Assembly: GCA_050115495.1 (NCBI GenBank)
Contig: JASFQK010000009.1
Span: forward strand, 97,163-161,162
Direction of reading: 5' to 3'
DNA length: 64,000 bases
Source: Phycisphaerae bacterium
Lineage (GTDB): Bacteria > Planctomycetota > Phycisphaerae > UBA1845 > Fen-1342
The notes beneath the pieces were generated by a model that saw only the letters and a list, made by a program, of their open reading frames with translations, ran no database searches and was not told the DNA's origin. Position numbers and translations under genes: made by a program. Of the stretch, positions 1-64,000 are shown in pieces. The first letter of the stretch is position 1, and the number at the start of each line of letters is the position of its first letter.

Positions 1-154
1 CACCGGTCGGCCCGACCATTCGTTTGTACCAGAACAGCGTCCGGCACACAAGATCAAGTGGTGACGGAGGGCCGTGGCGGCCCTGCGGCGCGCGCGGGCC
101 GGCTGGGACGGTGATTGCCGTCCTACGCCGGCCCGGCGCCCGCCCTGGGTCGGA

Positions 155-550
155 CTACTTGACGGCGAAGATGCCCGTCTTCTCGTCGTAGACGTACGTC
201 GTCCCGGTGGGCACGTACTGGTAGCCCCGCTTGCCGGTCTTCTTCCAGTTGGCGTCGGTGATGCCGCCCTCGATCACGTCGGCGAACAGCGGGTTCTTCT
301 CGGAGGCCTCCCCGTTCGCAGCCGAGTCCAGCGCGGTGGGATACGTGTCCTGGCCCTGGGCCAACGAAGTCATGTGCACGAGCTTGATCCCGGTGCGGAT
401 CGCCGACAGGGTCGCCTGCTCGGCGGCGTCCTGGGCCTCGGTGCGCATGCTGGTGAACTTGGGAGTGACCACAGCGGCCAGGAGGCCGATGATCACGATG
501 ACCATGACCAGCTCGACCAGGGTGAATGCTCGGTAGTTCCGCCGTTTCAT
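155..550 (-). CDS. Major type IV pilin, MshA-like
   Basis: Class III leader MKRRNYRA|FTLVELVMVIVIIGLLAAVVTPKF with E5; AAGGAG RBS upstream of ATG 550; last gene of the operon. Confidence 0.9.
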   Translation of the reverse strand: MKRRNYRAFTLVELVMVIVIIGLLAAVVTPKFTSMRTEAQDAAEQATLSAIRTGIKLVHMTSLAQGQDTYPTALDSAANGEASEKNPLFADVIEGGITDANWKKTGKRGYQYVPTGTTYVYDEKTGIFAVK

Positions 551-579
551 GTCGATGTTCTCCTTCTGGCAAGAGGGTA

Positions 580-1086
580 TTAGTCCGGAAGCTTGACCGT
601 GTAAGTCCCTCCGGGTTCTCGGATCGTCACGGAAGTGTCGTCGATGGCGATCACGGTAACGCCGTCGGCGAGCACGTCGCCCAGGCCGACCGGTCGCCCG
701 TTGAGCATGGCCAACGGGTTGTCGCCGGCGATGATGCCGGTCAGGGTATAGGCGCACGTCGTGGGGACTTCGCTGACCACAGGCTCCGTCGGAACCGTGT
801 AGTCTTCGGCCGGGGACGCCGCGCGATAGAAAGGATCGGCCGGCCAGTCCGTCACCTGGGCCACGATCTCGGCGAGCGAGTCGCCGACGGGCGCCGCGTC
901 GTCGGTACTGCAACCGTCGGCGGCAACGAGCGAGCCGAGCTCATCGTCGAGCGCCACGGCGGGGCCGGCCGGAGTGGCGCTGCTGGTGGCCGGCGGCCAT
1001 TGCGTCAGGCCGTACCACGCGCCGAGGGCCACGACCAGCACCCCGAAAACGAGTTTGCGCCACTGCTCAGCTCTCATCGTCCTCAT
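580..1086 (-). CDS. Pilus accessory protein (PilP/MshK/GspC-like)
   Basis: N-terminal TM, DPF motif, C-terminal LTGIIAGDNPLAMLNG...GD...VIAI beta domain; start may be 1077. Confidence 0.7.
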   Translation of the reverse strand: MRTMRAEQWRKLVFGVLVVALGAWYGLTQWPPATSSATPAGPAVALDDELGSLVAADGCSTDDAAPVGDSLAEIVAQVTDWPADPFYRAASPAEDYTVPTEPVVSEVPTTCAYTLTGIIAGDNPLAMLNGRPVGLGDVLADGVTVIAIDDTSVTIREPGGTYTVKLPD

Positions 1087-1693
1087 CTTCGTAGAAGCCC
1101 GCCTCTTCGCGCAGGAGTTCGGCGAGCGCGCCTTCCGGTACGAAAGGAACCTGCAAATCGAGCGAAACCTCCACCTCGGGCCCGTCGCCGGTCCACGTCG
1201 CGCGGACGATGCGCAGCGGCAGGTCCAGCGACGCCAGGCGATCCAGCCGACCGCTCAAACCGGCGTACGTACCGCGGCAGACGATGGTCGCCTGCTCACA
1301 GGCCAGCACGCCCGCTTCGGCGTCGGCGGCGTACAGCACTGGCTCGCCGAAGGTCAGCCGGGTCACGGTGACGCCGTCGCCCTGGAGCGTTTCGGCGAGG
1401 GTGTCGGACACGCGGTAGTGCTCGCGCCGCGGCAGCCACAGGTTGGCCACCGAGTCGCGGTTCTGATCGGCCAGTTCGTTCAGCCGCCGGGTGTGACCCT
1501 GGAGCACGGCCAGTTCGTCGACAGAGGCGCTGTACGAGCGGGCGTCGCTGCTGAGCTCGCTGGTCAGATGCCGCACGGCGACGGCCTGGGGCACCCAGGT
1601 CCACATGAGGTGGGCGAGGGCGGCGGCCGGGGCGGCGATGAACATCGCCAGCACGAGCATCGGGCGCAGTCTCAGCCAGTGGGTCACGTGCAT
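1067..1693 (-). CDS. PilO/MshJ-like inner-membrane alignment protein
   Basis: TM, coiled coil, then ferredoxin-like segment (CRGTYAGLSGRLDRL); position after PilM/N; GAGG upstream of 1693. Confidence 0.65.
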   Translation of the reverse strand: MHVTHWLRLRPMLVLAMFIAAPAAALAHLMWTWVPQAVAVRHLTSELSSDARSYSASVDELAVLQGHTRRLNELADQNRDSVANLWLPRREHYRVSDTLAETLQGDGVTVTRLTFGEPVLYAADAEAGVLACEQATIVCRGTYAGLSGRLDRLASLDLPLRIVRATWTGDGPEVEVSLDLQVPFVPEGALAELLREEAGFYEDEDDES

Positions 1694-1697
1694 ATCC

Positions 1698-3239
1698 TCA
1701 AGGCAGCGTGGCGTGGATCGCGATCGTCGCGGGTCCGTCGCGACCACTGCCGTCCACGTTGGTCACTTCGGCGCCGGTGCAGAACGCGGCGTCCGCCAGG
1801 TCGCGGGCCCAGCCGGCGGCCACGACTCCCGCCGCCGTCTCGCCGTGATATGCGGCCAGCAGGTCGATCGCCGGCGGCTCGGCGTCGGCGTCCAGGCTCG
1901 CCGACAGCAGGGTCACGTTGCCCGGCACGGTGGCGAACACAGCCCGAAAGAGGCCGATGGCGGGCAGCCGGCGTGGCAGGGCCTGCTGCAAGTGCGCGAT
2001 GCGGCCCACCTCTACCAGCAGCGCATCGTGCGCGGCGCGGTTGGCGGCCAGTTCGTTCGCGAGTTCTGCTGCCCGGTTTTCCAGCGTGCTGGCGGTGCGT
2101 TCGAGCTGCGTGCGCTGCGCTTCGGCCTGGCGGGGCACGGCGCTGTTGGCCAGGATGACCAGCATTGCGCAAGCCGCGGCCGCCAGGGCACGCCGCAAGC
2201 CGCGCTGCACGAAACGCTCCTCGGGTGGCCACAACTCCAGCGGGCCGTCGCCTGCGGGACGCGCCGTCCACATCGCCAGGCATTTCTGCTCGATGTCCTC
2301 GTCGGCGATCAGGGAGCGATCCAGGCCCAACTCGGCGACGAGGTGGGCACTCAAACCGGGCACGGGTGGCGCACACAGCACGCTCAGCGCCGGCCGAACG
2401 TCGGCCTCGCCCCAGTGCCGGGTCATCGTCTGCCCGGTTTCAGCTTGCAGCTTCTGTAGCGCCGGCGCGATCAGCGGCCACAACTGGTCGGCCCGCACCG
2501 TGTCCAGCACGGTATCCGTGCGGTCCACGGGCACGCCGACGTCGCGGACGAGCTGCTCGGCCTGCGGCGGCGACAGCGTCACCGGCCCATCCATGCTGAG
2601 GATCGGCCGCTGGTAGGCGGTCACGAAGTCGGCCCGCCCGAAGAGAATGTCGCGGCAGGCGACCAGGCGCCCGTCCTCGAAGAGCTGAATCGCCGCCGTC
2701 CGCTCGCCCAGCACGACCTGCATGGCCGGCCCGGAAGCAGCCGGCGCGTCGCACGCCGAGGTAAGCGCACGCACCGATTCCACGCGCAACCCGCTGCGTC
2801 GCAGGACGTAGAACAAGCCGCGCAGCAGGACGGCGTCCACGCCGGCGGCGAGCACCTGCGTGCTGCCGCTGTCGGCGTCGTGACCCACCACCTGCTCGGC
2901 CAGGCATAGCTCGCGTCCCGCCGCGTAAGCCGTCAGCCGCGTGCGGACGGCCTTGGTCCGATGGCGCGCCGACATGGGCGGCATCGACAGCGGATGAACG
3001 ACCGTCCCCGCGCCGGCGAAGTGCAGATGCGCCGGGCAGCCGGACAGCCCGTGCTCGCTCAGAAAGCGATCCAGCTCCGGCAGCCGCAACTGGCGCGGGA
3101 GCGCACCGACGTCGTACTCCACATGGCCGACGCCGAGCAGGCGCGCCTGTGGCGGCCGCCCTTCGACGGCGTATAGCGTTGCCGCCGCGCTGTCGGCGAC
3201 GATCACCAGCGCACGTTTTCCTGCACCCTGCTCGGGCAT
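1698..3239 (-). CDS. PilM-PilN-like fusion (MshI-like)
   Basis: Actin-like N-terminal region (AMQVVLGERTAAIQLFEDGRLVACRDI), then ELWPPEER, TM, coiled coil and VPGNVTLLS PilN-like domain; start uncertain. Confidence 0.7.
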   Translation of the reverse strand: MPEQGAGKRALVIVADSAAATLYAVEGRPPQARLLGVGHVEYDVGALPRQLRLPELDRFLSEHGLSGCPAHLHFAGAGTVVHPLSMPPMSARHRTKAVRTRLTAYAAGRELCLAEQVVGHDADSGSTQVLAAGVDAVLLRGLFYVLRRSGLRVESVRALTSACDAPAASGPAMQVVLGERTAAIQLFEDGRLVACRDILFGRADFVTAYQRPILSMDGPVTLSPPQAEQLVRDVGVPVDRTDTVLDTVRADQLWPLIAPALQKLQAETGQTMTRHWGEADVRPALSVLCAPPVPGLSAHLVAELGLDRSLIADEDIEQKCLAMWTARPAGDGPLELWPPEERFVQRGLRRALAAAACAMLVILANSAVPRQAEAQRTQLERTASTLENRAAELANELAANRAAHDALLVEVGRIAHLQQALPRRLPAIGLFRAVFATVPGNVTLLSASLDADAEPPAIDLLAAYHGETAAGVVAAGWARDLADAAFCTGAEVTNVDGSGRDGPATIAIHATLP

Positions 3240-3448
3240 AACCCCTGGCCTGCCAGCCGGGCGTTCAATCCGGACAACCGATCCGGAGAACGACCGCGCG
3301 GACACTTCTCCGCGAGGTTCATCGACGGGGCAGGCAGGCGTCGTGAGGGGTTGAAGGGAGCGGTGGGTCGCCGCGGCGAAGGCGGTCGGCGAAACATATC
3401 TTATCGCCACCCGCAGGCGGGTGGCGGTCGGTCCGGGCCCATAAGGAC

Positions 3449-3940
3449 TCAGGGGCCGAAGGGCGATGCCGGGCCCGGCCGGATCGACGGACCGGGCGGC
3501 GTGGGGCTGACGACCTTGGCGGTAATGCAGCTCCAACGCTCCTGGTAGACGCCGTCGCACACGCCCAGCGCCCGCAGCCGCAACTCGTACGGCCGCGGCC
3601 AGACCTCTACGGTGAACGTGGCGCCGGTCAGCTCGCCGGTGAACTGAAGCAACGGGTCGGACCCGGCCAGCCAGGTGTCCCCTTCCTTTTCGGTCACCAG
3701 GGCCAGGGCTTCCTGGAGCTTCGTGTCATCCAGGATCGTGCGCGTGGCCAGTTGCAGCGCTCCGAGCGCGGCGGCGTCGGCGCGCGCCCGCCGAACGGCG
3801 GCGGCGTCCACCGCCAGGTCCGCGGCGCGCATGCTGAGCACGGCGGATGACATTGTGGCCACGACCAGTAGCAGGACGACGGCGGTGACCAACGTGGCCC
3901 CCCGCCGCTGATAGTGGTTTGTTCTGCGTGTCATTTCCAC
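3449..3940 (-). CDS. Minor pilin, PilX/MshP/GspK-like
   Basis: QRRG|ATLVTAVVLLLVV leader lacking E5, typical of the PilX/GspK class. Confidence 0.75.
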   Translation of the reverse strand: MEMTRRTNHYQRRGATLVTAVVLLLVVATMSSAVLSMRAADLAVDAAAVRRARADAAALGALQLATRTILDDTKLQEALALVTEKEGDTWLAGSDPLLQFTGELTGATFTVEVWPRPYELRLRALGVCDGVYQERWSCITAKVVSPTPPGPSIRPGPASPFGP

Positions 3941-4560
3941 GGTTTCACGCTCAGTTGGATCTGCTGTTCGTAATTGGAGCGACGATAGATCTTGGGCGGC
4001 TTCGTGCTGGTCAGGGCCAGCGTCCGGCCGGCAAAAGTGCAGTCGGTCGGCACGGCGAGGCCCACGTACGTCTGGCCGTCGGGATCGCGCCAGTGATAGC
4101 GCAGGCCGACGAGCTGGTCGAATTGCGTTTTCTTCAGCGCGTTTACCGACGTGCCGTCGTCCAGCAGGTACGTGAAGGCAAGCTTGTGTACGGGCTCGGC
4201 CACCACCGCCCCCGCGTTGAGCGCCTTCGTAGCCTTCGTCGCCTGCTTGGTCATGCCGCCCACGTCGCTCTGGAGCAACTGCTCACCGGACGCGTACAGC
4301 TCCCATGAACCGATCGACAGCCCGGTCGACGCGGCCTTGTTGAGCGTACCGTAACCCTTCGGCGGATCGGCCTCGCGCCACAGCGACCCGGTGAGCTGCG
4401 CGATGCGCAACCCGCCGAGGTTCTGCGTCGTGAAGCACTGCAAGTCGGCCTCCGACTCCTGGTACGCCACGACGACCTGCGTCACCGGGATCAGCGCTCC
4501 GGCACAGATGATGCCGGCCAGCGAGATCGCCAGGATCATTTCCACGAGACTAGCGCTCAT
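3931..4560 (-). CDS. Minor pilin, PilW/MshO-like
   Basis: ASLVEMILAISLAGII pilin helix; position in the minor pilin series. Confidence 0.7.
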   Translation of the reverse strand: MSASLVEMILAISLAGIICAGALIPVTQVVVAYQESEADLQCFTTQNLGGLRIAQLTGSLWREADPPKGYGTLNKAASTGLSIGSWELYASGEQLLQSDVGGMTKQATKATKALNAGAVVAEPVHKLAFTYLLDDGTSVNALKKTQFDQLVGLRYHWRDPDGQTYVGLAVPTDCTFAGRTLALTSTKPPKIYRRSNYEQQIQLSVKPWK

Positions 4561-4575
4561 GTTCCGTCCCCATGG

Positions 4576-4992
4576 CTAAGTACCGGGCAGGTCCGCCACG
4601 AACGTCTCGACGCGCAGCGTGCTTCCGTCCGGCCCGGTAACGTCGACCCGCACACGCTTGATCCCCGAGCCCGGCTGCACCGTCAGGTAGTCGGCCGCCG
4701 ATACCTCGCGTACGGTCGTCACCCGCTGATAGCCGGCCAGTCCGCCGGCGTCCTTCTCGTCCGGGTAGTTGGCGGCGATCACGTGGGCGTAGCCACGCTT
4801 GGGGCTGGCCCGGTCGGCGTGCACCTCGTTCACCCGCTCGCCGGCGAGCTGCACGAGGTTCATGTTGATCATGGCCGCGCCCTGGGCGTGGGCCGCCGTC
4901 CCCAGTTGGATCATCAGTGGCGGTACGGCCAGGCCGAGAATGACGATGGCCAGGACGACCTCGATCAGCGACATGGCGCGGCGTCGTTTCAT
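4576..4992 (-). CDS. Minor pilin, PilV/MshD-like
   Basis: MKRRRA|MSLIEVVLAIVILG; KRVRVDV C-terminal strand. Confidence 0.85.
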   Translation of the reverse strand: MKRRRAMSLIEVVLAIVILGLAVPPLMIQLGTAAHAQGAAMINMNLVQLAGERVNEVHADRASPKRGYAHVIAANYPDEKDAGGLAGYQRVTTVREVSAADYLTVQPGSGIKRVRVDVTGPDGSTLRVETFVADLPGT

Positions 4993-5498
4993 GGCCAGAT
5001 AATCTCGCTGACGCCCGAGCCGCCGCGAACGACGATCTCCACGCCGCCGGCGAAGCGCAGACGGGCGTCTTTGGTCAGAGGTTTTCCATCAGGCTGAAGC
5101 GGGCAGCCGTCGGCCCCGAAACCGAGGGCGCTGCCGGCCAGCCCGGAGACGTCGTCGAGGTGGGTCCCGCCGCCGAGGTCCGTGATCGACACCTGCCAGG
5201 GCGCGTCGCTCAGGGGATGTGTCAGCGGCTTGGCGGCGATCTTGCCGCTGGCCGGCTGTGGTTCCTGCTCGAGCGTGTACTGCTGGCCGGCGACGTCGAA
5301 CGTGCAGAGCGTGCGGCAGGAGGAGAGCATCGCCGTCGCCCGGGCGTACGCCAGGTCGGCGCCGATGCGGCGAACGGCCGTGCTCGCCCGCCAGCTCTGC
5401 ACGCCGACCAGCCCGCTGATGGCGACCGTGGCCAGGACCAGGGCGATGGACATCGTCAGGACGAGCTCGACCATCGTCAGGGCGCGGCGCGCTTTCAT
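4989..5498 (-). CDS. Minor pilin, FimT/GspH/MshC-like
   Basis: MKARRA|LTMVELVLTM; DLAYARATAM and FGADGCP motifs; ATGA overlap with both neighbours. Confidence 0.85.
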   Translation of the reverse strand: MKARRALTMVELVLTMSIALVLATVAISGLVGVQSWRASTAVRRIGADLAYARATAMLSSCRTLCTFDVAGQQYTLEQEPQPASGKIAAKPLTHPLSDAPWQVSITDLGGGTHLDDVSGLAGSALGFGADGCPLQPDGKPLTKDARLRFAGGVEIVVRGGSGVSEIIWP

Positions 5499-6325
5499 GC
5501 CGAGGCTCCTGCCGGGATCGGCGCCGGGTTGCCGCAGGCCAGGCGCTCGGCGGCGCACTGAATGGCCGACGCGTCCACCTGCGCTGCGAGAGACAAGCTG
5601 GCCACCTGCAACGACAGGTGAGCCAGGCGGTTGACCAGCCGTGGCACGCCGCCTGACCACTCGGTGATGGCGGTCATCGCCTCGGCGGTGAAGACGTCGC
5701 CTTTGGGGTGCCCCGCGCTGCACAGGCGGTGCTGGAGGTAGTCCGGCACCTGGTCGGCGGCGAGCGGGCCGAGCGTCGCGCTGGCCAGCAGGCGCTGCTG
5801 TAGCCACGGCGGCCAGACCAGCTCGGACGCGGGCGCTTCGGCCGCCAGCAGCATGCAGACCCGCGCGCTCTCGACGTCCGCGTTCAACAGCCAACGCAGG
5901 CCGTCCAGATCCTCCCGGCTCGGGCTAGCCGGCCAGTCGTCCATCATGATGACGACGAAGCGGTTCTGCTCTTCGGCCTCGTTGACGGCCTGGAGAATGA
6001 CGTCCATGGCCACCGCCCCATCGGCCGGTACCGTCTGCGTCAGGTGATACGCCACGCGGCGGAGCAGGTCGACGCCCGTGCTGGACAGCTCGGGCACGAA
6101 GACCACCTGGTAACGCTCGCGGGGCAACTGCCGGCGGAGCGTCCGGAACAGAAGCGTCTTGCCACAACCGGTGTCGCCGGTGAGCAGCACCGGCTCGCCG
6201 CTGGCGCAGGCGGCGTACGTCATGGCCGCCAGGGCCTGCTCGTGGCGCGGGGCGGGGAAGTACGAGCGTGAGTCCGGTACTGCATCGAACGGGCTGCGTT
6301 GGAGGTGCCAGTAATCGAGATACAC
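5495..6325 (-). CDS. ExeA/GspA/MshM-family AAA ATPase
   Basis: MYLDYWHLQRSPF N-terminus, Walker A GDTGCGKT, SGGVPRLVN motif. Confidence 0.9.
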   Translation of the reverse strand: MYLDYWHLQRSPFDAVPDSRSYFPAPRHEQALAAMTYAACASGEPVLLTGDTGCGKTLLFRTLRRQLPRERYQVVFVPELSSTGVDLLRRVAYHLTQTVPADGAVAMDVILQAVNEAEEQNRFVVIMMDDWPASPSREDLDGLRWLLNADVESARVCMLLAAEAPASELVWPPWLQQRLLASATLGPLAADQVPDYLQHRLCSAGHPKGDVFTAEAMTAITEWSGGVPRLVNRLAHLSLQVASLSLAAQVDASAIQCAAERLACGNPAPIPAGASA

Positions 6326-6337
6326 GGTCGACCCTCG

Positions 6338-7564
6338 CTACGATTTGAGGTACATGGAGTTCATCTCCCACACGGGCAGGAAGATGGCCAGGGCCACCAG
6401 CAGCACGAACCCGCTCACGACCAACACCAGAGCCGGTTCGAGCGCCGTGGTCAGGATCTTGATGCGTACGCGCATCTCCTCCTCCAGGTGCGTCGCACAG
6501 GCACTCAGCATCTCGTCGATGCTGCCCGTGGCCTCCCCCACCGTCACCATGTGCTCGACCAGCTTGGGCAGCACGTGGCTGCCGGTCACCGTCGAGCTGA
6601 TCGAGCTGCCGGCGGCGACGTTGCGGCGAATCTGCGTGGCCAGGCGCTGCACGCGTCCGGGCAGCAACGCATCCTCCACGATCCGCAACGTCTCCAGCAG
6701 TGGCAGACCGGCCCCCTCCAACAACGCGATCATCCGGCAGAACTGGATGACCGTGGATAGGTAGACAATCCGCCCGATCATCGGCACCCGGGCCAGCAGG
6801 CGGGCCAACAACGTCTTCGTGGTCGACGAGCGTCGCGTCGCGACGATCACCGCCAACAGCACGCCCGCCCCCACGCCCAGAAAAACGCCGTGCTGCGTCG
6901 TGAAATCGCTCGCCGCCAGCAGGATGCGCGTCGGCAGTGGCAGCCGCTCGCCCATGTTGGCGAACAGGCTCGTGAACTGCGGCACGACGAAGATGAGCAT
7001 CGTCACGCAGGCCCCGATCAGCGTCATGATCACGATCGCCGGATAGGTCAGGGCGTTGATCAGCTCCCGGCGCAGGGCCGCCCGGCGTTCGAAATGCCGG
7101 ATCAGTTCGTCCATGGCCTCGGGGTGTACGCCGACGGCCTCGCCCGCTCGAATCGTGCCGATGTAGAACGCGTCGAACGTCTTCGGATGCGCCGCCAGCG
7201 CCTCGGAAAGCGTCGCCCCACGCTGAATGTCGGCGGCCAGGCTATCGAGCAACCGACGGTAAGCTCCCGGGCCGCTCGCCGCCCGCAGGATGCCCAACGC
7301 GTCCAGCAACGTGATCCCGCTCTTGAGCATCACCTTGAGCTGCCGGGTGAACTCGAGCAACTGCGACAGACGCAGCCGGATGCGCGACGTCGCCGCCCGG
7401 CCGGCGGCCGCAGCTCGCTTGTCCTTGGCCCGGCGGAGTGTCAGCGGCGTGAGCGACTGCTGTTCGAGCCGCCGCAGAGCGACCGCTTCCGACTCTTCTT
7501 CGAGCACACCCTCGGTGACGCGACCGGTGAGGTCGGCGGCGCGGTACATGAAAGCCGGCATCAC
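6338..7564 (-). CDS. pilC: Inner-membrane platform protein PilC/GspF/MshG
   Basis: FTRQLKVMLKSGI, ALTYP, LPLPTRIL, GEATG, LEP motifs. Confidence 0.95.
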   Translation of the reverse strand: MMPAFMYRAADLTGRVTEGVLEEESEAVALRRLEQQSLTPLTLRRAKDKRAAAAGRAATSRIRLRLSQLLEFTRQLKVMLKSGITLLDALGILRAASGPGAYRRLLDSLAADIQRGATLSEALAAHPKTFDAFYIGTIRAGEAVGVHPEAMDELIRHFERRAALRRELINALTYPAIVIMTLIGACVTMLIFVVPQFTSLFANMGERLPLPTRILLAASDFTTQHGVFLGVGAGVLLAVIVATRRSSTTKTLLARLLARVPMIGRIVYLSTVIQFCRMIALLEGAGLPLLETLRIVEDALLPGRVQRLATQIRRNVAAGSSISSTVTGSHVLPKLVEHMVTVGEATGSIDEMLSACATHLEEEMRVRIKILTTALEPALVLVVSGFVLLVALAIFLPVWEMNSMYLKS

Positions 7565-9786
7565 ACGCCCTCCTCAGTCGCCACGAGTGCCGAGGAGCCG
7601 GGCGAGGGTTGCAGCCACTTGCCGAGCAGCCGCTCGTAGTTGGCCACGTCGAAAGCGCCGTCGGGCTGGTCGCGGTGCGTGTGGTTCCGCCGGGCAAAGG
7701 CGCGGTTTGCGCCCGCCACGTCCTCGACGTAGCCGGCCACGCGCAGCAGCTCCGTGACCGACGTCAGCCCGGCGGCCACCTTGTCCATCCCGTCCTGAAG
7801 CAACGAGCGCATGCCCTGCGTCATCGCCAGCGCGGCCATCGCGCGGTCGTCCTGGCGGGCGAAGATCGCCCGGCGAATCTCGGGCGTGACCACGAGCAGC
7901 TCGAACACGCCCACGCGCCCCTCGAAGCCGGTGTTTCCGCAGCGCTTGCAGCCCACCGCTTCCATGTGCTGGACGCCGCCGAGCAGCACCCGCACCACCG
8001 ACTCGCTGCCTTCGGGTGGTTCCTCGGCCGGCCGGGCACAGTGCCGGCACAGCCGCCGGCACAACCGCTGGGCGAGCACGCCGATCAGCGACGAAGCCAC
8101 CAGGAAGTCCGGCACGCCCATGTCCAGCAATCGCATGGGGGCGGCCGCGGCCGTGTTCGTGTGCAGTGTGCTCAGCACGATGTGGCCGGTCAGGGCGGCC
8201 TGGAGGGCGATCTCCGCCGTCTCGCGGTCGCGAATCTCGCCGACCATGATGCAGTCGGGGTCTTGCCGCAGGATCGAGCGCAGTCCGGACTCGAAGGTGA
8301 GTCCGGCCTTGGGGTTCACGCCGACCTGGCGGACCTGCGGCAACCGCACTTCGACCGGATCCTCGAGCGTGATGATGCTCTGGCGCGTGCGGTCGAGGCG
8401 GGTGATGCCGGAGTAGAGTGTCGTGGTCTTGCCGCTGCCGGTCGGACCCGTGACCAGCAGCATGCCGTGCGGCAGATGCAGCAGCGCGTCGAATCGCTGG
8501 CGGCACTCGGCGTTCATGCCCAGCTCTTCCAGCGATAGAAGCCGCGATCCGGAACGCAGCAGGCGCAGCACGGCCGCCTCGCCGCCGGTGGACGGCAGCG
8601 TCGAGACGCGGATGTCCAGCTCCTCCTGGTCCACGGCCAGCTTGAAGTGGCCGTCCTGCGGCTGGCGCGTTTCGGCGATGTCCAGGTGAGCCAGCACCTT
8701 GATGCGTGAGATCATCGCCGGCAGGAGTGACTTCGGCGGGGCCGGTACCTCGCGCAGCACGCCGTCGATGCGGAAGCGCACGCGCAGGGCGTTCTCATCG
8801 GGGTCGATGTGCACGTCGCTGGCCCGGCTGCTGGCGGCCCGATCGAGCAGCACGTCGATCAGCTTCACGACCGGGGCGTCGGCGACGTCCTTGAGAATGT
8901 CGGTCCAGATGAGCTCGGACGAGGCGGCCTGTTCGCCGGGCTTCTCCTGGAAGCTGCCGTAGGCCCACTCGATGAGGTGGTGCACCTCACGCGGACTGGC
9001 CAGACACGAGTCCACCTCGCAGCCGGTCTGGAGGCGAATCTGGTCGAGCACGGCCAGGTCGAGGGGCCGGGTGACCGCGAGCGTGATGATGCGTTCGACC
9101 ACAAACAGCGGGAAGATGCCGTGGGCGCGGGCGACGTCCTCGCGGATGACGGAGCCGTTGTCGAGGCAGACGCGATACTCACCCGGCTCGACGAAGGCGA
9201 GGTCGTAGCCTTCGGCCTGGGCGGCGCTGAGCTCGCGCTGGCCGAGGCAGTGATTGTTGATCAGCCACTCGGCGGCGCGATCTTCGTCGCCAGCGGCTTG
9301 CGTCAGCGCTTTGCTGAGCACGTGGGAATCGACGAGGCCGGCGCGACCCAGGACGTTCATCCAGCGCGGTGCGGCCGGTCCGAGCTCCGCGGCCTGTGTC
9401 GCGGAGCGTTCCGGCGGCGGCGTCCGCGCCGGCGGCGCATGCAGGGCGAGCTCTTCGGCGTAGTTGTGGACGTCGTCGGCGAAGCGCACGCCGATGGCGT
9501 AGCGCGGCTCGCGGTCGATCATGCGGACGGAGAGTACCTGGCCCGGCAGCGTCTCCGGCGGGAGCTTGCCGACGGCGGGCGTGGTCACGGTGATCCGTGT
9601 CGCCCGCGGCAGGTACGTCGAGATTATCAGGCCGGCGCCGCCGCCGCTGACGTCGACGAGTCGGGCCCTCAACGTGTGTCCGCTGATGGGCGCGACCTGG
9701 CGGGCGACGTCCTCGTGAACGATGACGTCGACGCCGAGGTCGATGGCGTGCCGCGCGTACTGACGGTGTTGCCGGGGCTGGGCCAT
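7561..9786 (-). CDS. pilB: Pilus assembly ATPase PilB/GspE/MshE with N-terminal PilZ domain
   Basis: ASDVHI, GPTGSGKTTT, TLEDPVE, LRQDPD, GEIRD, TGH..LSTLH, CxxC..CxxC; PilZ motifs RQYAR and DVSGGG. Confidence 0.95.
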   Translation of the reverse strand: MAQPRQHRQYARHAIDLGVDVIVHEDVARQVAPISGHTLRARLVDVSGGGAGLIISTYLPRATRITVTTPAVGKLPPETLPGQVLSVRMIDREPRYAIGVRFADDVHNYAEELALHAPPARTPPPERSATQAAELGPAAPRWMNVLGRAGLVDSHVLSKALTQAAGDEDRAAEWLINNHCLGQRELSAAQAEGYDLAFVEPGEYRVCLDNGSVIREDVARAHGIFPLFVVERIITLAVTRPLDLAVLDQIRLQTGCEVDSCLASPREVHHLIEWAYGSFQEKPGEQAASSELIWTDILKDVADAPVVKLIDVLLDRAASSRASDVHIDPDENALRVRFRIDGVLREVPAPPKSLLPAMISRIKVLAHLDIAETRQPQDGHFKLAVDQEELDIRVSTLPSTGGEAAVLRLLRSGSRLLSLEELGMNAECRQRFDALLHLPHGMLLVTGPTGSGKTTTLYSGITRLDRTRQSIITLEDPVEVRLPQVRQVGVNPKAGLTFESGLRSILRQDPDCIMVGEIRDRETAEIALQAALTGHIVLSTLHTNTAAAAPMRLLDMGVPDFLVASSLIGVLAQRLCRRLCRHCARPAEEPPEGSESVVRVLLGGVQHMEAVGCKRCGNTGFEGRVGVFELLVVTPEIRRAIFARQDDRAMAALAMTQGMRSLLQDGMDKVAAGLTSVTELLRVAGYVEDVAGANRAFARRNHTHRDQPDGAFDVANYERLLGKWLQPSPGSSALVATEEGV

Positions 9787-9879
9787 GATGCTCCAATCCT
9801 GATCGGAGGGGGTCACTCCAATGGGACACGCCCCCCGGAGATCATCGCCCAACAGTCACGTGTGGCTTAGCAAGTCCGG

Positions 9880-10959
9880 CTAGCGACCCGGCTCCTCGCT
9901 CCAGCGGGCCCGTAGTTCCCGGACCACCCCAGGAGGAAGGGCCGCGGGTGAAGCCTCACCGAGAACCTCGGCCGCTCGCGCGGGCTGAGCCAATCGAGCG
10001 TAGCCGGCGGCCAGGGCCAGCCGGGCCGTACCGTTATCGGGGCTGATCTCCAGCGCCCGCTGCGCCGCCTGCACAGCTTCGGCGGGCCGGCCATCGGCCA
10101 GGGCAGCCGTCGCCAGCCCGACGTGCGCAGCGGCGCAATCGGGGTCTGTTAAGGTGACCAGCCGATAAGCCTTCGCGGCGGCGACAGTGTCGCCTGCGGC
10201 GAGCGCGCAGGCCGCCCAGCGCAGCCGCATCGTACGTCGCTGCTCGGGCTCGGTCGCGTCGGCAGCCAGGTCACGCCAGGCGACGGCCGCGTCGGTGTAC
10301 TGCCCGGCGCGCATCCGCGCTTCGGCCAGTTGCTGCCGCAACCCGACGTCGTCCGGATCATGCAGCAGCGCGGTGGACAGTTCGCGAATGGCGGCGTCGT
10401 GCTCGCCGACGTGCAGGAACAGACGTGCGGCCAGCGACTCGACTGCCGGTTCGCCGGGGAATCGAATCCGTTCGCGTTCGAGCGTCTCGACGGCCTGCGT
10501 CTCCGCTCCGGCGAGGACCAGCGTGTCCAGCCACGCGACGAGGCGCTGCGCTGTCGGTTCAAGCCGGTACGCCCGGGCGTACGCCGCGGACGCCTCCGGC
10601 CAGGAGCCGAGGCCCTCCTGGGCCACGGCCGTCAGCTCGTGAAACCCGGCCGAGTTGCGCTCGGCGTCGGGCACGCACTCAAGCTGCCGAAGCGCCGCGG
10701 CGTAGCGGCCTTCTTCGAGATCGATGCGGGCCAGCTTCAGGCTGGTGCGCTGCTCGCCGGCCTCGGTCTGGGCGGCCAGCAGGCTGCGGGCGCGGTCGAA
10801 GTGCCCGGCGTTGATCTGCTCGTCCGCCTGTTGCAGGGCCACGCGAGCGCGTGTGTCATCCCACAGGCGCGTCTCTCTGTGCTTCGGCGTCGAAGATGCG
10901 CAGCCCGCGAGCAACGCCGCCAGCAACCCGCAACAAACAACAATCGGCCAGCGCATCAT
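9880..10959 (-). CDS. TPR lipoprotein (pilotin/MshN-like)
   Basis: Lipobox LLAGC; multiple TPR-like helical repeats; overlaps the secretin stop. Confidence 0.8.
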   Translation of the reverse strand: MMRWPIVVCCGLLAALLAGCASSTPKHRETRLWDDTRARVALQQADEQINAGHFDRARSLLAAQTEAGEQRTSLKLARIDLEEGRYAAALRQLECVPDAERNSAGFHELTAVAQEGLGSWPEASAAYARAYRLEPTAQRLVAWLDTLVLAGAETQAVETLERERIRFPGEPAVESLAARLFLHVGEHDAAIRELSTALLHDPDDVGLRQQLAEARMRAGQYTDAAVAWRDLAADATEPEQRRTMRLRWAACALAAGDTVAAAKAYRLVTLTDPDCAAAHVGLATAALADGRPAEAVQAAQRALEISPDNGTARLALAAGYARLAQPARAAEVLGEASPAALPPGVVRELRARWSEEPGR

Positions 10960-12773
10960 GGCGCGTCTCCTGCATCGGGCCGCTGCGGTTCGTCAACCGG
11001 CGGTGCCACCTCGACCGGCGGCGTGGCCCCCTCCTCCGCCAGCATGTCCATAAGCAGGTTGCGGACGATGCTGTTCTCGGGTTCGATGGTCTCCTCTTCA
11101 CGCAGCCGGTCGCGCAGGCGGCTGGCCTCGGTGAAGTTGGGGTTGAGCGACAGGGCCAGGTCCAGATCCCACAGGGCCTTGCCCATATGCGCGGCGCGGT
11201 AGTGTTCGAGCGCCCAGTGATAGTGGGCCTGCGCCAGCCGTTCGCGGCCCCAGAATTGCAGGCCGCGGTGGGCCAGCGTGCGTCGCCGCTCGATCTCGTT
11301 CCAGGCCCAGGCGGAAGACTCGGAGTACTCGTCACCCTCGATGATGTGCGGCGTGATGAGCACGATCACCTCTTCCCGCAATGCCGCGTCGATCGTGCCG
11401 CGGAACAGCGGACCCACCAGCGGGAGGTTGCCCAGCCAGGGGATCTGCGTGCGGTCGGCCGAGGTGACTTCGCGGAACAGGCCGCCGATGACCAGCGTGT
11501 GCCCGTCGCGAACCATGACGTTGGCCGTCACTTCGGTCGTATCCTTGTACGGCAGGTTCTCCGGCGTCAGGCCGCCACTGCTGTCTTCGGGGTGAATGTC
11601 CATGCGGACGTAGCCGTCCCGACTGATGAACGGCCGGAAGAGAATCTGCGTGCCGGTCTCCAGGAACTCGACGCTCTCGATGGACGAAGTCTCGGTCACG
11701 GTCGTCGTCAGATAGCCGTCCTGGCGACCGACGATCACGCGGCCCGGTTGCTCGTTGACGGTCAGCACCTTCGGGTTGGCGACGATGGTCAGATCGACCG
11801 CCTCTTCCAGGGCCCGCACGAACACAGCGGCGCTGTTGGTGATGACGCCGATGCTCACGCCGCCCGGGGCGATGCCGGCACTCACGTCCGAGCTGGCCGC
11901 CGCCGTTTCGATGTCGAACTTGCGGGGCGGTACGGCGCCGGGCGTGATGTTCGTGCCGCCGACGCTGGTCGAGTTGATGGTGCGGAAGTCGATGCCGGCC
12001 AGGGCGTTGAAATCGACGCCCAGCGCGTTCACTTCGTCCAGCCGTACCCGCAGAATCAGCGCCTCGATCAGCACCTGCCGGGGACGAACGTCCAGCCGCC
12101 CCAGCACCTCGGCGACCTCGTCCAGCACCTCCGGGTAATCACGCACGATCAGGAACTCGCCGGCAGCGCGGCTCTTGCCTCCCAGGCCGGCGGCAAGCGC
12201 CTCGTCGAAGCTGTCGGCCGTCAGCGATACGCCCGGCACGGGCGCGTCCGCGGTGCCGACCACCTTCCCCACCGCACTGAGCAGCTCGGTGACGATCGGG
12301 AGAGCATCCTTGGCCGTGATGAAGCTGAGCTCGAAGATGCGCATCTCCGTCGCCCGGTTCGCCGCCAGCACGCCATCCCGTTCGCTCGGCAAGCACACGT
12401 AGATGAACTTGCCGCTGGCCAGCCAGGTGTAGCCGGCGGGCGTCACCAGGGCTTCCAGCGCCTCCTCAAACGAGACTTGGTACAGGTCGGCACTCACGGT
12501 GGCGGAAACGCTTTCGGTCACGCTGATGTTCCGCTGTGCCTGGTGGCTCAGCATGCGTAGCGCTTCCGGCAGCGGCATCCGCCGCAAGTGCAGGTTGAAG
12601 AGCCCGGCCTCGTCAACGGACACTTCCTGCGGACCGGTCGCCGCCGGCTCGACGGCGGGAGGCTGCGATTCCGGCTCCTGAGCGGTTACCGGCAAGGCCA
12701 ACCCCGGTCCGAGTAGCGCGGACAAGGCGAGCACGACGAACCCAAACGGCCGTCGCGATACCTGTATCAACAT
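10956..12773 (-). CDS. Outer-membrane secretin (GspD/PilQ/MshL family)
   Basis: Signal peptide, STN-like N0 domain, LDVRPRQVLIEA, ANPKVLT, LVIGGL, IPWLGNLPLVGPLF. Confidence 0.95.
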   Translation of the reverse strand: MLIQVSRRPFGFVVLALSALLGPGLALPVTAQEPESQPPAVEPAATGPQEVSVDEAGLFNLHLRRMPLPEALRMLSHQAQRNISVTESVSATVSADLYQVSFEEALEALVTPAGYTWLASGKFIYVCLPSERDGVLAANRATEMRIFELSFITAKDALPIVTELLSAVGKVVGTADAPVPGVSLTADSFDEALAAGLGGKSRAAGEFLIVRDYPEVLDEVAEVLGRLDVRPRQVLIEALILRVRLDEVNALGVDFNALAGIDFRTINSTSVGGTNITPGAVPPRKFDIETAAASSDVSAGIAPGGVSIGVITNSAAVFVRALEEAVDLTIVANPKVLTVNEQPGRVIVGRQDGYLTTTVTETSSIESVEFLETGTQILFRPFISRDGYVRMDIHPEDSSGGLTPENLPYKDTTEVTANVMVRDGHTLVIGGLFREVTSADRTQIPWLGNLPLVGPLFRGTIDAALREEVIVLITPHIIEGDEYSESSAWAWNEIERRRTLAHRGLQFWGRERLAQAHYHWALEHYRAAHMGKALWDLDLALSLNPNFTEASRLRDRLREEETIEPENSIVRNLLMDMLAEEGATPPVEVAPPVDEPQRPDAGDAP

Positions 12774-13163
12774 CTATGCATGCCTCCTGGCAACGGGACC
12801 GAGACCGGCGGGGCAGACCACGAGCGCGCGCCGCAGGCCGTCCGGTAACCGACGACATCCATCAGTCGCTATCGGAAACGGACCACGGAACCCCTTAGGC
12901 GAAGGCGACTTGGACGTCCTGGGAGCGCTCCCGGCGGCACTATCCCCCCTGCCAGCCGACCGCCAGCAGCGCGTTGTCCGTGACCGGTCCCGGCCACGGC
13001 TCCCCTGATTGACCGTCCGCTCCGCTAATTCTTGTCTGTCGGTGGCATTTGCGCTGGACGACGCCGCGTGTCGTATTGGAAGCTTCCTTTGAGGGGCCGG
13101 CTGACGCCGGTAACACGCGCGTGGGGCTCACCACAGGCACACAGCGTGGCCCCGAGGGACTGC

Positions 13164-13619
13164 ATGAGCCAGAACAAACCGAGCATGTCGAGGCGGCGGA
13201 CCCGGCGGAAGTCCGGGTCCGGCGGGACACAGTCCTCCGGGCTGATGAACATGCTGCGGCGTCGACGGGTGCAGAGCGGTCCGATACGAGCCCGTTGCCA
13301 TGACCGCCAAGTGTGGTGCGTGCCACTGCAGATGTGGGTGCTCGAACACTCGGGCAAGGGCGGCCGACGCGAGCGCCGGCTGGATGTGACGACCGTGGAC
13401 ATATCGGTCGGCGGGATGGCGTTCTATTATCGGCAGTACATCCACCCCGGCTCGACGATCAGGGCCCGTTTTGACGCGTTGCCGGGGAAACCGTACGTGA
13501 CCGCCGTCGTCCGCAACTGCACACTGATCGGCCCGGGCCGGCACCGCATCGGCATGGAGTTCATCGAGGTCCGGCGTGACGAGGGCGACCCGCCCATCCC
13601 CGACAGGGGCATCCTCTAG
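13164..13619 (+). CDS. Stand-alone PilZ-domain protein
   Basis: RCHDR (RxxxR), DISVGG (DxSxxG), IGMEF; start uncertain (13164 or 13245). Confidence 0.85.
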   Translation: MSQNKPSMSRRRTRRKSGSGGTQSSGLMNMLRRRRVQSGPIRARCHDRQVWCVPLQMWVLEHSGKGGRRERRLDVTTVDISVGGMAFYYRQYIHPGSTIRARFDALPGKPYVTAVVRNCTLIGPGRHRIGMEFIEVRRDEGDPPIPDRGIL

Positions 13620-16600
13620 GCTTTCGCCGGCTGAGCGCCATTTCCGGACCGCTGCACGAGGTGCAGCGTGCTGCACGCGATCATGAGCAGCAGGTCGATC
13701 CCCCCTACCAGGAACAGGTAGCGTACGACGGCGCCGGTGCCGAAGCCGTAGCTGTGCAGGCCGGTGCCCAGGACGTAGTTCACGCCGACGTACGTCATGA
13801 TGATCAGCCAGAAGGCCAGCACGCTCTTGAGGGCGGTGGCCAGGTGGCCGCGGCCAAGGACAAAGATGATGGCGGCGATCGTCGCTGCGGTCAGGGCGAC
13901 GACCTTGGTGGGCGTCAGCGGGGCGAGCAGGAGCACGATGATGACGAGCACCACGGCGCTGAGGATGCCGCCGAGGGCATAGGCCCAGCCGGGCGTCCGC
14001 TCGTGGTCGATGCGCACGTGCAGAATCGCCATGTAACCGAGGAAAGCGACCAGCGACCATACTTCCTTCGGATCCCAGCCCCAGTAGCGTCCCCACGATG
14101 AGGACGCCCACATGCTGCCGGTGATGATGCCCGCCAGCAGCAGCAGCGAGCCGACGAAGGCGTACCAGTAGTGCAGTTCGTCGATGGCTGTCGCCCAGCC
14201 GCGCCGGGCCGGGGCCACTGCCATCACGAACAACTGGGCATGGGCGATCAGCACCGCAATCGCCAGCACTGCGTACGAAGCCATGATGATCGGAACGTGG
14301 ATCGACATCCAAACGGTGTCGAGCAGCACCGGAACGATCGGGCGGACGAAGTGATCGAGCGGCAGCCGATCGGCGAGGATCAGGGCCAGGGCACCCATGG
14401 CCGACGCCGTCAGTGGCACGAAGCGGTCGCGTAGCAGGAACCGGGAGATGATGCCGATGGCGCCGGCTCCCCAGCTCAGGAAGAGCAGCGACTCGAACAT
14501 GTTCGCCGCCGGTATGCGGCCGGCGATCTGCCAGCGCAGCCACAGGCCGTACGTGAGCACGCCGAAGCCGACCACCATCGCCAACAAGGCCACGGCACGC
14601 AGGGTGACGGCGATCTGGTGGGCAACACTCTGCTTCCATATGCCGATGAGCAAGGCGATCACGGCAAGCACGACGCCGCCGGCCGCACCGTACGAAGCGA
14701 CACGGAAAGGCTGCAACCGGTTGTAGCGCAGTTCGAGCGCGATGCGCTCGGGCGTGGGTCGCTGGGCCGCGGGGAGTGCCGCGAGACGCTGGGCCAGTTG
14801 GACGGCAGCCGCCGCGAACGCCGGCGCATCGTCCGTCCCAAACGCTGCCCGCAAGGTCGTCCACGCCGCCGCGGCCGAGTTCGGTGCGGGCGGGTCGGCG
14901 GGCTGGGCCTCGTTGATCGTCTTCCACGCGGCGTTGACGCTGCTCGGATCGGGCACGAAGTGCAGCGCCTGGCCGTCGAAGACCCGCCGCAACGTGAGTA
15001 ACTTATCGAAGATGTCGTTGACCTTGGCCTCCAGCGGATCGAGCTTTCGGCCCCCGCCGGTCTCACGTATTTCCTGCGCGAGCACGTGCAGGTGGTTGTG
15101 CACGCTGAGTTCGTTGTACGAGAACATGGTCCGGTCGAGCGGCAGTTGGAGCTCCTGGCGCAGCTCGCGGTTGGCGATCGTGATGAGCGGCTCGCCTTCC
15201 CAGGTCTCGGGATCCAGCGACCAGGCCAGCAGCAGCCCGACCGGATCGTAATCCTCGAAAGACACCGTGCCCGTCACCGACTCGACGATGTCGCGGGCAC
15301 ACGTGTCCAGCGGCGGCCAGCGTCCGTCCCACTGGACGACCAAGCCGCGCACGCAGTCGTAGTCCAGCGACGCCGGCGGTGACGCGGCGGTGGCCGGCCA
15401 GGCAGTGGCCGACAGCACCATCCACAAGGCGGCCAACCCGGTTGCCCGAGCGGCTGCACGCGACGCCGCCGCGGGTCGGCGACGCCCTGCCAGACGCGTA
15501 GCGAGGACCAGCACCATGCCGATCATGACAGAGATGTAGCCGGCATAGACGACGGGCCGCCCCGGATCGCGCGCGACGGAGAGATAGCTAACGAATCCGC
15601 TCCCCTGCGGGGCGAAGCTCGACTGGTACAGCTCATAGCCGCCGTGGGCTACGGGACTGTTCATGCTGACCACGAGGTTCTGCTCGCGGCCGGTGACCGA
15701 ATCGAGAATGCGAATCTGACTTTCGTACGAGCGCGGGCGGTTGCTGCCGGGATACGTCCCGAGGCGAAAGCGGTCCAGCGTGACAGAGAAACCGAGCGGC
15801 ACCGTGCGGTCGTCAAAGCCCAGCTCGACAGGCGTGCCGCCGGCGACGATCCGCTCCGGCTGGTACCTTTGCACCCAGACCGAGACCGGCTGTTCCCCGC
15901 CTTCGACCACGAGCTCGACCGCCGGCATGCGGTCCTGGCGGATCGGCGTGACCGGGACGAGTTGCCAGTCCATGCGAGCATGCGGCACGAATCGCACGAG
16001 GCAAAGCGCGCGGTCGGCCCAGGGCGTCTCCACCGGCGTGCCAACGGGTAGCTCGCGCACACCCAGCGCCTGGCCATCGGCACTGAATCGGGCGTACACC
16101 GGCGTGCCCGGCGCCGCCAGGATCTCGATCGGCGTGGCGGCAACCGAGACCGACGGATGGTCGAAGGTCACCTGCACGTCGGGGATCAGGTCGGCGTTGT
16201 GCCGGAAGCCGGGGAAGCGGGCGAAGCAGAAGCGCTGCTCGCGTTGCGTCGGGCCGATGACCTCGACCTCGATCGCCGGGTTGACCGGCTCGTTCGACGC
16301 GTTGCGCAGCTCGCGATCCGCGCCGACGGTGGCGTGCGGCATGTAACGCAGCACGTGCAGCGTGTAGCCGGTGTCGCCGAGCGGCACCTCGCGCCGCAGG
16401 CACCCGGCCAGCGGCAGGTCGAAACTGGTTTCGCCGCAGGTGACGTGTACGGTGCCCATGCCCGCGGGTTGGCTCGACGCCGACTCGTGCACGAGGCGGG
16501 CGAGCGACGCCGCATCGGGCAGCCAGCGGAAGCCGGCCATCGTCCCGCCGAGCGCGGCGGGATGATCCGGAAACGCCCAGACCAGCCCGTCGTCGCCCGC

Positions 16601-17200
16601 CCCGGCGAGCGAAAGTTGCACCGCCGGCCCGAACTGTGGATCGTCGAGCTCGACGACGTTCTGCTTCCAGTCGCTGTCGGGCAGGTATTTCCGCACCGTG
16701 ATCTGGACGTCGCCTAAACGCAGCGGCTCGGCCGGCGGGTCGGTCAGCTCGCGGAAGCCCGCGAAGAGCACGGGGTTGAGATCACGCGTGGCGCGGGCGT
16801 CGCCGCGCAGGTCAGAGACGGTCAGCACGGGCTGGGCGGCGTCGCGCATGTGCGTGAGCGTCTGCCCCTCGGCCAGGCCGAGCATCCCCTGCACGCCGAA
16901 GTGCTTCGAGATCAGGGCCCCCACCAGGATCACCAGGACGGCCACGTGCGTGACAGCGAAGCCGATGTGCTTGCGGTCGAACGGGTAGCGGCAGATCACC
17001 GCCGCCGCCACGTTGATGAACAGCAGCCCCAGCAGCGTCTCGAACCACCAGGAGTAATAGAAGAGGGCCAGCGCCTGCTCGGTGCCGTGGGCGCTTTCGA
17101 ACACGGTCGCGCAGGCCATACCCAGCAGCAGTAGCACGAGCAGGACGGCCGCGAACCAGAGTGACCCGACGATGCGGAGAAGAGAGCGGAGTTGCTTCAT
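13616..17200 (-). CDS. ccsA: Fused ResB/CcsB-CcsA cytochrome c synthase (system II)
   Basis: ResB-like N-terminus with TM His, IHVP, WGRYWGWDPKEVW (WWD domain), terminal GLHSY. Confidence 0.92.
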   Translation of the reverse strand: MKQLRSLLRIVGSLWFAAVLLVLLLLGMACATVFESAHGTEQALALFYYSWWFETLLGLLFINVAAAVICRYPFDRKHIGFAVTHVAVLVILVGALISKHFGVQGMLGLAEGQTLTHMRDAAQPVLTVSDLRGDARATRDLNPVLFAGFRELTDPPAEPLRLGDVQITVRKYLPDSDWKQNVVELDDPQFGPAVQLSLAGAGDDGLVWAFPDHPAALGGTMAGFRWLPDAASLARLVHESASSQPAGMGTVHVTCGETSFDLPLAGCLRREVPLGDTGYTLHVLRYMPHATVGADRELRNASNEPVNPAIEVEVIGPTQREQRFCFARFPGFRHNADLIPDVQVTFDHPSVSVAATPIEILAAPGTPVYARFSADGQALGVRELPVGTPVETPWADRALCLVRFVPHARMDWQLVPVTPIRQDRMPAVELVVEGGEQPVSVWVQRYQPERIVAGGTPVELGFDDRTVPLGFSVTLDRFRLGTYPGSNRPRSYESQIRILDSVTGREQNLVVSMNSPVAHGGYELYQSSFAPQGSGFVSYLSVARDPGRPVVYAGYISVMIGMVLVLATRLAGRRRPAAASRAAARATGLAALWMVLSATAWPATAASPPASLDYDCVRGLVVQWDGRWPPLDTCARDIVESVTGTVSFEDYDPVGLLLAWSLDPETWEGEPLITIANRELRQELQLPLDRTMFSYNELSVHNHLHVLAQEIRETGGGRKLDPLEAKVNDIFDKLLTLRRVFDGQALHFVPDPSSVNAAWKTINEAQPADPPAPNSAAAAWTTLRAAFGTDDAPAFAAAAVQLAQRLAALPAAQRPTPERIALELRYNRLQPFRVASYGAAGGVVLAVIALLIGIWKQSVAHQIAVTLRAVALLAMVVGFGVLTYGLWLRWQIAGRIPAANMFESLLFLSWGAGAIGIISRFLLRDRFVPLTASAMGALALILADRLPLDHFVRPIVPVLLDTVWMSIHVPIIMASYAVLAIAVLIAHAQLFVMAVAPARRGWATAIDELHYWYAFVGSLLLLAGIITGSMWASSSWGRYWGWDPKEVWSLVAFLGYMAILHVRIDHERTPGWAYALGGILSAVVLVIIVLLLAPLTPTKVVALTAATIAAIIFVLGRGHLATALKSVLAFWLIIMTYVGVNYVLGTGLHSYGFGTGAVVRYLFLVGGIDLLLMIACSTLHLVQRSGNGAQPAKA

Positions 17201-17527
17201 GAGCTACCTGTGGGGCGACCGGCCGCCCGAGCACGCCGAGGGCAGTGTAGCATAAGAGGGCCTGTCAGGGGACACCCGCCGGGATCACGTTGTGACCGAG
17301 TCCAGCCGAGCCCTATTCGGCTGACGGTTCCTGTTCGAACCGGGGGATCGGCTGAGCGGCAACTCTGCTGGACAAGGAAGGACAGCGTCTTACGGGCGAC
17401 TTGTCAATGAGTCAGGGGTACGCTCGCGCCGCGTCTCCTTTAGATCGACAGCGAATCGGCGGTGCACTACCACCACTGGCACGGGCACGCCCAGTCTTCC
17501 GTTCGGGATACGACTCCGACTGGCCGC

Positions 17528-17533
17528 TATAAT
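17528..17533 (+). promoter_or_regulatory. Candidate sigma70 -10 box
   Basis: Perfect TATAAT in an AT-rich patch about 50 nt upstream of AAGGAGG and ATG 17586; no clear -35. Confidence 0.45.
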
Positions 17534-17585
17534 TAAAGGTCCGCTTAGGCCCAATTATCACTTCTCAAGCAAAGGAGGCGAAGCC

Positions 17586-18878
17586 ATGCACCGGCAGCAG
17601 ATCATCATTATTGCTCTGGCAGCGGCGGTCACTCTGACCAGCGGCGCTGCGGCTCAGACAACCTACTATGTTGATGGCACTTGTGGTGACGACACGTGGG
17701 CCGGAACGAATCCCAACTGCGTCGCACCGAATGGTCCGAAGGCGACCATCCAGGCCGCGATCAACGCCGCCGCCGCCGACGACCAGATCCTGGTCCATCC
17801 GGGGGTGTACGTCGAGCGCACCGACTTGCTGGACAAGACCATCACACTGCGCAGCACACACGGGCCTGAGGTAACCATAATCAACGGCGGCGCCAGCGGC
17901 ACCGTCATCACGTGCACCGGCGGCCAGGGCCCCGACATGCTGATCCAGGGTTTCACCATCTGCGACGGTGGCGTGGGCTATGGCGCTGGGATGCGCAATC
18001 AAGGAAGCAGCCCCACGATCCGCGATTGCGTGTTCACGGGAAACAACGCCGACCAAGGCGCAGCGATGTACAACATGGACAACAGCGACCCGACGCTGAT
18101 CAATTGCGCCTTCCACGATAACTGGACATACAGTGAAGGTGGCGCGATGTACAACACGAACAACAGCAACCCGACGCTGATCAACTGCGTCTTCAGCAGA
18201 AACTGGAGCTACTACGAGGGCTCCGGGATATACAACCAGAACAACAGCAGCCCAACACTGATCAACTGCGTCTTCAGCGAAAACGGAACCGACCGCGATG
18301 GTGGTGGGTTGTTCAACATATACAGCAGCAACCCAACACTGATCAACTGCACCTTCACTGCGAACTCGGCCACCGACACAGGCGGTGGGATGTCCAGTGA
18401 CATTACCAGCGCTCCGACGGTGTCCAACTGCATCTTCTGGGACAATACAGCCCCCGAAGGCCCGCAGATCTTCAACGAAGACGGTGGAGCGACCACCGCG
18501 ACTTACAGTTGCATCGAGGGTGGCTGGCCTGGAATCGGCAATATCGACGCCGATCCGTGCCTGGACCGGATGCTCCACCCTGTGTTCAGGTCCCCCTGCA
18601 TCGACGCCGGCAACAACGCTGCCGTCCCGCCTGACGTAGCCGACCTAGACGGCGACGGCGACACGGCCGAGTCCTGCCCGCTGGACCTCGACGGCCGGGT
18701 GCGCTTCTTCGACGATCCGGTCACACCGGACACGGGCGCCGGCGTCCCCCCCATCGTCGACATGGGTGCCTGCGAATACGGTCCGCAGCCGAAGCGCGCT
18801 GATCTCGACGGCGATGGCGATGTGGACATGGACGACTTCAACCTGTTCCAGCAGCAGTTCACCGGCCCACAGCCGTAG
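17586..18878 (+). CDS. Secreted right-handed beta-helix protein with C-terminal dockerin/EF-hand-like motif
   Basis: Signal peptide, TIQAAI, repeated PTLINCxF rungs, SPCIDAG, VDMGACE, ADLDGDGDVDMDDF. Confidence 0.85.
   Translation: MHRQQIIIIALAAAVTLTSGAAAQTTYYVDGTCGDDTWAGTNPNCVAPNGPKATIQAAINAAAADDQILVHPGVYVERTDLLDKTITLRSTHGPEVTIINGGASGTVITCTGGQGPDMLIQGFTICDGGVGYGAGMRNQGSSPTIRDCVFTGNNADQGAAMYNMDNSDPTLINCAFHDNWTYSEGGAMYNTNNSNPTLINCVFSRNWSYYEGSGIYNQNNSSPTLINCVFSENGTDRDGGGLFNIYSSNPTLINCTFTANSATDTGGGMSSDITSAPTVSNCIFWDNTAPEGPQIFNEDGGATTATYSCIEGGWPGIGNIDADPCLDRMLHPVFRSPCIDAGNNAAVPPDVADLDGDGDTAESCPLDLDGRVRFFDDPVTPDTGAGVPPIVDMGACEYGPQPKRADLDGDGDVDMDDFNLFQQQFTGPQP
18081..18355 (+). repeat. Intragenic 81-nt (27-aa) tandem repeat, 4 copies
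   Basis: aacagcRRcccRacRctgatcaaYtgc-like units at 18081, 18162, 18243, 18324. Confidence 0.85.
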
Positions 18879-19049
18879 GTGGTCGATGCAGTTCGGCTAC
18901 CGTGCTACGAGAGAGCTGTGCGGGCACGGCGTGTTCTCGTCGCTCATCTGCGAGAGATCGGGAAGGCGTGCGGAGGCAGCACGTCAAGGGACATCAGACA
19001 TTAGCAGGACGCCTCGGCTCGGAGCCAGTCCCACTTTTTCGACCGGCGC

Positions 19050-20426
19050 TCAGGCTCCGACGATGCCCAGCGGGGCGTTGGTCTGCCAGCGGCCGCGGGT
19101 GAAGTCGGGGAAGTCCATCGGGCGGCTGCGGCCGGCGACCGACCGTTCGGTCAGCTCCGTGACGGCACTCCAGGCCGCCGCATCGTAGACATCGGCATCG
19201 GTGGGCAGCCCGGCCCGCAGGCACTGGATCAGCCGGTAGTCTTCGAGGAAGTCCATGCCGCCGTGGCCGCCGCTGGCCTTCTTCACCTCCTCGGACTTCC
19301 AAAGCGGATGCTCGAACTCGGCATACTTGTCGAGCGTGTCCCAATCGTGGCCCTTGCTGCGACCCTCGATGTGCACGCGATCCGGCCATTTCTCGAAGAT
19401 GCCCTTCGTCCCCTGGACGACGTGCAGGCGGCTGTACGGCCGCGGCAGGTTCGTGTCGTGCACGAGGTAGATCGTCTTGCCATTGGCCGTGCGGATCAGC
19501 GACAGGTTGAGGTCGCCGAGGGTGTACTTCTCATTTCGGCGGGGGTCGTCGGCTTCGAGGTGTTCCTGCTGCCAGAGCTGGAGCCCACGCGACGGGCCGC
19601 TCATCGACACGAGGTAGTCGAAGCGGTCGCCGCGGTTGATGTTCATGCACTGGGCGACCGGCCCCAGTCCGTGCGTCGGATAGAGATTGCCGTTGTGCTG
19701 GATGGAGTGCTCGCGCCGCCACAGCCCCTCGCCCCGCTTGCTGAACTTGACGCCGCGTAGATCGTGCAGATAGCCGCCCTCGCCGTGCAGCACCTCGCCG
19801 AGCAGACCCTGGCGAACCATGTTCAGGCACATCATCTCCGCCCGGTCGTAACAGCAGTTCTCCATCATCACGCAATGCTTCTGCATCTTCTCGGCGGTCT
19901 CGACGAGCTGCCAGCACTCGTCGAGCGTCGTGGCCGCGGGGACCTCGGTGGCGGCGTGCTTGCCATTCTTCATCGCCGCCACGCAGACAGGTACGTGCCA
20001 GCGCCAGGGCGTCGCGGTGTAGACCAGGTCGAGATCCTCTTCGGCGCAGAGCCGCTCGAAGTCGCGCTCGCCGCGGGTGTAGGCCGTCGGGCGGGGCTGG
20101 CCGGCCTTTTCGACGAGGTCCTGCGCCCGGGCGGCGTGCGACTCGACGATATCGCAGACGGCCCGGATCTCGGCACCTTCGATCTTGAGCAGCATGTTGA
20201 CGTGATTCGTGCCCATGCCGCCCACGCCGACGAAGCCGATCCGCACGCGGTCCATCGGTGCCGCGGTCATCGGCCTTTCCGGTGCCGGGCCGGGTCGTCG
20301 GCCGCCGGCGGCGCAACCGGTCAGCGACCACCCGCCCAGGGCGGCGCCGGCCAGGGCCGACAGCTTGATGAACTCGCGACGGCTCTGACCCGGCGACGGC
20401 TGCTCTTCGCGGCGACGATCTGACAT
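19050..20426 (-). CDS. Tat-exported GH109 (Gfo/Idh/MocA) alpha-N-acetylgalactosaminidase-like enzyme
   Basis: SRREFIK Tat motif, GVGGMG, ATPW, ENCCY, YPTHG, GGHGGMDF. Confidence 0.9.
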   Translation of the reverse strand: MSDRRREEQPSPGQSRREFIKLSALAGAALGGWSLTGCAAGGRRPGPAPERPMTAAPMDRVRIGFVGVGGMGTNHVNMLLKIEGAEIRAVCDIVESHAARAQDLVEKAGQPRPTAYTRGERDFERLCAEEDLDLVYTATPWRWHVPVCVAAMKNGKHAATEVPAATTLDECWQLVETAEKMQKHCVMMENCCYDRAEMMCLNMVRQGLLGEVLHGEGGYLHDLRGVKFSKRGEGLWRREHSIQHNGNLYPTHGLGPVAQCMNINRGDRFDYLVSMSGPSRGLQLWQQEHLEADDPRRNEKYTLGDLNLSLIRTANGKTIYLVHDTNLPRPYSRLHVVQGTKGIFEKWPDRVHIEGRSKGHDWDTLDKYAEFEHPLWKSEEVKKASGGHGGMDFLEDYRLIQCLRAGLPTDADVYDAAAWSAVTELTERSVAGRSRPMDFPDFTRGRWQTNAPLGIVGA

Positions 20427-20556
20427 GGCGGCGTCCTCATGTTGAACTTGCGATGGTGGCGGCCCACGCGCCGGCCGCTGACCGTATGATAACGGCGGGT
20501 CGGCGAAGTCGTTAGGCCGACCACTCCGGATCCGTCGAACACCGACAGGAGAGGTG

Positions 20557-21462
20557 ATGCCGCCGACGCTCGTGATACTCGCCGCCGGTCTGGGCAGCCG
20601 TTTCGGCGGCCTGAAGCAACTCGAAGCCGTCGGGCCGGGCGGGGCGGCGATCATGGACTATACGGTGTACGACGCGTGGCGAGCGGGCTTCGGCCGCGTC
20701 GTGTTCGTCATCCGCGAGGAAATGCGGGCCGCGTTCGGCGAGATGATCGGGCGGCGGTTTGGCGGCCGGCTGCCGGCGGAGTGCGTCGTGCAGCGCATGG
20801 ACGACCCCGATTTCGGGGCGACGCCGGCGGGACGCACGCGGCCGTGGGGGACCGGTCACGCCGTTCTGTCCGCGGCACAGGTCGTGCACGAACCGCTGGC
20901 TGTGGTGAACGCGGATGATTTCTACGGAGCGCGGGGCATCGCCGCCGTGGCGGAGTTCCTCGGGCAGACGCCACCGGCCGGCCCGCCGGTGCACGCGATG
21001 GTCGGGTACCGGCTGCGCGACACGTTGGCCGAATCGGGTGCGGTGGCACGAGCCCTGTGCGAGTGCACGCCCGACGGCTGGCTCGAACGCATCGTCGAGA
21101 CCCGCGGGATCGAGCGGCTCGGCGACGACGCCTGCCGCCAGGACGAGCACGGCCAGCGGCAGATCATCTCCGGCGATCGGCTCGTGTCGATGAACCTGTG
21201 GGCGTTTCAGCCGGCGATCTTCGACGAGCTGCGGGCCGGTTTCGCGGCGTTTCGGCAGGCGAGCGGCGATTCGCTCGACGCCGAGTTCCACTTGCCGGCG
21301 GGCGTGCAGTCGGCGATGGCCGCCGGGCGGGCTCGCGTGCGGGTGTTGCCGGGTGGCGGCGGCTGGTGCGGAATGACGCATCGTGGCGACCACGCGCACG
21401 TCGCGCGGACGATCGCCGACATGATCGCCAGGGGCGACTATCCGGCGGAGTTGTGGACATGA
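20557..21462 (+). CDS. Sugar-1-phosphate nucleotidyltransferase
   Basis: LVILAAGLGSRFGGLKQ, PWGTGHA, NADDFYG. Confidence 0.9.
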   Translation: MPPTLVILAAGLGSRFGGLKQLEAVGPGGAAIMDYTVYDAWRAGFGRVVFVIREEMRAAFGEMIGRRFGGRLPAECVVQRMDDPDFGATPAGRTRPWGTGHAVLSAAQVVHEPLAVVNADDFYGARGIAAVAEFLGQTPPAGPPVHAMVGYRLRDTLAESGAVARALCECTPDGWLERIVETRGIERLGDDACRQDEHGQRQIISGDRLVSMNLWAFQPAIFDELRAGFAAFRQASGDSLDAEFHLPAGVQSAMAAGRARVRVLPGGGGWCGMTHRGDHAHVARTIADMIARGDYPAELWT

Positions 21463-22685
21463 GGGTGCCGGCGGAGGTGCTCGAGGTCGCCGGGCGGTTC
21501 GCCGTGGCGGGGCGGCCGGTCGCTTGTGTGCCCTGGGGCGGCGGGCATATCAACGACACGTACGCCGTGACGTGCAACGAGGACGGCCGCGAGACCCGCT
21601 ACCTGCTCCAGCGCATCAACACGGCCGTCTTCCGCAATCCCCTGCAAGTCACGGAGAACATCGCCCGCGTCACCGAGCATATCGCGGGGCGGCTGCGGGC
21701 GGCCGGCGTCTACGACATCGAACGCCGAGTGCTCCAGCTTGTGCTGACAGCGGAGCCGAACGCCGACCGACGCGAGGCTGCCACGCGCGCCGCTGATCCG
21801 CCAGAAGACGCCAGCGGACGCGAGCCGACGCCAGCCGACGCGACTGGCCGCCAGTCGCACAGCGTGGACGCCACCGGCCGGCAGCCGGCGTACATCGACG
21901 CCGCCGGCCGGTATTGGCGAATGTATCGTTTCATCGAGCGAACGCGGATCTCGGCGGCGGTGACGTCGCCCGCGGAGGCCTTCGCCGCCGGCGAGGCGTA
22001 CGGCACGTTTCAGCGGCTGCTGATCGACCTGCCCGGCCCGCGGCTGCACGAGACGATTCCCGGATTTCACGATACGCCGGCGCGGTATGCGGCCCTCGAT
22101 GCGGCGATTGCGGCGGACGCCTGCGGGCGGGTGGCGGAGGCTCAGCCGGAGATCGACTTCGCCCAGCGCCGCCGCGACCTGGCCGGCGCGCTGCTCGACC
22201 TGCATAATCGCGGCCTGCTGCCCGAACGCGTCGTGCACAACGACGCCAAGATGGACAACGTGTTGCTCGATGCGACGACAGGCACGGGGCAATGCGTCGT
22301 GGACCTCGACACGGTCATGCCCGGCCTCGCTCCGTTCGACTTCGGCGACATGGTCCGCACCATGACCACCTTCGCCGCCGAGGATGAGCAGGACTTGCGG
22401 CGTGTGGTCGTGCAAATGCCCCTCTTCACGGCGTTAGCCCGCGGCTACCTGGAGTCGGCCGGCCCGTTCCTGCTCCCCGCCGAACGCGACCACCTCGTCA
22501 CCGCCGGCAAGCTGATCACGCTGGAGCAAGGCGTGCGTTTCCTGACCGACTACCTCCGCGGCGACACGTACTACAAAACGACCCGCCCCGGCCAGAACCT
22601 CGACCGCACGCGTGCCCAGTTCGCGCTGGTGGGGTCGATTGAGACGGTTGAGCAGAAGATGAACGCGGTGGTGGCGAGGACGTAA
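21459..22685 (+). CDS. APH-fold sugar kinase (NahK/N-acetylhexosamine 1-kinase-like)
   Basis: GGGHINDTY, LQRIN, HNDAKMDN, DLDTVMPG, DFGD; ATGA overlap with the upstream gene. Confidence 0.88.
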   Translation: MRVPAEVLEVAGRFAVAGRPVACVPWGGGHINDTYAVTCNEDGRETRYLLQRINTAVFRNPLQVTENIARVTEHIAGRLRAAGVYDIERRVLQLVLTAEPNADRREAATRAADPPEDASGREPTPADATGRQSHSVDATGRQPAYIDAAGRYWRMYRFIERTRISAAVTSPAEAFAAGEAYGTFQRLLIDLPGPRLHETIPGFHDTPARYAALDAAIAADACGRVAEAQPEIDFAQRRRDLAGALLDLHNRGLLPERVVHNDAKMDNVLLDATTGTGQCVVDLDTVMPGLAPFDFGDMVRTMTTFAAEDEQDLRRVVVQMPLFTALARGYLESAGPFLLPAERDHLVTAGKLITLEQGVRFLTDYLRGDTYYKTTRPGQNLDRTRAQFALVGSIETVEQKMNAVVART

Positions 22686-22704
22686 CAACGAACCGTCCCT
22701 CTTC

Positions 22705-22760
22705 AGCCCCGCAGGGGCAATCGTTAGTAGCCCAGTACGTGAGTGCTGGGTTTGCGTGAC
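22705..22760. repeat. Half copy of REPIN-like element
   Basis: gccccgcaggggc hairpin followed by GTAG-cccagtac..gtgctggg palindrome; similar to 24147-24200. Confidence 0.75.
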
Positions 22761-22869
22761 GTTCCCCTCCCCCAGGCAGGGCGGCAGAGGCGTTTGCCTG
22801 ACGCACGCGAGTGCTCACCCATCCCGACGAAAAAAACGCTGAGTGCGGAAAACAGCACAGGTCACGCCA

Positions 22870-23286
22870 CTACACGCTCGTGAAGTACCAGACGATCGCG
22901 CTCGATGCGACGCCTGTCGCGAGTCCGATCACGACACCCTCGGCCAAACCACGGATCCGGCCCTTTGAACTGGCGCTCTTGAGAATCCTCGCGATCGATT
23001 CCGTGGATACTGCAAGCAACTTCTCTGCCGACTCCTTGTCTTCGTGAAGACGAACCAGAGTCCCTCGCAGTTCCTCGACCTCCGTTTTTCGCACATTGGC
23101 TTCCCTTTGGAGCGATGTCACAGCATCTGCCGCGGCCTCAAGATCGCGCCTCACCGCAGCCAAGCGAGCGATCCGCTCATCCACGCTCTTTGAGTCCGTG
23201 AATTGATCGAGCGGTATTTCGTACGTGAAGAGTGGCAAGCTAACGCGGACACGTCCTTTGCCAAGCAACTCCGACAGCTTCGACAT
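22870..23286 (-). CDS. Hypothetical coiled-coil protein with C-terminal TM helix
   Basis: MSKLSELL..., heptad region, GLAEGVVIGLATGVASSAIVWYF tail; visibly less GC-biased codons. Confidence 0.65.
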   Translation of the reverse strand: MSKLSELLGKGRVRVSLPLFTYEIPLDQFTDSKSVDERIARLAAVRRDLEAAADAVTSLQREANVRKTEVEELRGTLVRLHEDKESAEKLLAVSTESIARILKSASSKGRIRGLAEGVVIGLATGVASSAIVWYFTSV

Positions 23287-23372
23287 TGCATCATTCTCCG
23301 CCGGACGGTGACCATACAGCTCTGTCGTAACCAGCCGCCAGGGGGCCGCCGCGCGGCCCACGCCCCTTCAGG

Positions 23373-23981
23373 CTACTTCGGGTAGTGCTCCACAATGACC
23401 AGATGATAGAGTGACTTGATGTTGCCATAGTACAGGTGCCAAGCAGATGGCTCAGCGCCCAGGAACGCGAGCGACGCCGCCAGTGGCAGCGCACACCGTA
23501 GAGCCCACACCGCCGCGCCGATTGGAGTAGCCTGAATCACGCCGGATATGGCCAGGGCCCACACCACTGCAATTGCCGCCGCCGCAAGCCAGAGTCCGAT
23601 CCGCGCCGCCCCCAGCATGCGTGCCTCAGCACGCAGCTTGGCAAGGCGAAAGCCGCTGGCAGCATGTTGTAGGCGCACATGCTGGTACATTGTGGACAGC
23701 GACGGTGCGTCCGATGGCTCGTGCCGACGCTGGATGCGACCTTCGATATCTGGCCATCGGCAGGCACCGAGTAACCAGCCGCAGAAGTAGCACACTGCCA
23801 GGTAGCCGAACCCACCGAACAGAACCGCCATCGAGCTGTCCGACTGCACACTCCAGGCCTTGTTGATGGCGAACTCGGTCCCACGAAGCCCGAGATCGAG
23901 CACGAAGAGCAGCAGAAAGCCGGGGAGCACTCGAGCGATGATATCGTAGAAGAGCTGCGGAATCGTGACTGCCAGGTTCAT
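23373..23981 (-). CDS. Hypothetical membrane protein (about 4 TM)
   Basis: FYDIIARVLPG N-terminal TM and further hydrophobic segments; GAGG RBS; TATAAT upstream. Confidence 0.7.
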   Translation of the reverse strand: MNLAVTIPQLFYDIIARVLPGFLLLFVLDLGLRGTEFAINKAWSVQSDSSMAVLFGGFGYLAVCYFCGWLLGACRWPDIEGRIQRRHEPSDAPSLSTMYQHVRLQHAASGFRLAKLRAEARMLGAARIGLWLAAAAIAVVWALAISGVIQATPIGAAVWALRCALPLAASLAFLGAEPSAWHLYYGNIKSLYHLVIVEHYPK

Positions 23982-24146
23982 CGGCTACGTCCTCGTGCCG
24001 CGTGCGGGCCCCGCTCCGACATGCCCCCTGGGCCCCGAAACCGCATGCATTATATCGAATTCTCCGGAATCACCAGAGGGTGATCGCCGAAACCGCACAT
24101 CCGGAAACGACCGGGTTCATGGCCACAGCGCCAACAGACGCACCCG

Positions 24147-24418
24147 GCCCCGCAGGGGCGACCGTCAATCGCCCAGCACGTGAGCGCCGGATTCGCGTGA
24201 CACCCCCTCCATCTCCAGTCCCGGCGGGACGGTTGGTTGTAGCCCAGTACGAAGTGCTGGGAATCGCGAACGTCGCCCTCCCCCCAGTCCCGTCGGGACG
24301 ACTGAGGGCTGCGTTGCGCGGCGTAGCGTTCAGCCGTCCCTACGGGACTAGATAGGCAAGACTGCCCAGGAAACCCAGCACTTCGTGCTGGGCTACGATC
24401 ATTCGTCCCTACGGGACT
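24147..24418. repeat. REPIN-like composite palindromic element (full unit 24217-24418 plus a half unit)
   Basis: Four gtccc(N3)gggac hairpins and two inverted GTAG-cccag..ctggg REPs forming a ~200-bp inverted repeat. Confidence 0.85.
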
Positions 24419-24547
24419 GCGGACTCGCGTCCGCGGCGTGTGCGCCGATACGCCGACGCCCTCGGCAATCACGGCTGGAGACACCGCCTGCCGACGATGA
24501 CGGCCACCCATGCCACCACCCGACGATCGACGCCGGCCGCACCTCGT

Positions 24548-25453
24548 TTACCGCATAACCACGCTCTCCGTCAGGCTTGGCGGTGGGCCGGGGTGGTAGA
24601 CCAGCTCGACCTCGTACACCTGTTTCGGCGTGCAGTGGAGGTGTTCGCTGCAGACTTCGTGCATGCGGTCTTCGGGCGTGCGGATGGAGAGCCACACGTC
24701 CGCCGGGACCTCGGGGAAGCGGAAGCGGCCGAACTCGTCCGTCTTCATCGCGGCCAAGGCGCTCGAAGATGGTGGCAGCTCGTCGGCGTCCAGCACGACG
24801 TAATGATCGACGATCGGCTGGCCCGCCTCATCGACGAGGCGGCCCCAGACCATCGCCGCCGGCACCATGACGAAATCGAGGCGTCGCGGCGGCTGGTCGG
24901 GGTAAACGATGTCCTCCGGGCGGTCCCAATGGCGGAGCTCGGTCTCGTCCGGCGGGCGATTGGCCATGCGCAAGTCCCCCTGCCGATAGAGGTTGCGCTC
25001 GATCAGGCCCTCCTTGTGGGCCGAGATCGTGGCTGCTTGGAAGCCGCTGTTTTCGTTGAGCATGTACATCCCCGGGCCAAACCACATGACGTAATCGCCG
25101 GCCTCATCGCTCAACGCCCGCCCCGTGCCCTGCAACGTCGCCCAGCCGCAGTGAGCGATGATCTCGACGCCGGCGACCGGCTGCCCCGCTTCGTCGGATA
25201 CGTGGCCGACAACGCACCAGCGGAGCAGATCCGTCCGCTCGGTCGTGGGGGGCCATTCGAGCGGCGGGGGCGGCGGAGGTGGCTCTGTCGGCTGTGCAGC
25301 CGAGGCCGGTGCCGCCGATGCGCTGACGGGCGGGTCGGCGACGGTTTGAGGTTCGGGTTTCGGCGCGTCGGCTCCCGGGCGGGGTTCGCCGCCGCGGCAA
25401 CCTACGAGCACGAGGATAAGAAGACAGCTACAGAGCGGGTACCTGCTGCGCAT
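24548..25453 (-). CDS. Lipoprotein with carboxypeptidase-regulatory-like (transthyretin-like) domains
   Basis: Lipobox VLVGC, Pro-rich linker, two G.V.DEAGQP modules, TDEFGRFRF; AGGAGG RBS. Confidence 0.8.
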   Translation of the reverse strand: MRSRYPLCSCLLILVLVGCRGGEPRPGADAPKPEPQTVADPPVSASAAPASAAQPTEPPPPPPPLEWPPTTERTDLLRWCVVGHVSDEAGQPVAGVEIIAHCGWATLQGTGRALSDEAGDYVMWFGPGMYMLNENSGFQAATISAHKEGLIERNLYRQGDLRMANRPPDETELRHWDRPEDIVYPDQPPRRLDFVMVPAAMVWGRLVDEAGQPIVDHYVVLDADELPPSSSALAAMKTDEFGRFRFPEVPADVWLSIRTPEDRMHEVCSEHLHCTPKQVYEVELVYHPGPPPSLTESVVMR

Positions 25454-25597
25454 GACAAGCCTCCTGGAGAAAGGACACCACCCCGTTTTGACGCCGCCGG
25501 CGCCGGCCCGGTTCCCGGGGCGGGAGAAGATTTGCGGGAGGCGGGTGAAGCGTGATCCACGATTCCCAACGTGCGAGGCTCTGACACGCACGGCATC

Positions 25598-25620
25598 GGC
25601 GGGTGGAACCCGCCCCCTAC
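25598..25620 (-). repeat. GTAG-type REP
   Basis: Reverse strand reads GTAGGGGGCGGGTTCCACCCGCC; sister copy at 25981-26001. Confidence 0.75.
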
Positions 25621-25661
25621 GGCCCTCCGGTGAGCCGAGGGTGCTTCGCCATGCAAAGCCT

Positions 25662-25864
25662 AGTCCCGTAGGGACGACTGATTGTAGCCCAGCAGGAACT
25701 GCTGGGATCCCGTGTGGGCCCCCCCCTGCTCTTAGTCCTGGAAGGACGACTGAACCTGCCGCCGCGAGCGAAGCCTTCAGTCGTCCCTACGGGACTCACG
25801 GATCCACAAGGCCGCCATTCCCAGCACTGCGTGCTGGGCTACATTCATTCGTCCCTACGGGACT
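25662..25864. repeat. REPIN-like composite palindromic element
   Basis: agtcccgtagggacga...tcgtccctacgggact ends; same architecture and length (~203 bp) as 24217-24418. Confidence 0.88.
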
Positions 25865-25980
25865 GCGGAGCGCGAGGCGTGACTCAGGTCTCGGCGCCGC
25901 GTCGTGCGTCGTCCTCATCCACCCAGTCCGCCTGCGACACGCTTTCGGCGAACCGGAGGACCTTTGACGTGCGAGGCAGC

Positions 25981-26001
25981 GGCGGGTGGAACCCGCCCTA
26001 C
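25981..26001 (-). repeat. GTAG-type REP
   Basis: Reverse strand reads GTAGGGCGGGTTCCACCCGCC (GTAG plus palindrome). Confidence 0.8.
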
Positions 26002-26007
26002 CGCTCG

Positions 26008-28275
26008 CTACGGACCGGGCGACCGCCAGAGGGCCATCGGTGGGACCTGCTGGCGGGGGATGTCGGGGCCGGCGTAGTCGAGGTCGAGCGAGTAGCCGCC
26101 GTTGATCTGGAAGTACGCCAGCTCGAACGCGTGTCGGCCGGCGGTGAGGAGCACGTCGCCGGTCGCCTCGATGCCCCGGCGCTGGCCGTCGAACTCGGCG
26201 ATGACCTCGCCGCCGACGCTCAGCCGGCTGCCGTCGTTCGAGCGGAGATAGAACGTGTATCGTCCGTCCGCCGGCACCTCGATGAACCCGCAGAACACGA
26301 TGCCGAAGTAGTCGTCCCGCCGACGAACGTCGAGACTCAGCGTGTTGGCGTGGCCGGCGGCGCCGGGCGTGAGCGCGTCAAAATCCGGCAGCCGGCGCCA
26401 CTGGCCTTCGTAATACGCGTAATCGACGCCATTCTGCGCTTGCGGCACGTCCACCGCCGACAACGGCCGCAAACGCCGATAGCGGTACACCGCGGTGTCG
26501 CTCGACCGCCCGCCGGGCAGGAACATCCGCGCACTCACAACGGTCGATTCGCTCAGCGCGAGCGGCTTCTCGTACAGCGGCGATGAAGCGGTCGGCTCGC
26601 TGCCGTCGAGCGTGTAGCGCACGACCGCATCGACCGGCGGCGCCTCCAGCGTCACCGTCACCGACTCGTCAAACGTCCGCTCTGTCGGCGAGCACGCGGG
26701 CGGCGCGATGAAATACGCCACACCCAGCTCGTCCAGTCGGCGGTAGTGCTGCCGCAAACGCCCGACGAAATCCGCCAGATCACGCGATTTCTGCGGCGAC
26801 CAGCCCACCTCCGCCATCGCACACAGCCGCGGGAACAACTGGTGATCCAGCCGCTCCGGCGGGGCGTGCTCGGTCCACATGTTCCCCTCGACGCCGAGCA
26901 CATGCCGGGCCTGCTCCGGCGTGAGCTCCGCCGGCGTCGGCTCAAACGCGTAGACCTGCTCCAGCGGCACGTAGCCCATCCACACCGGCTCGCCCGGCAG
27001 CTCCGCCTGGGCGTAGTCGAGGTAGCAGTTGCTCGTCGGCGAGGCGATAACGTCGTGGTCCGCCGTGGCAGCGGCGATCGCCCCCTGCATCCCTCGCCAC
27101 GACTGCACCGTCGCTCCCGGCGGCAGGCCACCTTCGAGAATTTCGTCCCACCCGATCAGCCGGCGGCCGTGGCTGGCGAGGTAGCGTTCGATCCGCCGAA
27201 TGAAGTAGCTTTGCAGCTCGTGCTCGTCGGCCAGCCCCTCGGCCTTGATCCGGGCCTGGCACTTGGGGCACGCCGCCCAGCGGTCCTTCGGGCACTCGTC
27301 GCCGCCGACGTGGATGAATTCGGACGGGAACAGGGCGAGCACCTCGTCGAGCACGCCTTCGAGGATCTCGAACGTCTGCTCGTTGCCGGCGCAATACACG
27401 TCGGGGAACACGCCCCACGTCGTGGCGACCTCGAACGGCCCGCCGGTGCACGACAGCTCGGGATACGCGGCGAGGGCGGCCATGCTGTGCCCGGGCATTT
27501 CGATCTCGGGCACGATGGTGACGTAGCGGCCGGCGGCGTAGGCGACGATGTCGCGGATCTCGTCCTGGCTGTAGAACCCGCCGTAGCGCTCATCGCCAGT
27601 GCCACGCCACGCGCCGACCTCGGTCAGCCGCGGGTAGCGTTTGATCTCGATGCGCCAGCCCTGGTCCTCGGTCAGGTGCCAGTGCAGCACGTTCATCTTG
27701 TGGTAGGCGAGCAGGTCGATGTAGCGCTTGACCATTTCCGGCGGAACGAAATGCCGCCCGCAATCGAGCAGCAGGCCCCGCCAACGAAAGCGCGGATGAT
27801 CGACGATGTTGACGACGGGCAGCGTCCACGTCGCCGGCTCGCCGTCGCCGCTGCGCAGCAACTGGCGTAACGTCTGCACGCCGCGGAAGAGCCCCTCGGC
27901 CGCGGTGGCAGCGAGCGTCGCCCGCTCGGGCGTGACGATCAGGCGATAGGCTTCCTTGCCGAGGGCGGTCGCGTCCGGATCGACGATGAACACGATGTCG
28001 CCGGTCGCCGGCCCGGCCTCGGACCGCGTGCGCACAGGCAGCTCGCGGCCGATGCGCTGTTTCAAACACTCGGCGAGGTACGCGGCGACGCCGGCCGCAT
28101 CGTCGCCGCCATTGAGAATGACGATGGCGGCGTTGTCGCCGAGCGTGAACGTCCCGGCTGAGACGTCCATGCTCGCCGGCCGCGGAATGACGGATGGCGT
28201 GGCGAGATCGCCGGCGAATGCGGAGGCACCGGTCAGCGTGAGCGACAGCACGGTGAGCACCTTTGCAGCGGACAT
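26008..28275 (-). CDS. GH20 beta-N-acetylhexosaminidase with chitobiase/FN3-like and PA14 domains
   Basis: WRGLLLDCGRHF, HWHLTEDQGWR, HVGGDE, YTLDGSEP, SNDGSRL; signal peptide; start 28275 chosen for its GAGG RBS. Confidence 0.95.
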   Translation of the reverse strand: MSAAKVLTVLSLTLTGASAFAGDLATPSVIPRPASMDVSAGTFTLGDNAAIVILNGGDDAAGVAAYLAECLKQRIGRELPVRTRSEAGPATGDIVFIVDPDATALGKEAYRLIVTPERATLAATAAEGLFRGVQTLRQLLRSGDGEPATWTLPVVNIVDHPRFRWRGLLLDCGRHFVPPEMVKRYIDLLAYHKMNVLHWHLTEDQGWRIEIKRYPRLTEVGAWRGTGDERYGGFYSQDEIRDIVAYAAGRYVTIVPEIEMPGHSMAALAAYPELSCTGGPFEVATTWGVFPDVYCAGNEQTFEILEGVLDEVLALFPSEFIHVGGDECPKDRWAACPKCQARIKAEGLADEHELQSYFIRRIERYLASHGRRLIGWDEILEGGLPPGATVQSWRGMQGAIAAATADHDVIASPTSNCYLDYAQAELPGEPVWMGYVPLEQVYAFEPTPAELTPEQARHVLGVEGNMWTEHAPPERLDHQLFPRLCAMAEVGWSPQKSRDLADFVGRLRQHYRRLDELGVAYFIAPPACSPTERTFDESVTVTLEAPPVDAVVRYTLDGSEPTASSPLYEKPLALSESTVVSARMFLPGGRSSDTAVYRYRRLRPLSAVDVPQAQNGVDYAYYEGQWRRLPDFDALTPGAAGHANTLSLDVRRRDDYFGIVFCGFIEVPADGRYTFYLRSNDGSRLSVGGEVIAEFDGQRRGIEATGDVLLTAGRHAFELAYFQINGGYSLDLDYAGPDIPRQQVPPMALWRSPGP

Positions 28276-28288
28276 GGCAATCCTCGTC

Positions 28289-30271
28289 TCATGACTGGTC
28301 ATCCGCATTACCGCTCGCCGCCGGCGCAGCGGTGCGGCCTGTGAGCAGCAGGCCGGTCAGGGCGACAGTGGCCACGGCGAACACTGCGGTCAGCACGGCC
28401 GCCGGCACGTGGTCGCCATAGATCCAGTAGCCGGTGCCAAACAGGGCGCTGTAGATCGCCAGGCAGCCGACGACCATGCACAGAATGCCGCGTGGTAGAT
28501 TGGCGTGGCCGCGCTCGGCGCCGGTGATGGGCTCGCCGTCGCGCTCGGCGTCGGCGATGACCTTGCGCCAGCCAGGGCCGCCGGGGCGGATGAGCTTGCA
28601 GAAACTGCGCAGCGTGCGCGGGTCGTCGGGCGGTGTGACGGCCGTCACCAGAAGCCAGGCCACGGTCGTGATGCCGACACCGATGATCAGTTGTTGCCAA
28701 GCGGCCAGTCCCTCCGGCGCGGCGACCTGCATGTACACGGCGACGGCGAAGGACACGACCATCGCCGTCAATTCACTGTACGGATTGATGCGCCACCAGA
28801 ACCAGCGCAGGATGAACAGCAGGCCCGTACCGGCGCCGATCTGGAGCAGAATCTCGAACGCTTGCAGGGCGCTTTCCAGCCACAGGGCCAGCGCCCCGGC
28901 GACGATCATCAACAACACCGTCGTCGCGCGGCCGACCCAGACAAGCTGCCGCTGCCCGGCCTGCGGGCTGACGAAGCGTTTCCAGACGTCGTTGACGACG
29001 TAGCTCGAACCCCAGTTGAGGTGCGTCGAGATCGTGGACATGTACGCCGCAATCAGCGACGCCACGACCAGCCCGAGCAACCCATGCGGCAGGAAGGTGA
29101 GCATCGCCGGATAGGCCAGGTCGTGGCCGAGCTTGTCGAGCTGCGTCTTGGGAAAGGCGCGGTGGATGGCCGTGAGGCCCTTCTCCTGGACCTTGAGCGT
29201 TTCGATCTGCTCGCACACCACCGGGTCGACCGACGCCGGGTCCTTCGACCACTGCGCGACGAGCGGGCTCAACTCCGGATCACCCAACGCGGCTTTGGCC
29301 GCCTTGCGGTCGGCGGCGGAATCGAGCGGGAAGATCACGAGTGAGCAGAGTGCCACGAGAATCCACGGCCACGGACGCAGGGCGTAGTGGGCGGCGTTGA
29401 AGAACAGCGTGGCGCCGACGGCGTGTCGCTCATCGCGTGCGGCCAGCATGCGCTGGGCAACGTACCCGCCGCCGCCTGGCTCCGAACCCGGATACCACAC
29501 GCTCCACCACTGCACGGCCAGTGGCACGATGAACACGGCGACCAGCGTGTTCATGTTGCTCGATCCGTCCGGCTGCTTCAGCGGCGGCAGGATAGAGAGC
29601 TTGCCCGCAACGTGCTCGCTGCCCAGCAGGCCGGCCAGCCCCCCTACCTCAGGCTGCCCCAAAGCCACGAACGCCGCCGCCACCGCTCCGATCATGGCGA
29701 TGGCGAAGAGCAGGAAGTCCGTGAGCACAACGGCCCGCAGCCCGCCCAGGGCGCTGAAGACCACCGTCACCACCGAGGCCAGTACGATCGTCTGCGCCGG
29801 CGAGAAATCGAGCATCACTCGCCCGATCTTGATCGCCGCCAGCGACACCGTGGCCATGATGCAGATGTTGAAGAACACGCCCAAGTACAGGGCCCGGAAC
29901 CCGCGCAGGAACGCCGCCGGCTTGCTGGAGTAGCGCAGTTCGTAGAACTCGATGTCGGTCGTCACGCCCGACCGCCGCCACAGCCGCGCGTACACGAACA
30001 CGGTCAGCATGCCCGTGAGCAGAAACGCCCACCAGGCCCAGTTCCCGGCGACGCCGTTCTGCCGGACGATATCGGTGACGAGGTTCGGCGTATCCGTCGA
30101 GAACGTCGTGGCCACCATCGAGATGCCCAGCAGCCACCAGGGCATCATCCGCCCGGAAAGAAAGAACTCCGACACGTTGCGGCCCGCCCGCCGGGCGACC
30201 AGCAAGCCAATCACCAGACTCACGCTGAAGAAGGCGACGACGATCGTCCAGTCGAGATGGTCAAGCTGCAT
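28289..30271 (-). CDS. Sodium:solute symporter (SSS), probably a sugar transporter
   Basis: FFLSGR..PWW..G.SMVATTF, GGLRAVVLTD, QRMLAA, AAYMST. Confidence 0.95.
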   Translation of the reverse strand: MQLDHLDWTIVVAFFSVSLVIGLLVARRAGRNVSEFFLSGRMMPWWLLGISMVATTFSTDTPNLVTDIVRQNGVAGNWAWWAFLLTGMLTVFVYARLWRRSGVTTDIEFYELRYSSKPAAFLRGFRALYLGVFFNICIMATVSLAAIKIGRVMLDFSPAQTIVLASVVTVVFSALGGLRAVVLTDFLLFAIAMIGAVAAAFVALGQPEVGGLAGLLGSEHVAGKLSILPPLKQPDGSSNMNTLVAVFIVPLAVQWWSVWYPGSEPGGGGYVAQRMLAARDERHAVGATLFFNAAHYALRPWPWILVALCSLVIFPLDSAADRKAAKAALGDPELSPLVAQWSKDPASVDPVVCEQIETLKVQEKGLTAIHRAFPKTQLDKLGHDLAYPAMLTFLPHGLLGLVVASLIAAYMSTISTHLNWGSSYVVNDVWKRFVSPQAGQRQLVWVGRATTVLLMIVAGALALWLESALQAFEILLQIGAGTGLLFILRWFWWRINPYSELTAMVVSFAVAVYMQVAAPEGLAAWQQLIIGVGITTVAWLLVTAVTPPDDPRTLRSFCKLIRPGGPGWRKVIADAERDGEPITGAERGHANLPRGILCMVVGCLAIYSALFGTGYWIYGDHVPAAVLTAVFAVATVALTGLLLTGRTAAPAASGNADDQS

Positions 30272-30307
30272 ACTGCCGTCCTCGTCAGCACAAGGCCCCG
30301 ACTCCTC

Positions 30308-33300
30308 TCACTTGCCGACGCAATACGCCGCACACCGGCGAATCAGCGGCTCGCCGACCGCCTGCGTCACGCGCAGCCGAATCGCCGACACCTCGCACAA
30401 CTCGAAGCGGTCCATGCGTTTGTGGCCGATCGCGCTGCCCTCGGCCAGCACCTGCCACTCGTCCCCGACACGTCCCTCAATGACGTACGCCCGCACGCGT
30501 TCGCCGCCGGCGATGTCCTCCTGCATAACCACGTGATCCACCTTGGTCGGTTTGCCGAAGGTGAGCTCCAGCGTTTCACCCTTGCCGGCGGCTTCCGCCA
30601 GGCTCTTTCCGAAGCGCTGGCGCAACTCCGCCCCAAACTCGGCCCCGCGGCGAACGTCCGCCTCCGGGATCAGGCCGGTCGTATCCGGCGTGTGGTTGAC
30701 CAGCAGCACCGCCCCGCGGCCGACGGACTTGTAGTACATGTCCATGAGCTGATCCACGGTCTTGAGCGTTTCGGCGTTGTCGCGCCGCCAGAACCACGTG
30801 TTGCGCATCCGTGCGTCGCATTCATTCGGCAGCCACACCGTCCCGGCGGGATCGCCGTCGGCCGCGGTGGCCGTGCCCGTGCGGGCCGCCTCCGCCGAGA
30901 CCGAATTCCACGCGGGATACGGGGCGACGCCGTCCTCGTTGCCGACCCAACGAATCGTCGCCTGCGGGCCCTGGAACACCATCGCGTCCGGCGCGTACTT
31001 CTTCAGAATGTCCGCCACCGGCACGACAATACTGCCGTCGAACCAGACCTCGTACATTGGGCCGTACCGGCTCAACACCTCGGTGAGCTGCCGGCGGTAG
31101 ACCTCGTTGTACGCCTGCTGCTCCGCCTCCGTTTCGCAGCGTCCGCCGCCGCCGGCGCCGTGCCGACGATCCGTCGGCGAGATGTACACGCCCAGCTTCA
31201 TGTCCCACCGGCGGCACGAATCGGCGAGGTCGGCCAGCACGTCGCCCTGCCCGTCGCGCCAGGGCGTGCTCTTGACGCTGTAGTCGGTCGTCTCCGTCGG
31301 CCACAGGCAGAAGCCGCCGGCGTGCTTGGCGACAATGATGATGTACTGCGCCCCCATGACCTTGGCGGCGTGCACCCACTGATCGGTGTTCAGCTCCGCC
31401 GGGTTGAACCGCTCCAGTGGCAGCGCGAGGTCGTCGTATTCGCGGTCGAGCCAGGTGTTCGGCGCGAAGTGAATGAACATGCCCAGTTCGCAGTCCTGCC
31501 AGGCGATCTGCGCCGGCGTCGGTCGAGCCAACCCGGGCACGCCTGTCGACTGGGCTTCGCTCGATGCCGGCGCGCTGAGCGCCGCATCGGGGATGCGCTC
31601 TCGCGGAATGCCCGGCCCCGCCCACCAGACTTCCAGTGCGTCATCGCCCGTCCGCTCGAAGAACGTCACCGTGATCGGGTGCAGGCCGGCGGCAAGGGCA
31701 ATCTGGCCGCTGCGCTCGAACGCACTGTGCGGGCCGTCGTTGTTCACCACCAACTGGTCGCCGATGTACAGCCGGCTGCCGTCGTCGGAGACGGTCGAGA
31801 AGGTGTACACGCCGTCGTCGGGCACGGCCACGTAGCCGCGGTAGCGGAACGCGAAGCCGTCCGGCCGATTGCGCGGCGCGTACGTGAAGTTATCCACACG
31901 TCCCGTCTTGACTGCGTTCAGCGTGTCGAAGTCGGGCAGCACATCCCACTTGCCCTCGTAATACTCGTACTGCAGGCCGGACGTCGCGCCGGCCTCCGTC
32001 TCCGCCGGCCGGGGCTCGACCTTCGTAAACGTGGCCCGGGCAGCACCGCTGACCGGCTGACCATCGCGGAAGTGCTGCGCCACGACCGTGCACGTCTCGG
32101 CGATGAATACCGGGCCACCGACGACCGGCGAGTCGGCCGTCGGCAGCGAACCGTCGAGTGTGTAACGAATCTCGACGTCGCGGCTGCCGGGCTCGATCAC
32201 CACCGCCAGTGCATCCACGAAGATGTCCGCTTCGGTGGCGATGGTCGGCGGTTCGATCACGCGGGGACCATCCCAGATCTGCAGAACCACGACGCTGTCG
32301 ATCGGATCGGGCGCTTCGCGCGGCACGTCGATCACCAACGCACCCGCCTCGCGGCTCACCTCCAGCGGCGGACCCTGCGGATCGGCGAGCAGGCGGACGA
32401 CGAACGGCTCGTTCTGGAGACCGGGCACAACGAGCTTGCCATCCTTCGGCCAATCGAAGACGTGCAGATACACGAAGCACTTCAGACGCCGCGTGGGCAA
32501 GCATCTCATTGTGCACCGCCCCCACGGCAGGTGCTTGAACGGGCTGGCCGTCGTGCCGTAGATCGACTCGCCGTTGACCTTCATCCATGCCCCGATCTCG
32601 CGCAGGCGCTCGACGGCCTCCGGCGGGAACGTGCCGTCGGCCCGCGGCCCCACGTTGAGCAGGAAGTTGCCGCCCTTCGAGGCGATGTCGACCAGCTTGC
32701 GGATCAGGTCGGCGGTGGACTTCCAGTTGTGGTCGTACGCGTTGTAGCCCCAGTGGTTGTTCATCGTCATGCAGGTTTCCCAGTCGACGCCGGGCAGACC
32801 GGTCGCGGGAATTGCCTGCTCGGGCGTGCCGAAATCGCCGGCGAAGCGCTCATCCGTGGTCATGCCGGCCATGCCCGCCCGCCCCTTGTCGACGCGGTTA
32901 TTGACGATGATGTCGGGTTGCAGCTCGCGCACGTAGCGATACAGGTCGAGGCCACGCTCGTGGTTCCACGTATTCTCCCACTCGCCGTCGAACCACATCA
33001 CGCCGATGGGACCGTACTTCGTCAGCAGCTCGCGCACCTCGCTCTTGAGATACGTGACGAAGCGGTCGAAGTCGGCCCCCTCCGCCGACCGTTGCTCCCA
33101 CCCGCGCCGCGGCAGGTAGTCCGGGTGATGCCAGTCCATGATCGAGTGGTACCAGCACATCTTCAGCCCGGCGGCCCGGCAGGCGTCGGAGAGCTCCTTC
33201 ATGATGTCCCGCCTGAACGGCGTGGACATCACGTCGTAGTCCGTGTACGCCGAGTCGAACAGGCAGAAGCCGTCGTGATGTTTCGAAGTGATCACGATGT

Positions 33301-33646
33301 ACTTCATGCCGGCGTCCTGGGCCATGCGTACCCACTCCGTCGCGTCGAACTGCACCGGGTTGAACTCGCTGCGGAACTGCTCGTAGCGCTCCACGGGAAT
33401 GTGGGCGGTGTTCATGATCCACTCGGCGTGGTTCGTGTTGTCGCCCCAGCGCCCCGCGGGAATGGCGTACAACCCCCAGTGAATGAACATGCCGAAGCGG
33501 GCCTCCCGCCACCAGGCCATGCGGGCGTCCCGCTCGGCGCGTGTCTCGGTGGGCATGCTCGGCACCTCACTCTTCGTCGTCTGCGCCCGGCACAATCCGC
33601 CGGCCAGCAGCAGAAACGCCATCGCCAGCCACCATCGCTTGCTCAT
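30308..33646 (-). CDS. Multidomain alpha-L-fucosidase: GH29 - FN3-like - PA14 - GH29 - CBM-like
   Basis: FGMFIHWG/KHHDGF/WFDGEW and a second set LGMFIHF/KHAGGF/WFDG/RWVGNEDG; signal peptide. Confidence 0.92.
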   Translation of the reverse strand: MSKRWWLAMAFLLLAGGLCRAQTTKSEVPSMPTETRAERDARMAWWREARFGMFIHWGLYAIPAGRWGDNTNHAEWIMNTAHIPVERYEQFRSEFNPVQFDATEWVRMAQDAGMKYIVITSKHHDGFCLFDSAYTDYDVMSTPFRRDIMKELSDACRAAGLKMCWYHSIMDWHHPDYLPRRGWEQRSAEGADFDRFVTYLKSEVRELLTKYGPIGVMWFDGEWENTWNHERGLDLYRYVRELQPDIIVNNRVDKGRAGMAGMTTDERFAGDFGTPEQAIPATGLPGVDWETCMTMNNHWGYNAYDHNWKSTADLIRKLVDIASKGGNFLLNVGPRADGTFPPEAVERLREIGAWMKVNGESIYGTTASPFKHLPWGRCTMRCLPTRRLKCFVYLHVFDWPKDGKLVVPGLQNEPFVVRLLADPQGPPLEVSREAGALVIDVPREAPDPIDSVVVLQIWDGPRVIEPPTIATEADIFVDALAVVIEPGSRDVEIRYTLDGSLPTADSPVVGGPVFIAETCTVVAQHFRDGQPVSGAARATFTKVEPRPAETEAGATSGLQYEYYEGKWDVLPDFDTLNAVKTGRVDNFTYAPRNRPDGFAFRYRGYVAVPDDGVYTFSTVSDDGSRLYIGDQLVVNNDGPHSAFERSGQIALAAGLHPITVTFFERTGDDALEVWWAGPGIPRERIPDAALSAPASSEAQSTGVPGLARPTPAQIAWQDCELGMFIHFAPNTWLDREYDDLALPLERFNPAELNTDQWVHAAKVMGAQYIIIVAKHAGGFCLWPTETTDYSVKSTPWRDGQGDVLADLADSCRRWDMKLGVYISPTDRRHGAGGGGRCETEAEQQAYNEVYRRQLTEVLSRYGPMYEVWFDGSIVVPVADILKKYAPDAMVFQGPQATIRWVGNEDGVAPYPAWNSVSAEAARTGTATAADGDPAGTVWLPNECDARMRNTWFWRRDNAETLKTVDQLMDMYYKSVGRGAVLLVNHTPDTTGLIPEADVRRGAEFGAELRQRFGKSLAEAAGKGETLELTFGKPTKVDHVVMQEDIAGGERVRAYVIEGRVGDEWQVLAEGSAIGHKRMDRFELCEVSAIRLRVTQAVGEPLIRRCAAYCVGK

Positions 33647-33662
33647 CACGCTGCACTCCCGC

Positions 33663-34514
33663 TCAGCCCATGGCCCCGTTGGCAATCGCCAGCACGTGCT
33701 CCGGCGTTCCGCCGCAGGCACCCTCGCCGTAGACCATCCGCCGACACGACGGCTTGGACGCGAAACCGCGCGCCGTCAGCAACTCGATTGCTTCACGATT
33801 CACCGCGGGCACGCCGGCCAGAATCGGCGCGTCCGCGAACTCGCTTACCACGGTGTCGATCAACGCTTCAGCCGCCGCCGGCGTCGTGGCCACGCCCGGC
33901 CCCAGCCGTACGCCGTGCTGCGACGCACTGGTGATGACATAGCTCGCGACGCTCCCGCCGTCCGGCACCCACCAGGCGCCGTGCCCATCCTGCAACAGCC
34001 GACTGAGCAGCCGGCCGCGGTCATCGCCGAAATGCTCAGCGTCGAACTCCGCCACAGTCCGTAGCGAAGGCCCCAGCAGACGCTCCGCCGGCGCATTCTC
34101 CGCCGTCGGCGGCTCACGCCAGCCCTCCAGCCGAAACCGCAACGACTCAAACTCGTCCCGAAACCCCAGCCGCTGATAGAGACTCACGCCCAGCGGGACC
34201 GCCTCCAGCCGAAGCGTGCGCACGCCCTGCTGTGCCAGGTGGTCCATCGCCCGGCGCATCAACTGTTCGCCGACGCCCTGCCGCCGGCAGTCCGGCTCGA
34301 CGATCAGGTTACCCACCCAGCCGGTCTCGCGATGCCGCGTCGTGGTCACCAGCCCCGCAGGCCGCCCCTCACACTCGGCGATGAAGTTCCCCTCGCGATC
34401 CAGTGCCAGGCAGAAGTGGAACACGCTCGCCGGTGTGTCCCACCCTTCACGAGCCGTCTGCTTCACGGCGAAATCAACGTCATGGGGTCCCAGCAGGCGA
34501 ATGGTGACATTCAT
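33663..34514 (-). CDS. GNAT N-acetyltransferase (two-domain, YitH-like)
   Basis: VEPDCRRQGVG motif A, LYQRLGF; second domain RLGP. Confidence 0.88.
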   Translation of the reverse strand: MNVTIRLLGPHDVDFAVKQTAREGWDTPASVFHFCLALDREGNFIAECEGRPAGLVTTTRHRETGWVGNLIVEPDCRRQGVGEQLMRRAMDHLAQQGVRTLRLEAVPLGVSLYQRLGFRDEFESLRFRLEGWREPPTAENAPAERLLGPSLRTVAEFDAEHFGDDRGRLLSRLLQDGHGAWWVPDGGSVASYVITSASQHGVRLGPGVATTPAAAEALIDTVVSEFADAPILAGVPAVNREAIELLTARGFASKPSCRRMVYGEGACGGTPEHVLAIANGAMG

Positions 34515-34711
34515 GATCGAGCAGTATCCTCACTCCGGCGACGATTGGAAAGCCCGCACGCCGAAAGCCCGCCGGCCGCCCTGCCGCCCAGTTGACACCT
34601 CCCCGCCGATGGGGCATACAGAGGCGTCCGTCTCGCGGATGCGGGCGGCTCGTCCGGCAGCGCGTGCTGCCGCGAGTCCGTACCGACGACGCTCTGCCCC
34701 GAATGCATCTG

Positions 34712-36550
34712 ATGACAACAGCCGACAACACGAGCCGCCAAACGCCGGCCAAACTGCTGCTCTGTAGCGCCGGCGGCGCCGCGGTCGGGATGAGCCTTGT
34801 GCTGCATATGCTTGCGCCATCGCTGACCGGCCGGCTCGGCATCTGGCTGGTGGCGGCGGGAGCGGCGGTCGTGCTCGGCATCGCCGGCTGGTTCGTGGGT
34901 GCGCGTCTCTGGCGGCGGTCGGCGGCCGGTGGCAGCCCCTGGTGGATTCTGGCAACCGCAGCGGCCCTGCTCATCGGTGCCGTTCTCGTGCTGGCCATCC
35001 CGCTGCCTGTCTCCGGGCGAGCAACCGCCGGCGAGACGTACGGTGCACCGGCTCGCGCCGGGCTCTTCCTCCTCGACGCCGTCGCCCTCGCCGCCCTGGT
35101 CACGCTGCTTGTCACGCTGCTGGCCCGCCGCGGCAAACCCAGAGAACAGACGCCGCGCGTGTCCTGGTGGGCACCGCTGATGTACGCCCTGCCCTGCGCC
35201 GCCGTCTGGCTCCTCTGGTGGCTGGCGTTCTGGCCGGGCGTGATGTCCGCCGACTCGCTCTGGCAATGGTCGCAGGCCACGCACGAGCGCTTCAACGACT
35301 GGCACCCGGCCTGCCACACCATGCTCATCTGGCTCATTCGCCAATGGTGGTCGTCGCCCGCCGCCGTCGGCCTCGTGCAGATCATCGCCCTCAGCCTCAC
35401 TTGCGGCTGGGGATTGGCGACACTGCGCCGCGCCGGTGTGCCCCGCACCGCCGTCTGGTTCGCCAGCGCCCTGCTCGCCCTGGCCCCTGGCAACGACGTG
35501 CTGGTGATCACGCTCTGGAAAGACGTGGCCTACGGCATCACGATTCTGGCGCTGACGGTGCTCGTCCTGCGCTACGTGCTCTCCCGCGGCGGCGTCCTGG
35601 CACGCTGGTGGCACTGGCCGGCGGCGGGCGTGCTGACCGCCCTCACCGCCCTGGTGCGACACAACGGTCCACCGGCCGCCTTCGCCACGATCTTCTCGCT
35701 CGCATTCGCCTATCCACGCCGCTGGCTGGCCGTGCTCGTCATTCTGGCGATCGGCGTCGGCGGCTGGTACGCGCGTGAGCCGCTGTACGACAAGGTCGGC
35801 GTAGACCGCGAGAAACGCGGGGAGGGGCTGGCCGGGATTCTGCTGCACCAGGTGGCCGCCCACGTCGCCGCCGGCACCCCGCTCACCCCCGAGGAGCACG
35901 AGTTTCTCAGCACGATCCACCCGCTCGATACCAAGTGGGCCTACACGCCGTACCGGGCCTCGGTGAGCCTGCACGACGGCCGCGTGCAGTTGAACACGCT
36001 GTCCACCGAGCGCGACCGTTTCTTCCAGCTCTGGGGCGACCTGCTGCAACGCAACCCGTCGGTGAACGCACATCACATGCTGTGTGCCAGTTCGCTCATC
36101 TGGCGGATCACGCCGCCGCCTGACGCGATGTGGCTCGGCGGCCGCATCAGCATCGCCGGCGACGGCACGATCACGCACATCGGCCACGGCAATCCGGACC
36201 TGGTGCAGGACACGAAGCTGTCGGCCATCCAGCCGGCGCTGGCCCGCTGGGTCGTCCGCTCGCAGAAGCCGGACTTGGTCTGGCTGTTGTGGGGGACGGG
36301 CCTGTTCCTGTACGTCGGAGTGGCCGCCGGGCTGGTAGCGGCCTTTCGGCGGCGCGATTGGCGGCTGCTGGTGGTGCTGCTGCCTACGCTCGTGCACTGC
36401 GCGGTTCTGGTGCCGCTGCTGCCGATCCAGGACTTCCGCTATCAGTACCCAGTCTACCTGACGGGCCTGATGCTTTGGCCGCTGGCGCTGTGCACAAGAA
36501 CCCCGCCGAGAGAACAGCCCCCGGGTGAGGCGAACGTCCCGTCCGCGTAG
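34712..36550 (+). CDS. Polytopic membrane protein, GT-C-like glycosyltransferase
   Basis: WPGVMSADS, DWHP, LWKDV, RHNG, DFRYQYP motifs; many TMs; start uncertain. Confidence 0.7.
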   Translation: MTTADNTSRQTPAKLLLCSAGGAAVGMSLVLHMLAPSLTGRLGIWLVAAGAAVVLGIAGWFVGARLWRRSAAGGSPWWILATAAALLIGAVLVLAIPLPVSGRATAGETYGAPARAGLFLLDAVALAALVTLLVTLLARRGKPREQTPRVSWWAPLMYALPCAAVWLLWWLAFWPGVMSADSLWQWSQATHERFNDWHPACHTMLIWLIRQWWSSPAAVGLVQIIALSLTCGWGLATLRRAGVPRTAVWFASALLALAPGNDVLVITLWKDVAYGITILALTVLVLRYVLSRGGVLARWWHWPAAGVLTALTALVRHNGPPAAFATIFSLAFAYPRRWLAVLVILAIGVGGWYAREPLYDKVGVDREKRGEGLAGILLHQVAAHVAAGTPLTPEEHEFLSTIHPLDTKWAYTPYRASVSLHDGRVQLNTLSTERDRFFQLWGDLLQRNPSVNAHHMLCASSLIWRITPPPDAMWLGGRISIAGDGTITHIGHGNPDLVQDTKLSAIQPALARWVVRSQKPDLVWLLWGTGLFLYVGVAAGLVAAFRRRDWRLLVVLLPTLVHCAVLVPLLPIQDFRYQYPVYLTGLMLWPLALCTRTPPREQPPGEANVPSA

Positions 36551-36565
36551 GACGGGCTCGGCGTG

Positions 36566-37741
36566 CTATCCGTATCGCCGACTGCTGGGCAGGTTGAAGA
36601 GCTGGTGCGACTCGCGCGGGGGTTCGGTGTGTCGGTCGCGCAACAGGACGTTGCCGAAATCCCCGCCGGGATCGACCGCGTCGACCGGTTTGCTGACCAC
36701 GGTCGGCGTCGCTTGATTCGCGGGCGGTGTGGCCGATTCGCCCGACGGCGGCGGTGAGAACCGCCCCGTCACCGCCTCAATCAGATATCGCGGCCGCCGG
36801 CGAGCCTCATCGAGCGTCCGCCACAGATACTCACCCAGCACACCCATCATCAGCATCTGCACGCCACCGAGGCACAACACCGTCACCATCGTCGACGTCC
36901 AGCCCTGCGGCGGATTACCGGCCAGCGCGTTAACGACCAGCACGCCGGCGTAGACGAACCCCAGCACCGCCACCAGCACGCCCACGTACACCATCAGCCG
37001 GATCGGCAGATACGTGAACGCGGTCACCGAATCGACGACGAGCTTGAGCTTCTTCCGCAGCGTCCAGCCCGACTGCCCGTGAGCCCGGCTCTTCTTGTCG
37101 TACTGAATACTGTCCTGCGGGAAGCCCATCCACGTGAGCAGCACGAGCAGGCTGACGTGGCTCTCCTGGAACTGCCGCAACGCCTCGATCACCATACGGT
37201 CGATCAGGAAGAAATCCGCCCCGGTCGGCGGCAACTCCCGAATCCCCACAACCCGCCGCATCAAGAAGTAGTACAGTCGCGCGAACCCGACCGTCGACGC
37301 CGTCTCCCCCTCGCGCTGCCGGCGAACGGCCCACACCACGCGGGCCCCGCCGCGCCAACGCTCCAGCAACTCAGGAATGGTCTCCGGCGGGTCCTGGAGA
37401 TCGGCGGCCATGACCACCGCAGCATCGCCGGCAGCATGATGCAGGCCGCACATGATCGCCGTATGCGAGCCGGCGTTGCGGGCGAAGAGGATGCCGCGCA
37501 CGCGCGGGTCTCGCCGGGCCAGGTCGGACACGACGTCGAACGTCCCGTCGCGTGAGTGATCGTCGATCACCAGCCATTCCCAGTCCACACCCGCCGCGCC
37601 CAGCACCGTCTGCAACCGCTCGTGCAGCAGCGGCAGATTCTTCGACTCGTTGTACGCCGGAGTGATGATCGTCAACTGCGGCCGGCGGATAGCATCCGCC
37701 GGTCCGGGCGACGTTCGCGTGTCTTCCGGGCTGGTGCTCAT
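36566..37741 (-). CDS. GT2 polyprenyl-phosphate sugar transferase (GtrB/ArnC-like)
   Basis: PAYNE, DDHSRD, RNAG, ADLQDPP, two C-terminal TMs, GEYLWR, RPRY. Confidence 0.92.
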   Translation of the reverse strand: MSTSPEDTRTSPGPADAIRRPQLTIITPAYNESKNLPLLHERLQTVLGAAGVDWEWLVIDDHSRDGTFDVVSDLARRDPRVRGILFARNAGSHTAIMCGLHHAAGDAAVVMAADLQDPPETIPELLERWRGGARVVWAVRRQREGETASTVGFARLYYFLMRRVVGIRELPPTGADFFLIDRMVIEALRQFQESHVSLLVLLTWMGFPQDSIQYDKKSRAHGQSGWTLRKKLKLVVDSVTAFTYLPIRLMVYVGVLVAVLGFVYAGVLVVNALAGNPPQGWTSTMVTVLCLGGVQMLMMGVLGEYLWRTLDEARRRPRYLIEAVTGRFSPPPSGESATPPANQATPTVVSKPVDAVDPGGDFGNVLLRDRHTEPPRESHQLFNLPSSRRYG

Positions 37742-38976
37742 GCGTCGTGTCCTCTCGCGCCGACCGCGGCCACGCCGGCCCGGCAGGCTTCGTGCAGCTC
37801 CGCCACCACGCGCTGCTGCTGTGCCGCGGTCATCTCGTGGAACAGCGGCAGGATGATGCAACGGTCCTGGGCAGCCTCGCTCTCGGCCAGCCGCCGGCAG
37901 GTTCCCTCGGCACAGTCGCACGGCGTTTCCTGCGGCCCGCACGACCACGTGCCCCGCGGATAGGCGCTCTCGCGGTGGCTGCACATGACCCCGCGCCGCG
38001 TGGCCACGCCCGCATCGAGCATCTGCTGCATCACCTCGACCTGGTCGCAGCCGTTCGGCAGACGCACGCAGTAGCTCTGCCAGTTGCTGCGGGCCCACGG
38101 CGGCTCGACCGGCAGCCCGAGCCCCGGGATCACCGCCAGCCGCTCGTGATACACCGCAGCCAGCTCCCGCCGGCGAGCAATGATCTCGTCCAGCCGCCGA
38201 AGCTGCTGCCGACCGACGGCGGCCTGAATGTCCGTCAGGCGATAGTTGAATCCCGCCTCGGGATACGTCTCGAAGATGACCTGCGACGACTTGTGCCGCA
38301 CCGCATCGGACACGCTCATGCCCTGGTGCCGCAACAGGCGGAAACGGGCGTCGTACTCGGCGTTGGCGGTCGTCAGCATGCCGCCGTCGCCCGTGGTCAG
38401 CAGTTTGCGCGGGTGGAACGAGAAGCAGGCCACGTCGCCGCGCGGCCGGCCGATGCGCTCCCAACTCCCCTGCCAGCGGATCTCGCTACCGATGGCGCAA
38501 GCCGCATCTTCGACGACGGGCAGCTTGTGCCGGGCGGCGATCTCCAGAATCGCCGGCAGATCGCACGGCATGCCCATCTGATGCACGGCGAGAATCGCCC
38601 GCGTCTTCGGGCCGATCGCCGCGGACAGCCGCCGCGGGTCGAGGTTGAACGTCCCCGGCTCGATGTCGACGAAAACCGGAATCGCCCCGCAATACCGAAT
38701 CGCGTTCGCGCCGGCGATGAACGAGTGGCTGGCCGTCACGACCTCGTCGCCCGGCTGTACACCGACCGCCAGCAGCGCCAGGTGCAGCGCGGTCGTGCAG
38801 CTCGACACGGCACACGCGTGCGTCGCCCCGATCGCCTCGGCGAACTCACGCTCGAACGCGGCCACCTGCGGCCCCTGCGTCACCCAGCCCGAGCGAATGA
38901 CCTCGCCGGCGGCGGCGGCTTCGGCGTCGTCGAGCCAGGGGCGGGCCACCGGGATGAAATCGGGTTGCGGGCTCAT
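37738..38976 (-). CDS. DegT/DnrJ/ArnB-family sugar aminotransferase
   Basis: SSCTTALH, EDAAC, SFHPRK (PLP Lys), GFNYR. Confidence 0.95.
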   Translation of the reverse strand: MSPQPDFIPVARPWLDDAEAAAAGEVIRSGWVTQGPQVAAFEREFAEAIGATHACAVSSCTTALHLALLAVGVQPGDEVVTASHSFIAGANAIRYCGAIPVFVDIEPGTFNLDPRRLSAAIGPKTRAILAVHQMGMPCDLPAILEIAARHKLPVVEDAACAIGSEIRWQGSWERIGRPRGDVACFSFHPRKLLTTGDGGMLTTANAEYDARFRLLRHQGMSVSDAVRHKSSQVIFETYPEAGFNYRLTDIQAAVGRQQLRRLDEIIARRRELAAVYHERLAVIPGLGLPVEPPWARSNWQSYCVRLPNGCDQVEVMQQMLDAGVATRRGVMCSHRESAYPRGTWSCGPQETPCDCAEGTCRRLAESEAAQDRCIILPLFHEMTAAQQQRVVAELHEACRAGVAAVGARGHDA

Positions 38977-39992
38977 CGGGCCTCACTCGCAGGTTGCTGC
39001 CAGGCGCGAACGACTTCGTTTTCGAGCAGCGTCTCGGGCGTCACGCCGAGCGACTCGTACCATTTCTTCAGCCGCGTCAGCCCCTCACGCAAACCGATCT
39101 CGGGCGTGAAGCCGACCAGTTCGCGGGCCCGCGTCGTGTCCGCGTACAGCCGCAGGACGTCGCCCGGCCGAGGGGCATCGTGCTGCAACTCGGCGTCGGG
39201 GCGTCCCACCGCCGCCGCCACCTCGCCGGCCAGTTCGTTGATGCTGATCTCGCGGCCGAAGCCGATGTTGAGCGTCTGCCCGATGGCGGCGCCGCAATCG
39301 GCCACGGCCCTGATGCCGCGAGCCGTGTCGCTGACGAACGTGAAATCGCGCGTCTGCGTCCCGTCGCCGAAGGCGATCATCGGCCGCCCCGCCCAGCAGC
39401 GCAGCAGGAACTTCGGTATGACCTCGCCGCTGTCGCCCTCGTGGTGGGATCGCGGGCCGTAGGCGTTGAACGGCCGGACGACGACCGTCGCATAGTCGTA
39501 CGTCCGATGAAACGCCCGCGTGTAGCACTCGCCCGCCAACTTCGACGAGCCGTACACCGTCATCGGGAACGTCGGGTGCTCCTCGGTCATGGGCACGTGC
39601 TGCGCGGTGCCGTACACCTCCGAGCTCGACACGTACACGAACCGCCGAACGCCGTGCCGCCGGGCGGCGAGCAGCAGATCGAGCGTGCCGCGGGCGTTCA
39701 CCTCATGGTTTTCGAGCGGAGCGTGGATCGAGTGCCGCACGCCGAGACAGGCCAGATGGAACACCGTGTCCACCTCGTCCATCAGCGCCTCGACCCGCTC
39801 GCGGTCGCGGATATCCACCACGTGCAGCGCCACGCGGCTGGTGGGCAGGTCGGCGAGGTTCTCCCGCCGACCGTTGACGAGGTTGTCCACGACGACAACC
39901 TGGGCTTCACTGGCGGCAAGCTGGCGGACCAGCTCCGAGCCGATGAAGCCCGCTCCGCCGGTCACGAGCACCTTTCGCGTCTGGTTACTCAT
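38973..39992 (-). CDS. NAD-dependent nucleotide-sugar epimerase/dehydratase
   Basis: TGGAGFIG, SSSEVYG, YGSSK, RPFNAYGP, GDGTQTRDF. Confidence 0.95.
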   Translation of the reverse strand: MSNQTRKVLVTGGAGFIGSELVRQLAASEAQVVVVDNLVNGRRENLADLPTSRVALHVVDIRDRERVEALMDEVDTVFHLACLGVRHSIHAPLENHEVNARGTLDLLLAARRHGVRRFVYVSSSEVYGTAQHVPMTEEHPTFPMTVYGSSKLAGECYTRAFHRTYDYATVVVRPFNAYGPRSHHEGDSGEVIPKFLLRCWAGRPMIAFGDGTQTRDFTFVSDTARGIRAVADCGAAIGQTLNIGFGREISINELAGEVAAAVGRPDAELQHDAPRPGDVLRLYADTTRARELVGFTPEIGLREGLTRLKKWYESLGVTPETLLENEVVRAWQQPASEAR

Positions 39993-40999
39993 CGGGCGTG
40001 GTTCTCCGAGTGCTGGGCGAGCAGGTCTTCGAGTCGGCGGAGGCGCTCATGCAGAGCCGGCAGGCTCAGACCAAGCCGGTCGCGGATCGACGTTATCACG
40101 GTCGCCGCGGCAACCGGATCGCCGCCGGCCACCTGCACCTCTTCCAGGCGCAGCACGCCGTCGCCGGTGAGCACGTCCACCGTGCCGTGCTCGCGCGAGA
40201 TGCCGACCACGGCGCCAGGGACGCGGCCGGCGTACGTCGGTGCGTCGGCCAGCGGACGGGCTCGCCATACGTACAGCCGCCGCCCGTCGTGGTATGTGAA
40301 CGCCCCGGGATAGGGCCGGGTCAGCGCCCGCACCTGGTTGTATACCCGCGCCGTCGGCGCGGACCAGTCGATCAACCCATCTTCCGGCGTGCGCGGACAG
40401 CACCACGTCGCCGCTGATTCGTCCTGGGCAATCCGGGGCAATTCGCCGGCCAGCAACGTTTGGTGCGCCGCACACACCAGCCGCACCGTCGCCGCACAGA
40501 CACGCTCGTACACCTGTGGCGCCGTGTCGTCCGGGCCGATGGGCACGCGTTCCTGCGAGACGATGTCGCCGGCGTCGGTCCGCTCGCTCAGGCAGAAGAG
40601 CGTCACACCCGTGTGATCGGCGCCGTTGAGCAGCGCCCAGTTCAGCGGGGCAAACCCCCGATTCGCCGGCAGCAGCGAATCGTGCACCGCCAGCGTCCCC
40701 CGCGGCGGCACCTCGTACACCTCCGGCGGGATCACCACGCGGCAGCCGACGACGAACGCGACATCCGGCCGCAAGTCGTCACGGAGCAGCGCGGCGTAAT
40801 CGCGGTCCTTCAGCCAGCGTGTTTCGTAGCACGGCGCACCGGCCTGGGCGGCCAGGCTGCGCATCGGCTCCTCGTAGCGTTCGGTCTCATGCGCGTGTTG
40901 TTCGAGGCTGATCACGCCGCACACGTCCGCGTGCTGCGCGAGCAGGGCCGCCAGCGCGGCGTGACCGCGCCGAGTGCCGCCGATGAACAGGGTGCGCAT
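39989..40999 (-). CDS. Sugar N-formyltransferase (ArnA-N/Fmt fold)
   Basis: HDSLLPANRGFAPLNWAL, DAGDI, RTPEDG, PYPGAF; sits in a nucleotide-sugar operon. Confidence 0.88.
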   Translation of the reverse strand: MRTLFIGGTRRGHAALAALLAQHADVCGVISLEQHAHETERYEEPMRSLAAQAGAPCYETRWLKDRDYAALLRDDLRPDVAFVVGCRVVIPPEVYEVPPRGTLAVHDSLLPANRGFAPLNWALLNGADHTGVTLFCLSERTDAGDIVSQERVPIGPDDTAPQVYERVCAATVRLVCAAHQTLLAGELPRIAQDESAATWCCPRTPEDGLIDWSAPTARVYNQVRALTRPYPGAFTYHDGRRLYVWRARPLADAPTYAGRVPGAVVGISREHGTVDVLTGDGVLRLEEVQVAGGDPVAAATVITSIRDRLGLSLPALHERLRRLEDLLAQHSENHAR

Positions 41000-41001
41000 C
41001 G

Positions 41002-42096
41002 CTACCCTCCGCGGATGACCTCGACCACGTGCCGGACGGCCTTCTCGCTCAACTCGGCGAACATGGGCAGCGAGAGCTCCTCGCGGGCCACGCGCTCGGA
41101 GACGGGGAAGTCGCCCGCCTTGTACCCCAGGTCCGCGTGGAACCCCTGAAGGTGCGCGGGGATCGGGTAATGCAGGTTCGTGCCGATCTCGGCGGCCTGG
41201 AGACGCGATATCAGCGCCTCCCGCTCCGGCGTGCAGATGCCGTAGACGTGGTACACGTGCCGGGAGTAGTCCATCTCCTTCGGCGGAACCACGCCGCTGT
41301 CGGCCAGCAGCTTTGTGTAGAGCGCAGCGTGCGACCGCCGGGCCTCGGTCCAGGCCTCCAGCCGCCGCAGCTTCACCCGCAGCACCGCCCCCTGGAAGCC
41401 GTCCATGCGGTAGTTGTAGCCGGGCAGCTCGTGGTGATGCTTGCGGGCCTGACCCCAGTCACGCATCTTGCGGATCATCGCGGCGTGGTCGTCGTTGTTG
41501 GTCACGACGCACCCACCCTCGCCGTACGCCCCGAGGTTCTTGCCCGGGTAGAAGCTGAAGCAGCCGATGTCCCCCATGCTGCCGGCGGGGCGGTCGCGAT
41601 AGCGGGCCCCGTGGGCCTGGGCGGCGTCCTCGATCACCGCCAGCTTGTGCCGGCGGGCCGTCGCCAGGATCGGGTCCATGTCGGCCGGCTGCCCGTACAG
41701 GTGCACGGGCATGATGGCCTTCGTGCGGGGCGTGATCGCCGCTTCGAGCTGACCCGGATCCATCGTGTACGAAACCGGGTCGATGTCCACAAACACCGGC
41801 CGGGCCTGGGCATAGCGAATGGCAGCCACCGTGGCCACGAACGTATGCGGTACGGTGATAACCTCGTCGCCGGGCTGAATCCCCGCCGCCAGCAGGGCCA
41901 GGTGCAGGGCGCTGGTACCCGAGTTCACGGCGATGGCGTGCGTCGTGCCGCAATGGGTGGCGAACTCACGTTCGAACGCGGCCACCTCGTCGCCGAGGAC
42001 GAACTGGCAGCTCTCCAGCACGCGGCCGAGAGCCTGCTGCACGTCATCCTTGATTTCCTGGTACTGCGCCTTCAGGTCGAGAAAGGGCACTTTCAT
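41002..42096 (-). CDS. DegT-family aminotransferase (WbpE/FdtB-like)
   Basis: VPFLDLKAQY, VHLYGQ, EDAAQAHG, SFYPGKNLG. Confidence 0.95.
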   Translation of the reverse strand: MKVPFLDLKAQYQEIKDDVQQALGRVLESCQFVLGDEVAAFEREFATHCGTTHAIAVNSGTSALHLALLAAGIQPGDEVITVPHTFVATVAAIRYAQARPVFVDIDPVSYTMDPGQLEAAITPRTKAIMPVHLYGQPADMDPILATARRHKLAVIEDAAQAHGARYRDRPAGSMGDIGCFSFYPGKNLGAYGEGGCVVTNNDDHAAMIRKMRDWGQARKHHHELPGYNYRMDGFQGAVLRVKLRRLEAWTEARRSHAALYTKLLADSGVVPPKEMDYSRHVYHVYGICTPEREALISRLQAAEIGTNLHYPIPAHLQGFHADLGYKAGDFPVSERVAREELSLPMFAELSEKAVRHVVEVIRGG

Positions 42097-42183
42097 GATG
42101 CTTCCCTGCCGCCGTTCCCCCGGCCGACGAAGACCGACTTCCTGCTCACAACGGATTCACCGCGCGCACATTTGCCGCGGTCG

Positions 42184-42212
42184 ATTATGCGTGCGCCCTC
42201 ACGGACTGTCAA
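42184..42212 (-). promoter_or_regulatory. Internal sigma70 promoter
   Basis: TTGACA-N17-CATAAT on the minus strand upstream of 42096. Confidence 0.7.
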
Positions 42213-42231
42213 CGAAGCCTGGCGCCGCCGG

Positions 42232-43239
42232 TCACAGCTCGATCGGCCGGCCGTTGTCCCGGATCGACTGCGACGCCGCTTCGAGAATGCGCACGACGCG
42301 CAACCCGGCCTGGCCGTCGGTCTCGGGCGTCTTGCTCTGCTCGATGCACTCGACGAAATGCGCCGCCTCGGTGCGCAAAGCCTCCATCTGCGGCACCTTC
42401 GGACACCACATGTCGCCTGTGCGGTAGCTGATGAGGTGCTTGTGGACCTCCTCCGGATCCTTCGAGATCGTCACGCCCTTGTCGTACACCTTGACCTTCT
42501 CGCTCGGCTCGAGATCGTCATAGACGATCATCTTCTCGCTGCCGCCGATGACCGTTCGGCGGAGCTTGACCGGAGCGAGCCAGTTGACGTGCACGTGGGC
42601 GATGAGCGGCCCCTCGAAGAAGACGGTCAGGAAGGCCGTGTTCTCCGGTTCGCCGGGGATGTGGCTGATGCCCGTCGCTGACACGGCCCGCGCCCGGTGC
42701 GGCAGCAGGTAGTCCATGATGGACAGGTCGTGCACGGCGAGATCCCAGACGACGTTGATGTCATGCTGGAACAGGCCGAGGTTGATGCGCGACGAGTCGT
42801 AGTAATAGACCTGCCCGAACTGCCCGCCGGCGATGATCTCGTGGATCTTTCGCACGGCGCCGGTGTAGATGAACGTGTGGTCCACCATGCACACCCGCTT
42901 GCGCCGGTCGGCCTCTTCGACCAGCCGGGCCGCCTCTTCGGCGCTGCCGGTCAGCGGCTTCTCGACAAGCAGGTGCTTGCCGGCGGCCAGGGCCTGCATC
43001 GCGAGGTCAAAGTGCGACGAGACGGGCGTGGCGATCAGCACGGCGTCGATCCGCTTGTCGGCCAGCACCTCGGCGTACTCGGTCGTCACCTGCACGGTCG
43101 GGTAGCGGACGCGCACCGACTCCAGCCGCTCCGGCCGCGCGTCGCAGACCGTCACCACCTCGGCCGTGGGCAGCTCGTAGAAGTTGCGCACCAGGTTCGG
43201 CCCCCAGTAGCCGTAGCCGATCACTGCCACTCGTACCAT
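42232..43239 (-). CDS. Gfo/Idh/MocA nucleotide-sugar 3-dehydrogenase (WbpB/WlbA-like)
   Basis: GYGYWG, EKP, DLAVHD. Confidence 0.9.
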   Translation of the reverse strand: MVRVAVIGYGYWGPNLVRNFYELPTAEVVTVCDARPERLESVRVRYPTVQVTTEYAEVLADKRIDAVLIATPVSSHFDLAMQALAAGKHLLVEKPLTGSAEEAARLVEEADRRKRVCMVDHTFIYTGAVRKIHEIIAGGQFGQVYYYDSSRINLGLFQHDINVVWDLAVHDLSIMDYLLPHRARAVSATGISHIPGEPENTAFLTVFFEGPLIAHVHVNWLAPVKLRRTVIGGSEKMIVYDDLEPSEKVKVYDKGVTISKDPEEVHKHLISYRTGDMWCPKVPQMEALRTEAAHFVECIEQSKTPETDGQAGLRVVRILEAASQSIRDNGRPIEL

Positions 43240-43300
43240 GGATTCATCCTCCGGGGCCGCCGGCGACGCTGCGCCACCCGACCCATCTTGCCGGAAAGGC

Positions 43301-43789
43301 TCAGGCGCCCTTCTTTCGCCGGTCGCGCACGTCGCCGATGACGCGGGCCGGCACGCCGGCCACGATGGCGTGGTCGGGCACGTCGTGCGTCACCACCGCC
43401 CCGGCACCGATCAGGGCCCCGCAGCCGATGGTCACGCCGCCGAGAATCGTCGCGTTGCTCCCGATCGAGGCCCGGGCCCCCACCCGCGTCTCGATCAGCT
43501 CCCAGTCGGCGTCGGTTTGCAGGCTGCCGTCCTCGTTGACCGCCTGCGGATACGTATCGTTGATGAACATCACGCCGTGGCCGACGAAGACGCCGTCCTC
43601 GATCGTCACGCCCGAGCAGATGAACGTGTGACTCGAGACCTTGCAGTGGCGGCCGATGGTCGCGTCCCGCTGAATCTCGACGAACGTGCCGATGCGCGAC
43701 CCATCGCCGATCCGACACCCGTACAGGTTCACCAGGTCCGGGTGGTGGATCTTGACGTCTTCGCCCAGCACGACCGAATCGGCGATCAT
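43301..43789 (-). CDS. Hexapeptide-repeat N-acyltransferase (WbpD/WlbB-like)
   Basis: VNLYGCRIG, FINDTYP, IGAGAVVTHDVP, VAGVPA. Confidence 0.9.
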   Translation of the reverse strand: MIADSVVLGEDVKIHHPDLVNLYGCRIGDGSRIGTFVEIQRDATIGRHCKVSSHTFICSGVTIEDGVFVGHGVMFINDTYPQAVNEDGSLQTDADWELIETRVGARASIGSNATILGGVTIGCGALIGAGAVVTHDVPDHAIVAGVPARVIGDVRDRRKKGA

Positions 43790-43808
43790 CCGCGCGCTCC
43801 TGACCCCG

Positions 43809-45692
43809 TCACTCTCCACCGGGCTGGCTGGCCGGCGCCGACTGCGTCGCGGCCGGCTCGTACTCCACGATCTCGCGCACCGGCAGGGCCTCCCGCACGG
43901 CCACGTCCACCAGTGGTGCGCCGCGCTCGCCGATCTGCACGGCCAGCGGGAACGACACGACGTACTCCTCGCCGCTATCCCGCAGCACGTGCAGGTCGCG
44001 AATCAGGCGCACCTCGCCGTCGCGCCAGGTGAACACAAGCGTCGTCGCCGGATCGTGCGGCTTGTCCTGCACGATAATCCGGCCGGCGTTTTCAACGGCC
44101 GTCGGGACCTTGAAGCGGGTGCCCCAGTCGCGCGTGTACGGCACGGTGGCATACAGGTCATAGCGATGATACGCCGTTCGCAAAAGGGCCTCGGCCGCCC
44201 ATTCGATCTCGAAGCCGCCGTGTAGCAGGTGATCCAGCGCCGGGTATTCCGGGAACGTTACCTGGTCGACCGCCAGCGGCACGACCCGCGCATCGTGCGG
44301 CAGGTCCTCGCTGCGGATCACCGCGGTCAGGTCGGCGAGTTGCCGCTGATCGAGCGCCGACCGCCGGGCGTAGGCCTCGGCGAAGCCTACCGTCACCAGC
44401 GTGTGCACTACGAACAGCACGCCCAGCAGGCAAAGCATGAAACCGCGGAATCCGTCGTGCCGCACGATCCGGGCGATGAGCCACAGCGCCGCCGCCGCCC
44501 CGACGGCCAGCAGCAGATAGGGCACGTACAACTGCCGCGATTCCACGTAGAGGAACGAGACCAGGCACAGCGGAAACAGCAGCACCACCAGCGCGCCCGC
44601 CAGGGCCGCGAGCATCGTAAGCACACCGACGTACCACGGCTGTGGCGGTTTGTCGCGCCGTGAGCGCCAGCCGATCGGCGTCAGCATGAGCCCGCCGCCG
44701 ACGATCAGCATCGCCAGGCCGAGCCACGAGCCGCACACCTTCTCCAGGCCGATCACGGACCCTTCGCGCAGCATCGCCCGCGCCTGCCCCGTGACCAGCA
44801 ACTCGGGCGCAAGCCGCAGAATCTCCTTGCACTGCCCGTAGATGATCGGCAGCGCCGTCACCAGCCCGCCGCGTGTGTTGATGTCCTTCGACTCGCCGTA
44901 GAGCCACAGAAAGCAGACGGCGCTGAGGAGCATCGGCCACAGGGGCACGAACACGGCCCGTCGCAGAATACGGTAACGCTCGGTCCGCTGCGGCTGCACG
45001 GCCAGGATGGCGCCGAACGCCACCAGCAGGCCCAGCACCCCAACGTGCTGCTCGACGATCAGCAGCGCCCCGAGGAAGGCCACGGTGCCGACCAGCCACC
45101 ACACGGCCCCCGGCCGAACGCCCTCGATCACGAACAGAAAGGCGTGCAGGTACACCAGCGTGAACAGCGTCATCAGCAGGTAGTTGCCGCCCGTGGTCCA
45201 GAGCATCGCCTGGTGCATCGGCGCGCAGCTCAGGGCCAGCAGCACCGCGACCGTCGCCGCGAACCACGAGCGCAGCAGGCGATACGCCAGCCAGCCGATC
45301 AGCACCGCGTTCAGCGCCGCGGCCCCAGCGAACATGGCCCGCACCAATACCTCGTATCCGTCGGCGATGAGCAGAACCGAGTTGCGGGCGAGCATGTAGC
45401 TCAGCCCGCGAGCCGTGGGCACGACGGTAAGAACGTAGAAGAACGTCTTGCGCGCCCCGGTCTCGGCGTCATGGCTGATGATGTAGTTGGCGTAGTCGTC
45501 GTTGTAGAACCCACGTTGCCAGACGAGGAAGTAGCCGAGCAGCGTCAGGAGCACGGCGCCGGCGATCCAGGTCCGTCGCCACGCCGGCTTTGGCTGCGCT
45601 GCAACCGCCGGCCGCGCTGGCGCAGCGCCGTCGACATCGCGGCCGGGCGCCGTCGGCGGCGTTTCCGGTGGCTGGTTTGGAACTTCTGGCAT
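43809..45692 (-). CDS. Polytopic membrane protein, GT-C/GtrII-like
   Basis: GFYNDDY after TM1, about 11 TMs, ESRQLY, C-terminal extracytoplasmic domain. Confidence 0.7.
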   Translation of the reverse strand: MPEVPNQPPETPPTAPGRDVDGAAPARPAVAAQPKPAWRRTWIAGAVLLTLLGYFLVWQRGFYNDDYANYIISHDAETGARKTFFYVLTVVPTARGLSYMLARNSVLLIADGYEVLVRAMFAGAAALNAVLIGWLAYRLLRSWFAATVAVLLALSCAPMHQAMLWTTGGNYLLMTLFTLVYLHAFLFVIEGVRPGAVWWLVGTVAFLGALLIVEQHVGVLGLLVAFGAILAVQPQRTERYRILRRAVFVPLWPMLLSAVCFLWLYGESKDINTRGGLVTALPIIYGQCKEILRLAPELLVTGQARAMLREGSVIGLEKVCGSWLGLAMLIVGGGLMLTPIGWRSRRDKPPQPWYVGVLTMLAALAGALVVLLFPLCLVSFLYVESRQLYVPYLLLAVGAAAALWLIARIVRHDGFRGFMLCLLGVLFVVHTLVTVGFAEAYARRSALDQRQLADLTAVIRSEDLPHDARVVPLAVDQVTFPEYPALDHLLHGGFEIEWAAEALLRTAYHRYDLYATVPYTRDWGTRFKVPTAVENAGRIIVQDKPHDPATTLVFTWRDGEVRLIRDLHVLRDSGEEYVVSFPLAVQIGERGAPLVDVAVREALPVREIVEYEPAATQSAPASQPGGE

Positions 45693-45791
45693 GGACTACC
45701 CTGGGGGCAGGCGACGCATCACCTGCCGACGCAATCCCGAGAAACTCACGTCTGTGTCTTGCTGGCCAGGCCCGCCGGCGGGACACCGCCC

Positions 45792-45821
45792 ATTGTAGGT
45801 CGGTCGCAAGTGACGCGTCAA
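45792..45821 (-). promoter_or_regulatory. sigma70 promoter for the leftward sugar operon
   Basis: TTGACG-N18-TACAAT. Confidence 0.7.
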
Positions 45822-45850
45822 TCGCGCTCCCCGCGCGGCGCGCCGGCAAG

Positions 45851-45879
45851 TTGACACTGTTGCGCGCCGCGCGGATAAT
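45851..45879 (+). promoter_or_regulatory. sigma70 promoter for the wzt operon
   Basis: TTGACA-N17-GATAAT. Confidence 0.75.
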
Positions 45880-46083
45880 CCGCCCACACAGGACGCATAT
45901 GCTCGTGGGCAACGTGCCGCCGTTGGCCCGGTGTGCGGCCGGTGGCATTCCCCTGTGGAGGGGAAGCTGCGCCACGCAGGCGTGCGGCGCCGGGACGCCC
46001 GGGTGGCGTGGTGCGGTTGTCGGGCCGGCGGCCGAACGATTTCTCATAGCGCGCTCTCACTTAGCGCAAGCGGGCGTTGGCCA

Positions 46084-47412
46084 ATGTCCCTGGATGACTC
46101 GCCGGCCGGCGATCAGAACGTCGCCATTGACGTGCGCCACGTCAGCAAGGCGTACCGCGTCTACGCCTGCCCCGCCGACCGCTTCAAGCAGGCCTTCGCC
46201 TGGGGCCGCCGCCAGTACTACCGCGAATTCATGGCCCTCGACGACGTGAACCTCCAGGTCCGTCGCGGCGAGATGGTCGGCATCATCGGCCGCAACGGCA
46301 GCGGCAAGAGCACCCTCCTCCAGATCATCGCCGGCACCCTGGCCGCCACCCGCGGCGAGATCACCGTCGCCGGCCGCGTCGCCGCCCTGCTCGAGCTCGG
46401 CTCCGGCTTCGACCACGAGGCCACCGGCGCCGAGAACATCTACATGAACGGCGCCCTGCTCGGTTTGCCCCGCGACGAGATCCAGGCCAAGTACGACGCC
46501 ATCGTCCGCTTCGCCGACATCGGCGAGTTCGTCGACCAGCCCGTCAAGACCTACAGCAGCGGCATGGTCGTCCGCCTCGCCTTCGCCGTCGCAGCCCACG
46601 TCGACGCCCGCATCCTCATCGTCGATGAGGCCCTCGCCGTCGGCGACGCCCCGTTCCAGGCCAAGTGCTTCCGCCGCATCGAGCGCCTCCGCGACGACGG
46701 TGTCACCATCCTCCTGGCCACGCACGACACGACCGCCGTGTCCGAGCTGTGCGACCGGGCCCTGCTCCTCGACCACGGCCGCATGATCCTGCTGGCCGAC
46801 GGCAAGTCCGTCGCCGAGGAGTACTACCGCCGCGTCCGCGATATTCAGAAACAGGAAACGCGGGCCCCGGCCACCGCGGTACAACCCGCCGCCGCAGCGC
46901 CGACCCACGCCGCCACGCAGGACAACGGCCAGCTCGAACCTCTCGGCCCTTCACAGGGGACCCGCCTCGGTAACGGCCACGCCGAGATCTACGGCTTCGC
47001 CATCTACGACGACCGCGGCCGTCGCAGCCGCTCGCTCACCGCCCGCCGGCCGGCCCGCATCGTCGTCGGCGTACGCTTCCACGTCGACCTGCCCGAGCCG
47101 CACATCGGCGCCTGCCTGCGCGACGTGCAGGGCCGCATCCTCGTCGGCGGACACACGCTCTACGAGAACGTGCAGGTCGGCCCCGTTCGCGCCGGCCAGG
47201 AGATCACCGTCTCCTTCGAGCTGCCCATGCTGCTCAACCCGGGAAAGTACATGCTCATGTTCGGCGTCGCCGAGCACGACGGGCCGAGCGCCTGGCAGGA
47301 CTGCGACATCTTCTTCGACTACTGCGAGGTTGAGGTCTGCGGCCCGGACCGCGCCTGGGGCCTGATCAACACGCCCGCCCGCGTCCACGTCGGCAAGGAG
47401 CAGTCCTTATGA
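46084..47412 (+). CDS. wzt: Polysaccharide ABC exporter ATPase with C-terminal carbohydrate-binding domain
   Basis: GRNGSGKST, YSSGM, DEALAVGD, Wzt_C-like tail. Confidence 0.95.
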   Translation: MSLDDSPAGDQNVAIDVRHVSKAYRVYACPADRFKQAFAWGRRQYYREFMALDDVNLQVRRGEMVGIIGRNGSGKSTLLQIIAGTLAATRGEITVAGRVAALLELGSGFDHEATGAENIYMNGALLGLPRDEIQAKYDAIVRFADIGEFVDQPVKTYSSGMVVRLAFAVAAHVDARILIVDEALAVGDAPFQAKCFRRIERLRDDGVTILLATHDTTAVSELCDRALLLDHGRMILLADGKSVAEEYYRRVRDIQKQETRAPATAVQPAAAAPTHAATQDNGQLEPLGPSQGTRLGNGHAEIYGFAIYDDRGRRSRSLTARRPARIVVGVRFHVDLPEPHIGACLRDVQGRILVGGHTLYENVQVGPVRAGQEITVSFELPMLLNPGKYMLMFGVAEHDGPSAWQDCDIFFDYCEVEVCGPDRAWGLINTPARVHVGKEQSL

Positions 47413-48353
47413 CCGACTCCGCCGCAACACCCGCCCGCCACGACGAGCGTGTCGATCCGCTGCACGCCGAGCCGGCCATGGCCGCCCAGAACTGGGTCCG
47501 TTACGACTGGGCCGCCCGCTTCCTGCCCGCCGGCCGCGTGCTGGACTGCGCCTGCGGCGTCGGCTACGGCAGTGCCATCCTCCGCGAGCGCGGCGCCGGC
47601 GAAGTCATCGCCATCGACAGTTGCCCCCAGACGCTCGCCGAGGCCCGCCGTCGCTACGGCCGCCCTGGCATCGAGTTCGTCCAGGCCGATGCCTTCGCCC
47701 TTCAGCCGGCGGAGCTGGGTGCATTCGACCTGATCGTCTGCCTCGAAACAGTCGAGCACGTGGCCGAGCCGCAGCGGCTGCTCGACGTCTTCGGCCACCT
47801 GCTCGCTCCCACCGGCCGACTGCTCGTCTCCGTGCCGAATGATGTCCACCTCGGCGGCGACAATCCGTACCACCTGTGGCGCGGAACCTTCGCCGAAGTG
47901 AGCGGCTGGCTCGCGCAGCGTTTCGCCCACGTCAGCGTCTACGCCCAGGTGCAGAACCTCGGCAGCGCCGTCTGGCCCCGCGCCGCCACCGAGCAGCGCA
48001 CGCCCGACGAGCCCCCCGCCGATTCAACCGTCCGGCTGCTGGACACGCTAGCGATCGAGCGCAGCCAAGCGTTCCTTTTCGCCTGCGGGTCGTCGCCGCT
48101 GCCGCCGGTGGCTCCGGTCTCCGCCGAACTGCTTGACGGGCTGGGCTACGTGCGCGAGTTGGAAGAGGTGCGTGACAAGCTCTGGGCCGAGGCGCAGCGT
48201 CTGGCCGCCGGCTGGGAAGAGCAGAAGCGTTATATCGAGGGGCTGGAGAAGAAGCACCAGAAGGTGCTCGCGGAACTGGGCGAGCAGCGTGCGCTCGTCG
48301 AACGACAGGCCGCCCGCATCCACGAATTGGAAGCACAGCGGCCTCGCCGGTGA
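47409..48353 (+). CDS. SAM-dependent methyltransferase with coiled-coil tail (WbdD-like chain terminator)
   Basis: RY.WA, VLDCACGVGYG, ETVEH, SVPN, NPYH; heptad C-terminus. Confidence 0.85.
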   Translation: MTDSAATPARHDERVDPLHAEPAMAAQNWVRYDWAARFLPAGRVLDCACGVGYGSAILRERGAGEVIAIDSCPQTLAEARRRYGRPGIEFVQADAFALQPAELGAFDLIVCLETVEHVAEPQRLLDVFGHLLAPTGRLLVSVPNDVHLGGDNPYHLWRGTFAEVSGWLAQRFAHVSVYAQVQNLGSAVWPRAATEQRTPDEPPADSTVRLLDTLAIERSQAFLFACGSSPLPPVAPVSAELLDGLGYVRELEEVRDKLWAEAQRLAAGWEEQKRYIEGLEKKHQKVLAELGEQRALVERQAARIHELEAQRPRR

Positions 48354-48366
48354 GGAGTACGGTCCG

Positions 48367-50676
48367 GTGCGTGTTTGGTTTCTGACTCCTGAATGGCCGG
48401 AACCCACGGGCGACATCGCCGCCTACACGGCGACACTCGCCCGTGCGCTCGGCGCCGCCGGCCACGAAGCGCTCATTCTCGCCCCCGCTCCGTCGCCCTG
48501 CGACCAGGAGCTGGCGCCGAACGTGCGTCTGATCGGCCTCGCTTCGGGAGAATCGCCGGCCGACGCACCGCAGCCGCAGCCGACCTCGGCGACCGGCCGC
48601 ATCGACCTAGCCAGCGCCTGCCCGCAGATCTGTCCGGAAGTCGCCCGCAGCCACCACTTCGCCAACGAAGTGCTGCGACTGCTCACCGTCATGCCGGCCC
48701 CGGACGTGATCGAAGCCCCCGAGCGCGACGCCCTGCTTTACTACCTCTTGCAGCGCAAGCTCACCGAGCGCGGCCCGCTCCGCAGCATCCCCATCATCGT
48801 TCGCCTGCACGGCGGCCGCTACGACCTGACCCTGGCAAACCAGGGGCCCTGCTACCGCTTCCCGGCGTACTGGGTCGGGCAGATGGAGCGGTTCTGCGCC
48901 GTCGCGGCCGACGCCCTGCTGAGCACGACGCACGTCCCGGGACGTGCCCTCGCGGCGGCGTTGGCACGGTCCATGCAGGTCGACGTCATCCCCCCGCTGG
49001 TGACCGCCTCCGAGGTCGGCCCGCTCAACCCCGCTCAGCCACTGGAGTTGCTGTGCCCCGGTCCGCTCGAATGGCGGCGCGGCGTCGTCGAACTCGTGCG
49101 AACTTGCGACCGGCTCTGGTCAGCGGGCCGGGAGTTCCGCCTCACGCTGCTCGGCGCCGACGGGCACTTCCCACCGCGCGACTGCATGATCAGCACGCTC
49201 ATCGAGCGACGCCAGCAGACCTGGCTCGAACGCGGCCTGCTCACCGTCATCGCCGACCCGGACCCGGCCCTGCTCCGCGAGCATCTGCGCCAGGCCTGGG
49301 CCGTAGTGATCCCCAGCCGCTTCGAGGGTTTCTCGTCGCCGGCGGCGGACGCCATGGCCGTCGGCCAGGTGCTGCTGGCCTCGCGTCAGAGCGGCGCCGC
49401 CGAGCTCATCAACGAACACGGCAACGACGGCTTCCTCTTCGACTGGGACACGCCCGGCGACCTCGAGCAGCGGCTCGCCGCCGTGCTCGCCCTCGATCCA
49501 GCCCGCCGAACTGCTACCGGCGAGCGGGCCCAGGCCCGTGTGGCGGCCCTGTGTGCCCCGGACGTCGTGCTACCCCAGCGTCTGGCGCACTACGAACGCA
49601 TCCGCCAGCGCCGCGGCCCGCGCGGCACGTTCCCCGTTGTTCGCCCGCCGATGCCCGACGCCGCCGCAGCCGCGGCTCCCGCGCAGCGGCCCCCGCTCGG
49701 CGAGCCCGGCTTGGTCTCGGTGATCGTGCCCTTCTACAACCTTGGCGAGTACATCGGCGAAACGTTGCGTTCGGCCCTGGCCAGCACGCACACGCCGCTC
49801 GAAGTCGTCATCGTCGACGACGGCAGCACCGACCCGGACAGCCTCGCCGCCCTCGACGAGATCGACGCCCAGCACTTGCCCAACGTCCGCATCGCCCACA
49901 CCGAGAACCAGGGCCTGCCCTCGGCCCGCAACGCCGGCGTCGACGCCGCCCGCGGCGAGTTCATCGCCCTGCTCGACGCCGACGACCTGATCGAGCCGGG
50001 CTTCCTGGCCCACGCCGTCGACGTCTTGCGGCGTTACGCCAACGTCGGCTTCGTCTATTCGTGGGTGCGGTACTTCGGCGATTCCTCGGGGATCTGGCCG
50101 ACGTGGAACGCCGAGTTCCCCTACCTGCTGGGCCACAACATGCTCGCCGCCTTCGTCGTCATGCGGCGGACGGACTACCTGCGCTGGGGCCGGCAACAGC
50201 CGGAGTTCGCGTACAACTTCGAGGATTACGCCGGCTGGATCGGCCTGCTGGCCGCCGGCGCGATCGGCGTGAGCCTGCCGCATCCGTACGCGCTCTACCG
50301 CATCCGCGGCAACTCGATGTGGCGCAGCGCGAACCCCGACCAGGTGCTGTACCTGTACGAGCTGCTGACGCGCCGCTACCCGGCAGCCTACCGGCACTGG
50401 GGCCCCGAGCTGTTCAACCTGCAAAACGCCAACGGCTCCGGCCGGCTGTGGAACCACCCGGCCCGGGAGTCCAGCGGCGAGCAGATCGACCATCTGCTCC
50501 GCGAACGCGACCTCGCCTGGACCGAGGCCCGCCGACTGGCCCAGGGCTGGGAGCACCAGAAGGACTTCATCGACCAGCAGGCCGCGTACATCAAGCAACT
50601 GACCGCCGAACGCGATCAACTGGCCGGGCAATTGCAGGCCCTGACCGGAAAACAACCAACCGAGCCGGAATCATGA
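48367..50676 (+). CDS. GT4+GT2 bimodular glycosyltransferase (paralog 1)
   Basis: GTG start after GAGGAG; GT4-like half, then VSVIVPFYN, DDGS, LDADD, EDY. Confidence 0.9.
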   Translation: MRVWFLTPEWPEPTGDIAAYTATLARALGAAGHEALILAPAPSPCDQELAPNVRLIGLASGESPADAPQPQPTSATGRIDLASACPQICPEVARSHHFANEVLRLLTVMPAPDVIEAPERDALLYYLLQRKLTERGPLRSIPIIVRLHGGRYDLTLANQGPCYRFPAYWVGQMERFCAVAADALLSTTHVPGRALAAALARSMQVDVIPPLVTASEVGPLNPAQPLELLCPGPLEWRRGVVELVRTCDRLWSAGREFRLTLLGADGHFPPRDCMISTLIERRQQTWLERGLLTVIADPDPALLREHLRQAWAVVIPSRFEGFSSPAADAMAVGQVLLASRQSGAAELINEHGNDGFLFDWDTPGDLEQRLAAVLALDPARRTATGERAQARVAALCAPDVVLPQRLAHYERIRQRRGPRGTFPVVRPPMPDAAAAAAPAQRPPLGEPGLVSVIVPFYNLGEYIGETLRSALASTHTPLEVVIVDDGSTDPDSLAALDEIDAQHLPNVRIAHTENQGLPSARNAGVDAARGEFIALLDADDLIEPGFLAHAVDVLRRYANVGFVYSWVRYFGDSSGIWPTWNAEFPYLLGHNMLAAFVVMRRTDYLRWGRQQPEFAYNFEDYAGWIGLLAAGAIGVSLPHPYALYRIRGNSMWRSANPDQVLYLYELLTRRYPAAYRHWGPELFNLQNANGSGRLWNHPARESSGEQIDHLLRERDLAWTEARRLAQGWEHQKDFIDQQAAYIKQLTAERDQLAGQLQALTGKQPTEPES

Positions 50677-50701
50677 CACCGCTGAGAGGGAGGTAAACGC
50701 A

Positions 50702-53191
50702 GTGCGCATCTGGTTGCTGACGTCCGAGCTGCCACACGAATACGCTGGGGGCATCGCCCGCTACGTCGACAACTTCGCCCGCGCCCTGGGTCAAGGCGGC
50801 CACGAGGTCGTAATCCTGGCCCGGACCGCCCAGCCGTGCGACCGCGAGATCGCCCCCGGCGTGCGCGTGATCGGCGTCGTGCCCCGCACCGAGCAGCCGC
50901 TGACGGCCGAACCGCCCGACGAGCCCACCGCTCACCCGCACTACCCGTACACCATCCTCGGCTACTGGCCGGCCCTCGCCTTCCAGATGGCCGAACAGAC
51001 GCTCGCCCTGCTCGACGAACTGCCCGCGCCCGACGTCATCGAGGCCCAGGAGTTCTGCGCTCCGGCGTACTACCTCCTGCAACGCCGGCTCACCGAACGC
51101 ACGCCCCTGGACAACGTCCCCATCGTCGTCAACCTGCACAGCGCCCAGTTCGACCTGCTGCGCATCAACCAGTCGCCGCGCTATCGCTTCCCCGAGTACT
51201 GGGTCGGCCGGATGGAGCGCTTCTGCCTCGCCGCCGCCGACGCCCTGATCTGCCCCAGCTACTTCCTGGCTCGCCACATCCGCGAGGAGTACGAACCCGA
51301 CCTCGACATCCGCACACTGCACCTGCCCTTCGTCGCCGACTACGACCGCCCGCCGGCGGAGGGCCAGCCGGGCGAGCTTGTCTACGTCGGCCGGCTCGAA
51401 TGGCGCAAGGGCGTGCTCGGACTGGTCAAGGCCTGCGCCGCCCTGTGGGAGAGTGGCCGCGAGTTCCACCTGACGCTCATCGGCGGTGACACCGAGTTCG
51501 CCCCGACCGGCTGCTCCATCGGCACGCTGCTCCGCCAGCGCTACGACAAGTGGATCGACCGCGACTTCCTCCGCCTGTGCGGCGCCGTGCCACACAACGA
51601 AGTGGCCGACCTGGTCCGCAACGCCTGGGCCGCCCTCGTCCCCAGCCACTGGGAGAACTTCCCCAACACCTGCATCGAAGCCATGGCCGCCGGCCAGCTC
51701 CCCCTCGTCTCCCGCCAGGGCGGACAGGCCGAAATGGTCGCCGAAGACGGCGTGAACGGCTTCATCTTCGACTGGAACGTGCCCGGCGACCTCGAAGCCA
51801 AGCTGACGCACGTGCTCGACCTCGACCCGCAGGAGCGGCTAACGATCGTCAAGCGGGCCCAGCAGCGCATCCGTGGGCTGTGCGATCCGGACATCGTCGT
51901 GCCCCAACGCCTGCGGCACTTCGAGGAAGTCATCGCCCGCCACCAGCCGCGCACGCGCTTCCCTGCCGCCGCCCCGCCTCGCCACGCCCAATCGCCGGCG
52001 GACACCCAAACACCCACCGTCGTCGTCCCGCGCGTCGCCGAAAACGAGCAACCCGGCCTGCTCTCCGTGGTCATCCCGTTCTACAACCTCGCCGAGTACA
52101 TCGACGAGACGCTGGCCAACGTCCTCGCCAGCAGGTACTCGCCGCTCGAGGTCGTGCTGGTCAACGACGGCAGCACCGCCGACGACGCCCGCGAGAAGCT
52201 CGCCGAGATCGAGGCTCGCGGACTGCCTAACGTGCGCGTCCTGCACACGGACAACCAGGGGCTGGCCTCCGCCCGCAACAACGGCGTCGAGGCCGCTCGT
52301 GGAGAGTTCGTCGCCCTGGTCGACGCCGACGACCTGATCGAGCCGGACTTCTGCGCCCGCGCCATCGACGTCCTCCGCCGCTACGAGAACGTCGCGTTCG
52401 TCTACTCGTGGGTACGCTGGTTCGACAGCGCCAATGCGATCTGGCCGACGTGGAATGCCGAGTTCCCCTACCTGCTCGGCCACAACATGACCTGTGTGCT
52501 CTCGGTTGTCCGCCGCGCCGCCTTCCGCAGTGTCGGCGGCAACGACCCCTCCTTTGCCTATGCCATGGAGGACTACGCGTGCTGGGTCGGCATGCTCGCC
52601 GCCGGCTACGTCGGCGTGAGCCTGCCCTATCCCGGCGTGCGCTACCGCATCCGCCCCAACTCCATGCTCCGCTGCATGAACGACAACCAGGCCCTCTACC
52701 TCTTCGACCTGCTCACGGAGCACTACCCCGACGCCTACCGTCGCTGGGGCACCGAGCTCTTCAACCTTCAAAACGCGAACGGGCCGGGTCGCCTCTGGAA
52801 CCACCCGGCTCTCGACACCGGTCCGGCCGGCGTCGCGGCCCAGGGCCTGCGCGAAGCCCACGACTGGCTCACCGACCAGTGGCGAGCCCACCAAGCCCGC
52901 GTCGTCGAGCAGGACCAGATCATCACCGAGCTGCGCGGCTGGACCGATGAGCTCGTCACGGCCAAGGGCTGGCTCACCGAACGCTGGGAGCAGTCCCAGG
53001 ACGAGGTGACCCGGCAGCAGAGCATCGCCACGGAGCTGCGCGACTGGGCGCAGAAGCTGGAGCAGCGCGTCGCCGAGTTGACCCGTGAGCTCGAATCCGC
53101 CCGCGGTGACGGCGGCCTGGCCCGCGCGTCCGACCGCCTGCGCCGCCTGCTCCGCCGCGCCGGCCTGCTCCGCAGCTCTCCCAGGAAATAA
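50702..53191 (+). CDS. GT4+GT2 bimodular glycosyltransferase (paralog 2)
   Basis: GGIARY, GRLEWRKG, ENFPNTCIE, NDGS, VDADD, EDY; coiled-coil tail. Confidence 0.92.
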   Translation: MRIWLLTSELPHEYAGGIARYVDNFARALGQGGHEVVILARTAQPCDREIAPGVRVIGVVPRTEQPLTAEPPDEPTAHPHYPYTILGYWPALAFQMAEQTLALLDELPAPDVIEAQEFCAPAYYLLQRRLTERTPLDNVPIVVNLHSAQFDLLRINQSPRYRFPEYWVGRMERFCLAAADALICPSYFLARHIREEYEPDLDIRTLHLPFVADYDRPPAEGQPGELVYVGRLEWRKGVLGLVKACAALWESGREFHLTLIGGDTEFAPTGCSIGTLLRQRYDKWIDRDFLRLCGAVPHNEVADLVRNAWAALVPSHWENFPNTCIEAMAAGQLPLVSRQGGQAEMVAEDGVNGFIFDWNVPGDLEAKLTHVLDLDPQERLTIVKRAQQRIRGLCDPDIVVPQRLRHFEEVIARHQPRTRFPAAAPPRHAQSPADTQTPTVVVPRVAENEQPGLLSVVIPFYNLAEYIDETLANVLASRYSPLEVVLVNDGSTADDAREKLAEIEARGLPNVRVLHTDNQGLASARNNGVEAARGEFVALVDADDLIEPDFCARAIDVLRRYENVAFVYSWVRWFDSANAIWPTWNAEFPYLLGHNMTCVLSVVRRAAFRSVGGNDPSFAYAMEDYACWVGMLAAGYVGVSLPYPGVRYRIRPNSMLRCMNDNQALYLFDLLTEHYPDAYRRWGTELFNLQNANGPGRLWNHPALDTGPAGVAAQGLREAHDWLTDQWRAHQARVVEQDQIITELRGWTDELVTAKGWLTERWEQSQDEVTRQQSIATELRDWAQKLEQRVAELTRELESARGDGGLARASDRLRRLLRRAGLLRSSPRK

Positions 53192-53226
53192 CGGCCTCTC
53201 CGGCACCGCTGCGAGGTACCACCACG

Positions 53227-54186
53227 ATGGCGCCCGAAACCATAACCCAATACTCGGCGGCGGCCCCCCGCCCGTTTCGCTCGTTCCTGCATCCACTGCG
53301 CATGGTGGCGAACCTGTGCAGCCACCGCCAGCTCACGCTGCAACTGACCCACCGCGACATCGTCAGCCGCTACCGCGCCGCCCGTCTCGGCCTGCTCTGG
53401 GCCGTCCTGACGCCCCTGGCCCTGCTCGCCATCTACACCTTCGTCTTCTCCGTCGTCTTCGAGGCCCGCTGGAACCTGCCCACCGACAAGGACCAGGCCC
53501 AGCAACCCGCCCCGCAGGTCGAGGAGCAACCTCCAGCACCGGCGCCAGCGGCCACGCAGGCCGCGGAGCCGAAGAAGGAGAGCCACGGCGAGTTCGCACT
53601 CTACCTCTTCTGCGGCATGCTCATCTTCACGCTCTTCGCCGAAGTGGTAACGCGTGCCCCAACGATGGTCATCGCCAACCCGAACTACGTGAAGAAGGTC
53701 GTCTTCCCGCTTGAAGTGCTCGTCATTTCCGCCCTGCTCACCGCCCTGTTCAACCTCGCCATCGGCTTCGGCGTATGGCTGGTCTTCTGGTTCTTCGTCA
53801 AGCATGCGCTGCCGCCGCTGACGATGTTCTACCTGCCGCTCGTCGTTTTGCCGGTCTGTCTGGCGACGACCGGCGTCGCCTGGGTAGTGGCGGCGTTGGG
53901 CGTCTTTGTGCGTGACGTGGGCCACGCGGTAACGCTGATCGTGCAGGCCCTCTTCTTCGCCACGCCGGTCTTCTACAAGATCGAGCGCGTGCCCGACGCG
54001 TTCCAAGTGGTGATGCGGCTCAACCCCCTCTCGCACGCCCTCGAAGACGCCCGCCGCGTCATGATCGAAAGCGCCCCACCGGAATGGCTGTGGTGGCTGA
54101 TTTCCCTGCTGGCCTCGACCGCAATCGCCATCGCCGGCTACGCCGTCTTCATGAAGAGCAAACGCGCCTTCGCCGACGTCCTCTGA
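53227..54186 (+). CDS. wzm: Polysaccharide ABC exporter permease
   Basis: RDIVSRY...LGLLW, YVKKVVFP, RD, TPVFY, LNPL, FADVL. Confidence 0.95.
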   Translation: MAPETITQYSAAAPRPFRSFLHPLRMVANLCSHRQLTLQLTHRDIVSRYRAARLGLLWAVLTPLALLAIYTFVFSVVFEARWNLPTDKDQAQQPAPQVEEQPPAPAPAATQAAEPKKESHGEFALYLFCGMLIFTLFAEVVTRAPTMVIANPNYVKKVVFPLEVLVISALLTALFNLAIGFGVWLVFWFFVKHALPPLTMFYLPLVVLPVCLATTGVAWVVAALGVFVRDVGHAVTLIVQALFFATPVFYKIERVPDAFQVVMRLNPLSHALEDARRVMIESAPPEWLWWLISLLASTAIAIAGYAVFMKSKRAFADVL

Positions 54187-54311
54187 CCGCGCGGCGCTCC
54201 GATAACGGGCCTACAAGCGACCTCACGTCTCCACTCCTCACAAACCGCCGGCCCCATCCAGCCGATACCCCCATGAGACCGCGCCGCCGCGCCAAGCGAG
54301 GGAGATCCGCG

Positions 54312-55619
54312 ATGATCATCAACCCACAGGTCCCACTCCATCGCCTCATCCTCTCCCTCTCCGAGGCCCTGGATTACGTCCACCCCCTCGTCGCCGATCA
54401 TCAGCAGCGGACCGCCTACATCGCCATCGCCATCGCCCGGCGGATGGGCATCACCGGTCCGGAGCTCTACGACCTCTTCCAGGCCGCCGCCCTCCACGAC
54501 ATCGGTCTTATCGGACATGAGAACCGCATCCGGGCCGTCCACCTTCGCCAACTCGAAGGCGTTAGTTGGCACGGCGAGCTCGGCTACGAGCTCCTGAAGG
54601 ACAACCCCCTCTTCGCCCGCGCCGCCGAGATCATCCGCCACCACCACGTCCGTTGGGCCAACGGCCAGGGGACCGATAACCTCGGCGTCGGCGTCCCCAT
54701 CGCCAGCCATATTCTCGTCCTCGCCGACCACGTCGAGCGGGCGATCGACCGCGACACCTCCGTCCTCCAACAGGCCCCCCGCATCATCAGCGAGACGGCG
54801 GCCCGCGCCGGCATCGAGTTCCACTCCGACTGCGTCGACGCCTTCTGCGAAGTCGCCGCCGCCGAGGCCTTCTGGCTCGACGCCGCCTCGCCGCGGATCT
54901 ACGCCCTACTGCTGCACCAGGCCGACTGGCCCGTCCTGACCATCGACGAGGTGGCCATTCGCCCTATCGCCGAGGTCTTCGCCCGCGTCGTCGACGCCGC
55001 CAGCCCCTGGACGGCGGTGCACAGTGCCGGCGTGACGGCGACGGCCGTCGCCCTGTCCGAACGCCTGAACTTCTCGCCGCGCGAGCAGCACCTGATGCGG
55101 GCCGCCGGCTATCTGCACGACCTCGGCAAGCTGGCGGTCCCCTCGAAGATTCTGGACAAGCCCGGCCGCCTGACCCCCGAAGAATACGCCATCGTCAAGT
55201 CGCACACGTACTACACGTTTCGCATCCTCGACACGATCGGCGGCATGCCGCAGATCTGCGAATGGGCGGCGTTTCATCACGAGCGGCTGGACGGCAAGGG
55301 CTACCCCTTCCGCCACGCCGGCCGGGAGCTAACGCTCGGCTCGCGAATCATGGCCGTAGCCGACGTCTTCACGGCGTTAACGGAGGACCGCCCCTATCGT
55401 GACGGTCTCTCTTCCGAGGCGGCGCTCGCCATGCTGACCCGCATGGCCGACGCCGGCGCCCTGGACGCGGACGTCATCGCCGCCCTGCACCGCGACCACG
55501 ACGACATCAATGCCCTGCGTCGCCAGGAGCAAGCTGCCTACGGCGACGGCCAGGATCGCCTGACCAACGTGATGCAAACCTGGTCCCACCGCGCCGACGG
55601 AGCCCTCCTGCTGGCGTAA
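54312..55619 (+). CDS. Tandem HD/HD-GYP cyclic-dinucleotide phosphodiesterase
   Basis: First domain LHDIG with no GYP; second LHDLGK, HHERLDGKGYP, AVADVF, DRPYR. Confidence 0.92.
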   Translation: MIINPQVPLHRLILSLSEALDYVHPLVADHQQRTAYIAIAIARRMGITGPELYDLFQAAALHDIGLIGHENRIRAVHLRQLEGVSWHGELGYELLKDNPLFARAAEIIRHHHVRWANGQGTDNLGVGVPIASHILVLADHVERAIDRDTSVLQQAPRIISETAARAGIEFHSDCVDAFCEVAAAEAFWLDAASPRIYALLLHQADWPVLTIDEVAIRPIAEVFARVVDAASPWTAVHSAGVTATAVALSERLNFSPREQHLMRAAGYLHDLGKLAVPSKILDKPGRLTPEEYAIVKSHTYYTFRILDTIGGMPQICEWAAFHHERLDGKGYPFRHAGRELTLGSRIMAVADVFTALTEDRPYRDGLSSEAALAMLTRMADAGALDADVIAALHRDHDDINALRRQEQAAYGDGQDRLTNVMQTWSHRADGALLLA

Positions 55620-55672
55620 GCACGGACACCGACATCCCGCCACAAACAAAGGCCACCGGCCCCCGAGCCGGC

Positions 55673-55793
55673 GTAGCGTCGGCCTCCCGTGGCCGACGTC
55701 GATCGCCGACGAACGCCCGCTCCGCCGGCTGTCCTGCGAACGCAGCGCCTCGTTGCCTCGGCACCCTGAGCGCAGTCGAACGGGTTGCCTTCT
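55673..55793 (+). repeat. Composite repeat: GTAG-REP plus GCCTCGTT octamer remnant
   Basis: gtagcgtcggcc..ggccgacgtcgatcgcc, near-identical to 62713-62756. Confidence 0.8.
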
Positions 55794-56078
55794 TCCTTAA
55801 CTCCCGCGCCGTCCGTCTCCCTCTCGTTCTCTCTCGCGCAACGCCGCTCGAAGCCGTCGAAACCCGACAGCCACTGGCGGACATTGGCTGACATGCACGT
55901 CGCAGCAGCGAATGCACGACACGGCGTGCCGGAAGCGGTCGCGGTCCGTGCAATTCGGCGGCGAGAATCAGAAGATCCGAGCCATATGACGTGCCGGGCG
56001 CTATACAATGCACGCGCACGGCCCGGTAACGGAGCCGGGCCACGTCTTCTTGGGGGCATCTCGGCTGGAGGAACCGTC

Positions 56079-57278
56079 ATGTCACGAAAGCTCAAGTCCG
56101 CGGTCGTCCTGTTCCTCATCGCCCTGCTCTTGCCGATGCCGGAGACCCGCGCCGACAACTGGCTCGAGTACTGCTGGTGCGTGTTCTGTTGCGGCGTGAA
56201 CAATCCACCGGGACGCGCCCGCATCAGGTGCATCATCCGCTGCAAGAAAGCCCGTCGCGCCCAGAAGCGCAAGCGCAACGTCTCCGTCTCCCACACCACC
56301 ACGGGCTACGCCGAGACCTTCGGGCAGCCCTACGTTTTCGTGCCACCCGGCACCCCGATCACGGTGGACTTCGACATCGACAGCACGGACTACCTGGAGT
56401 CGATCGACCTCTACCTGCGTTACGACGGCTACAACCCCGAGCCGCCGGAGATCGGCCTGCCGCTCGGCTCCGATACCGACCCCACCGACGGCTGGTCCAT
56501 CACATTTGACACCGCGCCGTTCGGCGAATTCGGCGGCGTGCTGATGGCCGTCGCCAACTTCCCCAGCCATCCGCCGGACTCCGAGTCCGATGAGGACGTG
56601 ATCTACTGCACGACGATCCCGCTCGAGCCCGAGCCGCCGCGCTACGTGGATCTCCGCCCCAACTGGATGCAACTCGTCCCGCAGCCGGACGGCCAGGTCG
56701 AGATCACGGTCGACTACTCGGCCATCATCGGCGGACTGGAACCGCTTCCGCCCATCATCACCGACGCGATAGTCTACGTGAACGAAACGCCCACCGGGGC
56801 CCTGCCCGTCTACCTGGAACCGGACCCCGGCATCCCGCCGTGCCACTTCAGCACGCCGCCCGGCTGCATCGGCGAGTGCTTCCCGCCGGCCCTCGACTGC
56901 GTCTTCGTGGATTTGTGGTTCGAGTATGAGGAGTACTGCGGGTGTGACTGGCGCGGGTTGTTGCAGGGCTTGGTGCCGGCGTCGCCCGGCGACCGGATCA
57001 CCGTCGAGCTCGACCTCGACGATATGGTCGACGAGGCCCACGAGACCAACAACTGGATCGAAGGCTACGTCGTGCCGCCCATCACCCCAGGCGATCTGAA
57101 CTGCGACGGCGCGATCGACAACTTCGACATCAGCCCGTTCGTGCTGGCCCTGACCGATCCGCCGGCGTACGAGGAGAAATACCCCTACTGCAACTGGCTG
57201 AACGCCGACTGCAACGGCGACGGCCTCGTGGACAACTTCGACATCAGCCCGTTTGTCCACCTGCTGATTGGCGAGTAA
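56079..57278 (+). CDS. Secreted Ig/CARDB-like protein with Cys-rich basic N-terminus and dockerin-like C-terminus
   Basis: Signal peptide, VDEAHETNN (CARDB-like), GDLNCDG..DNFDISPFV twice; GGAGG RBS. Confidence 0.8.
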   Translation: MSRKLKSAVVLFLIALLLPMPETRADNWLEYCWCVFCCGVNNPPGRARIRCIIRCKKARRAQKRKRNVSVSHTTTGYAETFGQPYVFVPPGTPITVDFDIDSTDYLESIDLYLRYDGYNPEPPEIGLPLGSDTDPTDGWSITFDTAPFGEFGGVLMAVANFPSHPPDSESDEDVIYCTTIPLEPEPPRYVDLRPNWMQLVPQPDGQVEITVDYSAIIGGLEPLPPIITDAIVYVNETPTGALPVYLEPDPGIPPCHFSTPPGCIGECFPPALDCVFVDLWFEYEEYCGCDWRGLLQGLVPASPGDRITVELDLDDMVDEAHETNNWIEGYVVPPITPGDLNCDGAIDNFDISPFVLALTDPPAYEEKYPYCNWLNADCNGDGLVDNFDISPFVHLLIGE

Positions 57279-57304
57279 CGCGGCAGGCCACGGCGCTACG
57301 CGAC

Positions 57305-57358
57305 GCCTCGTTGCCTGGTTGCCTCGTTGCCTTCTTCCCTGCTTGCCTCGTTGTCTGG
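57305..57358. repeat. Imperfect 8-bp tandem repeat (GCCTSGTT)n
   Basis: About 6.5 units; same family at 62786-62825. Confidence 0.85.
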
Positions 57359-57557
57359 CGTCCCCGCCCCGGCTCCCTGGGGGCGGGGACACAGCTCCAG
57401 CAACCAGACCATTGATCTTGAACATCCCCCCGCCGAGGAGTGGTGCACCAAGCCCTGGATACGCGGACCGGCTGGGAGGGTCCGCGCTCCAGGGCGAGGA
57501 GGCGCACACGATCGCGACCGCACGCGGGCCCCTCGCCCGCGCAGGCCGATTCACGCA

Positions 57558-59159
57558 TTACGGCTCGACGAGCAGGCCAACGAACGGCGAGATGTCGAAG
57601 TTGTTCACCACACCGTCGCCGTTGCAGTCGCCGTTGAGGATATCGCACTCCGGATACGCCGCCGCGTACGCCACCGGATCCGTCACCGCCAGCACGAACG
57701 GCGAGATGTCGAAGTTGTTCACGACGCCGTCGCAGTTCATGTCGCCGTGTGTGTCCTGCACGAGCCACGCGGCCCAGATGCCCTGGTCGACGAAGTCACT
57801 GTCGCGCGCCTCGTAGACGAGCAGCACGCGTTCACCATTTCCCCCACACTCCTGGCGATCCGCCGTCCAGTCGCCCGCGACATCCAGTTCGCCGTCCCAG
57901 TCGGAACCGTCGTGATACGCCGACGTGAACACGCGGTCGGGGTTGTTCAGGGAAGCCACCGCTTCACCGGCCCCGAAGGTCGCCAGGCGCACGGAGCTGA
58001 CTGACTCGGCGTCGATAGGCAGCGACTGCGGCGCTTCCCAACCGGTGCCGTTGCGGTACGTCACCGAATACACGCCGTGCGTGCCATTCACATACGCGGG
58101 CGTTATGCCGGTGACGTCACCGGCGGCGTTGACCGTTGCGTTGCCCCAGTACTCCATGCCAGTCGCGCAATCGACCTGGAGCAGGTACGTGGGGGACTGC
58201 CACACGCCCTGGTCGGTGCGGCTGGCGCACAACCAGGTCACGCCGCTCTCCTCCTTCTCGAAGAAGACCGTGGCCTCGCCGGCCTCGTCGACGACGCCGC
58301 GCAGGAAAGCCACGCCATTGCCGAAGGCGCACGTGCAATCGGAGGCGCCCGGCAGGGCCTCACCGGCGCCCCACGCCACACTGCTCGAATTAAAGCGGTG
58401 CGCGTAGAGCTGGTACCCCGTGTAAGGAGTGTCGGCGGTCATGTAAAGCGCGTATAGCGCGGTACCGGAGGGATTCTGGATGATCGTCGCCAGAAGGGAC
58501 GCCTGAGCTCCGATCGTTGACAGCTCGTCCGGGGGGCTGCTCCAGCCCTGGCCGTGCGTGCCGGCCGGGCAGACACTGGTGAACACGCGGGAATCGATCT
58601 CGTGGAGCTCGACGAAGTTCCCGAGCGAATCGGCCCCCATGTTGAGTGATTCAAACCACCTCGTGTAACCGACGAGCTCGATCAGGACGGGCGTCGTCGT
58701 CCAACCAACTCCCACCTCGTAGGAGGTAATCGCCAGGTAGCGATAGTTTATGTCCGGGAGTAACGACGGGAACATCAGGGCCATGTTGCCCTGCGGATCG
58801 ATGGCCACCGTCGCGACCTGCCCGACCGGGGTCCACCAGTAGTAACCAGCCTCGAACTGCACACTGGCCACCTCGGGATCCTGCCAGGTTTCGGTCTGTA
58901 CATCGTATCGCCGGATCACATCGTTGTAGTCGTAGTAACCGGGCATGTACTCATGGAGGCTACCGATGAAAACGAGGGCGTTACCGTCGCTGTCGAACAG
59001 AATCTTGTTCAGGAAGCACTGTTCTCCGGCCAATTGGACCGGCTCGCCCCAGCGGTACGTGTCTACCCCACCATACGAGGGGCTGGCGCACCAGAGTACC
59101 AGTCCGAGGGCACTCAGGCCCAGGACTGCCCTGCCAATGCATTGTGCGGATGTATTCAT
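57558..59159 (-). CDS. Secreted beta-rich (propeller-like) protein with dockerin-like C-terminus
   Basis: Signal peptide; recurring D..G.A..W/RY...W blades; GDMNCDGVVNNFDISPFV twice. Confidence 0.8.
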   Translation of the reverse strand: MNTSAQCIGRAVLGLSALGLVLWCASPSYGGVDTYRWGEPVQLAGEQCFLNKILFDSDGNALVFIGSLHEYMPGYYDYNDVIRRYDVQTETWQDPEVASVQFEAGYYWWTPVGQVATVAIDPQGNMALMFPSLLPDINYRYLAITSYEVGVGWTTTPVLIELVGYTRWFESLNMGADSLGNFVELHEIDSRVFTSVCPAGTHGQGWSSPPDELSTIGAQASLLATIIQNPSGTALYALYMTADTPYTGYQLYAHRFNSSSVAWGAGEALPGASDCTCAFGNGVAFLRGVVDEAGEATVFFEKEESGVTWLCASRTDQGVWQSPTYLLQVDCATGMEYWGNATVNAAGDVTGITPAYVNGTHGVYSVTYRNGTGWEAPQSLPIDAESVSSVRLATFGAGEAVASLNNPDRVFTSAYHDGSDWDGELDVAGDWTADRQECGGNGERVLLVYEARDSDFVDQGIWAAWLVQDTHGDMNCDGVVNNFDISPFVLAVTDPVAYAAAYPECDILNGDCNGDGVVNNFDISPFVGLLVEP

Positions 59160-59246
59160 GATTGCTGTTTCCTTATGCTCAGTTGTTACTGCTCACGTCT
59201 ACTGTTCGCTGTGCCTCGCGGCGTGGCTGTTGTCAGCCAGCCGGGC

Positions 59247-60899
59247 TTAGGGAGCGTCGCGCAACCAGGTAGCCCGCGAGCGGTACTGATCCGGATCAGT
59301 GTAATTGTCATAGAAGAGCACGGCCGTGCCTTGCACGCCGAACCCACCCACGATGCCGGCGACGCTTGCCTCCGGCAACGGCGTCTGCTGGGTTGCCCAC
59401 GACGTGCCGTCGTAGAGCAGCGACATGGCGGCGGCTCCGACTGTGCCTTCGTGCCACGTCACGACCGCTTTGTCGTCTTCGTAGAAGCAAAGCGCAGGCC
59501 TCGTTGCATAGCTCGTGTCGTGGTGAAGCGGAGTCTCCATCGGTTCCCAGCCGCTGCCCGCGCGATAGCGGCACGTGTACAAGTTGATGCCGGCGGAACT
59601 GTCCGGAAACGCGAACGCCGCAAGGACGTCACCGGCGGCGTTGACCGTGATACCAGCGTAGGTGAGGTTCGCCCAGTAGTCCGTGTTCAGGTTCGCCATC
59701 TTCCTGGGCGGCAGCCACGCGCCTTGTTCCATTCGGCTCGCGAAGACCACGTTGTGGTCGTTCCTCGACCGGCACCGCGCCCAGACCACTGCCAAGTCAC
59801 CGGCGTCGTCAACGGCCACGATGACTCCGGCACCAAGTCCAAGCTCGGTGTTGATGCTCCCCGGTATGCACTCTGGTGTGGACCACTGCCCTGTGGCCGA
59901 GTCATAGCGCTGGATGAAAAGGCCCTCCCAGAGACTGCGTTCGGCCTGATACAGCAGCTCAGGCATGTTACGATACAGGATCGAAGCTGCGTAGATCGCG
60001 TAGACCGCCGTGCCCGATGGATTGGCGATCAGGGTCGCCCCACTGGCGTGCTCACGGCACGGGATCGAGAGGGACGTAAGCGTGTCGGCGACCGGGTCGT
60101 AGACCCGGTGCTCTATGCCGGGCGACCCCTCGGCGTGAGCGTAGAAGAGAGTGATCAGCAACTTTCCGGTGTCGTCGACCACAGCCCCGTTGAATTCGAA
60201 ATACTCTCCGTTGACGCCGAGAATCATCTTCTCGGGCAGCCAGCCGACACCCTGCTCATAGCGCCGGATCCAGAGCGACTCGTGATAGCCGCCGTAGTCC
60301 TCCCGTTGACCGAAGACCGTCAGCGTGTCGGCGGAGTCAATGACGACCGCGAACAACCACAGATTGCTCATCACGGCCTGGACGGCACCGAAATCCGTGT
60401 GTCCGTTCGACCGGCGTGCCACAAGGCTCCCGTCTCCCGGGCCGCCAAATAACCACGCATGCTGGAGTCCGCCATCGGTGTTGTTCTCGAGCAGCGCGGC
60501 CAGGGTGTACACCGCGCCGAAGTCCTGGCAGGCATCCCAATACGCGACACCACGCCCGGCAGGACGGGGCCCGCCGTTTGGAGCATGTACAGCGGCGTTG
60601 CCGGCATCCAGCTCCGAGGCGTTGCTGATGCGCACGTCGCCCGCTCGGAGATCAAAGACGCGAGCATTACCACCGACCACGTTAAGCTCGCCGGTTCGTG
60701 TGCCGGCCGGCGCGTCGTACTCCGCGGACTTCGCTTTCCACACGTTCGCGGAGCTGTTGACCGCGTGCACTTCGCCCAGTGCAGAGCTCGTTTCGCGCGC
60801 CGGCTGGGCTGCCGCCGGCACGACCGTGAAGCCCGCCACGGCGAGCATCAGTCCCGCTGCCAGCGCGCACAGAATTCCAGATTGCCTCTTTGAGAACAC
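59247..60899 (-). CDS. Secreted beta-rich protein, paralog of 57558-59159, no dockerin
   Basis: Shared NPSGTA(V/L)YA(I/L)Y and TVNAAGDV motifs; GTG start after GGAGG. Confidence 0.8.
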   Translation of the reverse strand: MFSKRQSGILCALAAGLMLAVAGFTVVPAAAQPARETSSALGEVHAVNSSANVWKAKSAEYDAPAGTRTGELNVVGGNARVFDLRAGDVRISNASELDAGNAAVHAPNGGPRPAGRGVAYWDACQDFGAVYTLAALLENNTDGGLQHAWLFGGPGDGSLVARRSNGHTDFGAVQAVMSNLWLFAVVIDSADTLTVFGQREDYGGYHESLWIRRYEQGVGWLPEKMILGVNGEYFEFNGAVVDDTGKLLITLFYAHAEGSPGIEHRVYDPVADTLTSLSIPCREHASGATLIANPSGTAVYAIYAASILYRNMPELLYQAERSLWEGLFIQRYDSATGQWSTPECIPGSINTELGLGAGVIVAVDDAGDLAVVWARCRSRNDHNVVFASRMEQGAWLPPRKMANLNTDYWANLTYAGITVNAAGDVLAAFAFPDSSAGINLYTCRYRAGSGWEPMETPLHHDTSYATRPALCFYEDDKAVVTWHEGTVGAAAMSLLYDGTSWATQQTPLPEASVAGIVGGFGVQGTAVLFYDNYTDPDQYRSRATWLRDAP

Positions 60900-60980
60900 C
60901 TTCGACCTCCTCTACAACTAGGGGTGCGATTGAGCTGATCCCCGCCCACACGGGTACCCCGCTCACTCCGAAATCACAAC

Positions 60981-62231
60981 TCACCGCATCTCCGGCGCAG
61001 CCGGCAAATCGAGCATCATGGCCACCGTGGTCGGTAGCGGCGGATACTCGATACGAATGCGGTACACATCAAACACATCGCTCTTCAGGCCGACACGCCC
61101 CAGCACGTGGTCGGCCAGGTCCACGTACTGCGGCAACTCCGGCGTACGAATTCCCGACAGCCCCTGCCCCAGGAACTCCACGCGCTCGAACAGGTCGAGC
61201 CGGTCGTCCGCCCGTTGGCCTAGGTGGAACCCCGCGCTCTCCGTCAAATCACTGAAGACCTCGGCCCGCGGGGATACCGGGCCAAACACGTCCCGGTGCA
61301 CGAATTGATCGAGGATGAGCACCTCGCACGGCGTGCGGATACGCGACGCCACCCCCCAATCGTGATTGCTATCCGTGCGATAGCGTCCCGGCATGTTCCA
61401 GAGCACCTCGCCCAGAAGGCAGTTGACCACGGCGCGCTTGCCGACTCCGCCCGCCACCAGCTCGTCGCGAATCACGCGATTCGGCTGGAACACACGCCGC
61501 ACTTCCGACTCCGGATGCGTCGAGAACTTCCGCAGGATCGGCACGCCCGCGGCCGGTTCGTCCTGGTCAGTTGGATCCAGCGGCGTCCGATTCATGGTCG
61601 GCTGATTGCTGCCATCCTCGCTCATCAGGTACGCCGTCTGGATCGGCCACGATACATTCGGCCGAAGCCGGCGCAGTTCCACGAAGCCGCGCACGCTCAG
61701 GAGGTTGAATCGCGATTCGTCCTCCGCCGGAAACACGAACGACGACGCCAACTGCACGCGCGCGTAGACCCCGAATGTGAAGCTGTTCCCCGTAAACGCC
61801 GCCTTTCGATAATCGAGGCAGGAACTGCGGACCTCGCGGCCGGCGCAGCCCGTGGCCAGCATGTCGAGACCCTCGCGGTCCCCGGCGTGCACGCGGACGA
61901 GCCGTTGGAACTCCCGCATCGCGTCTTTGGCCGCGTCGATGACGGCCGGACTGACTTGCCGCGCTGCCGCCGCATCCAGGAACTTTTCGATCGAGCGCTC
62001 GCCGGGCATGTACTGGGCGGCGACGAACGGATCCGTCTCGTAGACCAGCTTCATGATCTGCCAGCCCAGCTTCGCATTGATCGCCAGGGCCTTCGACAGA
62101 TCAACCGCCCGGGCGACATCGGTCGGCAACCCGTTGATTACGGATGCGAAGGCGTCACGCACCGCCGTGACGACGCGCGGCGCCTCCTCCATGAAGTCGT
62201 GGGACCGCTCTGTTGGTTGTGCTTCGGTCAT
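60981..62231 (-). CDS. Hypothetical cytoplasmic protein, possible HTH regulator
   Basis: Long ORF with no signal peptide or TM; ARAVDLSKALAINAKLGWQIMK HTH-like segment. Confidence 0.75.
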   Translation of the reverse strand: MTEAQPTERSHDFMEEAPRVVTAVRDAFASVINGLPTDVARAVDLSKALAINAKLGWQIMKLVYETDPFVAAQYMPGERSIEKFLDAAAARQVSPAVIDAAKDAMREFQRLVRVHAGDREGLDMLATGCAGREVRSSCLDYRKAAFTGNSFTFGVYARVQLASSFVFPAEDESRFNLLSVRGFVELRRLRPNVSWPIQTAYLMSEDGSNQPTMNRTPLDPTDQDEPAAGVPILRKFSTHPESEVRRVFQPNRVIRDELVAGGVGKRAVVNCLLGEVLWNMPGRYRTDSNHDWGVASRIRTPCEVLILDQFVHRDVFGPVSPRAEVFSDLTESAGFHLGQRADDRLDLFERVEFLGQGLSGIRTPELPQYVDLADHVLGRVGLKSDVFDVYRIRIEYPPLPTTVAMMLDLPAAPEMR

Positions 62232-62237
62232 ACACCC

Positions 62238-62267
62238 AGTGTATCGGAAACCACGGGCGGATTTCAA
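62238..62267 (-). promoter_or_regulatory. sigma70 promoter, probably giving a leaderless mRNA
   Basis: TTGAAA-N18-TACACT-N6-ATG(62231); no Shine-Dalgarno. Confidence 0.6.
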
Positions 62268-62628
62268 GAAATATTTGTGGAGTGTTTTATCGAGTGATTG
62301 CCAGTATGATCTCCACAAGGATTTCCGGCGCGTTCCACCACCGCCGATCTCGTCCGGCGCAAGCCCGGATTACGCTCACCGAGACGCTTCTTGGAACAGG
62401 TAACTGTCTCTAACAGAACATGTTATGAATCCACCCCGCAACGAGACGCCATGTCTCCCCCCAACGTCCAGCCGAGACCGGCGTCCAGCCGCCCGCCCCA
62501 ATCTCCCCGCAACGAGCCGGCGCGAAAGACGTAGTTATAGGACCCTTCCTCTCGTACGCCCCCACACAACGCCCACCCTCCCCCGGAAGCGCCACCACGC
62601 CGGCGCGCCGGAACACGGAACGTCTCCC

Positions 62629-62874
62629 GTAGCGGCCGACCTCCGTGTCGGCCGTCTTCCCACGCGCCGCCAGATCCCGACCGTCCTGCAGCGTCCGGGC
62701 TCCGCACCGGATGTAGCGTCGGCCCCCCGTGGCCGACGTCGATCGCCAACGAGCGCTAACTCCGTCAACCGGCCCCGACCGCAATGCCTCGTTGCCTGGT
62801 TGCCCCGTTGCCTCTTTGCCTTCTTCGCCGGTCTCCGTACCGGACGTAGCGCCGGCTCCCTGTGGCCAACGTCG
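62629..62874 (+). repeat. Cluster of three GTAG-REPs and an octamer tract
   Basis: GTAG+palindrome at 62629, 62713, 62846; (GCCTSGTT)-like x5 at 62786-62825. Confidence 0.8.
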
Positions 62875-63309
62875 TATCGGTAGGCCCGCGCGTCCGCGCG
62901 CTCTTCCCTCTGGCTAGCCAGATGGGCTCCTCGGGGATGGCGGCAATAACGTCGAGTGCAAGCGGTTTCTGCACTATGCGTCGATTGCTATGCTCAGGGC
63001 GATAGCTTGGACGACCGGAGTGTGTCGATCCGAGTCCGTGCCGCGAAGGCTTTGCCTGACAATGACAACGCATCTGGCCCTCAGGCGACGACGATTCCGT
63101 CCTTCTGCCGTCGCTGGAACTCACCACCGGTCCGCCACGAACAGCAGTTTCGAAGGACGGCGGTGGGCGACACGCGAAGACCCGTCCAGGTTGTGTAATG
63201 ACGTGCCTCGGCGACCCCACCGCCGCGATGATCCACACTGCGACCGGCAGGTAGTCTCGGCCGGCCGTTTCACTGACAGAGCAAGGGCAACCAGGTGAAG
63301 CGCCGGCCT

Positions 63310-63864
63310 TCACTTGTCGTGCTCCGGTGCTTCATCGGGCAGCCTGGCAACGGCCCTTCGGGCGGTCCAGTACTCGCAGAAGCTGTTCTTCCCGATGAGA
63401 AACACCAGGCGCAAGACAACAGCCGTCATTGCGGCGACTACGGCTGTCTGAACCCCCACCTTCGCTGCAACGTAACCGGCAACACCTGCGATCAGAAGTC
63501 GGCTGCTCCCCCACAGGTCCTTGACCTCCGAGCGATAACGCCGATCCTTCCCGCAGAGAGCCTTGTAGAGTTCATCGGAGACAGCGTCCCTCAGGCGAAC
63601 GAACTGCGAGCTGGAGGCACAAGCCAGACGAGAGTCCTGACGGGGCAGTATCATCTGTCTGGCGGTTCGTTCCGACCCGAAGAACGCGGGGATACTCCGT
63701 GGCGCAAGGTCTCCTGGGGTGCTCGCGGCGCGTGCCAATTCCTCTGAAAGAACACGGATCTCGCGAAGCAGATCCTCCTGCTCGGCACTAAGGGATCCTT
63801 GCGCGGCTGCGCGTGTGATCATCTCCTGCGAGACTGCCCCTTCTGGGTCGATGTCGGCATCCAT
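63310..63864 (-). CDS. Hypothetical protein with hydrophobic C-terminal hairpin
   Basis: GAGG upstream of ATG 63864; LIAGVAGYVAAKVGVQTAVVAAMTAVVLRLVFLIG; start uncertain. Confidence 0.55.
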   Translation of the reverse strand: MDADIDPEGAVSQEMITRAAAQGSLSAEQEDLLREIRVLSEELARAASTPGDLAPRSIPAFFGSERTARQMILPRQDSRLACASSSQFVRLRDAVSDELYKALCGKDRRYRSEVKDLWGSSRLLIAGVAGYVAAKVGVQTAVVAAMTAVVLRLVFLIGKNSFCEYWTARRAVARLPDEAPEHDK

Positions 63865-64000
63865 AACCTCACCCGGAGCTATAACCGAATTTCGTTGATG
63901 GCGGGATGAAAAAAGGCGGCGTACTCTCGGGATCAAGATTGGTTCCGAGCCGCCCACGCTGGGCAGAGGAGTACGCCGATGCACGAGAGTAACGACGCGA

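Follow-up and report, generated by a model that had tools for sequence, protein, structure and literature searches.

The window, which is the whole 64,000-nucleotide stretch of DNA from a Phycisphaerae bacterium that was analysed, carries a pilus gene cluster, whose features are collected in Table 1. The motor gene of this cluster encodes a single open reading frame in which a PilZ domain stands ahead of MshEN and T2SSE domains, an arrangement that the earlier note had read from the sequence and that a Pfam search bears out (PilZ at residues 6-107, with 28.7 bits against a cut-off of 22.5; MshEN at 194-278; T2SSE at 302-682). The protein misses the NCBIfam equivalog cut-offs for both PilB (TIGR02538, 526 against 676 bits) and GspE (TIGR02533, 536 against 630 bits). 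The secretin is likewise below the MshL model TIGR02519 (108 against 250 bits), and the GspD and PilQ models score higher, though also below their cut-offs. An ExeA-like (MshM-like) ATPase and a TPR (MshN-like) protein are encoded beside the ATPase gene, and the set as a whole, with secretin, TPR protein, ExeA-like and motor ATPases, platform protein and pilins, may resemble that of msh loci. No FimX-like gene was found within the pilus cluster.

Table 1. Features of the fusion ATPase gene and of the surrounding cluster, with positions in the window
Feature	Position	Strand	Length	Basis or remark
Secretin (STN, Secretin_N, Secretin)	10956..12773	-		family matches
TPR protein, lipoprotein-like N-terminus	9880..10959	-		
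PilZ-MshEN-T2SSE fusion ATPase gene, PilB/GspE/MshE family	7561..9786	-	741 aa	
Canonical PilZ domain, aa 6-116	9439..9771	-		Pfam, model, structural matches, split loci; stand-alone gene in most relatives
RxxxR motif (R8-R12)	9751..9765	-		both Arg in 45/45 aligned pairs
[D/N]hSxxG motif (D45-G50)	9637..9654	-		D/N in 44/45, final Gly in 45/45
Pro/Ala-rich linker, aa 117-139	9370..9438	-		stop/start overlap of split relatives falls here
MshEN_N (ND0) four-helix bundle, aa 141-193	9208..9366	-		both c-di-GMP motifs decayed (RWM, RAA); alignment, model
MshEN_C (ND1), aa 194-278	8953..9207	-		candidate PilZ docking surface; clade-conserved N210, F225, F228, Q249, L271
T2SSE ATPase core, aa 302-682, Walker A GPTGSGKT and four-Cys motif	7741..8883	-		443 bits; best structural matches GspE, PilB
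Family-specific C-terminal motif FDxxxYExLLxxW	7615..7653	-		predicted helix
PilC/GspF platform protein, two T2SSF domains	6338..7564	-		overlaps ATPase stop
ExeA-like AAA ATPase (AAA_22)	5495..6325	-		
Four pilin-like ORFs	3449..5495	-		one over N-methylation cut-off, two weak XpsH/GspK-type, one without match
Three ORFs placed as PilM/N, PilO and PilP	580..3560	-		position and size only, no family match; conserved in related loci
Pilin with N-methylation motif, last gene of cluster	155..559	-		TIGR02532, 22.6 against 16.3 bits

The start codon is the ATG at 9786, with GGAG 4 nt 5' of it, and the start position in relatives coincides with that of the fusion ATPase. A true start downstream of PilZ had been named beforehand as something that would count against the fusion, and on inspection of the codons neither a downstream start nor one hidden in the linker was found: codons 105-142 contain no in-frame ATG, GTG or TTG, and the linker has neither an in-frame start nor an ATGA. 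GC3 over residues 1-150 is 0.83-0.93 per 30-codon block, which is coding-like throughout. The Pfam architecture check suggested in the earlier note was run on relatives, and the fusion is common to several assemblies, with PilZ, MshEN and T2SSE together in 6 of 20 proteins. Two fused relatives are doubtful, one (L031) being broken near residue 315 and the other (P0006) lying beside a split form (L034) and known from its protein alone, and one might suspect that a frameshift in the assembly has run two overlapping genes together. Against this, and against a start 3' of PilZ, stand the codon evidence and a main fused group of six proteins from separate assemblies (W, L033, L040, P0002, P0003 and P0007), which has SH-aLRT support of 100, and in whose five measured members the linker from the PilZ strand to PxW is 41-42 residues. 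We therefore consider an artefact of either kind highly improbable.

In most relatives the two parts are separate genes. Of 31 matches other than its own, 20 loci were examined, and in all 20 the ATPase gene has pilZ, whole or in part, next to it, with 3 fused and 17 split. In the split form pilZ lies directly 5' of the ATPase gene and usually overlaps its start. All 13 split junctions examined overlap, 8 of them as ATGA and 5 by 11 nt, and inspection of these junctions by eye revealed no common slippery sequence for programmed frameshifting. The search from the PilZ side gave the same picture, with the ATPase directly 3' in all 30 loci listed, among 40 matches in 39 of the 401 genomes of the class. 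Within the family (72 genomes), the ATPase is found in 13, the PilZ in 13, both in 12 and neither in 58; in one genome (G066) the contig end cuts pilZ, and in another (G058) a truncated pilZ is followed directly by exeA. The pair is present across several families of the class, in every one of which, as far as sampled, split forms outnumber fused ones.

This PilZ subfamily adjoins the ATPase in none of 80 general PilB/GspE loci, by a profile that would miss distant PilZ genes. Five near-outgroup genomes, searched for a PilZ of the same subfamily in trans, contained none; there were three weak matches in two genomes (20-36 bits), all to PilZ domains of the general kind, including one fused C-terminally. 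In one of the general PilB/GspE loci (L179) the gene upstream is an unrelated one, for a REC-PAS-PilZ protein.

The pilZ-linked ATPases form one clade, with SH support of 98 when the N-domain is included and SH-aLRT support of 92 for the core alone, the clade being unresolved in a core-only FastTree; L031 and P0026 were omitted from the core-only tree, L040 was shortened and same-genome duplicates were removed. The fused forms occur at several places in the tree, and a single clade of the nine fused rows is rejected by the AU test (p 0.006). Fusion has thus arisen more than once.

The second domain has the MshEN fold, as indicated by PF05157 (45.2 bits) and by the structural matches of the model to MshE (5HTL, Z 12.5, rmsd 2.3, 134 residues aligned) and to X. 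citri PilB (7LKM, Z 12.3, rmsd 3.6, 144 aligned). In the 24-residue register of PMC5013675, both RLGxxLxxxG...LxxxLxxQ motifs, by which an MshEN domain binds c-di-GMP, are missing, in agreement with the loss of RLG noticed earlier. Motif 1 begins R141-W-M and has Ala164 in the Gln slot, Q163 being one residue too early. Motif 2 begins R170-A-A; its turn-Gly slot holds His, its last Leu slot Gln190 and its Gln slot Gly193. The loss is general: none of the 54 rows of the pilZ-linked clade, split forms included, keeps both motif glycines. RLG/KLG is retained in one member of the wider clade of ATPases (L151, Syntrophaceae), and so an ancestor probably had the motif. Decayed MshEN domains likewise exist in close outgroups without an adjoining pilZ (L084-L090 and L096), X. 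citri PilB and XpsE have a decayed motif too (PMC8389850, PMC5013675), and in the PilB/GspE background only 20 of 31 alignable rows keep both glycines. Decay alone is therefore no pointer to a change of sensor.

The earlier note had proposed that one c-di-GMP receptor was replaced in cis by another. The part of this that stands is that the motif is lost and a canonical PilZ is attached; the part that does not is the role of the fusion, given that the split forms are motif-less already. A version in which an MshE-type ATPase gained PilZ by fusion, and its motif decayed after or because of this, could appeal to the intact motif of L151 and to the motif-2 glycine, which is lost in the main fused group (RAA) and retained in most of the family's split rows (RAG). 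However, split forms are the majority in each family sampled, the AU test speaks against a single clade of fused rows, and an ancestral fusion would require repeated splits, each restoring an overlapping stop and start. Such a history is improbable, and fusion as the cause of the decay is largely refuted. The hand-over of the sensor would instead have occurred in trans, within the operon and deep in the clade, with fusion later and repeatedly.

The PilZ domain carries a complete signature, recognised already in the earlier note (R8-Q-Y-A-R12, D45-V-S-G-G-G50 and G99-V-R-F102). Of 45 PilZ-ATPase pairs, with identity down to 18%, every one has RxxxR and 41 have the full motif, although the pairs were gathered partly by a motif pattern and by a profile built from motif-bearing sequences, which biases the sample towards intact motifs. 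Structure prediction with AlphaFold2, another of the proposed checks, returned an MshEN fold and a full canonical PilZ fold, with all six strands, an N-terminal loop and a C-terminal helix. PF07238 is over its cut-off, and the domain has the six-stranded barrel and C-terminal helix by which canonical PilZ is defined (10.1101/814665). The closest structures are those of c-di-GMP-binding PilZ proteins, namely BcsA (4P00, Z 11.4, rmsd 2.5, 99 aligned), with PA0012 (Z 11.3) and PP4397 (Z 11.1) as further matches in the VIA-align search; the X. citri PilZ structure 3CNR gives a Z of only 5.8. The loss of c-di-GMP motifs and N-terminal loop that marks PilZ proteins of the PA2960/XAC1133 type is not seen here. 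The subfamily is marked by an extra Q-containing segment, FLP(R/K) and MxDxxPxY, and a sequence search of solved structures gave no match to it (best E 0.07). The host genome has eight GGDEF matches, five with GG[D/E]EF in the matched stretch, and seven PilZ matches. Judged from its sequence, the PilZ domain likely binds c-di-GMP.

There are exceptions, in that three fused PilZ domains (L083, P0026 and P0100) have lost both motifs and a further PilZ (L082) has G in the D/N slot, and so the pairing can outlast the ligand site. This bears on the suggestion that PilZ serves mainly as a structural cofactor and, like X. citri PilZ, helps the N-domain of the ATPase to fold or makes it more stable, with ligand binding absent or secondary. 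The three motif-less domains retain the F(L/F/Y)PK and MxxxxPxY segments, X. citri PilZ raises the solubility and rigidity of PilB without binding c-di-GMP (PMC11656802), and the docking predicted by AlphaFold2 is ligand-free. We nevertheless regard a mainly structural role as unlikely, considering the retention of the motifs in pairs from several families and the canonical fold, including the N-terminal loop that is missing from X. citri PilZ (10.1101/814665).

PilZ is predicted to dock on the MshEN domain. The AlphaFold2 model of residues 1-282 has a pLDDT of 94.8 and a pTM of 0.89, with five models within 1.3 pLDDT, and a pTM of this size should be reached only if the two domains are fixed relative to each other; it is a single-chain model with no unrelated-partner control, in which the covalent linker can favour contact. 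PilZ of the PA2960/XAC1133 type binds the N-domain of PilB, mainly ND1 (PMC8389850), and it is in ND1 that residues characteristic of the clade are found. F228, which aligns with F101 of the PilZ pocket in X. citri PilB, is present in 54 of 54 clade rows against 14 of 84 others, and also occurs in eight decayed and four intact ATPases without adjoining pilZ; N210 and Q249 are each kept in 53 of 54 rows and L271 in all 54. The X. citri interface residues R103 and F108 are not kept (V230 and T235), which together with the low Z score of X. citri PilZ suggests that the interface may differ. The MshEN domain seems to have been kept as a docking site and not as a relic.

In the full-length model the pTM is 0.45 and the N-terminal module is not fixed on the core. 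This would suit an arrangement in which the tethered PilZ relays the c-di-GMP signal elsewhere (to a PilM-like protein, the platform or the ExeA-like ATPase), or in which c-di-GMP inhibits assembly, the core not being the target. A second conserved face of the N-domain in X. citri has been proposed to bind PilM (PMC8389850), and the partners of canonical PilZ adaptors vary (10.1101/814665). We give this little credence, since in every locus examined pilZ is coupled or fused to the ATPase gene only, and no test points to another partner.

The explanation that we favour, and hold to be probable, is a PilB/GspE-type ATPase without a c-di-GMP motif of its own, in which PilZ would dock on MshEN and likely bind c-di-GMP there, so as to switch filament assembly. 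Given the architecture, motifs, gene order, co-occurrence and repeated fusion observed, PilZ is best read as a dedicated canonical subunit, like that of the Xanthomonas PilZ-PilB pair but with its ligand site kept, and for that reason FimX would not be required. The planctomycete group would likely have a motif-less motor under c-di-GMP control through an adjoining or fused PilZ. The stop/start overlap could give about one PilZ per ATPase subunit, a ratio that fusion would fix. Binding of c-di-GMP may order the RxxxR loop and move the MshEN domain, as in MshE-type motors, and, if V. cholerae MshE is a guide (PMC11656802), high c-di-GMP would most likely switch assembly on. Even for the systems that have been studied this output step is uncertain, as the ATPase rate of C. 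perfringens PilB2 and of the X. citri complex is unchanged by c-di-GMP (PMC11656802).

A recent review counts the action of PilZ and c-di-GMP on PilB among the open questions, in particular the stoichiometry and the retention of PilZ through the ATP cycle (PMC11656802). A natural fusion holds PilZ and ATPase at a 1:1 stoichiometry and could be taken as it stands for structural work and assays; if our reading is true, it would provide a single-chain system for solving PilZ control of the PilB hexamer. The clade would then show a full series, from an intact MshEN outgroup through split and fused canonical PilZ to fused motif-less PilZ, and would model how Pseudomonas and Xanthomonas might have come by PilZ cofactors that are blind to the ligand. 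For annotation, the lesson is that a decayed MshEN motif need not mean a c-di-GMP-blind motor. For the most part the organisms are known through assembled genomes, and the immediate reach is limited accordingly.

Our literature search found no description of such a pairing or fusion. With the MshE/MshEN ATPases (V. cholerae MshE, 5HTL; M. xanthus PilB; T. thermophilus PilF; PMC5013675, PMC11656802) the protein shares the order MshEN_N, MshEN_C, core, and presumably a c-di-GMP input at the N-terminal end; it differs in that both 24-residue motifs are decayed and the likely sensor is the added PilZ. With the canonical receptors (BcsA, YcgR, PP4397, PA0012, Alg44 and MotI) its PilZ shares the six-stranded barrel, C-terminal helix, RxxxR and [D/N]hSxxG, but belongs to a distinct subfamily tied to a pilus-type ATPase. 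Two other Planctomycetota proteins (L228 and L229) have canonical PilZ joined C-terminally to a T2SSE ATPase, as MshEN-T2SSE-PilZ in L229, a design of which the literature search likewise gave no account. Here the opposite end, another PilZ subfamily and another ATPase clade are involved, and on sequence grounds this is an independent recruitment.

The closest parallels are the PilB(ND0/ND1)-PilZ-FimX complex of Xanthomonas citri (7LKM/7LKO; PMC8389850) and P. aeruginosa PilZ PA2960, where a motif-less PilB N-domain is also found with a PilZ-family partner. Of the single-domain profile scores for the N-domain, that of 7LKO is the best by a small margin (81.1 bits; M. xanthus PilB has 78.4), and the equivalent of F101 is kept. 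In these systems it is FimX that reads c-di-GMP, the PilZ having neither the ligand motifs nor a full barrel; the PilZ described here is canonical, with intact motifs, lacks a conserved C-terminal Met motif and is encoded in overlap with the ATPase gene or as one chain with it. The true contrast to the present system is that no c-di-GMP is bound by those PilZ proteins whose action on PilB in trans is known (PMC8389850). We tentatively suggest that Planctomycetota might possess a third c-di-GMP wiring of a type IV filament motor, namely a ligand-binding PilZ, one per protomer, on a decayed MshEN. Known motors receive c-di-GMP either through MshEN or through a ligand-blind PilZ with FimX, and a canonical PilZ on a motif-less motor would merge both routes.

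The open reading frame under study codes for a 741-residue ATPase, and the feature singled out in the earlier note is its 5′ part (see table). As that note expected, Pfam matches a PilZ domain (residues 6-107, 28.7 bits against a cut-off of 22.5), an MshEN domain (194-278) and a T2SSE domain (302-682, 443 bits) in the one chain. The complete PilZ signature it described is there, as R8-Q-Y-A-R12, D45-V-S-G-G-G50 and G99-V-R-F102, and so is the loss of RLG from both MshEN repeats. Aligned to the 24-residue motif given in passages of PMC5013675, motif 1 has RWM in place of RLG and an Ala at the Gln position; motif 2 has RAA and differs at three further positions, the turn Gly, the last Leu and the Gln. 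Similar changes are given for the non-binding XpsE in section 12 of that paper. The fusion is most improbable as an artefact, and the objection that the true start lies downstream of PilZ is not borne out: GGAG lies 4 nt upstream of the start codon at 9786, relatives start at the same position, codons 105-142 contain no in-frame start, and GC3 is 0.83-0.93 per 30-codon block across PilZ and linker.

Coordinates of the fusion gene and of other features mentioned in the text
Feature	Location	Strand	Remarks
Fusion ATPase ORF	window 7561-9786	-	741 aa
FDxxxYExLLxxW helix	window 7615-7653	-	conserved; ends ATPase after variable linker
Second, stand-alone PilZ gene	window 13161-13616	+	divergent from secretin gene; Pfam 30.5 bits
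ResB-like + cytochrome c assembly (CcsA) fusion protein	window 13616-17200	-	1194 aa; overlaps second pilZ stop
ATPase with intact MshEN motifs	G000:C35:37395-39960 (own genome)	+	directly preceded by a degenerate GGDEF gene
Fused, motif-less ATPase	L083 829-3186	+	
REC-PAS-PilZ gene	L179 2456-3670	+	directly upstream of GspE-like ATPase; Alloalcanivorax genome
Decaying locus copy, G058	L203 1441-2590	+	pilZ 5′ half joined to exeA; ATPase and platform missing
Decaying locus copy, G075	L031 8064-9122	+	unrelated DNA cuts fused ATPase near aa 315
C-terminal PilZ on GspE-like ATPase	L228 3191-5488	-	platform gene follows
C-terminal PilZ on GspE-like ATPase	L229 3699-5906	-	platform gene follows

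The fusion is a minority form of a conserved pilZ-ATPase gene pair. The N-domain was matched in 32 of the 279 genomes of the order, and 20 of the 31 loci outside the window's own genome were retrieved. Three are fused (L031, L033, L040), and 17 have pilZ as a separate ORF directly upstream. This ORF is whole in 15 of the 17; in L036 only its 3′ half can be read, and in L037 a contig end interrupts it. The genes overlap at all 13 split junctions examined, eight by ATGA and five by 11 nt, where three starts are probably GTG. A profile search from the PilZ side gave matches at 40 places in 39 of 401 class genomes; in the best 30 of the 40, from five families, the ATPase lies directly downstream (27 split, 3 fused), the ten weaker matches, among them G058, which was examined later, being left out of this count. 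Outside the class, the pair occurs in two of 401 genomes drawn from the phylum (L082, split; L083, fused). Among 80 general PilB/GspE loci, none has the motor-linked PilZ subfamily beside the ATPase, and one has an unrelated REC-PAS-PilZ gene (table).

The locus is patchy within the family: of 72 genomes, 13 have the ATPase, 13 PilZ, 12 both and 58 neither, and six same-genus genomes (84-93% complete) have neither. The two odd genomes are explained by a contig end (G066) and by a truncated pilZ with exeA directly after it (G058). This distribution suggests that the entire cluster has often been lost or transferred. Decaying copies were seen in G058 and G075 (table).

From the intact PilZ ahead of decayed MshEN motifs, the earlier note concluded that one receptor had replaced the other in cis by fusion. 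This is now a very unlikely explanation, because split rows already lack the MshEN motif: both motif glycines are present in 0/54 clade rows, whether split or fused, whereas 20 of the 31 background rows that could be aligned at both positions have them. ATPases linked to pilZ group in a single clade (SH 98; SH-aLRT 92 for the core alone, not resolved in a core-only FastTree). Fused rows fall at five places in the tree (five changes, 24 labelled rows), namely the window's six-member group (SH-aLRT 100), P0005, L031, P0006 and L083, and an AU test, made after a tree had been inspected, rejected a single clade for the family's nine fused rows (p 0.006). The true count may be lower, P0005 and P0006 being known from protein only and L031 being broken near residue 315; even without the doubtful rows, the window's group and L083 are two fusions. 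The wider clade (SH 98) contains one ATPase with intact RLG/KLG (L151, Syntrophaceae), and hence an ancestor probably had the motif. It also contains eight ATPases (L084-L090, L096) whose motifs are decayed and which lack a pilZ in the roughly 1.5 kb upstream of them; chosen with a decayed-domain profile, these eight are a biased sample. Decay is thus not tied to pilZ gain. Leaving aside the order of these two events, it is clear that both preceded fusion.

Both Arg of RxxxR are invariant in 45 pairs; 44 of these retain D/N and 41 have the full motif. The set is biased to intact motifs, since some of it was gathered with a motif pattern and with a profile derived from that pattern. Three fused ATPases (L083, P0026, P0100) have a PilZ-like part that lacks both c-di-GMP motifs, keeps the other family segments and is no longer recognised by Pfam; their MshEN motif is decayed too. 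PilZ might therefore be a structural cofactor in which the ligand has a small role, but given the invariant arginines we regard this as unlikely.

The full-length model has confident domains and a pTM of 0.45. The natural fragment 1-282 was predicted by AlphaFold2 with pLDDT 94.8 and pTM 0.89, from an alignment of 59 rows (11 fused, 48 spanning one domain). Domains of 110 and 140 residues that were independent of each other should fall short of this pTM, and PilZ is therefore predicted to dock on MshEN in a single orientation. The weights used presumably predate the 2021 X. citri complex. In structural searches, residues 8-119 match canonical c-di-GMP-binding PilZ domains (Z 10.5-11.4, against 5.8 for X. 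citri PilZ), and residues 140-276 match the N-domains of MshE (Z 12.5) and X. citri PilB (Z 12.3). Conserved clade-specific ND1 residues point the same way as the docking; one of them, F228, found in 54/54 clade rows and 14/84 others, corresponds in the alignment to F101 in the pocket where X. citri PilZ binds. Against this, 12 ATPases that have no adjacent pilZ share F228, four of them with intact motifs, and X. citri R103 and F108 have no counterpart here. The C-terminal FDxxxYExLLxxW helix is possibly a docking peptide; almost every complete member of the family has it, in split and fused forms alike, and the other families examined lack it.

The gene belongs to one minus-strand cluster: secretin, TPR protein, fusion ATPase, PilC/GspF platform, ExeA-like AAA ATPase, four pilin-like ORFs, three ORFs without family match in the PilM/N, PilO and PilP places (labelled by position only), and a final pilin. 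No NCBIfam equivalog cut-off is reached (GspE 536/630, PilB 526/676, MshL 108/250), and the cluster is therefore described here as a type IV filament system without assignment to a subtype. It may resemble msh loci. In the genome (5.97 Mb, 92% complete), T2SSE matches number 14. Five are PilB/GspE-like, of which one, on contig C35, retains both MshEN motifs; a degenerate GGDEF gene adjoins it (table). With eight GGDEF and seven PilZ matches, c-di-GMP signalling is in place. The stand-alone PilZ near the secretin gene has motifs RCHDR and DISVGG and lies outside the motor-linked subfamily; a homologue holds the equivalent position in L033.

On balance we favour a mechanism in which a dedicated c-di-GMP-binding PilZ subunit on MshEN moves the N-domain and switches assembly on at high c-di-GMP. 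The observed gene anatomy and conservation suggest a dedicated motor subunit, produced in step with the ATPase through gene overlap or fusion. From its predicted seat on MshEN, PilZ would bind c-di-GMP by its own motifs; the ligand-bound form could then shift the MshEN domain, and by analogy with MshE, assembly would be on at high c-di-GMP. That direction comes from the analogy, and it is possible, if improbable, that PilZ relays the signal to another component or that c-di-GMP inhibits.

A canonical PilZ subunit of a motif-less PilB/GspE-type motor, mostly split and here fused, is a real, conserved variant. It is apparently previously undescribed. A PilZ fusion is not named in passages, section 12 or, by term search, two supplements of PMC5013675, nor in the parts consulted of two PilZ surveys (10.1101/814665, 10.1101/2020.02.11.943704), whose supplements could list the architecture; it is visible among precomputed Pfam hits. 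For the gene pair, no paper was found by full-text literature searches, which cover few subscription journals. GspE-like ATPases with a C-terminal PilZ occur in two Planctomycetota genomes outside the class (L228, L229); their ATPase clade differs from the window's, and canonical PilZ has thus joined such motors at least twice independently. According to the sections consulted, MshE-type motors bind c-di-GMP via MshEN (PMC5013675), while X. citri and P. aeruginosa combine a motif-less PilB N-domain with a PilZ lacking c-di-GMP binding and with FimX (PMC8389850, PMC11656802). The window's protein belongs to neither the c-di-GMP-binding MshEN group nor the X. citri-type PilZ group: it is likely to work similarly to X. 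citri PilZ-PilB, but with the ligand site on PilZ itself.
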